Shown: positions 1 through 32,000 of the stretch, piece after piece
How the letters are laid out: the number at the start of each line of letters is the position of its first letter
How positions within the stretch are numbered: position 1 is the stretch's first letter
Source: Alphaproteobacteria bacterium
Lineage (GTDB): Bacteria > Pseudomonadota > Alphaproteobacteria > Rs-D84
Direction: 5' to 3'
DNA length: 32,000 nt
Assembly (NCBI GenBank): GCA_017475605.1
Contig: JAFVFD010000005.1
Coordinates: forward strand, 300,001-332,000
Made by a program: the position numbers and the translations under genes
The notes under the pieces: generated by a model
What the model was told of the DNA's origin: nothing
What the model saw: the letters and a program-made list of their open reading frames with translations, nothing else
Databases searched by the model: none

Positions 1-301
1 TCGGGTATGTTCCCCACCAAATCGGCCCACCGACAAAGATTGTGTCATATTGCGAAAGATTGCCCGGCATTTCACTGACCGCCGGTCGTGCATTTGAATT
101 AAGTTCATCCTTGGCAACTTCGGTACATTTCATATAGTCCGCCGGGTATTCCGCCACCGATTTTACCTCAAACAAATCAGCACCCATAATTTCATGAATA
201 TACCCCGCCGCAATCGCGGTATTACCACATGGTAAATCAACAATCGAACCATTGGAATAATTTTGACCGGTGCGCGAAAAATATAAAACAATTGCTTTCA
301 T
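1..301 (-). CDS. Flavodoxin-family protein, N-terminal ~100 aa only (the rest of the gene lies beyond the window start)
   Basis: ATG at 301..299. The reverse-strand translation is MKAIVLYFSRTGQNYSNGSIVDLPCGNTAIAAGYIHEIMGADLFEVKSVAEYPADY...YDTIFVGGPIWWGTYP. It shows an N-terminal YFSxTGxx FMN-loop-like motif and the GxPIWW motif of short flavodoxin-like proteins. The frame is open to the window edge, so it is absent from the ORF track. Confidence 0.7.
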   Translation of the reverse strand, partial: MKAIVLYFSRTGQNYSNGSIVDLPCGNTAIAAGYIHEIMGADLFEVKSVAEYPADYMKCTEVAKDELNSNARPAVSEMPGNLSQYDTIFVGGPIWWGTYP

Positions 302-404
302 TTTCGTCCCATTTTATTAAAACTTCGATTGCTATTTTATACTTTAATTGACCCGCGGTCAACGAAAAAATTATATAAAATTAACGGTAGAAAATCATAA
401 AATC

Positions 405-665
405 TTAATTTTGATTATTTTTCCACCGCTTAAGTGTTGGAAAAACTGTTTCACAATGATGCCGAAATTCAGATTCGGTCATACCCGCCTGCTTATAAAA
501 CGGAACATTCATCTCGATATATTCACGCAAAGACACATCATCGACAAATTTACCGTCTTTATAGCAATAAATACAGTAATCATTATTCCGCGACCCGTCT
601 TTTTCTGTTCCCAAAAGCGAATTATCGGTTATCGGCATACTGCAACTTTGGCATATTTTCGGCAT
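405..665 (-). CDS. Small zinc-ribbon domain protein (CxxC...CxxC)
   Basis: 86-aa ORF MPKICQSCSMPI...DYCIYCYKDG carrying two CxxC pairs, typical of the putative zinc-ribbon family of small proteins. The overlapping + strand ORFs 348..710 and 434..829 are low-complexity shadows. Confidence 0.6.
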   Translation of the reverse strand: MPKICQSCSMPITDNSLLGTEKDGSRNNDYCIYCYKDGKFVDDVSLREYIEMNVPFYKQAGMTESEFRHHCETVFPTLKRWKNNQN

Positions 666-711
666 TTTACCCCCTTTTTATATATAAATTATACCATATT
701 TTCCCGGTAAA

Positions 712-741
712 AACACAAAAAAAGCCGGCAAATACCGGTAT
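712..741 (-). terminator. Weak hairpin plus U-run downstream of tRNA-Met
   Basis: The minus strand reads ACCGGTATTTGCCGGCTTTTTTTGTGTTTTT. The CCGG/CCGG stem is short and is followed by a T-run. The sequence is related to the stronger ACCGG-YATTTR-CCGG terminators at 7033 and 23729. Confidence 0.3.
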
Positions 742-807
742 TTTGTATTCGGTGGTTCTGCGTCCCTGTACCAAAAATAAAAATCGGCATAACACCGATT
801 TAATTTT

Positions 808-884
808 TGGTAGCGGGAGAGGGACTTGAACCCCCGACACGCGGATTATGATTCCGCTGCTCTAACCAGCTGAGCTATCCCGCC
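808..884 (-). tRNA. tRNA with CAU anticodon (elongator tRNA-Met, or tRNA-Ile2 if lysidine-modified)
   Basis: The reverse complement is GGCGGGATAGCTCAGCTGGTTAGAGCAGCGGAATCATAATCCGCGTGTCGGGGGTTCAAGTCCCTCTCCCGCTACCA. It folds as a 77-nt cloverleaf with a GCTC/GAGC D-stem, GCGGA/TCCGC anticodon stem, ATCATAA loop (CAT), GTTCAAG T-loop and encoded CCA. Positions 1 and 72 form a G-U pair rather than the C1xA72 mismatch of an initiator. Confidence 0.9.
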
Positions 885-894
885 AATGCACCGC

Positions 895-922
895 ATTATA
901 ACAAACATTTTTCACTTTGCAA
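895..922 (-). promoter_or_regulatory. Sigma70-like promoter for tRNA-Met
   Basis: On the minus strand: TTGCAA (922..917), 16-nt spacer, TATAAT (900..895). The tRNA 5' end lies 10 nt further downstream. Confidence 0.5.
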
Positions 923-980
923 GATATTTGAATAAAACCGCTTGCGTTAAATTATTAAAAAGTATAATATTTTTCGCGTC

Positions 981-1538
981 ATGAAAAAAATTACTACATT
1001 TTTAATCGCTTTGTCCTGCATTTCTGCGGCAAATGCTGAATTCAACCCTTTTATGGGCGAAGCAGAAAACCAAATTGCCTTCTATATTGGCCAGGGTGTA
1101 GATAACGGCTATATTGTCCCATTACCATACCACCCGGTTCCTTTTTATATTGCGCAATTTCAGTATTCACAACCAACAACCTTTTTCAAAATGCCTGCGC
1201 GTCAGTCATTAAATGTGGCGGAAACGTTGGGGTTGGGTAAAAAATATGGTTGGGATTGGACCGACTTTACAATTCCGCTTGTACTGGGTTCGGGTGATGT
1301 TGCGTTGTTTTACGGCGACAACTGGTACACAGGTGTCGGTGCCGGTGTCGGATTACAGGCCCAACAAAATGAACGTCTTGGGGCGAAACTGTTGTTCGAA
1401 TTCAAATTATTTTATGGGTACCGCATAAATGAAGAATGGGGTATTGAACTTTACGCACAACATTTTTCAAACGCAAATACAGCCGAAGAAAACCATTCAT
1501 ATGCGTTTTTTGGTATTGGTGTGAATCACAATTTTTAA
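981..1538 (+). CDS. Outer-membrane acyloxyacyl hydrolase / lipid A 3-O-deacylase (PagL)-like beta-barrel protein
   Basis: Signal peptide MKKITTFLIALSCISAANA, alternating beta-strand pattern and a C-terminal aromatic residue (..GVNHNF). The motif AQHFSNANTAEENHSYAFFGIGV matches the PagL-family H-x-S-N catalytic His/Ser region. Confidence 0.6.
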   Translation: MKKITTFLIALSCISAANAEFNPFMGEAENQIAFYIGQGVDNGYIVPLPYHPVPFYIAQFQYSQPTTFFKMPARQSLNVAETLGLGKKYGWDWTDFTIPLVLGSGDVALFYGDNWYTGVGAGVGLQAQQNERLGAKLLFEFKLFYGYRINEEWGIELYAQHFSNANTAEENHSYAFFGIGVNHNF

Positions 1539-1540
1539 TG

Positions 1541-2203
1541 CTACCAGTCAATTGGTTCCTTGCCATGTGCGACCAGATATTCATTTGCACGACTAAAATG
1601 ATGATTACCAAAGAATCCATTATACGCAGATAACGGTGATGGATGCGCACTTTTCAGTACAAGGTTTTTGTCCGCATCTACAAATTGTGCTTTTTTCTGG
1701 GCATATGATCCCCATAACATATAAACAATACCATCGTGTTTACTGCATTCGCGAATCACCGCATCTGTAAATTGTTCCCAGCCCCGCCCCGCATGTGATG
1801 CCGCCGCGTGCGCCCGCACAGTCAATGTCGCATTAAGCAGTAATACCCCCTGATGCGCCCAATATGTTAAATCGCCATTTGTTTTTGATGGCCGCCCCAA
1901 ATCAGATTCGATCTCTTTATAAATATTTTTTAACGATGGCGGTACCGGTGTTGGTGGCAGGACAGAAAAACAAAGCCCATGCGCCTGGCCTGGTTCATGG
2001 TATGGGTCCTGGCCTATTATTACAACACGCACATCGGAAAGTGGACACAGGTTAAATGCATTAAATATATTTTTAGGTTCGGGATAAATTGCGCGCCCAG
2101 ATTTATACTCCGCGCGTACAAAATCGGTCAATTTGATAAAATAATCTTTATCAAATTCGCTTGCCAGTGCACTTTTCCAAGATTGCTCTATTTTAACATC
2201 CAT
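1541..2203 (-). CDS. ung: Uracil-DNA glycosylase
   Basis: 220 aa carrying the family-1 UDG motifs VVIIGQDPYH (water-activating loop), GVLLLN and SAHPSPLSA (Leu intercalation loop). Confidence 0.95.
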   Translation of the reverse strand: MDVKIEQSWKSALASEFDKDYFIKLTDFVRAEYKSGRAIYPEPKNIFNAFNLCPLSDVRVVIIGQDPYHEPGQAHGLCFSVLPPTPVPPSLKNIYKEIESDLGRPSKTNGDLTYWAHQGVLLLNATLTVRAHAAASHAGRGWEQFTDAVIRECSKHDGIVYMLWGSYAQKKAQFVDADKNLVLKSAHPSPLSAYNGFFGNHHFSRANEYLVAHGKEPIDW

Positions 2204-2249
2204 GACAAAACACTTTACAATAACATTCTATTTATATACCATTTTTATT

Positions 2250-3044
2250 ATGAATAAAAGTCCAAAAATTTCAGTTATTATACCTGCGTATAAAACGGCT
2301 AAATATATTCCAGCCTGTCTGGACAGTGTATTGGCGCAAACATTTACAGATATCGAAATCATCTGTATAAACGATGGTTCGCCTGATAACGCACTGGAAG
2401 TATTTAACGAATACGCCGCACGCGATTCACGCATTCGCGTAATGAATCAGGAAAACCAAGGAATTTGTTTTGCGAGAAACAATGCTATTGCCACCGCACG
2501 TGCCGATTATATATTCCCACTGGACAGCGATGATATGATTGCGCCTAATTGTTTGGAATATTTGTACAATATAATAACAAGTAAACCAAAATATTCTGTT
2601 GTTTGCCCAATGGGCATTCGCTTTGATGCGACACCGGGTATGTTATGGAAATTACCACCAATCAACTATTTTAATATGTACGGTGGTCGTAATGGTGTTC
2701 ATAATTCATCACTTTTTCCTAAAAAACTGTGGGAAAAATACGGTGGTTATTGTGTGGAATTAAACCGCCTTGGGGGTGAAGATTACGATTTTTGGTTGTG
2801 TTTCTTGGACGATAATAGAAAGATTTATCGCACAAAACTGCCGCTGTTCTTTTACAGAATAAAACCAACGGCGGAATCTCGCAATCGTTCCGGCACCAAG
2901 GAACGTGGTGAACAAATAAAGAAAATACGTATGGCGCGGCACCCACGAATTGTTTTTTATACGGGTTTACAATATATCCGCAACCCATTTCGTGGTATCC
3001 GTAAACTTGTCAGAACTGTTCGGAAAAAATTAAAGAACAAATAA
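2250..3044 (+). CDS. Family 2 glycosyltransferase
   Basis: Contains KISVIIPAYKTAKYIPACLDSVLAQTFTDIEIICINDGSPD...PLDSDDMIAP (GT2 DxD region). The start was placed at MNKSPKISVII (ATG 2250). The ORF track extends to ATG 2202, which would abut the ung start. Confidence 0.85.
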   Translation: MNKSPKISVIIPAYKTAKYIPACLDSVLAQTFTDIEIICINDGSPDNALEVFNEYAARDSRIRVMNQENQGICFARNNAIATARADYIFPLDSDDMIAPNCLEYLYNIITSKPKYSVVCPMGIRFDATPGMLWKLPPINYFNMYGGRNGVHNSSLFPKKLWEKYGGYCVELNRLGGEDYDFWLCFLDDNRKIYRTKLPLFFYRIKPTAESRNRSGTKERGEQIKKIRMARHPRIVFYTGLQYIRNPFRGIRKLVRTVRKKLKNK

Positions 3045-3045
3045 T

Positions 3046-3710
3046 TTAAATACTGGTTTGTATCAGCCCCAATTGAGAAGCCTTCCACAGCACTACATCT
3101 ATATACCCAATTGGCAAATCTGTTTCCTGTGATAAATGCGCAAACATTTCATCACACGCCGATTTAATTTTTGGATTCAATTTTCCATTATCAATATCAG
3201 AACTCTGAACCTTACACTTTGAACTTTGCATCGCATACGCGACCCCCAACCGTTGAATCCATATATCATATTTCACCACATTTTCACCAAGGTTTCGTGC
3301 CAAATGATTTGCGGTAATTTTTCCAATGTGCGGCAGGTGTGATAAAAACTTTAATTTTTCGTCCAACGCATCTATGCCGTAATATTCGGCGCACAGCGCG
3401 TTTTTGTTATTCCAAATCTGACATATCGCATTTATTTTATTCTTGTTATGAAACATTGAAAAAAGTGTATCAAAGTCTGCACCTTTTTCGCGCACCGAAT
3501 CCATAATTTGTTTATGAATTCGTTTTGCCGTCTTTTGTGAAAAGCCGCCCGCCAATATTACATATGCACACATATCTGCAAACGCATCCGGCGACAGTTT
3601 TTTTGGATGTGAAAGATTTTCGCGTATTTCATCAAAACTTTGGGCGTCGGAATCGGCGCCCATTTTACGTATTTGTTTTTCTAAGTCAAAAAACCATGCT
3701 TTATCAAACA

Positions 3711-3711
<1 letters not shown>
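3046..3711 (-). CDS. HhH-GPD superfamily (endonuclease III-like) DNA glycosylase-like protein, lacking an Fe-S cluster Cys motif
   Basis: LSHLPHIGKITANHLARNLGENVVKYDIWIQRLG parallels Nth LPGVGRKTANVVL...VDTHIFRV: a helix-hairpin-helix with the Lys and a downstream Asp. The start ATG overlaps the gyrB stop (TAATG at 3711). Confidence 0.5.
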
Positions 3712-6128
<2,417 letters not shown>

Positions 6129-6139
6129 TTAACGTGTAA

Positions 6140-6168
6140 AACATAGCAATTTATGGTATAATTTTCAA
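6140..6168 (-). promoter_or_regulatory. Candidate gyrB promoter
   Basis: On the minus strand: TTGAAA (6168..6163), 17 nt, TATGTT (6145..6140), followed by the RBS GAAAGGA before ATG 6110. Confidence 0.45.
6154..6162 (+). promoter_or_regulatory. Extended -10 element (TGGTATAAT) for the 6185-7025 cassette, back-to-back with the gyrB promoter
   Basis: TGGTATAAT at 6154..6162, about 22 nt upstream of ATG 6185, with an AAGGAAAAAGG RBS region at 6167-6177. No good -35 was seen. Confidence 0.4.
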
Positions 6169-6184
6169 GGAAAAAGGCATAAAA

Positions 6185-6451
6185 ATGGCAGAAAATATAA
6201 ACAAAAAATATACAAAAAACGACTTCTTGACCAAGGCTGATTTTGCCAAGAAATATGACATTAAACCGGTTTTTCTTAACCAGGCAATCGGTTTCCTTTA
6301 CAGACAACATATACACGCAAAAAATAATACTGGCACCCTTGTTCCTGTTATAATACGTCTAGATGCCCGTATTCATCCACTTTTTCATGATATTATCATT
6401 GAACAAGCCAAAAAATTCGAGAAATTATCACTTCAAAAACAAAAGGGATAA
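6185..6451 (+). CDS. Hypothetical small basic protein (possible DNA-binding protein), first gene of a two-gene cassette
   Basis: 88-aa ORF with an RBS. The segment LTKADFAKKYDIKPVFLNQAIG looks helix-turn-helix-like and the tail is Lys-rich. No family was recognised. It ends 4 nt before the next start. Confidence 0.5.
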   Translation: MAENINKKYTKNDFLTKADFAKKYDIKPVFLNQAIGFLYRQHIHAKNNTGTLVPVIIRLDARIHPLFHDIIIEQAKKFEKLSLQKQKG

Positions 6452-6455
6452 AAAG

Positions 6456-7025
6456 ATGAAATTTAAATTACTGTATTTTGGCGATATTTTAGTTAACCCT
6501 AAAAAACGCGCCCAGCATATATCCGATATTCGTATGCAGTTTCACCCACAATTGAAAAAATTGCTGGAACACAGCCCATGGAACAATTTAACCCAGTATA
6601 TGATACCAAATGCGACCAAAAGTCCAATCACAACGCGTCATATTGGTGGAATTGATTGGAACCCGATTATTACACCAAACCTTAAATTGTTGGCTGAATT
6701 AGAAATCCAGATGTTACACCCGGAAATTGTCGGTGTGTCGCGTTCTGATATTGACAATCGTATAAAGACCTTGTTTGATGGCCTGCGTTGTCCACAAAAC
6801 GAACACGAAATAGGCGAAAACACACCACGTGATATCGGGCCTATTTATACACTTTTAGATGACGACCACCTTATAACAAAAATATCTGTTAATACATCAC
6901 ACTTGTTGGATACAGATTTGTTTTCGTGTAATATTCCGAAAACCCCTGATTCTATATTCATGATGATTGATGTTAATGTTCGTGTCGCCGAAGGGACATT
7001 GGAAAACCTGCCATTTATGGTATAA
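6456..7025 (+). CDS. RusA-like (Holliday-junction-resolvase fold) endonuclease homolog with N-terminal extension and an internal insertion
   Basis: Starts at ATG 6456 after AAAGGGA; the 6363 start in the ORF track overlaps the upstream gene. The motif ELEIQMLHPEIVGVSRSDIDNRIKTLFDGL...LLDDDHLITKISV aligns with E. coli RusA [26 protein letters not shown]...WLDDAQVVDYRV. The catalytic Asp positions (DxD, DD) and the Lys are conserved. Confidence 0.5.
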   Translation: MKFKLLYFGDILVNPKKRAQHISDIRMQFHPQLKKLLEHSPWNNLTQYMIPNATKSPITTRHIGGIDWNPIITPNLKLLAELEIQMLHPEIVGVSRSDIDNRIKTLFDGLRCPQNEHEIGENTPRDIGPIYTLLDDDHLITKISVNTSHLLDTDLFSCNIPKTPDSIFMMIDVNVRVAEGTLENLPFMV

Positions 7026-7032
7026 AAAAATC

Positions 7033-7065
7033 AAAAAAACACCGGCATTTGCCGGTGTTTTTTTT
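7033..7065. terminator. Bidirectional rho-independent terminator between convergent genes
   Basis: Perfect palindrome A7-CACCGGC-ATTT-GCCGGTG-T8. It sits between the stop at 7025 (+) and the stop at 7064 (-). Confidence 0.8.
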
Positions 7066-8134
7066 AACTTAAAACCGCGGTAATTTGATCTTGCATCTGG
7101 AATGTCCCAAGTACCACCCACGCGATTATTGCCGATACCAGCATTATTCCAATACTGTTTAATACATTTGATATTGATTCCATTTTACGTACAGATTCAT
7201 CCAAATAATCATTCGCAATAGATATCATATTCTTGTCAAAATCTGTCATATCTGCATAAATCATCAAATCACCAATTATTTCCTTACTTGGAAAATCACG
7301 ACCTGTTTTGGACAGCGCAACCCCAAGGTTATCACCATTGGCAATATAATGTAATGCCATATCTAAAATACTGCGCAAATACCTGCGTGCGTTATCTGCC
7401 AACATACGCATGGCGTCCGGCATTGTTATACCGGCGGCAATCATAGAAGACAACGACATTAACCAACCAACCGACACATGTATTTTATATATATTCCATG
7501 GCGGCAATTTATCAAATTTTGCACGCAAACGACCAGACCAATTAGCCAATGATAACCACACAATAAATATCAGCACAATAAATAATAACGCAAATATATA
7601 CCAATATTTTACTGTGAAATTAGACATGGATATAAGGCCACCCGCCGCACCGCGCCATATAATATCGGACCCTGCAACTTCAACCAATGGTGGAACAAGG
7701 TATAACCCAACCATAACCACAATACCAAATGTTAACACCAACAAGAATAATGGATATGCGATTGCACTGCGCACTGCGCGACGAATACGCCCCGCACTTT
7801 CCACGACACGTGTTGTGTTTTCCAGTGCGATTACTAAATTAGAAATATTACCACTTGTTACCAAAAGTGTTTCTTCGTCCGGCAACCACCCACGCGTTGT
7901 TTCAGAAAAACTCATACCGCGTTCAAGGTTTTGTTGCCACGCACGCATAACAATTGCGAACGGCTCATTTGGGTTGCGACCATTATTAGATTCTATCATT
8001 TCAAGCCGCCCCAGCGCATTCATCAATGTAAAATCATTACGCAACAACGATGCCAATTTGCGTAACAAAGCAATACGTTTTTCTGTATTAAAACGAAATA
8101 CAAGTCGTGCATACCATTGGTTAAGGCGATTCAT
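7064..8134 (-). CDS. Type II secretion / type IV pilus platform protein (GspF/PilC family; PilR-like of type IVb pili)
   Basis: Polytopic membrane protein of about 356-368 aa with two repeated T2SSF-like halves, each a cytoplasmic helical domain followed by TM segments. The preferred start, MNRLNQWY at 8134, overlaps the ATPase stop (TGATG). The ORF track start is 8170. Confidence 0.85.
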   Translation of the reverse strand: MNRLNQWYARLVFRFNTEKRIALLRKLASLLRNDFTLMNALGRLEMIESNNGRNPNEPFAIVMRAWQQNLERGMSFSETTRGWLPDEETLLVTSGNISNLVIALENTTRVVESAGRIRRAVRSAIAYPLFLLVLTFGIVVMVGLYLVPPLVEVAGSDIIWRGAAGGLISMSNFTVKYWYIFALLFIVLIFIVWLSLANWSGRLRAKFDKLPPWNIYKIHVSVGWLMSLSSMIAAGITMPDAMRMLADNARRYLRSILDMALHYIANGDNLGVALSKTGRDFPSKEIIGDLMIYADMTDFDKNMISIANDYLDESVRKMESISNVLNSIGIMLVSAIIAWVVLGTFQMQDQITAVLS

Positions 8135-9783
8135 CAATACACCCCCGGACGATCTAATAATCCAACCCAACGTTCTAATTCATCAACCCCAATAATACCG
8201 GACAGCATCAATTCAGACGCAGATTCCTTTAATGTGCGGCCGTCCATTTCTTCCAACCAATACTTGACCGCATCATCGGTCTTGCCGGCCAATGCCAACG
8301 ACAAAAACTCACCATTTGTAACAATAACTTCACCCGCCTTGATACGACCGATTGTACCTGTTCCATGGCACATATCACACCCCGCCCCACGAATAAATAC
8401 CTGTTTTAAACCAACCTCGCCAAAGGCATCTATAACGCGTTTATATGCCGGGTGTTCCGGATGATCTATCAATCTTTCGCGACAATGTGGACAGACCTTT
8501 TTAAAAAGACGCATTGATATTAACCCCCGCATCAATGTTTCTTCTTTTAACTTGAATGGTTCAATTCCCATATCAAGCAATCGTGTCAATGCCGCCATTG
8601 CCGAATTAGCATGTAATGTCGTCCAAACATTATGACCCGACAATGCGCCACGCACTGTCAATTGTGCCGCCGCCAAAGTTCGTATTTCACCAACCATCAA
8701 TGTATCAGGGTCGCTTCGCAAAGCCGCCGCCAAAGCCTCGGTATATGCTTCATCGCGTTGCTCTTCATTCATGGCGTTTGTAACAGGCATCTGGTGCGCG
8801 CCAAAAATCTTTTGTTCAACAGGGTTTTCCACAGTAATCATATTAATTTCGTAATTATGTTCCTTTAACATCATGGACATATTACGAACAAGGGTCGTTG
8901 ATTTACCAGAACTTGTTGGACCGGCAACAATTACCAAACCTGTTGGAAACGACCGCATACGACGCAATAAATGTTGTTCATATGGACCAAATTCTTGTTC
9001 GGTTTTGATTCCTTCGTTTGGATTGTCGTACAACAGGCGCATTACGACATAGCGCGACCCAAATGCAATTGGGTTAAATTGCATACGAACACTTAAAATA
9101 CCCGCCGGCAAATATAAGTCTTTCGTTCCACGAAGTGGTGTACGACCATCTTTCTGGGCCGATTGGTATTCATTTTGCGCATAGTTCGCATTTGACATAT
9201 CCGCAGATGCAAATGCCGCACGAACAAAAGATTCACCCCACGCGGAATTATATTCCAATACAGGCTGCATACTGCCATCAATACGGAAATAAATTGTTGT
9301 TTGGTCGCCAACCTCTATATGAACATCTGATACCTTTTGTGCGGCGGCGCGTGCGATAATATCGACAAAATCTTTCTGCATTTGGTTATCATAATCGCGT
9401 GATGTACGCGACGATGCGCCACCACCAATACGCGCCTCGTATTCCTTGTAAATACCGGATACCAACCCTAAATCAGAATAAAATGGTGCGCGCACGACAT
9501 ATGATTTTCGTTTTAATAAATCAATAAATGCCAACACACGACCGTCATAGCGATGTGTTCGTGAAATAATAATTTCGCCGCCTGAAAAATACGCAACTAA
9601 ACTTTGCATATCTTTGGACAGCGCAATCGTCCCACCGGTTGCGGTCAATAACCTGTTACCGTTTGAAAACAAATATTCGATAATATCTTTGTTTTCAGCG
9701 TTTTCCAAACCGGCTGGAACCGATGGTTTTTGTTCCATTGATACTGTGTTATTATTCAAATCGCTATATTTTTCCATGTCCAT
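8134..9783 (-). CDS. GspE/PilB-family secretion ATPase (PilQ-like of type IVb pili)
   Basis: 549 aa. Contains Walker A GPTSSGKST, Walker B DPDTLMVGEIR, His box GHNVWTTLHAN and the tetracysteine CPHC...CDMCHGTG characteristic of T2SS/T4P assembly ATPases. Confidence 0.9.
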   Translation of the reverse strand: MDMEKYSDLNNNTVSMEQKPSVPAGLENAENKDIIEYLFSNGNRLLTATGGTIALSKDMQSLVAYFSGGEIIISRTHRYDGRVLAFIDLLKRKSYVVRAPFYSDLGLVSGIYKEYEARIGGGASSRTSRDYDNQMQKDFVDIIARAAAQKVSDVHIEVGDQTTIYFRIDGSMQPVLEYNSAWGESFVRAAFASADMSNANYAQNEYQSAQKDGRTPLRGTKDLYLPAGILSVRMQFNPIAFGSRYVVMRLLYDNPNEGIKTEQEFGPYEQHLLRRMRSFPTGLVIVAGPTSSGKSTTLVRNMSMMLKEHNYEINMITVENPVEQKIFGAHQMPVTNAMNEEQRDEAYTEALAAALRSDPDTLMVGEIRTLAAAQLTVRGALSGHNVWTTLHANSAMAALTRLLDMGIEPFKLKEETLMRGLISMRLFKKVCPHCRERLIDHPEHPAYKRVIDAFGEVGLKQVFIRGAGCDMCHGTGTIGRIKAGEVIVTNGEFLSLALAGKTDDAVKYWLEEMDGRTLKESASELMLSGIIGVDELERWVGLLDRPGVY

Positions 9784-9802
9784 AATAAATTATGCCAGTT
9801 TA

Positions 9803-10477
9803 TTATTTTGAATTTGTAACATTTAATGTTTGTGTCTTGCCGTCTTTGGTAAATATAACACCATCGTCCAGCGATATTGATTTAACCGTCCAGCCGTCCA
9901 ATGTGCGCCCAACCGAAACACGTTTATTTTGACCGGTTGTTAAATCTGCGACTGTTGCCTGTAATTGAGAACCCGCCCCAATAACATTGACCAATTTAAA
10001 CCGTTCACCAATTTTTGATTCTTGTTCTTCTTCGACAACTTTTTTATTAGTTGTTGCCTTGGTTGTCGTAGCGGTTTCGACCGCATTTTCCAAAGATTCT
10101 TTTTCGCGCGCCAAACGTGCCGCTTCGGCTTCTAATTTTGCCATTTCGGTTTCAAGTTCCTGCTGTTGTGCTTCGGCACGACCGGAAAGCGCATCAATTT
10201 CCATATGCAGTTTAATTTTTTCAGCCGCCAATCTGTCCAGGTCCAAATCTAATTGTGCGCGTTCTTTTTCCAATTGCATTAAAACCTTTTCTTGTTCCAA
10301 ATCTGTGATTTGTTGGAAAAGGCTGCCTTCGACCTGATATTCAGCAACCGATTCCGCCGACAATTCATCAAATTCAGAATCTGTGCCATCATCGGTCGCC
10401 ATCGCCGCAAACGATGACCCCACCAAGAAACATGTTGTAAGCGCAAAGAATGCGATTTTCTTTATTTTATTTAGCAT
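9803..10477 (-). CDS. Periplasmic PilP/GspC-HR-like protein with a long acidic coiled-coil linker
   Basis: Has a signal peptide (..VGSSFAAMA). About 110 aa are E/A/L/Q-rich heptad-like sequence (LEKERAQLDLDLDRLAAEKIKLHMEIDALSGRAEAQQQELETEMAKLEAEAARLAREKESLE). The C-terminal beta domain FKLVNVIGAGSQLQATVADLTTGQNKRVSVGRTLDGWTVKSISLDDGVIFTKDGKTQTL has the PilP/GspC HR pattern. Confidence 0.55.
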   Translation of the reverse strand: MLNKIKKIAFFALTTCFLVGSSFAAMATDDGTDSEFDELSAESVAEYQVEGSLFQQITDLEQEKVLMQLEKERAQLDLDLDRLAAEKIKLHMEIDALSGRAEAQQQELETEMAKLEAEAARLAREKESLENAVETATTTKATTNKKVVEEEQESKIGERFKLVNVIGAGSQLQATVADLTTGQNKRVSVGRTLDGWTVKSISLDDGVIFTKDGKTQTLNVTNSK

Positions 10478-11732
10478 AGATTATCACCTCATAGTTCCAC
10501 GTGCGATTAGATGCATTCCAATCACAGCTTGTCATATAAACACCGCCGAAATCATCGAATATCTGCATAAACTGCATCGGTGTTAGTTTTGATGATGCCG
10601 CGATTTCCACAACATCAAAATTCTTGGTTTCAACGCCATTTGTTACCGTATCAACAACCGTTTGAATATCTACATTCGTATCAATAGACTGAAATGCAGT
10701 CATAACATCACGAACGATTGTATCTGTATCGCGTTCATCTTGACTTGGTCTGGTTTCTATTTTTGGTAATGCCGCACGCACAGATAATAAATCTTCGGAC
10801 AATTCTTGAACAAATGCACCCGGCATTAATTCCGTTGCAATTAAATAAAAATCACCAATTGTCCCGTATGTACGACGAATTTGAACGGTCGCATATTTTT
10901 CATCACATTTTGCCGTCGTCTGGGTCCAGCCTGATATAGGCTGCATCAAGAAACCAATTGCACGATAGCAAATATCTGCACGCGCCGCGACATCTGGTAA
11001 TAATTCATATGGTGGCACGATTGGTTCGGGCGGTAATTTCTTTTCAATTTGGAATTGTTCGTCTAATTCTTTATTTTTTTCTTCTATCTGTCGGCGATAT
11101 TCTGCGACCTTTTCTGGATCTATTTGCGATATTTCATTATGCTCGCTAACCGATTTAACCACTGAATCACGATACAACATAACCATCGCCATAACAAATA
11201 ACAATACCAGTATTGCCGATATAATTATTGAACGCATCATACTTATCGACCGTAATACAGCATGCGAATGCCCGGTTATAACTTCATCTAAATCGCGTTC
11301 AACCGCGCGTGGCATTCCCCATGCGCCAGGTGCAATAAAGGCACCCCAATCGGGCATTTCGGACATTCTTGAATATTCTGCGCGCGCATCCGCTTCATTT
11401 TCATAAATACGATCAATTAAAATAATACCATTTCTGACGGCGACCATATAAAACCCTTGGTCTACTGCAAAAACCGCCAAGAAAGACGAATGTTCGGAAA
11501 GTGCATCTACAACCTCGGCTGCGGCGGACGGCATACCACCCTTGTGCCCGACACGACGCGAAGACAAACCAATCATAAAATTATATTCAATGTATAAACT
11601 GTAATGGCCATCCACACCATGTGCAAGGCGACGCGCATACGCACGACCACCCCCGTTTCCCGCGACAACAGGTTGCCAAAACAGCCCTACGGCATATTTT
11701 TTTCTATGAACCGATATAGTTTGATTTGCCAA
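10467..11732 (-). CDS. Bitopic inner-membrane protein, PilO-like (type IVb pilus accessory protein of R64/PAPI-1 type)
   Basis: 421 aa with a TTG start at 11732 preceded by GGTAGAGAG. It has an N-terminal cytoplasmic domain (KKYAVGLFWQPV...), a single central TM segment (IIISAILVLLFVMAMVMLY), a short coiled coil and a periplasmic C-terminal domain. Its size and its position directly upstream of the PilP-like, ATPase and platform genes match pilO-pilP-pilQ-pilR order. Family assignment is by architecture and synteny only. Confidence 0.45.
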   Translation of the reverse strand: MANQTISVHRKKYAVGLFWQPVVAGNGGGRAYARRLAHGVDGHYSLYIEYNFMIGLSSRRVGHKGGMPSAAAEVVDALSEHSSFLAVFAVDQGFYMVAVRNGIILIDRIYENEADARAEYSRMSEMPDWGAFIAPGAWGMPRAVERDLDEVITGHSHAVLRSISMMRSIIISAILVLLFVMAMVMLYRDSVVKSVSEHNEISQIDPEKVAEYRRQIEEKNKELDEQFQIEKKLPPEPIVPPYELLPDVAARADICYRAIGFLMQPISGWTQTTAKCDEKYATVQIRRTYGTIGDFYLIATELMPGAFVQELSEDLLSVRAALPKIETRPSQDERDTDTIVRDVMTAFQSIDTNVDIQTVVDTVTNGVETKNFDVVEIAASSKLTPMQFMQIFDDFGGVYMTSCDWNASNRTWNYEVIIYAK

Positions 11733-11754
11733 TTTTTCTCTCTACCTTGGGTTA

Positions 11755-11784
11755 ATTATAACACAAAAAGGCAACCCTTGGCAA
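11755..11784 (-). promoter_or_regulatory. Candidate sigma70-like promoter of the pilO-like operon
   Basis: On the minus strand: TTGCCA (11784..11779), 18 nt, TATAAT (11760..11755). It lies between the upstream terminator and the TTG start. Confidence 0.4.
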
Positions 11785-11795
11785 ATACAGATTAA

Positions 11796-11830
11796 CAAAA
11801 ACCCCATCATTTTTTGATGGGGCTTTTTTT
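11796..11830. terminator. Rho-independent terminator after the lipoprotein gene, insulating it from the pilO-like operon
   Basis: AAAAA-CCCCATCA-TTTTT-TGATGGGG-CTTTTTTT: an 8-bp GC-containing stem flanked by A- and T-runs. It overlaps the stop codon at 11829-11831. Confidence 0.7.
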
Positions 11831-12305
11831 AATTATTACATGGACCATATGTCGTTGTACATTCCACCGTTTCGTATCCATATTCATAATCTGGCATCGG
11901 TGTTGTGTATTCCGCCGGCATCACAGAAACAGTTGCCGGTCCCCCATCACGCGCGGTACGAACCGCGTTTGGATGTGGACAATCATAGACATTTGCGGTC
12001 AACACAAATGCACGTTCCGGCCCAAATATAACCCATTTATTCGGGCGCGTGCGTTGCGCAACAATCCAATAAGCATTTCCTGGACGTGCCTGGTCTGCGA
12101 TACGATTTTCAAGATAACGGCGCGCATCTTCGGCATCATAGACTGAAACCTCGGATTCCAATTTATACAAAAATGTACAACCGATTGGTTCCGCGTCCAG
12201 TTGCGTGATGTATTCGCTGCCATTTTCGTTTTTTATCATACCACCACAGGCGGCCAACAAAACCAGCGCACAAAGTGCCATAAACTTTTTCATTTTATTC
12301 CCCAT
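11829..12305 (-). CDS. Putative lipoprotein with a Tyr/Thr/Cys-rich C-terminal tail
   Basis: Signal peptide with lipobox (ALVLLAAC|GG). The mature domain contains paired Cys (GCTF...VYDC) and ends PAEYTTPMPDYEYGYETVECTTTYGPCNN. No family is confidently recognised; it resembles small DUF4156-type lipoproteins. Confidence 0.55.
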   Translation of the reverse strand: MGNKMKKFMALCALVLLAACGGMIKNENGSEYITQLDAEPIGCTFLYKLESEVSVYDAEDARRYLENRIADQARPGNAYWIVAQRTRPNKWVIFGPERAFVLTANVYDCPHPNAVRTARDGGPATVSVMPAEYTTPMPDYEYGYETVECTTTYGPCNN

Positions 12306-12312
12306 TTACCTT

Positions 12313-13251
12313 TTATTGTTCAATTATATCATAATTTGATGCATCACTGAACAACTTTTTCAAAACAATGTTATTAAGTGCATGACTGCCCTTGTATGAT
12401 TCAAGTTTTCCACAAATCATACCGCCACTTGTCGCCATATCACCAATTGCGTCTATGATTTTATGGCGCACAAATTCGTCCGGCCACATCAATTTATTAA
12501 GTGTTCCGTCCCCATCGTTATTAAGTGCGATTACATTTGTTTCGTCCGCGCCACGTCCCATACCATGCGCCTTTAAATATTCCCATTCGGAATATTTTCC
12601 AAATGTTCGTGCGCGGGCAATTTGCTTGATAAATGTATTTTGCGCCCGTTTTGAACCGTCAAACACATATTCGTATGTCTGCGCCCCTATTATTTTTTCA
12701 GGATATACAAGTGTTGCGGTTATATCCAAACTTTTACCGTCATTTGGTGATAATTTTACATACCCATTACTTTTACGATGCGCAATTTTATCCATAACCC
12801 ATAATTTTATACGGAAAACCAATGGTAATTGACGGCGAACTTCGCGTGTGTACGCAATAACAGGTTTTTTAACAATAATTTTACGCATTTTACCACCGGT
12901 CGTTCCAGCCGCCATTATTTCACGCAAAAATAAATCTGCACTGCCGTCCATAATAGGCGTTTCCACACCGTCTATATCAATAATAACACTGTCCACACCC
13001 GCGATAAATAATGCCGCCATTAAATGTTCAATTGTTTGAACATGCGCACCATGTGTATCACCAATGGTTGTATTACGCATTTTTGTTTCACCGACATTAT
13101 CATATGCCGTCGCAATCATTTTATTTTTATCTATATCAATTCTGCGGAAAAATATTCCAGGCTTTTTAGACGGGCGCAAAACAATATTAACCGGTAATCC
13201 GGAATGAATACCTTTGCCTTTTAATTTTATTGTTTTTAACAAAGTTGTCAT
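12313..13251 (-). CDS. lpxC: UDP-3-O-acyl-N-acetylglucosamine deacetylase
   Basis: Contains GKGIHSGLPVNIVLRP, TIEHLMAALFIAGVD and EFVRHKIIDAIGDM. The preferred start, ATG 13251, forms an ATGA overlap with the lpxK stop. The ORF track start is 13272. Confidence 0.95.
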   Translation of the reverse strand: MTTLLKTIKLKGKGIHSGLPVNIVLRPSKKPGIFFRRIDIDKNKMIATAYDNVGETKMRNTTIGDTHGAHVQTIEHLMAALFIAGVDSVIIDIDGVETPIMDGSADLFLREIMAAGTTGGKMRKIIVKKPVIAYTREVRRQLPLVFRIKLWVMDKIAHRKSNGYVKLSPNDGKSLDITATLVYPEKIIGAQTYEYVFDGSKRAQNTFIKQIARARTFGKYSEWEYLKAHGMGRGADETNVIALNNDGDGTLNKLMWPDEFVRHKIIDAIGDMATSGGMICGKLESYKGSHALNNIVLKKLFSDASNYDIIEQ

Positions 13252-14153
13252 TTGATTTTCCCCCGCAACCAATCCCAGAAAAGATTATCCATGTTCGTGT
13301 CCAAACGCGCATATTTTATTTTATCGCGCACATTTTCGGGCAAACGCACCCAATCTTTTTCGGTTGTAACCAATTTAGCATTTTTCTTTTTCGCCAACGC
13401 GAACAGTTTTTCTATATCTTCATCTGTATATTGGTAATGGTCGGCAAACGCACGTGTTGCCACAACGTTATTCAGGCTTTTGAAAAACTTTCTTGGGTAC
13501 CCAATACCAGCAAACGCAACCAACGGCACATCTTCGTCATATGGCGATATTGTTTGATTTTTCGCATAAAAAACCGGAATACCCGCAGGTAATGTAAAGT
13601 TTTTCCGCGGATTATTTGAACGAATTATTATAATGGCATCTGCGCGCGCCGCATGACTTTTCGGTTCACGCAACGGCCCCGATGGTAACAAGAAACCATT
13701 TCCATAACCCAACCCTTCGTCAAAAACCAAAATGGAAACATCTTTTTCAATCTTTGGATTTTGGAAACCGTCGTCCATAACAATCGGTGTATTTTCGCGC
13801 TTTTGTTTATCCAATAATATAACATTACTTTTTCTGTCGCCGGTATGAACAATTAAACCGGTGCGTGATAACATTGATGCTTCGTCCCCTATATTGCCGG
13901 TTTTCGCACTTTTTTTATACCCATGCATAACGACCGGCGAATCCAGGTATGTCGCAATTGCGCGAACAATTGGTGTTTTACCAACACCGCCCGCCAAAAT
14001 ATTTCCAACACAAATCACACCGCGCCGCGATTTATATGGACGCAACCCGCGAAACCAATACACCACACGCGACATAAAATAATATATAAAAGATACCGGT
14101 AATAATATTATTGCAATCGGTGTTTTGTGCATAAACCACCATGGTGTTTTCAT
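13248..14153 (-). CDS. lpxK: Tetraacyldisaccharide 4'-kinase
   Basis: 301 aa with an N-terminal membrane anchor and the P-loop VGNILAGGVGKTP typical of LpxK. Confidence 0.9.
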   Translation of the reverse strand: MKTPWWFMHKTPIAIILLPVSFIYYFMSRVVYWFRGLRPYKSRRGVICVGNILAGGVGKTPIVRAIATYLDSPVVMHGYKKSAKTGNIGDEASMLSRTGLIVHTGDRKSNVILLDKQKRENTPIVMDDGFQNPKIEKDVSILVFDEGLGYGNGFLLPSGPLREPKSHAARADAIIIIRSNNPRKNFTLPAGIPVFYAKNQTISPYDEDVPLVAFAGIGYPRKFFKSLNNVVATRAFADHYQYTDEDIEKLFALAKKKNAKLVTTEKDWVRLPENVRDKIKYARLDTNMDNLFWDWLRGKIK

Positions 14154-14165
14154 ATATACTTCCCC

Positions 14166-14945
14166 CTACTTTTCTAGTTTTTTTGCGGCACGTTCTTCGC
14201 GTAATTTCCGTTTAAATTCAGACGCAGTTAAATCTTGTTCAACCATTTTATGTCCAAACACAGAATCCATCGTATGAACAGTATGTACCATATAATCTTC
14301 TAATTCAGCGCGTACAGATTCAAATTCCGCATCTGTTGCGCGCCGCGGCACAAATATTGGTTTACCAACAATACAATTTACCCGCGAAAAAGGCTTGGTA
14401 ATTAAATATCTGTCCCAACGATTTATAAACTTTGCCCGCGATGATGAAAAACATACCGGAATAATCGGCGCACCCGTCATTTTAGAAAAATACAACGCGC
14501 CGTCCTGGACACGCAGGGACGGTCCCCCCGGCCCATCTGGCGAAATACACATCGAATACCGCCCATCCATTAACACACGCAGTCCCCCGCGTAAAACCGA
14601 CAGCCCACCATGCGATGTTGAACCATACAACGGTCGCAACCCGAACAACCGCTGAACATGTGCCATTATACGACCATCACGATGTTGGCTTGCCACCGCA
14701 AAGGCACGCATACCGCCCACCGCGATAATTGGCGATAACATCATACTGCGCCCATGCCAAAACACGAATATTGCGGGTCGGCGGCGATATTTTTTAAATG
14801 TTTCATAATTTGTTATTTTGATGCGACAGGTCAAGTACACGAACCATATTGGAATTACAATTAAAATGGCGATCAACCATTGAATAATCCCCAGGCTAAA
14901 AAACCATTTCCGTGCGCGTCTTAAAAAACTTTTTCTTTTTTCCAT
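14166..14945 (-). CDS. DUF374-type lysophospholipid acyltransferase family protein
   Basis: 259 aa with an N-terminal TM segment, FVFWHGRSMM (an HX4-like acyltransferase motif variant) and PDGPGGP. This family commonly neighbours lpxK/waaA. Confidence 0.65.
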   Translation of the reverse strand: MEKRKSFLRRARKWFFSLGIIQWLIAILIVIPIWFVYLTCRIKITNYETFKKYRRRPAIFVFWHGRSMMLSPIIAVGGMRAFAVASQHRDGRIMAHVQRLFGLRPLYGSTSHGGLSVLRGGLRVLMDGRYSMCISPDGPGGPSLRVQDGALYFSKMTGAPIIPVCFSSSRAKFINRWDRYLITKPFSRVNCIVGKPIFVPRRATDAEFESVRAELEDYMVHTVHTMDSVFGHKMVEQDLTASEFKRKLREERAAKKLEK

Positions 14946-15008
14946 GCTTTAATTTTAGCAATAAAAAACATAATATGCAAGAATCAGACACCACAGCGCA
15001 CATTTTGT

Positions 15009-15036
15009 TTGACACGCGCAGAAATTGATATATAAT
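15009..15036 (+). promoter_or_regulatory. Consensus sigma70 promoter for tRNA-fMet
   Basis: TTGACA (15009-15014), 16 nt, TATAAT (15031-15036), 13 nt upstream of the tRNA 5' end. Confidence 0.65.
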
Positions 15037-15049
15037 AAACACCACTTAT

Positions 15050-15106
<57 letters not shown>

Positions 15107-15126
<20 letters not shown>

Positions 15127-15162
15127 GTTAAAATAAAAAATACGCCCCTGTGGCGTATTTTT
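15107..15162 (+). repeat. Direct repeat copy 1 (56 nt): tRNA-fMet T-loop to 3' end plus its terminator
   Basis: AAATCCACACTCCGCAACCAGTTAAAATAAAAAATACGCCCCTGTGGCGTATTTTT is identical to 15346-15401. Confidence 0.95.
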
Positions 15163-15163
15163 T
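15135..15163 (+). terminator. Rho-independent terminator of tRNA-fMet
   Basis: AAAATACGCC-CCTGT-GGCGTATTTT followed by further T residues. Confidence 0.75.
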
Positions 15164-15345
15164 GTTTTAGTTGTGTTGTGATTTGTTGTTTGTGCCATGC
15201 AACACAGTTGCTTGGTTCAAAATTTGTATGCGCGAACGAGCATCGGGCCCCGCAAAATTTAAAAAATTTTGTGGGTGATACTAGCGAAGTTCAAGCAACT
15301 ACAAATTTGCGCACAGTCGCGGCGCATTTATGCGACGGACGAGCG

Positions 15346-15401
15346 AAATCCACACTCCGCAACCAGTTAAAATAAAAAATACGCCCCTGTGGCGTATTTT
15401 T
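15346..15401 (+). repeat. Direct repeat copy 2 (56 nt): displaced partial tRNA-fMet 3' end plus terminator copy
   Basis: Perfect 56/56 match to 15107-15162. The preceding bases (GAGCG) cannot form a T-stem, so this copy is a tRNA fragment and not a gene. Confidence 0.95.
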
Positions 15402-15485
15402 ATTTATTTTCCTAGGATACACCCCCTATTGAAAATATTGCTAGTGGCGCAATAAAATTAAATTATCAAAAACATGGGGGAAAAT

Positions 15486-15746
15486 ATGACACATGATGAT
15501 ATTTGGTCTGCGATTGAAAAATTCGCAACCGAACATGGAATGTCTTGTTCGGGCCTGGCGCGCAGCAGCGGACTGGACCCAACAACATTTAACCGCAGTA
15601 AACGTTGGTCCAAATTTGGTCAGCCGCGTTGGCCTTCGACCGCCAGTATTGCGAAAATATTATCATCAACAGGTCAAAAAATAGATGATTTTGTTAAATA
15701 TATTCCTGATGATATTAAAAAAAATGGACCTGGTAATCAGATGTAA
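15486..15746 (+). CDS. HTH transcriptional regulator resembling the N-terminal domain of CI/S24-type repressors (no peptidase domain)
   Basis: MTHDDIWSAIEKFATEHGMSCSGLARSSGLDPTTFNRSKRWSKFGQPRWPSTASIAKIL matches the conserved alphaproteobacterial repressor-like HTH pattern (GLA..aGLDPT.FN.SKR....RWPST.SI.KIL). The start was chosen at ATG 15486 because GGGGGA lies 5 nt upstream. The ORF track start is 15474. Confidence 0.7.
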   Translation: MTHDDIWSAIEKFATEHGMSCSGLARSSGLDPTTFNRSKRWSKFGQPRWPSTASIAKILSSTGQKIDDFVKYIPDDIKKNGPGNQM

Positions 15747-15775
15747 AAAAAAAACGCCCGTTTGGGCGTTTTTGT
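15745..15775. terminator. Bidirectional rho-independent terminator
   Basis: A-run, AAAACGCCC-GTTT-GGGCGTTTT, T-run, between the convergent stops at 15746 (+) and 15775 (-). Confidence 0.75.
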
Positions 15776-16617
15776 TATTTTTGTTTTTCCATTTCAGCAA
15801 TACATTTTTTAAGTGAATCTTTCCAATGTGGAATTTCAAGACCAAAAGTATTTATAATATCTGATTTATCCAAAACACTGTAATATGGACGCTTTGCGCG
15901 TGTTGGATATTCGGTCGTTTTTATTGGATTCACACGACATTTTAATCCAGATAAATCCATAATTTCATGCGCGAAATCGTACCATGAACAAACACCCATA
16001 TTTGTAAAGTGATATATACCACGAGTTTTTAGATTCATCTGTGGCAAGATTTTTACAATTGCATCTGCCAAATCAGCCGCATATGTTGGTGTTCCAATTT
16101 GATCAGCAACAACATTTATTGATTCTTTTTCTGCGCCAAGTTTCCGCATAGTTTTTACAAAATTATTTCCATATGGTGAATAAAGCCATGCGGTACGAAT
16201 TATAACCGAATGAATCGCATACCTTAACACCTTTACTTCACCGGCAAATTTTGTTTTACCATATATAGAAATTGGATTTATTTCGTCTTTGGTGCTATCG
16301 GGGCTATATGGTTTATGTGCCGTTCCATCAAAAACATAATCAGTTGATATATGAACTATTTTTGCGCCAGTTTTTGCAAGATTTGCTGGACCATCAACAT
16401 TTATCTTGGTTGCTAAATCTATATTATCTTCGGCTTTATCAACAGCGGTATATGCGGCACAGTTTATAATTGTATCAATTTTGTATTTTTTAACAAAATC
16501 TGCAACTAAACTTTCGTGTGTAATATCTAAATCATTAACATCTGTGCGTATTGCATCTGGTAAACGTTTAGACAATTCTGTCCCCAGTTGCCCATTACCG
16601 CCCGTTATTAAGTACAT
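15775..16617 (-). CDS. rfbD: dTDP-4-dehydrorhamnose reductase
   Basis: 280 aa. Contains MYLITGGNGQLG (Rossmann GxxGxxG), STDYVFDG and YGKTK (the YxxxK catalytic motif), all typical of RmlD. Confidence 0.9.
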   Translation of the reverse strand: MYLITGGNGQLGTELSKRLPDAIRTDVNDLDITHESLVADFVKKYKIDTIINCAAYTAVDKAEDNIDLATKINVDGPANLAKTGAKIVHISTDYVFDGTAHKPYSPDSTKDEINPISIYGKTKFAGEVKVLRYAIHSVIIRTAWLYSPYGNNFVKTMRKLGAEKESINVVADQIGTPTYAADLADAIVKILPQMNLKTRGIYHFTNMGVCSWYDFAHEIMDLSGLKCRVNPIKTTEYPTRAKRPYYSVLDKSDIINTFGLEIPHWKDSLKKCIAEMEKQK

Positions 16618-17158
16618 CTTTTAACCTCTTTGCAATTCTGTCTTTTTCACTTGTTATAATTTTATCCGCTGGAATCCGCCAATCTATATTTATATCAGGA
16701 TCATCGAAACTAATACTAAATTCAGATTCTTTGTGATATAAATTATCGCATTTATACGCAAAAACCGCCTTGTCAGAAAGGACAGAAAATCCATGTAAAA
16801 ATCCACGCGGTATAAACAATTGACGTTTGTTTTCATCGGATAATTCAACTGCAACATGTTTACCAAATGTTGGTGAGTTTTTTCTGAAATCAACCGCAAC
16901 ATCTAATACGGTGCCATATAAAACACGGACCAATTTTGCCTGGGCATGATTACCAGTTTGACAATGCAGACCACGCACCACGCCGTACGATGATTTTGAT
17001 TGATTATCCTGGACGAAACGATTTGTTATTCCATTTTTAACAAATTCGGCTTCGTTATAACTTTCAAAAAAATATCCCCTGTCATCGCGAAATATTTTTG
17101 GTTCAACGATGATTACCCCGGGCAATTCTGTTTTTATAAAGTTCATTTTTTTCACCAT
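16595..17158 (-). CDS. rfbC: dTDP-4-dehydrorhamnose 3,5-epimerase
   Basis: Contains FRDDRGYFFESY, VQDNQSKSSYGVVRGLHCQ and RQLFIPRGFLHGF, the RmlC cupin motifs. An alternative ATG lies at 17146. Confidence 0.9.
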   Translation of the reverse strand: MVKKMNFIKTELPGVIIVEPKIFRDDRGYFFESYNEAEFVKNGITNRFVQDNQSKSSYGVVRGLHCQTGNHAQAKLVRVLYGTVLDVAVDFRKNSPTFGKHVAVELSDENKRQLFIPRGFLHGFSVLSDKAVFAYKCDNLYHKESEFSISFDDPDINIDWRIPADKIITSEKDRIAKRLKDVLNNGR

Positions 17159-18020
17159 ATACTTTCTTTAAATATTCCTTGTATTTACCATCATGCAAAT
17201 CTTGTATTATTTTCAACATTTGTTCATTGTTGATAAACCCACAATTAAAAGCAATTTCTTCTATACAGGCAATTTTCAACCCCTGACGTTGTTCGATTAT
17301 TTGAACAAAATTACCAGCCTCCATTAAACTGTCTGGGGTACCTGCGTCCAACCACGCATTTCCGCGATGCATCGGAACAACTGACATACGCCCTTCGTAT
17401 AAATATTGATTATTTAAATCTGTTATTTCCAATTCGCCACGCGCCGATGGTTTAAGATTTTTTGCTTTTTCCACAACATCAGATGGATAAAAATATAATC
17501 CAACAGATGCATAGTTTGATTTAGGTTTTGCTGGTTTTTCTTCTATTGATATCGCACGAAAGTTTTCATCAAATTCAACAACACCAAATCTTTCAGGGTC
17601 CGAAACATGGTGCGCAAATATAGTAGCAGATTTTCCAATATTAGATTTTATTTTTTCTTTAAATTCTTTCAACTGACCATTTATATAAAATATATTATCG
17701 CCTAATATTAAACACACATCATCTTTATCAATAAAATCTGCCCCAATTGTAAAAGCCTGGGCAATTCCCTTGGGTTCGGCCTGGACTGCATATTTTATAT
17801 TCATACCCAATTGTTTACCATCACCGAACAATTGTTCAATATTTGGTGTATCTTTTGGTGTTGATATAATAAGTATATCACGAATACCAAAAAGCATTAA
17901 TGTTGAAAGTGGATAATATATCATCGGTTTATCATAAACCGGTAATAATTGCTTGGATATTGTTTTGGTAAGTGGATAAAGTCTTGTACCACTGCCCCCA
18001 GCCAGAATAATACCTTTCAT
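17103..18020 (-). CDS. rfbA: Glucose-1-phosphate thymidylyltransferase
   Basis: Contains MKGIILAGGSGTRLYPLTKTISKQLLPVYDKPMIYYPLS, the canonical RmlA N-terminus. 305 aa. The 3' end overlaps rfbC by 44-56 nt. Confidence 0.95.
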   Translation of the reverse strand: MKGIILAGGSGTRLYPLTKTISKQLLPVYDKPMIYYPLSTLMLFGIRDILIISTPKDTPNIEQLFGDGKQLGMNIKYAVQAEPKGIAQAFTIGADFIDKDDVCLILGDNIFYINGQLKEFKEKIKSNIGKSATIFAHHVSDPERFGVVEFDENFRAISIEEKPAKPKSNYASVGLYFYPSDVVEKAKNLKPSARGELEITDLNNQYLYEGRMSVVPMHRGNAWLDAGTPDSLMEAGNFVQIIEQRQGLKIACIEEIAFNCGFINNEQMLKIIQDLHDGKYKEYLKKVYGEKNELYKNRIARGNHR

Positions 18021-18081
18021 AAACGCCTCTATTTTAATACAAAAATAATGTTAGTACATAAAAAATATAAAAACAACCTAT

Positions 18082-18714
18082 TTATTTAAGGCATTTTTTA
18101 AGTTCTGAATAGTCTTCTATTATATCAATATTTTTATTTTTAATTTCTTCTGCGGCATGTATTTTTTGCTTTATCAGCACAATATTAGGGTGTGATTGTA
18201 ATTCGTTATTTAATTTTTCAATTGCCCAATCTATTTCTGATGTATCTTTTATAAAAATCGGCATCACAGAATCAGCCGCCGAATATAACGCATTATGTAA
18301 ATCGGTTTTATAATCATCAATAACAGATAAATATGCATCTATATGCTTATTTTCATGATTAAGTATCGCTGTATATGAACAACTGTTTTTGTTATGTCTT
18401 TTATCAATTTTTACCAGAAAATCGCTATATCCAATTGTTGAATATACAGATTTTAATGAAATACAAAACCCATCTTCGATTGATGTAATATCGGTATTAA
18501 TATCATAATTATCAACCAATGTTGCCACAACATTACCATGTAATAAATCCATTGATTCGTGTGGTTGAATTACACTTTTATTCCATTGTGGAATATTGAT
18601 AACTATTTTTGGTTTAATCTTGTATGTGGCGCATTCGTTGGCATTGGCAATATTTAACACACCAAATAAAGATAAAAATATTGCTAAAAATTTACATGAA
18701 TTAAACATTTCCAC
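18082..18714 (-). CDS. Secreted hypothetical protein with an HExxH motif (possible DUF922-like Zn-metallopeptidase)
   Basis: Signal peptide FLAIFLSLFGVLNIANA|NE. HENKH is encoded at 18343-18357. There are four Cys residues. The start is GTG 18714 or ATG 18708, either of which overlaps the virB4 stop (18701-18703). Hand counts on sampled lines give about 23-25% GC, the lowest in the window. Confidence 0.45.
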   Translation of the reverse strand: MEMFNSCKFLAIFLSLFGVLNIANANECATYKIKPKIVINIPQWNKSVIQPHESMDLLHGNVVATLVDNYDINTDITSIEDGFCISLKSVYSTIGYSDFLVKIDKRHNKNSCSYTAILNHENKHIDAYLSVIDDYKTDLHNALYSAADSVMPIFIKDTSEIDWAIEKLNNELQSHPNIVLIKQKIHAAEEIKNKNIDIIEDYSELKKCLK

Positions 18715-21121
18715 CCGATTGCTTTTTCAGGTATTCTGCCACAAAATTAGTTCCATACATTTTATATAATTCTTCGGCCAATAATACCGATGGTCGCCCA
18801 GATTCAAACAGACGCAATAAATTACCCAGCCCCCCCAATTCAGTATTTAATATCACAGATTCACCATTAACCGGTCGTGATAACAATACCGCGCGTTTAA
18901 GGTTTGGATATGCCTTGCCCTGAATAAATGCCATTTCAAGTGGATTAAGATTCCAGTGTGCATAATCACCTGCATCTGCGGCTGGATTACGGAAGAATAA
19001 TACTGTTTGCGCCTGGCCACGAACAACATCACCAATCCCCAGTTTATCCAGTACATTTGCGCGTTGGAATGCGACCATATATGCCTGACGATTTTTACGC
19101 CCTTCTTGTAATCCGGCAATAAAGTTATCGCGGAACATTTTGTTTTCCAACATTGGTGCGGTTTCATCAATCATAATAAGTGATGGATTGCCACCCGATA
19201 CAGTTGTTGTATTAATACGGTGTAAAATATACGAAATAACCGCTGGGGATAAAACCTCGTCCTGTAATATATCTGTAAAATCAAATGTAGTAAGGCGCGC
19301 CCCAAGGTCCAATGTATCAGAATCTTCGTTAAACATATCGCCATATTGTAACGGGTCAACCCATTTCTTTAATGCTGCACGCATCGGGCCGGCGGATGAA
19401 AAACAACTTTCCCAAAGATTTTTTAAAACCCTGTCTTTATCTGACAAATAATCAAAATTGACAGATACCGCACGCGCAATTTCATCCGCGGACGCTGCAT
19501 CATTTTGCCCCGAAATAATAGCAAACCAACGACGTAAAAATGCGCGATTTTCCGCCGTATCCGGCATTTTAAGTGGATTTAATCTTGTCTCAAAAGATTG
19601 TTCAACCGGATTTGTATTCTTTTCCTTGCCACGCATAGTGATATATTTACCACCAACGGCCAGGGTAAATATTTCCGCCCCTTTATTCCGGTCAAAGAAG
19701 AATGCTTTTAATTTCGGATGACGCAACGATTGCGCTATTAAAAAACTAAATAATGTTGTTTTACCACCACCGGTTGGACCAATAGTAAGTGTATGCCCCA
19801 CCGCCGCCGGTTTATCTGAAACATGGAATTGGAACATATATGGTGTTCCCTGGGCGGTTGGGAAAACAACCAATGGGCCCGGTCCCCAATCAGAATTTTC
19901 AACACCGCGTGGTGTACTGGACATAGGAATACAGACCGCCGCCGTTTTTGATAATAATTTAAAACTGCGCGGGAATACATCAAACCCTGGAATCTGGGCG
20001 AACCATGAAACCTTGGATGCAAAAGATTCAACAACCGGCGATACACCAAATGATGCCGATATTTTCTTAAACTCATCTACATATTTTGCTAATTCTTCGC
20101 GCGTTGCGCCGAATATAACAAATAACGGGTAATAATTAACCAAACTCTGATTTCCAGAAATATTTTCATCCATTGCAGATTTTGCTTCTGATACCTGGGT
20201 TAATGTAGATTCTTGGTCTTCATCGGCGGTTGATGTACGTTGACGCAAAGTAGATTCTACATCGGCCGTACCCATAATATTAAAGCCATTCATACAAATC
20301 ATTTCTGTTTGAATAGTAGATACAGAATTAAAGAAATCTTCATCCAAATAATCTGGCGATATACGGAATGAAAGCAATGCCGCAAATGTTTGGGCATTGC
20401 CACTGCTGTACCTTATTATACCATCATTTCCAAAATCGACATTATCAACCGCCACATTTTCCGCTATTTTATTATCAGCCACCACAGGCATCGGTTTAGA
20501 TAATGGCGACAAAATACGACCAAAAAATCGTGCCATATTATCGGTTGTGTTATTTTGTAATACCTTTGGTTTATATGCGGATAATATAGATTCAATATAG
20601 TTACCATATTGATTCAATTTTTCGCGCGCACCATTTCCAGCGACAGACAACACAATGTAATAGTTATTTAAATAAATACGCAATCCCTGGGACCGCCATT
20701 TATTATAAATACCCTGTAATACAGGCCCATCAAACTCATAGTCCTGATTATCAAGGGCGGCATCACGCACCATATAAAAACGCATTGTTACATTTGGATC
20801 GCGAATTTGATTGAATAACTGAGTCCGAAGATCCAAGAATTTTTCACGTGTCGCATCATCTTGCATACTGGTTTGTACACCTGAAACCCTGTACACCCTG
20901 GTAAGTGCGCCATTTGTTAATTCCATTGAATTATCGGTAAATACACGACGGAAAGGTAAATAATTCGCATAACGCGCATAACCGAAATTCGGGAAAATAC
21001 GTCTTGTCAAAGCGGGTAAATATATCATTAAAACAATAAACACAAATAACACCGCCATAACCAGTATAGTCATAGTTATGGAATAACCACCGCCGGCAAA
21101 ATATTCAAAAAATCCTTCCAT
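18701..21121 (-). CDS. virB4: Type IV secretion system ATPase VirB4/TrbE family
   Basis: 806 aa with an N-terminal TM segment, Walker A GPTGGGKTT and Walker B SLIMIDE, and a length typical of VirB4. It follows the VirB3-like gene with no gap. Confidence 0.9.
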   Translation of the reverse strand: MEGFFEYFAGGGYSITMTILVMAVLFVFIVLMIYLPALTRRIFPNFGYARYANYLPFRRVFTDNSMELTNGALTRVYRVSGVQTSMQDDATREKFLDLRTQLFNQIRDPNVTMRFYMVRDAALDNQDYEFDGPVLQGIYNKWRSQGLRIYLNNYYIVLSVAGNGAREKLNQYGNYIESILSAYKPKVLQNNTTDNMARFFGRILSPLSKPMPVVADNKIAENVAVDNVDFGNDGIIRYSSGNAQTFAALLSFRISPDYLDEDFFNSVSTIQTEMICMNGFNIMGTADVESTLRQRTSTADEDQESTLTQVSEAKSAMDENISGNQSLVNYYPLFVIFGATREELAKYVDEFKKISASFGVSPVVESFASKVSWFAQIPGFDVFPRSFKLLSKTAAVCIPMSSTPRGVENSDWGPGPLVVFPTAQGTPYMFQFHVSDKPAAVGHTLTIGPTGGGKTTLFSFLIAQSLRHPKLKAFFFDRNKGAEIFTLAVGGKYITMRGKEKNTNPVEQSFETRLNPLKMPDTAENRAFLRRWFAIISGQNDAASADEIARAVSVNFDYLSDKDRVLKNLWESCFSSAGPMRAALKKWVDPLQYGDMFNEDSDTLDLGARLTTFDFTDILQDEVLSPAVISYILHRINTTTVSGGNPSLIMIDETAPMLENKMFRDNFIAGLQEGRKNRQAYMVAFQRANVLDKLGIGDVVRGQAQTVLFFRNPAADAGDYAHWNLNPLEMAFIQGKAYPNLKRAVLLSRPVNGESVILNTELGGLGNLLRLFESGRPSVLLAEELYKMYGTNFVAEYLKKQSGGNV

Positions 21122-21418
21122 TTATGCCACCAATCGTTTCGGTATTTTTTGTTTAAATAACTGTATTTTTGCCGCAACTATCTGCCCCAGTTGCGGATCG
21201 CGTTTAGAATAAATCGCCATAATTGAATGAACCACAATAACAGATACCAAAAAATACAGCGGATTTATTGCGTCTTTAAGCCCAGATACCAACAATCCAG
21301 CAACAAAAAACACTATAAATATCAGAAATTGAACAGCAAAATTTATCACAGCAAGATTATAAGGCACATAAAATATGCGCGCTGGATTTGCCAATGCTTT
21401 TAATACTTGCTGTTTCAT
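21122..21418 (-). CDS. virB3: Type IV secretion system protein VirB3/TrbD-like
   Basis: 98 aa, with LKALANPARIFYVPYNLAVINF followed by two hydrophobic helices, the VirB3 architecture. It abuts the virB4 start directly (stop at 21122, ATG at 21121). Confidence 0.7.
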   Translation of the reverse strand: MKQQVLKALANPARIFYVPYNLAVINFAVQFLIFIVFFVAGLLVSGLKDAINPLYFLVSVIVVHSIMAIYSKRDPQLGQIVAAKIQLFKQKIPKRLVA

Positions 21419-21431
21419 TTTCTCTCCGGTG

Positions 21432-21634
21432 AATTAATTATAACAATTTCAACAATTTTCAACAAGCATAAAAAGCAAATTATAAAATTTGTTAAATTTG
21501 TTAAAAAATCTCTTAATTTTAACATGTTAAAAAGGCAATAAAACTATCAACAATTTTACCAAAATCCGCTAAAAACCGGCAAAAAATTGTTAAAAACTTG
21601 TTAATAAAACGTTCAAAAAAGTTTTCAACAATTT
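21432..21634. promoter_or_regulatory. Array of TCAACAATTT / AAAT(T)TGTTAA motifs plus a 16-bp perfect palindrome in the virB3-rpmJ divergent region
   Basis: Three exact TCAACAATTT 10-mers occur at 21449, 21547 and 21625. Related AACAAT/AACAAG copies occur at 21442 and 21461, in 9-10 bp phasing. Inverted-orientation copies AAATTTGTTAA x2 are tandem with a 9-bp period at 21485-21504. AAATTGTTAA lies at 21584 and CTTGTTAA at 21597. The palindrome TTTTAACATGTTAAAA spans 21517-21532. Confidence 0.5.
21437..21465 (-). promoter_or_regulatory. Candidate promoter of virB3-virB4
   Basis: On the minus strand: TTGTTG (21465..21460), 17 nt, TATAAT (21442..21437), then the RBS GGAGA before ATG 21418. It overlaps the repeat array. 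Confidence 0.4.
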
Positions 21635-21675
21635 AAACACCCCCTATAAAAACAACAAAAATATATAATAAATAT

Positions 21676-21703
21676 TTGATTTTTTAGAAAAAGCGGTTAT
21701 AAT
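21676..21703 (+). promoter_or_regulatory. Candidate promoter of rpmJ
   Basis: TTGATT (21676-21681), 16 nt, TATAAT (21698-21703). The RBS AAGGA lies at 21714-21718. Confidence 0.5.
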
Positions 21704-21726
21704 CGCTTGGCAAAAAGGATTTAGAT

Positions 21727-21861
21727 ATGAAATTTTTAAGTTCATTAAAGGCTTGGAAAAAACGCGGCAATATTAAACAAATTCGTCGTGGGAAACAGGT
21801 TATCTTGATTGATCCAGATAATCCAAAGTTGAAAGCAAAACAGGGCTTTAAGAAAAAATAA
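21727..21861 (+). CDS. rpmJ: 50S ribosomal protein L36 (Cys-less, type B-like)
   Basis: 44-aa ORF, below the track cutoff: MKFLSSLKAWKKRGNIKQIRRGKQVILIDPDNPKLKAKQGFKKK. It aligns with the L36/YkgO pattern MKV.sSLk.aK.R....vvrRkGr.yvi.K.nPrfKarQG. Confidence 0.85.
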   Translation: MKFLSSLKAWKKRGNIKQIRRGKQVILIDPDNPKLKAKQGFKKK

Positions 21862-21898
21862 ATCCATATCGTGCGCTTTGCACGTGGGTGTTTTTGGT

Positions 21899-21933
21899 AT
21901 TCCGCGGGGTGTTAATTCTGCGGGATATTTTTT
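21899..21933 (+). terminator. Rho-independent terminator after rpmJ
   Basis: ATTCCGCGG-(10-nt loop)-CTGCGGGAT forms a 9-bp stem with two G-U pairs, followed by ATTTTTTATTT. Confidence 0.5.
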
Positions 21934-21938
21934 ATTTA

Positions 21939-22628
21939 TCAAAATAATGAAAAATCGTTCATAAATGCCGCGCGCAATACATCGTTTATTTCAATAGTCC
22001 CCAGACCCGCATTGCGTAAATATTCAATCTGAATTGGTTTTGGTGTATAAATGGCGGCACCATGGTCGGCGCGGTCTGGTACCGATGAAATACGTTGTGC
22101 AGGCATAAATTCTATTTTTGAATCTTTATCTGCCACCGCCGCAAAATTAATATCAGAAATACAATTTTCACAACCTTTATTAATAATTGCGGTACCTGAT
22201 AATTTTGAATAACTGCCCCGGTTTGCAATCAATTTATTCTGTAATAAAATACCGGTATTTTCCGACATATGATGCGCGATACATTCGTATGTTAAATTAT
22301 TATAATTATCCAACATTATATGCCCACGAATTTCGGAATTTTTCCCGGTGTTTTTTATAAAAATATTCAAAAAAGCCGGCTTTTTATTTTTTATATTTAC
22401 CGATAAAAACACATTTTGGTTTGGTATATTGACATCGATATTTAATTTTTTTTCACCATCTATTTCACCAACATAAATAATATGAATTGGCAAATCATAA
22501 TTTTTATCAATTTTGCCATTTTCTATTGTTGATAAATCTGGACAAAAAACACCATCGCGGTAAACTATTGTTTCCGCAGGGAATGGTTTTATATTGAAAT
22601 TTTCCCACATGTATGACATATTAAGCAC
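21939..22628 (-). CDS. Short stand-alone SufB/SufD-family (SufD-like) protein
   Basis: 229 aa. The repetitive beta-helix-like middle and the C-terminal HGAAIYTPKPIQIEYLRNAGLGTIEINDVLRAAFMNDF match the SufD/SufB C-terminal signature (H.a..g.....Q.fYL..RGl....A..ll..gF). No sufB, sufC or sufS gene is adjacent. Confidence 0.6.
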   Translation of the reverse strand: MLNMSYMWENFNIKPFPAETIVYRDGVFCPDLSTIENGKIDKNYDLPIHIIYVGEIDGEKKLNIDVNIPNQNVFLSVNIKNKKPAFLNIFIKNTGKNSEIRGHIMLDNYNNLTYECIAHHMSENTGILLQNKLIANRGSYSKLSGTAIINKGCENCISDINFAAVADKDSKIEFMPAQRISSVPDRADHGAAIYTPKPIQIEYLRNAGLGTIEINDVLRAAFMNDFSLF

Positions 22629-22647
22629 GATTATAAAGGATTTTTAA

Positions 22648-23727
22648 ATGGGATTCAATTGTGGAATTGTTGGATTGCCAAATGTTGGTAAATCTACATT
22701 ATTTAATGCTTTGACACAAAGTGCCGCGGCGGATGCACAAAATTATCCGTTTTGTACAATCGAACCAAATACTGGACGTGTTGTTGTACCAGATGCGACA
22801 TTATTGGAATTAGCGGCAACTGTGAATGCGGCAAAAATCATACCGACACAACTGGAAATTGTTGATATAGCAGGCCTTGTCAAAGGTGCTTCGACGGGTG
22901 AAGGTTTGGGAAACAAGTTCCTTGGGAATATTTTATCAACAGACGCAATAATTCATGTTGTCCGTTGTTTTGAAAATGACGATATTGTTCATGTAAATGG
23001 AAAAATTGACCCATTAAGTGATATTGATACGATTGAAACAGAACTTGCGCTGGCTGACCTTGAAAGTCTGGAAAAGCAGATTAAAAATCTTGAAAAAAAA
23101 GCACATGGTTTGGACAAGACTGCAATAAAATTACTAGCCGATGCTAATACCATTAAAAAAGGTTTGGAATCTGGCATACCTGCGCGGAAAAGCGGCGTTG
23201 ACGCATCGCCGTTTAATTTGTTAACTGCGAAACCTGTTATTTATGTTTGTAATGTTGATGAAGATTCCGCCGCAACCGGTAATAAATATTCCGATATGGT
23301 GAAAAACAAGTTTGGTGGCGATGCACCTGTATTGATAATTTCATCAAAAATTGAAATGGAAATCGCGCAAATTGTTGACCCAGACGAAAGAAAGATGTTT
23401 TTAACGGAACTGGGGTTAAATGAATCGGGGTTGGACCAGGTTATAAAGACCGGATATGAAACATTGGGTTTACAAACATTTTATACTGTTGGACCCAAGG
23501 AAGCACACGCATGGACAATTACACGCGGTATGACCGCACCAATGGCTGCGGGTAAAATACATACCGATTTTGAAAAAGGTTTTATACGCGCAGAAATTAT
23601 ATCGCCCGCTGATTGGCTGGAATTGGGTAGTGAACTGGCGGTAAAAGAAGCAGGTAAAATGCGCACCGTTGGTCGCGACTATGTTATGCAAGATGGTGAT
23701 ATTTGCCATTTCTTGTTTAATAATTAA
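22648..23727 (+). CDS. ychF: Redox-regulated ribosome-binding ATPase YchF
   Basis: Contains GIVGLPNVGKSTLFNALT, DIAGLVKGAS and a TGS-like C-terminus (MQDGDICHFLFN). 359 aa. Confidence 0.95.
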   Translation: MGFNCGIVGLPNVGKSTLFNALTQSAAADAQNYPFCTIEPNTGRVVVPDATLLELAATVNAAKIIPTQLEIVDIAGLVKGASTGEGLGNKFLGNILSTDAIIHVVRCFENDDIVHVNGKIDPLSDIDTIETELALADLESLEKQIKNLEKKAHGLDKTAIKLLADANTIKKGLESGIPARKSGVDASPFNLLTAKPVIYVCNVDEDSAATGNKYSDMVKNKFGGDAPVLIISSKIEMEIAQIVDPDERKMFLTELGLNESGLDQVIKTGYETLGLQTFYTVGPKEAHAWTITRGMTAPMAAGKIHTDFEKGFIRAEIISPADWLELGSELAVKEAGKMRTVGRDYVMQDGDICHFLFNN

Positions 23728-23728
23728 T

Positions 23729-23758
23729 AAAAAACACCGGTATTTACCGGTGTTTTTT
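23729..23758. terminator. Bidirectional rho-independent terminator between ychF and dnaG
   Basis: A6-CACCGGTA-TT-TACCGGTG-T6. It is nearly identical to the 7033-7065 hairpin except for a compensatory C-G to T-A change at the loop-closing pair. Confidence 0.8.
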
Positions 23759-25382
23759 ATTCCATATTCATAAGGTTTTCTAACTTTTCATTAGCCGATG
23801 CAATATCTGAATCTATTTTTATAATTTGATCTTTGGCGGACGAATCACCGGCCAGTGCCATTTGAATTAATGCCGTTCTGTCATTTTTAAGTTTGTCTAT
23901 ATATCTGTTTAATTTCAACGAAACAATGTATTTTTCAGATGATTTTAAGTCAAGTTTAGCATCTGTTACAATTTCTGAATCAAAATCTATATTTAAACCA
24001 GATAAAAATTCACCATACCTTTCCACTAATTCCGGATAAGTGTTTACAATATAAACAAGAGTTTTTTTAGTCATTTCATCAATTGCCGGCAATTCTATTT
24101 GTGGGGCGTTATCTTTATTTTTTCGCCATTTATGCCATTCATTAAATTTACGTGTGTCGTATTCATTTTCTATTTCACGCCGGAAATCAATATCTGTAAT
24201 TTTTTCAATTTGTGATTTTAAAAACTTTTCCGCCTGGGACCGTCCACCAGGTGTTGAAACAATATAATTTTTATTTATTGTTTGCCAAAGAAAATCAATA
24301 AGTGGTGTTGCAGAATCTATTATTTTACGCATAGCAGATTCACCCCCAGACTTTAAAACCTCGTCTGGATCTTTGCCGCCGGTAACAAATGCAAAACGGA
24401 CATCGGAATTATCGCGCAAAAAAGGTAAAACAATATCACATGCCCGGACAGCAGCCTTTTGCCCAGCATTATCCCCATCAAAACAAAATGTTATATTACG
24501 ATTTGATTTACACAAAATCGCAATATGGTCCGCGGTTAATGCTGTCCCCAGTGGTGCGACGGTTTCGCCAAAACCATGACATTGCATTTGTATTGCGTCA
24601 ATTTGTCCTTCGACAACAATACTTCTATTCGCACGATGTATTGCATCACGCGCAAAATTAAAACCGAATATAGTTTGCCGTTTATGGAACATTTCAGTAT
24701 CAGTTGTATTTATATACTTAGGTTCCGACCCATCAAGTGAACGTCCCGAAAAAGCGACAATTGACCCATGTGCATTGAAAATAGGAAACATTAATTTATC
24801 ACGAAAGAAATCGTATAATCCATATTCACCGCGGCGAACAAGACCTGTTGCCATCAATGCATCATTTTTAACATTTGTAAATGTATTGGAAATAATATTA
24901 TTTTTTGGTGCATATCCAATACGATATTTTTTTATCATATCATCTGTAAAACCGCGCCGACGCACATATTCCAACGCATGCGCGCCGATGGGGTCAAATA
25001 ATTTTTGTTCAAAAACGGTTGCGGCGCGGTCTGTAATACCAACATAAGATTCTTCGCGGGCAATTTGTTCAGGGTCGCGTGGTTTATATTCTGGAACCTT
25101 TAATCCGGCCATTTCTGCCAGTTCGCGAATCGCTGTTTTGAAATCTACATTTTCAGATTTCATTACAAAAGAAATAATATCACCATGTTCGCCACAACCA
25201 AAACAATGATAAAAACCTTTGTCTTCACTTACCGAAAAAGAAGGTGTTTTTTCATTATGAAATGGACAACATCCCCAAAAGTTTTGCCCCTTTTTGTTAA
25301 GTGGCACGCGACGCGACACAACATCAACGATTGAAAGACGTTGTCTTAATTCATCGGTAAAGTTGTTATCAAATTTTGCCAT
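23757..25382 (-). CDS. dnaG: DNA primase
   Basis: Contains the zinc finger CCPFHNEKTPSFSV...YHCFGCGEHGD and the Toprim region VVEGQIDAI...CFDGDNAGQKAA. 541 aa. Confidence 0.95.
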   Translation of the reverse strand: MAKFDNNFTDELRQRLSIVDVVSRRVPLNKKGQNFWGCCPFHNEKTPSFSVSEDKGFYHCFGCGEHGDIISFVMKSENVDFKTAIRELAEMAGLKVPEYKPRDPEQIAREESYVGITDRAATVFEQKLFDPIGAHALEYVRRRGFTDDMIKKYRIGYAPKNNIISNTFTNVKNDALMATGLVRRGEYGLYDFFRDKLMFPIFNAHGSIVAFSGRSLDGSEPKYINTTDTEMFHKRQTIFGFNFARDAIHRANRSIVVEGQIDAIQMQCHGFGETVAPLGTALTADHIAILCKSNRNITFCFDGDNAGQKAAVRACDIVLPFLRDNSDVRFAFVTGGKDPDEVLKSGGESAMRKIIDSATPLIDFLWQTINKNYIVSTPGGRSQAEKFLKSQIEKITDIDFRREIENEYDTRKFNEWHKWRKNKDNAPQIELPAIDEMTKKTLVYIVNTYPELVERYGEFLSGLNIDFDSEIVTDAKLDLKSSEKYIVSLKLNRYIDKLKNDRTALIQMALAGDSSAKDQIIKIDSDIASANEKLENLMNME

Positions 25383-27676
25383 TATTTTTTACGTCTTATA
25401 AATTTTCGTGTGCTTGGTTTTTTGTTGTTAATCAAATCTATTGCTGTTTCCAAATCAGGTTTTTCTTTAACAGAAACATTTACACGATTTGATGATATAT
25501 ACGCACCATATCGGCCGGTTGGATAATAATATATTTCGGCATCGGTTATCGGGTTTTTACCCAGTTTTTCAGGTTCTGCTTTTTTAACTTCGCCGGATAA
25601 TAATTCACGTGCAATTTCCAAAGTTATTGTGTCGGCGGTATATTTTTTAGCCGATACATTTTTTTTTCCATTGGTTACATATGGGCCATAACGACCTGTT
25701 TTAAATGATATTCCGTCCCCCAGGTCGATATCTGTATGTACAGGTTTTGTTGGGGTTTCGCCACTGTTATCATTATTATCTGAATTATCTGAACTTTGAA
25801 CTTTTAACTTTGAACTTTCATCTAACTTTTGTGTGTAATTACATTTTGGGTAATTTTCACAGCCAATAAATGCACCAAATTTAGATAATTTTATTCCCAG
25901 TTTGCCACCACATTGTGGGCATTTATCATTTCCATCAATAAATAAATGTTTGTGCATAAAATTATTTATCTGGTTTATAATTTCAGTTGTTGTAATACCA
26001 CGCGCACCATCAATCATTTTTTCGGTGGGTCGCCAGAAATCATTTAATGCATCAAGTTTTTGTGTTTTTCCATTTGATACATCGTCCAGTGTATCTTCTG
26101 TTTTTGCTGTAAAATTAACATCAACCAATTCTGTAAAATATTTATCCAAATACGATGCGATTACCCATCCACCAGATGTCGGATGAAAACGATGTTGTTT
26201 ATCTTGTTCAACATAATTACGATCAACAATAGTACTCATAATCGTCGCGTATGTTGATGGACGACCTATGCCCAGTTCTTCCAGTTTTTTAACCAGTGAT
26301 GCTTCGGTATATCGTGCTGGTGGTTGGGTAAAGTGCTGTTCTGGTAATAATGATTTTATATCAATTTTATCACCAATATTCATCGGTGGTAATTTTGTGT
26401 CGCTATCATCATCTTCATCATCACGCGTTTCAATATATACACGCATAAAACCATCAAATGTACGTGTTGTTCCAACAGCATGGAAAATAGCTATATGATT
26501 ATCTGTTTCAATATCAGCAGAAACAGAATCAAATTCTGCATTTGTCATTTGACATGCAATTGTACGTTTCCATATTAATTCGTATAATTTCGCTTCGTCC
26601 CCGGATAATTTATGTTCAGAACCATCAAAATGTGTTGGGCGGATTGCTTCGTGTGCTTCCTGGGCATTTTTAGATTTTGTAACATATATATTTGGTTTTG
26701 CCGGTACAAAATTATCACCATATGTTTTTCCAATATATGCGCGAATTTCATTTACCGCATCAACCGATAAATTAGTTGCGTCCGTACGCATATATGTGAT
26801 TAAACCAGCCTCGTACAACTTTTGTGCGGCGGCCATAGTGCGTTTAGATGAAAAATATAATTTACGCGCCGCTTCCTGTTGTAAAGTACTTGTGGTGAAT
26901 GGTGCGGCACTGTGTCTTGATATTTTTTTCTTTTCGATATTTTTAACAGTTGCCGGAATAACAGGACTGCCAATTTTATCCAAGATATCATCAACCATTG
27001 ATTTATTTTCAATGGTCATTTTATCTATTTTTTTACCATTAAACGAAATCAACGATGATTTAAAATATGATTTATTTATATTACATTCTGCGTCAACAGA
27101 CCAGTATTCAACCGGTTTGAAATCTTCTATTTCGCGTTCACGATCAACAACTAATTTAACCGCAACACTTTGTACACGACCTGCACTTTTGCCCAGATTA
27201 CGCCGCCAAAGTAATGGCGAAATACCAAAACCAATTAAATAATCTAATGCGCGACGAACCATATACGCATCAACCAAATTATCATCGATTTCACGCGGAT
27301 TTTCAATTGCTGCTAAAACGGCTTTCTTGGTAATTTCATGAAAAGCAACACGATATACCGGTTTTCCATTTAATAATTTTTTAGATTTTAATATATCAAG
27401 AATATGCCAGGCAATAGCCTCGCCTTCGCGGTCAGGGTCGGATGCAAGATATACCGCATCAGCCTTTTTTAATTCATCGGTAATAAGTTTTAATTGTTTT
27501 TCTTTGCCGGGCATAATTTGCCAACGCATTTTAAAATCGTGTTCGGTATCAACACTGCCGTTTTCCGGGACCAAATCACGAACATGACCAACAGACGCAA
27601 TAACGCGCCACCCGTTTCCCAGGTATTTTTCTATTGTTTTTGCCTTTGATGGTGATTCGACTATTAAAAGATTCAT
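25382..27676 (-). CDS. topA: DNA topoisomerase I
   Basis: Contains Toprim MNLLIVESPSKAKTIEKYLG and the active-site region LITYMRTDA. It has one Zn-ribbon (CPQCGG...CENYPKC) and C-terminal GRYGPYV/GRYGAYI repeats. The stop overlaps the dnaG start (TAATG). Confidence 0.95.
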   Translation of the reverse strand: MNLLIVESPSKAKTIEKYLGNGWRVIASVGHVRDLVPENGSVDTEHDFKMRWQIMPGKEKQLKLITDELKKADAVYLASDPDREGEAIAWHILDILKSKKLLNGKPVYRVAFHEITKKAVLAAIENPREIDDNLVDAYMVRRALDYLIGFGISPLLWRRNLGKSAGRVQSVAVKLVVDREREIEDFKPVEYWSVDAECNINKSYFKSSLISFNGKKIDKMTIENKSMVDDILDKIGSPVIPATVKNIEKKKISRHSAAPFTTSTLQQEAARKLYFSSKRTMAAAQKLYEAGLITYMRTDATNLSVDAVNEIRAYIGKTYGDNFVPAKPNIYVTKSKNAQEAHEAIRPTHFDGSEHKLSGDEAKLYELIWKRTIACQMTNAEFDSVSADIETDNHIAIFHAVGTTRTFDGFMRVYIETRDDEDDDSDTKLPPMNIGDKIDIKSLLPEQHFTQPPARYTEASLVKKLEELGIGRPSTYATIMSTIVDRNYVEQDKQHRFHPTSGGWVIASYLDKYFTELVDVNFTAKTEDTLDDVSNGKTQKLDALNDFWRPTEKMIDGARGITTTEIINQINNFMHKHLFIDGNDKCPQCGGKLGIKLSKFGAFIGCENYPKCNYTQKLDESSKLKVQSSDNSDNNDNSGETPTKPVHTDIDLGDGISFKTGRYGPYVTNGKKNVSAKKYTADTITLEIARELLSGEVKKAEPEKLGKNPITDAEIYYYPTGRYGAYISSNRVNVSVKEKPDLETAIDLINNKKPSTRKFIRRKK

Positions 27677-27679
27677 TTT

Positions 27680-28828
27680 TTAGCTTCCTTTGGCAGATAA
27701 TTGTTGGTCTTTGTGTATATGGGCATTTTGTGCCAAACCAAACCCAAACATCAGTGCAAGCAAACTGCTGCCGCCAAAAGACATTAACGGCAACGGCACA
27801 CCGACAGTTGGCATCAATCCCAAAACCATTGAAATATTTATAAGATAATAAATAAAAAAGTTCAACATAAAACCAAAACACATTAATTGACCAAACCGAT
27901 TTCGGCAGGTTTTAGCACACCAAAACAGCACCATTATTATCCATGTATATATAGCCAGTAATGTAAATGCGCCAATAAATCCGAATTCTTCGCCCAACAT
28001 AGTGTAAATAAAATCAGTCTGTTTTTCAGGTAAAAACGATTGTTGTGATTGTGAGCCATGCATATATCCCTGGCCAAAAATACCACCGCTGCCAAATGCT
28101 ATTTTTGCCTGATTTATCTGATATCCGACACCACGCGCATCATGGTCTGGATTTATAAATGTAATAATGCGATTCCGTTGATAATCATGCATGCCACCAT
28201 ACCACATAACTGGTGCCGCCATAATTCCCAGAATCATCGCGATAATAAACCATTTTTTTGGCGCGCCAACAATATAAAACATACCAACGGTAATAAGCCC
28301 CAATGATAATGCTGTGCCCAGGTCCGGTTGCATCACAATAAGGCCAAACGGCAACAACAACATTATTCCTGGCACTATATAATTTTTAAATTGTGCAACC
28401 TCGACCGAATTCATCCACGCAAAATAACGCGCCAATGCCATAACCAAGGCTATTTTTATAAACTCTGATGGTTGTATTGTTATAAAACCGATATTAAGCC
28501 ACCGTTGTGCACCCATGCCCGTGTGCCCAACAAATGTAACCAATATAATCATTAAAAGCGCGATTGCGTATATAACATTTGCAGACTTAATCCATAATTT
28601 AATATTTGAAAACGCAGCAATAAAAAATACAACAAAACCTAATAACATTTTTGTTAATTGCGACAACGCAAATGGTTGCCATGAACCATGACCAGCGGAA
28701 TATAATACAACAACAGAAAGCGCCAAAACAATGCACATAGGCGTAAATAATGCCCATGAAAAACGCGCCATCTTTTCGGAAAGCGTCATCATATTAGCGT
28801 TTGAAACACGTGTTTGCCCATGTTGCAT
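27680..28828 (-). CDS. rodA: Peptidoglycan glycosyltransferase RodA (SEDS family)
   Basis: 382-aa polytopic protein with VVLYSAG, QPSEFIKIAL, LPEKQTDFIYTMLGEEFGFIG and GVPLPLMSFGGSS, the SEDS motifs. It lies downstream of PBP2. Confidence 0.9.
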   Translation of the reverse strand: MQHGQTRVSNANMMTLSEKMARFSWALFTPMCIVLALSVVVLYSAGHGSWQPFALSQLTKMLLGFVVFFIAAFSNIKLWIKSANVIYAIALLMIILVTFVGHTGMGAQRWLNIGFITIQPSEFIKIALVMALARYFAWMNSVEVAQFKNYIVPGIMLLLPFGLIVMQPDLGTALSLGLITVGMFYIVGAPKKWFIIAMILGIMAAPVMWYGGMHDYQRNRIITFINPDHDARGVGYQINQAKIAFGSGGIFGQGYMHGSQSQQSFLPEKQTDFIYTMLGEEFGFIGAFTLLAIYTWIIMVLFWCAKTCRNRFGQLMCFGFMLNFFIYYLINISMVLGLMPTVGVPLPLMSFGGSSLLALMFGFGLAQNAHIHKDQQLSAKGS

Positions 28829-28829
28829 T

Positions 28830-30605
28830 TTATACCCCAGACTTTAATAGTTCGCGCATAACTGCCGCGGCTGTTCGTGCCGCAGGTCCAGATCCGCCCG
28901 CATGTTCGGTTATTACACAAACCACATATTTAGGATTGTCGGTTGGTGCAAACCCAACAAAAAGACCATGGTTGCGCATATGCCATTGTAATTGTTCATT
29001 TGTTAAAACACCGCGTTGACGTTCCGCGCGTGATATACTGCGAACCTGGGAAGTTCCGGTTTTTCCACCCATACGCGCACCATCAATATTTATCGCACTG
29101 CCCGCGGCGGTACCACCAGGTTTTGTAACTTCTTCCAGACCTTTAAGAACATATTTTATATTTTGTTCTTTTAGGTTAAGATTCGCAAATCTTGGATTTT
29201 TATCGGACATTATAAGTCGTGGTTTTACAACCTTGTTCGATACGACGCGTGCCAACATTGTCGCCAATTGCAGACAATTAACAAGGATAAATCCCTGGCC
29301 GATACCTGAAATAACAGTGTCGCCATTAACCCATTGTGTGCCTGTATTTTTTTCCTTCCACTTTTTATCTGGAATAATACCCGGCATTTCGCGCGCCAAA
29401 ATATCACCCATATATTTTTCGGTGAATCCCAATTTGACCGCCATACGTTTAATCGCATCAATTCCAATTTTTAATGCCAGTTGATAAAAATATATGTCGC
29501 ATGAATGTTTAAGTGCGCCGACCATATCAACACGACCATGCCCCTTGTGTTCCCAACAATGATAACGCCGGTCGCCATAGTCCCAATGACCCGGGCAAAA
29601 TACAGTTTGTTTTGGTGATATTGCGCCAGATTCCAATGCGGCCAATGCAACAACTATTTTAAATGTGGAACCGGGGGGATATAAACCTTCGACCGTTTTA
29701 TTCATAAACGGTTTTGCAACATCGGTTACAAGTGATGCGATATATTCATCGCCATCATCAGATGTAAAAAGGTTCGCATCAAAACCAGGTGTCGAAACCA
29801 TTGCCAATATATCACCGTTTTCAACATTTAGCGCAACACCACACCCCGCACGATGCGTGGTAAGTGCATCATATAACACACGTTGTGCACCTTCGTGAAT
29901 TGTTGTTTGTAAATCAAGTCCTGGTATTGGTGCGACATATTGTGATTTGTCTTCGCCGGTAACACGACCAACAGCATTTGTAATCATAACCGTTTGTCCG
30001 GGTGTCCCAGCCAAATCATTATTATACCTTTTTTCCAACCCTGTAATTCCGGTTGTATAGAAAGGTGCCGCCGCAATTGGTTTTGCAGGTTCGCCTACAT
30101 AGCCCAAAAATTGTGAACCGGCCGGCCCCATTTCATAAATACGCGCAAACCCATTCGCCACCCGTAACCCAGGCAGATTTTTTGCCTGTATTTTTGCTAA
30201 TTCAGACCAATCTGTATTCTGACTTACCAATACAGGCTGAAAAGCCGGTTGTTTCGCGATTTTTTCGCGTATCTTTTTTACCCTTTTTTCCCGCAGGTTT
30301 AATTCATGCGCAACTGTATCAACCAAACTGTCCACATCGTCCGATTCTTCGGGAACGATGTATATGCGGTAAATTGGCGTATCGCGCGAAAGTGGGGTAC
30401 CATTTCTTGATAATATTTTTCCGCGTGGTGGCATATTTATTTGAATGCGAAAAGAATTATTTTCGCTTTGTTTCAAATAAGATTTATGATTAAACACCTG
30501 CATCTGTAACATACGCAATACCAACACAGATGTTAAAATTGCGCCACCCCCAAGAAACAGTGCACTGCGACGATCGAAAAGATTTGATATTTCTTTATCT
30601 ATCAC
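28830..30605 (-). CDS. mrdA: Penicillin-binding protein 2 (elongasome transpeptidase)
   Basis: 591 aa with an N-terminal TM anchor, SxxK (GSTFKIV), SxD/N (HSCD) and KTGT (GGKTGTSQV), in the mreCD-mrdA-rodA context. Confidence 0.9.
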   Translation of the reverse strand: MIDKEISNLFDRRSALFLGGGAILTSVLVLRMLQMQVFNHKSYLKQSENNSFRIQINMPPRGKILSRNGTPLSRDTPIYRIYIVPEESDDVDSLVDTVAHELNLREKRVKKIREKIAKQPAFQPVLVSQNTDWSELAKIQAKNLPGLRVANGFARIYEMGPAGSQFLGYVGEPAKPIAAAPFYTTGITGLEKRYNNDLAGTPGQTVMITNAVGRVTGEDKSQYVAPIPGLDLQTTIHEGAQRVLYDALTTHRAGCGVALNVENGDILAMVSTPGFDANLFTSDDGDEYIASLVTDVAKPFMNKTVEGLYPPGSTFKIVVALAALESGAISPKQTVFCPGHWDYGDRRYHCWEHKGHGRVDMVGALKHSCDIYFYQLALKIGIDAIKRMAVKLGFTEKYMGDILAREMPGIIPDKKWKEKNTGTQWVNGDTVISGIGQGFILVNCLQLATMLARVVSNKVVKPRLIMSDKNPRFANLNLKEQNIKYVLKGLEEVTKPGGTAAGSAINIDGARMGGKTGTSQVRSISRAERQRGVLTNEQLQWHMRNHGLFVGFAPTDNPKYVVCVITEHAGGSGPAARTAAAVMRELLKSGV

Positions 30606-31053
30606 GATGCACCACCCGTATAAGATTTGTTATTGGTAAATAAAGCGCAACCATCCACGCAAATGTCCATATAAGCCGACCAAACACCGTCCAATTTATA
30701 TGTATTATTTCAGATAATACTAGCCCAACACCCACAAATACCATAAAGAAGTCTATTGCGTTATATTCAAGTTCTGGTAAATCTACGATAAATTGAAAAC
30801 CATTTATCGCATAGCAAAGGCAATAAATAATTGTCCAATAACAAAGTCGCCCCAAATTATAATCAATTAAAAAACAAAACAATAAACCAAATGGCATAAA
30901 CCATGGAACCGGCCGAATGAATGTACAATAAAATATCGGAACAAGTGCCAGTATCCCACCTGGATTCCAAAACGGAATTGCCAATCGCCACAAAAATACA
31001 ACCGTTAAAAACGGAAATGCGGCGCGTAAAAAATTAACAATTTTTTCAATCAT
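30595..31053 (-). CDS. mreD: Rod shape-determining protein MreD
   Basis: 152-aa polytopic membrane protein located between mreC and mrdA. It has an ATGA overlap with mreC. Confidence 0.75.
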   Translation of the reverse strand: MIEKIVNFLRAAFPFLTVVFLWRLAIPFWNPGGILALVPIFYCTFIRPVPWFMPFGLLFCFLIDYNLGRLCYWTIIYCLCYAINGFQFIVDLPELEYNAIDFFMVFVGVGLVLSEIIHINWTVFGRLIWTFAWMVALYLPITNLIRVVHRDR

Positions 31054-31871
31054 TTGTATTCTGTTTCGGTGTCGAATTGTAATACAATTACACGCGACAG
31101 TGTGCCGGGTTGTAATACATCAACATCTGTCTGATTCTTCATTTTTCCGACATAAATACCTGCGGGTAAAACACCGCTTATATTACTGGTAATTAAACTT
31201 AAATCTGCGGCGGCACGAAATTGAGGATCGCTAAAAAATCCAATTGTTGGGGTCGCAGAACCGTTGCCTGATAGAAAACCATAAACCTCGTACCCGGCGA
31301 TACGGACGGCAATATTTGTGTCAGAATCTGTAACCGCACGTACACGCGCAAAACCAGCCCCCGCATCAATAACCATACCCGCAAATTGATTTGAAGTAGA
31401 TACCACGACCATACCGGGCGCAATACCATCATTTGTTCCGCGGTTTATTATAAATATATTATGGTGTAATGCGCGGTAATCATGAATAACATCCGCAATA
31501 ATTGCCTTGTGCGGTATTTGCGCGACAATACCTATTTCATTTGCCATTTTTTTGTTTTCAGCAATAGATATTTCGCATTGTGTGCGGGTTGCCATTGCTT
31601 CGTCCAGGCGGACGCGTAATTCTTCGTTTTCTGCGCGCAGGGTCGATAATTCGTGTAAATTATCAAACATATCGCCCACAACACGTACCGGCCATGTTAT
31701 AACATCACCAACCGCATTTGCCACAGGTAACACAATATGCGCCAGACCGTTCATTATACGATAGTCAGGCTTTGCAATCATGATATAGATAAACAGAACA
31801 GGCAAAACCGCCGCCGCCGCCGCGGATTTTATAATTGTCATGATTTTGGAATATACCGAAGTCTGTATCAT
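31050..31871 (-). CDS. mreC: Rod shape-determining protein MreC
   Basis: 273 aa with an N-terminal TM segment, the coiled coil LSTLRAENEELRVRLDEA and beta-rich domains containing GMVVVS...FAGMVI and GVLPAGIYVGKM. Confidence 0.85.
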   Translation of the reverse strand: MIQTSVYSKIMTIIKSAAAAAVLPVLFIYIMIAKPDYRIMNGLAHIVLPVANAVGDVITWPVRVVGDMFDNLHELSTLRAENEELRVRLDEAMATRTQCEISIAENKKMANEIGIVAQIPHKAIIADVIHDYRALHHNIFIINRGTNDGIAPGMVVVSTSNQFAGMVIDAGAGFARVRAVTDSDTNIAVRIAGYEVYGFLSGNGSATPTIGFFSDPQFRAAADLSLITSNISGVLPAGIYVGKMKNQTDVDVLQPGTLSRVIVLQFDTETEYK

Positions 31872-32000
31872 CGGTTTTCAGTTTAATCACCAAAAACCGA
31901 ATACGCAATAAAAACTTGATTTTTTGTTTTATTATGCCAGAATATAGGCAAGTTAGGTGTCCAAAGTGGCATATGGCAGCCATCAGGACGATTAAAAAAA

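What the first reader, a model, noticed from the sequence alone, without database searches (positions are those of the whole stretch)
7064..11830. Self-contained PilO-PilP-PilQ-PilR-like operon with no pilin, secretin or prepilin peptidase
Four co-directional genes of 421, 224, 549 and 356-368 aa encode, in order, a bitopic inner-membrane protein, a periplasmic PilP/GspC-HR-like protein, a GspE/PilB-type ATPase with a tetracysteine motif, and a GspF/PilC-type platform. That order and those sizes match pilO-pilP-pilQ-pilR of type IVb thin-pilus loci (IncI1 R64, PAPI-1 pil2). The junctions are coupled: an 11-nt overlap at 10467-10477 and TGATG at 8134. In those loci the secretin gene pilN sits upstream of pilO and the pilin gene pilS sits downstream of pilR. 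Here both positions are occupied by strong terminators, at 11796-11830 and 7033-7065. The operon has its own promoter-like element and a TTG start. The flanks are core genes (lpxC/lpxK on one side, gyrB on the other). Nowhere in the 32 kb is there a relaxase, integrase, shufflon, small ORF with a class III signal peptide, or A24 peptidase. By eye, its base composition resembles gyrB and lpx rather than a recent import. This leaves two readings. It could be the motor and alignment subcomplex of a pilus whose other parts are scattered, as T4SS genes are in Rickettsiales-like genomes. Or it could be a reduced, possibly repurposed type IV filament engine. A virB3-virB4 fragment sits 7 kb away.
Basis: partly seen in the sequence, partly recalled or inferred. 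Interest (0 to 1): 0.7.

Follow-up and report, generated by a model that had tools for sequence, protein, structure and literature searches.

The report
Core operon of a scattered pilus
These four genes are the inner-membrane motor of a type IVb pilus in a tiny-genome gut bacterium; the missing parts (secretin, pilins) are not lost but encoded at other places in genomes of this lineage, so the operon is ordinary in kind though unusually conserved.

Summary
Four intact, tightly packed minus-strand genes (7064-11732) encode a PilO2/BfpC-type bitopic protein, a PilP-like periplasmic protein, a BfpD/PilQ-type extension ATPase and a GspF/PilC-type platform. They have their own promoter and terminator. 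No pilin, secretin or peptidase lies in the 32 kb.

The window comes from a 'Candidatus Enterousia' (order Rs-D84) gut MAG, a lineage with genomes under 1 Mb. The unit is contiguous in 76 of 80 related species, and its ATPase is nearly as conserved as GyrB.

The 'reduced, repurposed engine' reading is not supported, because the partner genes exist elsewhere in the lineage:
- A TcpQ plus PilN-type lipoprotein secretin locus lies on the same contig as the unit in two species and in the same MAG in a third.
- A pilin with a TcpA/CofA-like fold follows dnaX, beside three large putative minor pilins.

So this is the motor/alignment operon of a dispersed, vertically inherited type IVb pilus. A prepilin peptidase and a retraction ATPase were not found, and the window's own genome could not be searched. 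It is a new member of a known kind and of moderate interest.

The parts
11755..11784 (-). Promoter of the unit: TTGCCA, 18-nt spacer, TG-extended TATAAT
   Evidence: 11 of 12 consensus matches. The pattern TTGCCn-N17/18-TGTGTTATAAT, an AGAGAGA ribosome-binding site and the TTG start recur upstream of PilO in other species, including relocated units (L009, L012). A relaxed pattern matches in 66 of 78 loci.
10467..11732 (-). PilO2/BfpC-type bitopic inner-membrane protein (421 aa): cytoplasmic domain, one TM helix (~165-190), coiled coil, periplasmic alpha-beta-beta tandem
   Evidence: PF06864 scores 34.7 bits, above the 26.7 cut-off. phmmer to Bosea PilO2 gives E down to 2e-24 and to BfpC 1e-7. 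The lineage profile hits PDB 4BYZ/4BZ0 at 7e-5 and BfpC 3VHJ at 3e-3. NCBI names relatives 'type 4b pilus protein PilO2'. The AF2 model has pLDDT ~88 for residues 245-421 and a TM helix at 165-193.
9803..10477 (-). PilP-like periplasmic protein (224 aa): signal peptide, long coiled coil, C-terminal beta domain
   Evidence: TIGR03021 scores 35.4 bits against a 34.65 cut-off. hhalign of the lineage profile against PilP/BfpU references aligns the C-terminal domain (E = 2.5e-4, probability 43%). The gene sits between the PilO and ATPase genes as in every reference cluster. This is the weakest of the four assignments.
8134..9783 (-). Type IVb extension ATPase (549 aa; BfpD/PilQ class) with Walker A and a tetracysteine motif
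   Evidence: T2SSE scores 212 bits. The best solved relative is BfpD at 264 bits over residues 36-535, against at most 159 bits for PilF/GspE/PilB. The best plasmid hits are T4b ATPases at 33-37% identity. The C4 motif is kept in 79/79 orthologues. Median identity across species is 82%, against 87% for GyrB.
7064..8134 (-). GspF/PilC-type polytopic platform protein (356 aa; alternative TTG start at 8170 gives 368 aa)
   Evidence: PF00482 matches in two stretches at 78 bits. phmmer to the Bosea platform gives E ~ 1e-72 and to BfpE 1e-60. The 356-aa start is used in public gene calls, and its ATG overlaps the ATPase stop (TGATG).
7033..7064 (-). Intrinsic terminator closing the unit
   Evidence: A 14-bp stem with 6 GC pairs is followed by a T-run, directly after the platform stop codon. 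A hairpin plus T-run is found downstream of PilR in 38 of 76 loci.
11802..11822 (.). Boundary hairpin: terminator of the upstream lpxK-lpxC-lipoprotein operon, not part of the pilus unit
   Evidence: An 8-bp stem with 5 GC pairs and T-runs on both strands. The 154-aa lipoprotein gene (11829-12293) never accompanies the unit when the unit is relocated (L009, L012, L028, L032, L036, L040, L053).

Best explanation
The four genes are the inner-membrane assembly core of a chromosomal, vertically inherited type IVb pilus in a reduced-genome gut alphaproteobacterium (Ca. Enterousia, order Rs-D84).

**How it most likely works**
- The hexameric BfpD/PilQ-class ATPase drives the polytopic platform to extract processed pilins from the inner membrane and add them to the filament base.
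- The bitopic PilO2/BfpC-type protein couples ATPase and platform in the cytoplasm to the periplasm.
- The PilP-like protein bridges to the outer-membrane secretin.

**Where the other parts are**
The rest of the machine is encoded at other chromosomal sites in this lineage, each embedded among housekeeping genes:
- TcpQ plus a PilN-family lipoprotein secretin lie next to rpsT-plsY-dprA-dnaA.
- A small TcpA/CofA-fold major pilin is translationally coupled to dnaX and followed by an OmpA-type lipoprotein.
- Beside the pilin sits a divergent cluster with three 400-450-aa proteins carrying pilin-type N-termini. These are likely tip or initiator minor pilins like TcpB, CofB or PilV.

**Shown versus inferred**
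- Shown: the gene identities, the operon structure, the conservation, and the existence and co-occurrence of the partner genes in the lineage.
- Inferred: that the window's own genome carries those partners, and the physical contacts between the parts.
- Inferred: the biological role. I take this to be attachment to a partner or host cell, since these bacteria are metabolically dependent and lack flagella. Attachment may bring the cell's split VirB/VirD4 type IV secretion system into contact.
For: **Family identity of the four proteins**
- Profile hits.
- Direct comparison with reference T4b components.
- Best solved relatives: ATPase; PilO.
- PilP profile comparison.
- The same order PilO2-PilP-ATPase-platform occurs in four annotated T4b clusters.

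**Source lineage**
- The window belongs to Enterousia/Rs-D84.
- That lineage has genomes under 1 Mb, no flagella and a proposed partner-dependent lifestyle (PMC12306168).

**Conservation of the unit**
- It is contiguous in 76 of 80 species-level loci, and lpxC lies within 1.6 kb upstream in 68.
- Median identities are PilQ 82%, PilR 71%, PilO 56% and PilP 55%. For comparison, GyrB is 87% and LpxC 67%.
- The promoter is conserved, even in relocated units.

**Secretin and TcpQ**
- The secretin scores 251 bits on TIGR02520 (PilN family), and TcpQ scores 67 bits on PF10671.
- The metagenome scan found 164 relatives. TcpQ is adjacent in 71 of 80 loci.
- The secretin is on the same contig as the unit in L038 (9 kb away) and L140 (7 kb away).
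- It is in the same MAG as a window-type arrangement: RGIG3440, L051 plus L103.
- In an outgroup-rooted NJ tree of PilQ+PilR, the two secretin-proven species that could be placed (L038, L051) bracket 73 of 77 species, including the window.

**Pilin**
- The family has 1380 clusters, against 839 for PilO.
- The motif G|RS(L/M)(I/L)E occurs in 116 of 120 members.
- The AF2 model (pLDDT 85) matches TcpA and CofA at E ~ 1e-5 and TM-score 0.70-0.72. By sequence, TcpA scores E = 3e-6.
- The pilin is on the same contig as the unit in L009, L036 and L040.
- The dnaX-pilin-OmpA triad recurs in every context examined.

**Large putative minor pilins**
- Their class III-type N-termini are conserved across species.
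Against: - The pilin, secretin and TcpQ genes of the window's own genome were not retrieved. The inference rests on co-occurrence in relatives and on a rough NJ bracket without support values.
- No A24 prepilin peptidase and no PilT/BfpF-type ATPase were found in about 2.8 Mb of lineage DNA around the three loci.
- The PilP assignment is borderline (hhalign probability 43%).
- Foldseek gave no significant match for the PilO model.
- The three large proteins match no known minor pilin beyond their N-termini.
- The pilin has a 6-residue leader and Arg at +1, which is atypical for type IVb pilins.
- The proposed role (partner attachment) has no direct evidence.
Confidence: 0.78

Rival explanations
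1. Reduced or repurposed engine: in the window's own genome (or in much of the lineage) the four-gene unit works without a canonical filament, secretin or peptidase, for example as a periplasmic or membrane-remodelling motor.
For: - The 32 kb holds no partner genes.
- No A24 peptidase or retraction ATPase was found in any held locus.
- The window's own genome was not searchable.
- In the protein database, secretin clusters are far fewer than PilO clusters (65 against 839).
Against: - Secretin plus TcpQ and pilins are widespread in the lineage and proven in the same contig or MAG as the unit.
- The secretin is extremely conserved: 96% identity between two genomes whose DprA is 62% identical. 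That explains the small number of 90%-identity clusters.
- The pilin cleavage motif is under selection.
- The PilP C-terminal domain, whose role in homologous systems is secretin contact, is conserved.
- Secretin-bearing species bracket the window.
Confidence: 0.06
2. The machine is the same dispersed type IVb system, but its main job is protein secretion through a short pseudopilus (T2SS-like, as TCP secretes TcpF and CFA/III secretes CofJ) rather than adhesion by a long fibre.
For: - The ATPase also scores well on the GspE model (225 bits).
- T4b systems of the TcpA/CofA pilin class, which the lineage pilin resembles, are known to secrete a soluble factor (established knowledge of TCP and CFA/III).
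- Reduced genomes lack other obvious export routes (PMC12306168).
Against: - No T2SS-specific components (GspC/L/M/G-K equivalogs) were detected.
- The secretin is PilN-family, not GspD.
- No candidate secreted substrate gene is linked to any of the three loci.
- The two functions are not mutually exclusive.
Confidence: 0.12
3. The system is a DNA-uptake (competence) pilus serving natural transformation or nucleotide scavenging in a nucleotide-auxotrophic bacterium.
For: - dprA lies three genes downstream of the secretin in 47 of 80 loci.
- These bacteria lack nucleotide biosynthesis (PMC12306168).
- The pilin is small with a short leader, like competence and T4a pilins.
Against: - dprA is a common housekeeping-linked gene, and its neighbours here (rpsT, plsY, dnaA) are unrelated to pili.
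- No comEA or comEC was seen in any held locus.
- T4b systems of the PilO2/BfpC type are not known DNA-uptake machines.
- ComGA and ComGB models score far below their cut-offs.
Confidence: 0.1
4. Remnant of a recently acquired plasmid or ICE thin-pilus cluster (R64/PAPI-1-like) that lost its flanks.
For: PilO2-type T4b clusters are typically plasmid- or island-borne.
Against: - Composition is native.
- The nearest plasmid ATPase is only 37% identical.
- The chromosomal context is the same in 68 of 80 species, and divergence tracks the core genes.
- All four ORFs are intact.
- No integrase or relaxase was found.
Confidence: 0.02

Closest known systems
PilO2-type type IVb pili of plasmids and islands (IncI1 R64 thin pilus pilL-V, PAPI-1 pil2; annotated examples seen here: Bosea pBSY19_1, Methylovorus pMsip01)
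   Same: - The core order is the same: TcpQ/PilL, PilN secretin, PilO2, PilP, ATPase, platform.
- The lineage has a PAP_PilO protein, a PilN-family lipoprotein secretin and a TcpQ-domain partner.
- It has large pilin-like proteins of PilV-like size.
- It co-occurs with a type IV secretion system.
   Different: - The genes are chromosomal and split into at least three loci among housekeeping genes.
- Inheritance is vertical across a whole order-level lineage.
- Identity is only 33-37% for the ATPase.
- No shufflon, PilT-like ATPase, A24 peptidase or lytic transglycosylase was found.
- The pilin resembles TcpA/CofA more than PilS.
Bundle-forming pilus of EPEC (bfpC-bfpU-bfpD-bfpE with bfpG/bfpB)
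   Same: - BfpD is the best solved relative of the ATPase (264 bits, full length).
- BfpC, BfpE, BfpG and BfpB all find their counterparts.
- The four-gene order is identical.
   Different: - BFP is a single 14-gene plasmid operon that includes bfpF (retraction), bfpP (peptidase) and the small minor pilins bfpI/J/K.
- None of these was found here.
Toxin-coregulated pilus (TcpA) and CFA/III (CofA) pilins
   Same: The predicted pilin fold matches TcpA and CofA (TM-score 0.70-0.72, E ~ 1e-5). TcpA is also the best sequence hit. Large minor pilins of 400-520 aa (TcpB, CofB) parallel the three 400-450-aa proteins (size analogy from established knowledge).
   Different: - The pilin is much smaller (146 aa mature).
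- Its leader is 6 residues rather than about 25.
- It has Arg at +1.
- The large proteins share no detectable sequence similarity with TcpB or CofB.
Type II secretion system inner-membrane platform (GspC/L/M/E/F)
   Same: The architecture is analogous: a C4-motif ATPase, a polytopic platform, a bitopic cytoplasm-to-periplasm coupler, and a periplasmic secretin-contacting protein.
   Different: All Gsp equivalog models score far below their cut-offs (GspE 225 against 630, GspF 64 against 424). The secretin is PilN-type rather than GspD.
Type IV pili of reduced-genome episymbionts (Saccharibacteria)
   Same: This is a functional analogy. A pilus system is retained in a tiny, partner-dependent genome, and in Saccharibacteria the pili mediate host binding (PMC11623550).
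   Different: The phylum is different (monoderm-like Patescibacteria) and the pilus class is different. No experimental data exist for Rs-D84.

Membership tests
Type IVb pilus (PilO2/BfpC-containing class) | Extension ATPase of the BfpD/PilQ/TcpT group with a C4 zinc motif | tested here: met
   BfpD scores 264 bits over the full length, against at most 159 bits for PilF/GspE/PilB. The top plasmid hits are T4b ATPases. The C4 motif is kept in 79/79 orthologues. No formal phylogeny was built.
Type IVb pilus (PilO2/BfpC-containing class) | PAP_PilO / PilO2 / BfpC bitopic protein | tested here: met
   PF06864 scores 34.7 bits, above the 26.7 cut-off. Bosea PilO2 matches at E = 2e-24 and BfpC at 1e-7. 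PDB 4BYZ/4BZ0 and 3VHJ are hit. The fold search was uninformative.
Type IVb pilus (PilO2/BfpC-containing class) | PilP/BfpU-type periplasmic protein encoded between PilO and the ATPase | tested here: met
   TIGR03021 scores 35.4 bits against a 34.65 cut-off. hhalign gives E = 2.5e-4 but only 43% probability. Position and topology fit. This is a borderline pass.
Type IVb pilus (PilO2/BfpC-containing class) | GspF/PilC-family platform with two T2SSF domains | tested here: met
   PF00482 matches in two stretches. BfpE matches at E = 1e-60 and the Bosea platform at 1e-72.
Type IVb pilus (PilO2/BfpC-containing class) | PilN/BfpB-family lipoprotein secretin with a TcpQ/BfpG partner, encoded with the core | tested here: not met
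   This feature is absent from the 32-kb window. It is present elsewhere in the lineage. The secretin scores 251 bits on TIGR02520 and TcpQ 67 bits on PF10671. TcpQ is adjacent to the secretin in 71/80 loci. The secretin is on the same contig as the unit in L038 and L140 and in the same MAG for L051 + L103. So the component exists but is not clustered.
Type IVb pilus (PilO2/BfpC-containing class) | Major pilin with the type IVb fold and a class III signal peptide | tested here: met
   This was tested in the lineage, not in the window. The model has pLDDT 85 and its top hits are TcpA, CofA and PilS. The G(-1)/E(+5) motif occurs in 116/120 members.
Type IVb pilus (PilO2/BfpC-containing class) | Long (about 15-30 aa) pilin leader peptide, the classical T4b hallmark | tested here: not met
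   The leader is 6 residues in 115 of 120 family members.
Type IVb pilus (PilO2/BfpC-containing class) | Dedicated A24 prepilin peptidase (PilU/BfpP/TcpJ) | tested here: inconclusive
   BfpP and E. coli A24 queries gave no hit, and a motif-plus-topology scan found nothing, in about 2.8 Mb around the three loci. Whole genomes could not be scanned.
IncI1 R64 / PAPI-1 conjugative thin pilus (subfamily) | Location on a conjugative plasmid or ICE with a PilV shufflon/adhesin and a link to conjugation genes | tested here: not met
   The context is a conserved chromosomal one in 68/80 species. No relaxase, integrase or shufflon was found. Bosea PilV finds no homologue.
Type II secretion system | GspE/GspF equivalogs, GspC/L/M, a GspD secretin and GspG-K pseudopilins | tested here: not met
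   GspE scores 225 against a 630 cut-off and GspF 64 against 424. The secretin's best model is PilN, not GspD. The pilins give only weak N-terminal hits to Gsp pseudopilins.
Tad/Flp pilus | TadA/CpaF ATPase, TadB/C platforms and Flp pilin | tested here: not met
   The TadA-family model scores 36 bits against a 373 cut-off. The platform is a single two-domain GspF-type protein.

The most novel reading that the evidence does not exclude
An entire order of gut alphaproteobacteria with genomes under 1 Mb and a partner-dependent lifestyle depends on an atypical type IVb pilus. Its genes have been dispersed into housekeeping operons, with the pilin translationally coupled to dnaX. Its pilins have a 6-residue leader and Arg at +1. 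It works without a canonical A24 prepilin peptidase or retraction ATPase. It acts as the cell-contact organelle that positions a split VirB/VirD4 secretion system on a partner cell, making it a proteobacterial counterpart of the pilus-driven episymbiosis of Saccharibacteria.
Probability: 0.15. Interest if true: 0.7.

Novelty: new member of a known kind. Interest (0 to 1): 0.4.

Why it matters
Type IVb pili of the PilO2/BfpC class are known mainly from plasmids and pathogenicity islands of enteric pathogens. Here the same machine is a fixed, vertically inherited chromosomal trait of a whole lineage of uncultured gut bacteria with genomes under 1 Mb.

Its motor ATPase and its secretin are among the best conserved genes in those genomes. 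In a genome that has shed most biosynthesis, that retention points to an important function. The published genome survey of the lineage proposed a partner-dependent lifestyle and did not report pili for it (PMC12306168).

The pilus gives a concrete, testable candidate for how these bacteria attach to or exploit a partner. It is also a caution for window-based scans: an 'orphan' core operon can simply be one piece of a dispersed system.

Tried and rejected
1. **Upstream lipoprotein.** The 154-aa lipoprotein was considered as a PilL, pilotin or TcpQ analogue and rejected. It matches no family, follows lpxC by 7 nt, is separated from PilO by a terminator and a promoter, and never moves with relocated units.
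2. **orf189 and orf88.** These downstream ORFs were considered as partners and rejected. orf189 stays with gyrB when that block is inverted and has no pilus-related signal.
3. **hyp221 and hyp210.** These were considered as a hidden peptidase and rejected. hyp221 has no TM helix and hyp210 has a single N-terminal hydrophobic segment, not a polytopic A24-type topology; neither matches a family.
4. **Strict class III regex.** The first pattern missed the lineage pilins because of Arg at +1. It was replaced by a relaxed pattern.
6. **Large pilin-like proteins.** Sequence searches against PDB, Pfam and NCBIfam found nothing beyond the N-termini.
7. **Linking a pilin to the window's genome.** I tried to find a pilin in the window's own samples or in an assembly that also holds a window-type unit. 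Six look-ups gave other Enterousia assemblies only.
8. **Rarity of the secretin.** I first read the small number of secretin clusters as restricted distribution. I revised this after seeing 96% identity between divergent genomes, truncation at contig ends, and 164 mostly full-length relatives on long contigs.
9. **Literature.** No paper describes pili in Rs-D84 or Enterousia. The 2023 Enterousia paper and the mSphere supplements are not held.

Full report
**1. Observation**

The window carries four intact, co-directional minus-strand ORFs:
- 10467-11732 (421 aa, TTG start)
- 9803-10477 (224 aa)
- 8134-9783 (549 aa)
- 7064-8134 (356 aa; 368 aa from an upstream TTG)

There is an 11-nt overlap at 10467-10477, a 19-nt gap before the ATPase gene, and a TGATG stop/start overlap at 8134.

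The transcription signals also check out:
- A near-consensus promoter with an extended -10 box (TTGCCA, 18 nt, TATAAT; 11 of 12 matches) lies at 11784-11755.
- A strong intrinsic terminator (7064-7033) follows the last gene.
- The hairpin at 11802-11822 terminates the upstream lpxK-lpxC-lipoprotein operon.

GC content of the unit (0.39-0.44) matches that of gyrB and lpxC/lpxK. Strict and relaxed scans of all six frames found no ORF with a class III signal peptide. Pfam scans of the other larger ORFs in the window found only core genes, a virB3-virB4 pair and an rmlACD block.

**2. What the four proteins are**

The 421-aa protein is a PilO2/BfpC-type protein.
- It passes Pfam's curated cut-off for PAP_PilO (34.7 against 26.7 bits).
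- It matches the annotated PilO2 of a Bosea plasmid (E down to 2e-24) and BfpC (1e-7).
- As a lineage profile it hits the solved N-terminal domains of PilO2-type proteins (4BYZ/4BZ0, 7e-5) and BfpC (3VHJ, 3e-3).
- An AlphaFold model built on 38 homologues gives a cytoplasmic domain, one TM helix (165-193), a coiled coil and a confident periplasmic alpha-beta-beta tandem (pLDDT about 88).
- Foldseek found no significant PDB match for the whole model. The other fold libraries were unavailable.

The 224-aa protein is the weakest assignment.
- It just passes TIGR03021 PilP (35.4 against 34.65 bits).
- Its conserved C-terminal domain aligns to PilP/BfpU references by profile-profile comparison (E = 2.5e-4, probability 43%).

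The ATPase is clearly of the type IVb extension class.
- Its best solved relative is BfpD, at 264 bits over residues 36-535. PilF, GspE and PilB score at most 159 bits.
- Its best plasmid matches are T4b ATPases at 33-37% identity.
- The tetracysteine motif is kept in 79 of 79 orthologues.

The platform has two T2SSF domains and matches BfpE at 1e-60.

The order PilO2-PilP-ATPase-platform is identical in four annotated reference clusters: Bosea pBSY19_1, Methylovorus pMsip01, an E. coli plasmid and BFP.

**3. Where the window comes from, and how the unit behaves in evolution**

The exact ATPase sequence is encoded on a 364-kb ruminant-gut metagenome contig and four other contigs with the same gene order. 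Relatives of the PilO-like protein were found in 80 species-level genomes. They are labelled 'Candidatus Enterousia sp.', 'Alphaproteobacteria bacterium' or 'uncultured Rickettsiales'.

A published survey places Enterousia in order Rs-D84. It reports genomes mostly under 1 Mb, no flagella and loss of most biosynthesis, and it proposes an obligate symbiont or parasite lifestyle. It reports type IV pili only for a different lineage (PMC12306168).

Across the 80 loci:
- The four genes are contiguous in 76.
- lpxC lies within 1.6 kb upstream in 68, and gyrB is in the locus in 59.
- Median identity to the window is 82% for the ATPase, 71% for the platform, 56% for PilO and 55% for PilP.
- For comparison, GyrB is 87%, and LpxC and LpxK are 67%.

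In seven species the unit sits in a different context. There it moved as exactly four genes with the same promoter, ribosome-binding site and TTG start, and without the upstream lipoprotein gene. The unit is therefore an autonomous, strongly constrained, vertically inherited operon. It is not a recent import or a decaying remnant.

**4. The partners exist, at other loci**

*Pilins*
- In L036 and L040 a 152-aa ORF starting MK(T/S)ESG|RSLIEV... lies 1.5 kb upstream of the relocated unit. In L009 a 154-aa paralogue lies 9 kb downstream.
- The family has 1380 clusters in the protein database, against 839 for PilO.
- 116 of 120 retrieved members carry G|RS(L/M)(I/L)E after a 6-residue leader.
- An AlphaFold model (pLDDT 85, pTM 0.72) has only type IVb major pilins as significant structural matches. 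These are TcpA (E = 1e-5, TM 0.70) and CofA (TM 0.72), with PilS following weakly below significance (E = 0.06, TM 0.39).
- TcpA is also the best sequence hit (3e-6).
- In every context examined the pilin gene overlaps the dnaX stop codon and is followed at once by an OmpA-type lipoprotein gene.
- Where enough upstream sequence was held (L036, L040, L086-L089, L096-L098), a divergent five-gene cluster sits next to it. Three of its products, each 400-450 aa, have conserved pilin-type N-termini: RG|NFLLQALLA, RG|ASITEVLLAMA and RG|SMLVELLLS.
- These three have no other recognisable similarity. Calling them large minor pilins in the manner of TcpB, CofB or PilV is an inference from N-terminus and size.

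*Secretin and TcpQ*
- A Bosea PilN query hit an ORF at the edge of L038, 9 kb upstream of PilO.
- Its relatives are PilN-family secretins (TIGR02520, 251 bits). They are preceded by a TcpQ-domain protein (PF10671, 67 bits).
- A metagenome scan found 164 relatives. The 80 loci kept hold full-length genes of about 543-559 aa with a lipoprotein signal. Many are on contigs of 50-935 kb.
- TcpQ is adjacent in 71 of the 80, and rpsT-plsY-dprA-dnaA usually lie downstream.
- The secretin C-domain is 96% identical between two genomes whose PlsY is 79% and DprA 62% identical. It is as constrained as the ATPase.

*Direct links between secretin and unit*
- They share a contig in L038, 9 kb apart.
- They share a contig in L140, 7 kb apart, next to a window-like DUF374-lpxK-lpxC-lipoprotein-PilOPQ block.
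- They share a MAG in RGIG3440. Contig 18 (L051) has the unit in the window-type lpx/gyrB context, and contig 59 (L103) has the secretin.
- In an outgroup-rooted neighbour-joining tree of PilQ+PilR, the last common ancestor of L038 and L051 subtends 73 of 77 species, including the window. This tree is rough and carries no support values.

**5. What was not found**

No A24 prepilin peptidase, PilT/BfpF-type ATPase or lytic transglycosylase was detected in about 2.8 Mb of lineage DNA. That DNA covers the regions around the unit, the secretin and the pilin. The searches used BfpP and E. coli A24 queries and a motif-plus-topology scan.

These loci cover only a fraction of each roughly 0.9-Mb genome, and whole genomes could not be scanned. 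The invariant G(-1)/E(+5) site argues that processing is maintained. The pilin and secretin genes of the window's own genome were not retrieved despite several attempts.

**6. Most likely mechanism**

The window holds the inner-membrane core of a dispersed type IVb pilus.
- The BfpD-class ATPase powers the platform to load processed pilins into the filament base.
- The PilO2/BfpC-type protein links ATPase and platform to the periplasm.
- The PilP-like protein connects to the TcpQ-assisted PilN secretin.
- The large pilin-like proteins probably prime assembly and form the tip.

The gene identities, operon structure, conservation and co-occurrence are shown. The protein contacts are inferred from homologous systems.

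The biological role is also inferred. The lineage is metabolically dependent and has no flagella, and the system is very strongly conserved. I therefore favour attachment to a partner or host cell. Attachment may position the cell's split VirB/VirD4 type IV secretion system. virB3-virB4 lies 7 kb from the unit in the window, and virD4 lies next to the pilin-OmpA pair in several genomes. Type IV pili play such a role in episymbiotic Saccharibacteria (PMC11623550).

Secretion of a soluble factor, as in TCP and CFA/III, and DNA uptake remain possible additional or alternative roles.

**7. Comparison with known systems, novelty and verdict**

The system works like, and is a member of, the PilO2/BfpC-containing type IVb pili.

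Features met:
- Extension ATPase of the BfpD/PilQ class.
- Two-domain platform.
- PAP_PilO protein.
- PilP-like protein (borderline).
- Gene order.
- PilN-family secretin plus TcpQ, in the lineage.
- T4b pilin fold, in the lineage.

Features not met or open:
- The components are not clustered.
- The pilin leader is short, not the classical long T4b leader.
- The system is not on a plasmid or island.
- The peptidase is unresolved.

It is not a T2SS or a Tad system.

The 'reduced, repurposed engine' reading is not. I rate this a new member of a known kind.

Interest is moderate at 0.4. The operon itself is ordinary. The notable points are that a plasmid-style T4b pilus is fixed, dispersed into housekeeping operons and highly conserved across an order of bacteria with genomes under 1 Mb, and that the searchable literature had not noted it.

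Noticed in passing
window 6456-7025 (+): A 189-aa ORF with no family match (weak RusA-like stretch only) has a median identity of 87% across 58 species, as high as GyrB. It stays next to gyrB when the gyrB block is inverted, so it is linked to gyrB rather than to the pilus unit.
   Followed up: partly
window 11829-12293 (-): A conserved 154-aa lipoprotein (lipobox LAAC) starts 7 nt after lpxC and is separated from the pilus unit by a terminator and a promoter. It never travels with relocated units, so it is probably an LPS-pathway lipoprotein. It has a faint LptM-like N-terminus.
   Followed up: partly
window 18082-21418 (-); L096-L099 and L107-L111 near 11170-13420: A split rvh-like type IV secretion system is present. 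virB3-virB4 plus a conserved 210-aa signal-peptide protein lie in the window. In several genomes a VirD4/TraG coupling protein sits directly beside the pilin-OmpA pair. Whether the pilus and this secretion system work together is untested.
   Followed up: no
window 15050-18020: The rmlD-rmlC-rmlA block next to tRNA-Met (15050-15126) and a small HTH gene (15474-15746) has low GC (0.30-0.36). It is present in only 8-11 of 80 related loci, so it looks like a variable surface-polysaccharide island.
   Followed up: partly
L096 10001-10459 and equivalents (L086-L089, L104, L107-L128): The lineage's major pilin has a type IVb fold but only a 6-residue leader and Arg as the first mature residue (G|RSLIE). 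Its gene overlaps the dnaX stop codon and abuts an OmpA-lipoprotein gene, so a pilin is embedded in a replication-gene operon.
   Followed up: partly
L096 3007-7883 (-); L036 1023-5896 (-): A conserved five-gene cluster lies divergent from dnaX. It encodes three proteins of 400-450 aa with pilin-type N-termini, a 175-aa MJ0042-type zinc-ribbon membrane protein and a 153-aa secreted protein. None has a family assignment beyond the N-terminus or zinc ribbon.
   Followed up: partly
L094 8748-11286; L140 8824-11326; L129-L208: In the protein database the secretin genes of this lineage are almost always truncated at contig ends and flagged partial. In another collection they are full-length on long contigs. 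The gene is 96% identical between genomes whose DprA is 62% identical. Near-identity between co-occurring species may break assemblies and drop the gene from MAGs.
   Followed up: partly
L038 3033-4055; L103 4201-5217; 47 of L129-L208: dprA (DNA-processing protein A) lies three genes downstream of the secretin, between plsY and dnaA, in most genomes. This could be coincidental housekeeping synteny or a hint of DNA uptake.
   Followed up: no
window 21939-22628 (-): A 229-aa ORF gives a sub-threshold SufBD-core match (25.1 bits, cut-off 27), while full-length sufB/sufC flank the TcpQ-secretin locus in other genomes (L094, L140). It may be a divergent or truncated Suf component.
   Followed up: no

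Follow-up and report, generated by a model that had tools for sequence, protein, structure and literature searches.

In a reduced alphaproteobacterial genome, the type IV secretion system (T4SS) genes virB3 and virB4 are followed directly by a gene for an exported protein with an HExxH motif, here termed P0001. The arrangement raises the question of whether this protein is a part of the secretion machine or an enzyme with another task that has come to share its operon. An earlier note on this DNA had suggested that it could be a T4SS-associated processing factor, a periplasmic component or an effector. We examined the locus within a window of 32,000 nucleotides, the whole stretch of DNA that was analysed, together with the rest of the genome and with related genomes.

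Organization of the virB3-virB4 locus

The features of the locus are as follows.

21447-21632, minus strand: possible control region 5' of virB3, with three copies of ATTGTTGAWA and one of CTTGTTGAAA
21122-21418, minus strand: virB3, 98 aa (PF05101, E 5.5e-07, exceeding the cut-off)
18701-21121, minus strand: virB4 ATPase, 806 aa (PF03135, 2e-13; TIGR00929, 6e-113)
18082-18708/18714, minus strand: exported HExxH protein P0001, 208/210 aa
17103-18020, minus strand: rmlA (Pfam)
16595-17158, minus strand: rmlC (Pfam)
15775-16617, minus strand: rmlD (Pfam)

The virB3, virB4 and P0001 genes make up one overlapping or abutting unit, with a gap of zero between the first two, and the open reading frames lie where the earlier note had placed them, including the overlap of 8-14 nt at the virB4 end. 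In profile searches, virB3 also matches NF010474 (VirB3) weakly, while the best equivalog-type match to virB4 is PRK13898 VirB4, with TrbE models ranking behind. A tblastn search detected a single copy of virB4 in the genome. The P0001 frame can open with GTG at 18714, giving 210 aa and a 14-nt overlap with virB4, or with ATG at 18708. The latter appears to be the likelier start, because it leaves an 8-nt overlap with the virB4 stop (ATGTTTAA), has GGGTGG just 5' of it and yields a protein of 208 aa, a length that matches the homologs.

The rml genes (15775-18020) begin 61 nt past the HExxH gene on the same strand, and no terminator-like site was found between 18020 and 18082. The downstream neighbour varies among relatives, and rmlA/C/D are neighbours outside the conserved virB3-virB4-HExxH unit. 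The motif ATTGTTGAWA matches six times in the window, where 0.8 matches are expected, and three of the six are upstream of virB3. In agreement with the earlier reading of the surroundings, a scan of the window disclosed no virB2, virB5, virB6, virB8-B11 or virD4 gene; the small ORFs at 15100-15746, checked as VirB2 candidates, are not pilin-like. In one metatranscriptome, from sheep gut, the virB3, virB4 and virB3/virB4 junction of a near relative were present on contigs, which left the HExxH gene uncovered and cannot show its absence. The low G+C content around the gene (0.31 in 18001-19000) suggested a recent acquisition, an explanation that we rejected because the gene belongs to the near-universal core of Rs-D84, the order to which this bacterium belongs, and because the families are mirrored in the gene tree.

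Sequence features and conservation of P0001

Three features of P0001 were located by coordinates.

18640-18708, minus strand: Sec signal peptide, residues 3-25, read from the sequence, with predicted cleavage between ANA and NE
18343-18357, minus strand: HENKH (H120-E121-x-x-H124), putative zinc and catalytic site within a long helix (112-134)
18124-18126, minus strand: codon of D197, candidate third metal ligand within helix 176-199

The signal peptide, the HENKH motif and the four Cys of the mature protein are all present as first reported, and the signal-peptide layout is shared by the homologs. P0001 would be exported by Sec and reside in the periplasm, probably stabilised by two disulfides, for which C28-C208 and C84-C112 are the candidate pairs. 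A lipoprotein, comparable to VirB7, was considered and rejected; there is no lipobox, since the Cys is found at +3, and across homologs 2-4 residues past an AxA-type cleavage site.

Comparison of 70 representatives and 30 class-wide homologs revealed five invariant residues (G60, H120, E121, H124 and D197) and four nearly invariant ones, C28, C84, C112 and one C-terminal Cys. D197 is embedded in the motif N-x-x-[IVL]-D-[TSN]-x-x-x-Y and may act as a metal ligand. Within the genus, P0001 shows 50-70% identity, in contrast to 85-93% for VirB4, and tandem paralogs of the HExxH gene are present in some genomes. Searches with P0001 against Pfam, NCBIfam and PDB sequences returned nothing usable, and the protein has no Pfam family.

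Predicted fold and relationship with DUF922

The AlphaFold2 model of P0001 (pLDDT 91.7, pTM 0.81) consists of a sheet (36-103) followed by helices (112-209). A Foldseek search of the PDB with this model gave nothing at E 0.001 or better, its noise being mostly tyrosine phosphatases at a TM of about 0.1. With VIA-align, the only weak matches spanning both the sheet and the helices were the SprT domain 6mdx (Z 5.3), abylysin 4jiu (Z 5.2) and TTHA0227 2ejq (Z 4.8), all with Z within the background level. The zincin signature of an HExxH helix and a downstream invariant Asp as candidate ligand is found in both the sequence and the model. P0001 shares with the minimal zincins (minigluzincin abylysin 4jiu, SprT/Spartan 6mdx and TTHA0227 2ejq) its small size and the succession of mixed sheet, HExxH helix and C-terminal helices. 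It differs from them in the putative third ligand, an Asp ~73 residues past the motif, and in being predicted to be exported and disulfide-bonded. The modelled fold is compatible with a zincin-like sheet-plus-helix shape without a solved homolog. The earlier description of an exported metalloprotease-like protein is borne out to this extent, by an HExxH that is invariant among homologs and by a predicted fold compatible with a minimal zincin. In our reading, P0001 would be a zinc metallopeptidase that is catalytically active, and its family, which has no name, is widespread in Alphaproteobacteria.

A relationship with DUF922 (Pfam PF06037, COG5661, "predicted secreted Zn-dependent protease") had also been guessed, and it emerges as a distant one. 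P0001 does not match the DUF922 (PF06037) model even at E 10 and falls short of its gathering threshold of 27 bits. Weak Pfam matches to DUF922 were obtained for five of the 70 family representatives (best E 7.1e-05), and none of ten class-wide homologs exceeds the threshold. An hhalign comparison of the family with the DUF922 alignment, whose DUF922 side is narrow (Neff 2.4), gave 61% probability over 137 columns (E 8e-05) and brought HExxH into register. DUF922 clusters account for 27 of the 30 named neighbours in the ESM Atlas (score 0.91). Models of the two proteins appear to share the order of sheet, long HExxH helix, short helix and long helix with an Asp, and both families comprise small exported alphaproteobacterial proteins that are experimentally uncharacterised. 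Differences between them extend over several parts of the molecule. The DUF922 model has an extra helix inserted in the sheet, which P0001 lacks, while the P0001 model has one additional helix and strand; P0001 carries four conserved Cys and a C-terminal C-x-x-W; and the late motif N-x-x-[IVL]-D-[TS]-x-x-x-Y stands in place of Y-D-x-x-T-x-H-G of DUF922. The sequence, profile and language-model links agree, and together give a weak but consistent indication that the P0001 family is distantly related to DUF922. A zincin-like fold was predicted earlier for DUF922 (PMC3650047).

The type IV secretion system in the genome

The Candidatus Enterousia genome, 817 kb in size, holds virB8-virB9-virB10, virB11, virD4 and five VirB6-like genes outside the window, at the following positions.

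C1:318701-321418: virB3-virB4 islet (profile match)
C1:350720-352993: virD4
C4:6891-7868: virB11
C5:72403-77080: virB8-10 islet
C5:122332-128921: five tandem polytopic VirB6-like genes

The description of the virB3-virB4 pair as isolated is true of the locus only, given that other parts of the genome code for the remainder of the machine. For the same reason, a remnant of a decaying T4SS was rejected as an explanation, the other core vir genes being intact. The T4SS of this genome is a scattered rvh-like archipelago in which virB3-virB4 is one islet. VirB9 and VirB10 have one match each in the genome; this VirB9 includes a SPOR domain, which binds peptidoglycan, and VirB10 has a length of 785 aa. 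In the VirB6-like array, one gene matches a TrbL-positive paralog from family f3 at 7e-23 and the other four do so weakly. Assignment of the array to VirB6 is transitive, because Pfam is silent on all five genes, and a profile search of the PDB gave no match. No TrbC/VirB2 match in the genome exceeds the cut-off.

The rvh archipelago was described by Gillespie et al. 2009 (PMC2653234). Both systems have vir islets scattered in a reduced alphaproteobacterial genome, virB3-virB4 as a unit, multiple very divergent VirB6-like paralogs, no detected VirB5, and non-vir genes within vir operons. The Enterousia system differs from rvh in that the VirB6 array is located apart from virB3-virB4, virB11 and virD4 stand alone, a virB4 duplicate was not found, VirB9 and VirB10 have the features given above, and the HExxH gene occupies the slot behind virB4.

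Cell-wall enzymes of the genome include five M23 peptidases, one SLT and MltA, so that no gap in this repertoire calls for P0001. The idea that P0001 is the only peptidoglycan endopeptidase of the cell was rejected because of the five M23 genes.

Distribution and genomic context of the family

The family is present in 196 of 201 Rs-D84 genomes, in most of them as a single copy, and in 61 of 301 genomes sampled across Alphaproteobacteria (~20%). Outside Rs-D84, it was detected in 58 of 298 sampled genomes, including alphaproteobacteria with genomes of 4-6 Mb, where it is found in housekeeping contexts. A VirB4 match is absent from 39 of these 58 genomes. The other 19 hold both genes, which are separated by more than 100 kb or are located on separate contigs. 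Co-occurrence of the family and rvh-like VirB4 in 19 genomes exceeds the 9.5 expected, in a sample that is confounded by relatedness.

Within Rs-D84, a homolog behind virB4 was observed across most of the order, as the earlier note had proposed to check. In the first set of loci, adjacency of virB4 and the HExxH gene was found in 22 of 22 genus-level loci and in 9 of 12 loci of other families, a recurrence that is not due to chance. The gene is located behind virB4 in families f1, f3, f4 and part of f2, with differing outer flanks. In f2, we also found the gene beside virB3-virB4 on the opposite strand, adjoining a Mur ligase gene; the gene behind virB4 there encodes a PBP5-like carboxypeptidase. 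Copies linked to mltA form a single clade in the Rs-D84 tree (support 96/90), nested among virB4-linked ones, and here too the two genes overlap.

Outside Rs-D84, neither virB4 nor mltA was observed in ~6-kb flanks of the family gene at any of 20 examined loci. No conserved partner gene was found there; unidentified neighbours are mutually unrelated, and some are wrong-frame ORFs. Envelope-type neighbours of the family elsewhere include MltA, a Mur ligase, a SPOR protein and a DapE-like M20 peptidase. Envelope or peptidoglycan work is the most likely assignment, drawn from this handful of independent neighbourhood events.

Origin and possible role of P0001

Taken together, we consider it somewhat more probable than not that P0001 is a periplasmic metallopeptidase of the envelope or cell wall whose gene was captured by the virB3-virB4 operon and whose ancestral job was independent of the T4SS. 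The ancestral task of the family would be in the cell envelope, possibly the processing of peptidoglycan or envelope proteins, apart from type IV secretion. In an ancestor of Rs-D84, the gene would have become fixed directly behind virB4, so that it would now be co-transcribed and translationally coupled with virB3-virB4, and one Rs-D84 sub-lineage would later have relocated it behind mltA. Capture of a housekeeping enzyme is favoured because the family is widely distributed without a link to secretion systems. Housekeeping passengers inside vir operons are on record for Rickettsia (PMC2653234, Table 2). The suggestion that P0001 belongs to the T4SS is thus not supported, given a widespread family with VirB4-less carriers, which is never adjacent to virB4 in the genomes sampled outside Rs-D84 and in one Rs-D84 clade sits behind mltA.

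The capture of an envelope enzyme has one serious competitor, a possible but doubtful one, in which the peptidase would have been recruited to the machine in Rs-D84 as a dedicated accessory. Lasting and often overlapping adjacency to virB4, kept throughout the order while the flanks were rearranged, is equally compatible with a functional tie and with hitch-hiking, and translation together with VirB4 would adjust the dose and timing of P0001 to assembly. The accessory could cut peptide cross-links, allowing the VirB8-10 core to cross the sacculus, or it could process a subunit of the machine.

Specialised lytic transglycosylases of the VirB1 type are exported cell-wall enzymes encoded in T4SS operons. 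P0001 resembles them in being exported, putatively cell-wall-related and encoded in a T4SS operon, and in the mltA coupling of one Rs-D84 clade. It differs entirely in fold and chemistry, as a predicted metallopeptidase-like protein and not a lysozyme-like glycosidase. The neighbourhoods of the vir islets showed no dedicated VirB1 gene, one general SLT being present in the genome, and this absence favours an accessory, as do the SPOR domain of VirB9 and the enrichment of the family among genomes with rvh-like VirB4. The only other fixed partner, mltA, is a lytic transglycosylase gene; this linkage, however, represents one evolutionary event. The Mur ligase and PBP5-like carboxypeptidase genes at f2 loci point in the same direction. 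Against an accessory are the 39 sampled genomes with orthologs and without VirB4, the lack of adjacency in the 19 others with both genes, and the additional peptidoglycan hydrolases of the genome. Since most Rs-D84 genomes have one copy of the gene, and this copy is orthologous to genes in VirB4-less genomes, an older T4SS-independent function must persist. The full form of the proposal is somewhat less likely still, and we regard it as speculative: P0001 as a true accessory of the rvh-like T4SS, a counterpart of VirB1 that cuts peptides, is synthesised along with VirB4 and opens the wall locally together with MltA-type glycan cutters, or else matures a subunit.

A secreted effector or toxin, that is, a peptidase which leaves the cell and acts on the partner or host cell of this metabolically dependent bacterium, is improbable. 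In its favour are the dependence on other cells inferred for Rs-D84 bacteria (PMC12306168), the faster evolution of P0001 compared with VirB4, the tandem paralogs mentioned above and one distant homolog with a very weak Tox-MPTase2 match (E 0.054). However, the Sec signal is of the classical type and, with the four conserved Cys, fits a periplasmic resident, an immunity-like partner gene beside it is not conserved, and a near-universal core gene that also occurs in housekeeping contexts of much larger genomes is poorly explained as an effector.

The least probable explanation, to which we give very little credence, is a structural stand-in for VirB5/TrbJ, a component of the stalk or pilus tip in which HExxH would be only a structural metal site: P0001 equals VirB5/TrbJ in its position after VirB4/TrbE, similar size and signal peptide, PF07996 finds no VirB5 anywhere in the genome, and TrwJ/VirB5 7o3v_F gives a weak alignment with the helical half (Z 5.2, rmsd 6.3, 105 residues), but a Z of 5 on helices is the background of the aligner and the DUF922 model gives the same weak match, the N-terminal half of P0001 is modelled as a beta-sheet with a catalytic-looking HExxH behind it in place of the all-helical bundle with appendage, the invariant Glu of HExxH suggests catalysis, the family is found in VirB4-less genomes, and rvh systems are normally without VirB5 (PMC2653234). 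By sequence, the slot behind virB4 contains neither VirB6 nor TrbJ/VirB5, as had been noticed at the outset.

Implications

A widespread family of exported HExxH proteins, carried by about a fifth of the sampled alphaproteobacterial genomes and unmodelled by Pfam, now has a name and a signature. Candidatus Enterousia and other Rs-D84 are gut bacteria with genomes of <1 Mb that are thought to live off other cells (PMC12306168). An rvh-like T4SS goes unmentioned in that work on their biology, and the nearly full system in the Enterousia genome is an obvious candidate for interaction with a partner. For genome scans, the locus advises caution, as in a reduced genome strict linkage within an operon, even with an overlap, is not enough by itself to make a gene a member of the neighbouring machine. 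If P0001 nevertheless proved to be an accessory of the T4SS, it would represent a new class of T4SS helper.

Organization of the virB3-virB4-HExxH unit

The unit consists of three tightly packed ORFs, all on the minus strand:

21122-21418, minus strand: virB3, 98 aa, with a match to PF05101
18701-21121, minus strand: virB4, 806 aa, with matches to PF03135 and TIGR00929
18082-18714, minus strand: HExxH ORF, 210 aa counted from a GTG start
18343-18357, minus strand: codons of the HENKH motif within the HExxH ORF

The equivalog model PRK13898 (VirB4) scores better on virB4 than the TrbE models. Translation of the third ORF starts more probably at the ATG at 18708 than at the GTG. This ATG has GGGTGG immediately upstream and forms an 8-nt overlap with the virB4 stop (ATGTTTAA), and the resulting 208 aa are the length found in nearly all close homologs and in the ESM Atlas record. 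The signal peptide, as read from the sequence, ends at residue 25, between ANA and NE; with its first mature Cys at +3, the protein is not a lipoprotein. Downstream, the same strand carries rmlA and then rmlC and rmlD, and no terminator-like site was found in the 61-nt gap between the HExxH gene and rmlA. An arrangement of virB3, virB4, an overlapping exported HExxH ORF and rml genes, as claimed in the earlier note, is thus real: ORFs, overlap and motif position were all verified, and the observation is confirmed because ORF layout, signal peptide, HENKH position and rml genes agree with that description.

Upstream of virB3, at 21447-21632 (minus strand), three copies of ATTGTTGAWA and one CTTGTTGAAA are found within 200 nt, and six copies of ATTGTTGAWA occur across the window vs 0.8 expected. 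Those preceding virB3 may represent an operator array.

Conservation and predicted fold of the HExxH protein

The HExxH protein belongs to no Pfam or NCBIfam family and has no sequence relative in PDB. Its own family comprises 457 clusters at 90% identity, or 246 when clustered at 50%. Alignment of 70 representatives revealed invariant G60, H120, E121, H124, D197 and C208, together with nearly invariant C28, C84 and C112, and the same conservation was observed in 30 homologs sampled across Alphaproteobacteria. Family signatures are S-C-x-[YF]-x-x-[IV]-L-x-H-E-x-x-H-[VI] in the active-site region and N-x-x-[IVL]-D-[TSN]-x-x-x-Y-x(6)-C-x-x-W at the C-terminus. A Sec signal and four Cys, together with the invariant Asp and the invariant Glu in the HExxH motif, suggest a zinc peptidase that is active, periplasmic and disulfide-bonded.

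The AlphaFold2 model is confident (pLDDT 91.7, pTM 0.81), with strands within residues 36-103, HExxH on a long helix (112-134) and more helices up to 209, including the one that carries D197 (176-199). Foldseek gave no match for this model in PDB, and an exhaustive VIA-align search disclosed background-level scores only. At this level, the matches spanning both sheet and helices are minimal zincins (SprT 6mdx, Z 5.3; abylysin 4jiu, Z 5.2; TTHA0227 2ejq, Z 4.8), and the helical half matches TrwJ/VirB5 (Z 5.2).

The suggested link to DUF922 is supported as a distant relationship and fails as membership; the protein has no match to the PF06037 model. Weak PF06037 matches were detected in 5 of the 70 family members (best 7e-05), profile-profile comparison gave 61% probability with HExxH in register, and DUF922 clusters make up 27 of the 30 named neighbours in ESM Atlas (score 0.91). 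Main structural elements appear to follow in the same order in the predicted models of both, and the DUF922 model, too, has no solved homolog. A survey of HExxH families (PMC3650047) gave a zincin-like prediction for DUF922.

Synteny within Rs-D84

The family is present in 196/201 genomes of the order Rs-D84. A homolog directly after virB4 was found in all 22 genus-level loci examined, with differing outer neighbours (rmlA, rmlC, a SufBD-like gene and others), and likewise in families f3 and f4 and in one f2 genome. Two further f2 genomes have the HExxH gene next to virB3-virB4 and on the other strand, with a Mur ligase gene after it. Linkage to virB4 is not universal in the order: in 5/5 genomes of f5 and f6 the HExxH gene lies immediately behind mltA, often overlapping it, and virB3-virB4 is located at other sites. 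In a maximum-likelihood tree of 46 homologs, mltA-linked copies form one clade (support 96/90) nested among virB4-linked copies and neighbouring the two opposite-strand f2 copies. The simplest history would be one capture behind virB4 in the Rs-D84 ancestor and a single later move to mltA.

In one of the two opposite-strand genomes (G042, locus L033, 8928-10130), another cell-wall enzyme, a PBP5-like D-Ala-D-Ala carboxypeptidase that includes a SPOR domain, is encoded directly after virB4; the other (G046, locus L038) has a 271-aa ORF there. Tandem HExxH paralogs in two to three copies (loci L040-L043 in G002, G018, G020 and G025; L081, L083, L089, L090) occur behind virB4 in some Enterousia genomes and also in unrelated alphaproteobacteria.

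The remaining T4SS genes

The genome containing the window is 817 kb long and 94% complete. A 2025 study (PMC12306168) presents its lineage, Candidatus Enterousia of the alphaproteobacterial order Rs-D84, as gut bacteria of <1 Mb, probably dependent on other cells, and mentions no T4SS. The virB3-virB4 pair, described earlier as isolated, is so locally; genome-wide it is not, as further vir and vir-like genes are encoded on contigs C1, C4 and C5:

C5:72403-77080: virB8-virB9-virB10
C4:6891-7868: virB11
C1:350720-352993: virD4
C5:122332-128921 (locus L100, 1333-7922): five tandem, very divergent polytopic membrane genes (428, 422, 400, 479 and 442 aa)

Pfam matches to VirB6, VirB2 and VirB5 were absent from this genome. 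In family f3, TrbL-positive paralogs lie in tandem (two or three), and these were used as queries for VirB6-like genes. One gene of the five-gene array matches them at 7e-23 and the other four weakly; a Pfam search of all five gave no matches. The array is the predicted counterpart of Rickettsia virB6a-e. In the C5:73144-77080 region (locus L025, 9145-13080), VirB9 (522 aa) carries a peptidoglycan-binding SPOR domain at its C-terminal end. VirB10, at 785 aa, is unusually long and has a C-terminal extension rich in Cys.

The Rickettsia rvh "archipelago" consists of scattered islets, has five VirB6 paralogs, lacks VirB5 and carries non-vir genes within vir operons (PMC2653234). The vir layout in our genome is very close to it, although the VirB6 array is detached from virB3-virB4.

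Distribution outside Rs-D84

The family profile (A1) was searched against 301 genomes drawn evenly across Alphaproteobacteria. Full-length homologs were found in 61 of them, including 4-6-Mb genomes, frequently with two to four copies. One of the 61, G100, is unpublished and underlies no further result. Within flanks of ~6 kb, neither virB4 nor mltA was found near the HExxH gene in any of 20 loci outside Rs-D84, and virD4 occurred in only one, 4 kb off. Neighbours were varied: xth-like nucleases (four loci), DapE-like M20 peptidases (two), a SPOR protein, CorA, MarR and others.

Co-occurrence of the HExxH family and VirB4 in the same draw (298 genomes outside Rs-D84)
HExxH family present: VirB4 present, 19; VirB4 absent, 39
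HExxH family absent: VirB4 present, 30; VirB4 absent, 210

Adjacency to virB4 was found in 0/19 genomes having both. The 19 co-occurrences exceed the 9.5 expected under independence, which is not an independent test because small-genome lineages with rvh-like VirB4 are interrelated.

Other features of the window

A minus-strand cluster at 7064-11732 resembles a type IVb (R64 thin-pilus-like) pilus system and also includes a 224-aa gene without assignment:

10467-11732, minus strand: PAP_PilO
8134-9783, minus strand: T2SSE ATPase
7064-8170, minus strand: T2SSF

In the study of Rs-D84 biology (PMC12306168), type IV pili are ascribed to another lineage only. The 229-aa ORF at 21939-22628 (minus strand) covers the C-terminal half of the SufBD core only, just under the Pfam threshold (25.1 vs 27 bits); it adjoins ychF in relatives, is conserved, and may be a shortened Suf component. 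Two tRNA-Met (CAT) genes are located at 808-884 and 15050-15126, the latter between a DUF374 gene and rmlD, near a small HTH-like ORF (15474-15746).

Possible roles of the HExxH gene

The distribution outside Rs-D84 changes the reading of the HExxH gene. The ancestral function of the family cannot depend on a T4SS, and most Rs-D84 genomes have a single copy, which must therefore still perform that function. A cell wall or envelope role is hinted at by the small set of recurring neighbours (MltA, Mur ligase, SPOR, DapE-like), which represent only some four independent events. Wall hydrolases are plentiful elsewhere in the genome (five M23 peptidases, one SLT, MltA). We favour, by a cautious lean, capture of an envelope housekeeping peptidase by the virB3-virB4 operon; other housekeeping genes in vir operons of Rickettsia follow the same pattern (PMC2653234).

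Recruitment as a true T4SS helper, either a wall-opening peptidase that acts together with a glycan cutter or an enzyme that processes subunits, is a less probable but serious alternative. Linkage to virB4 persisted through many rearrangements, and the only other partner gene encodes a lytic transglycosylase, both of which speak for it. A VirB5-like structural component and an effector are each unlikely. The earlier interpretation of the locus, as a T4SS-associated processing factor, periplasmic component or effector in a layout unlike known ones, was right in part. What is seen here is a known pattern, a scattered, rvh-like T4SS that has a non-vir gene in an operon, in a form specific to the lineage; that gene belongs to an unnamed yet widespread protein family.
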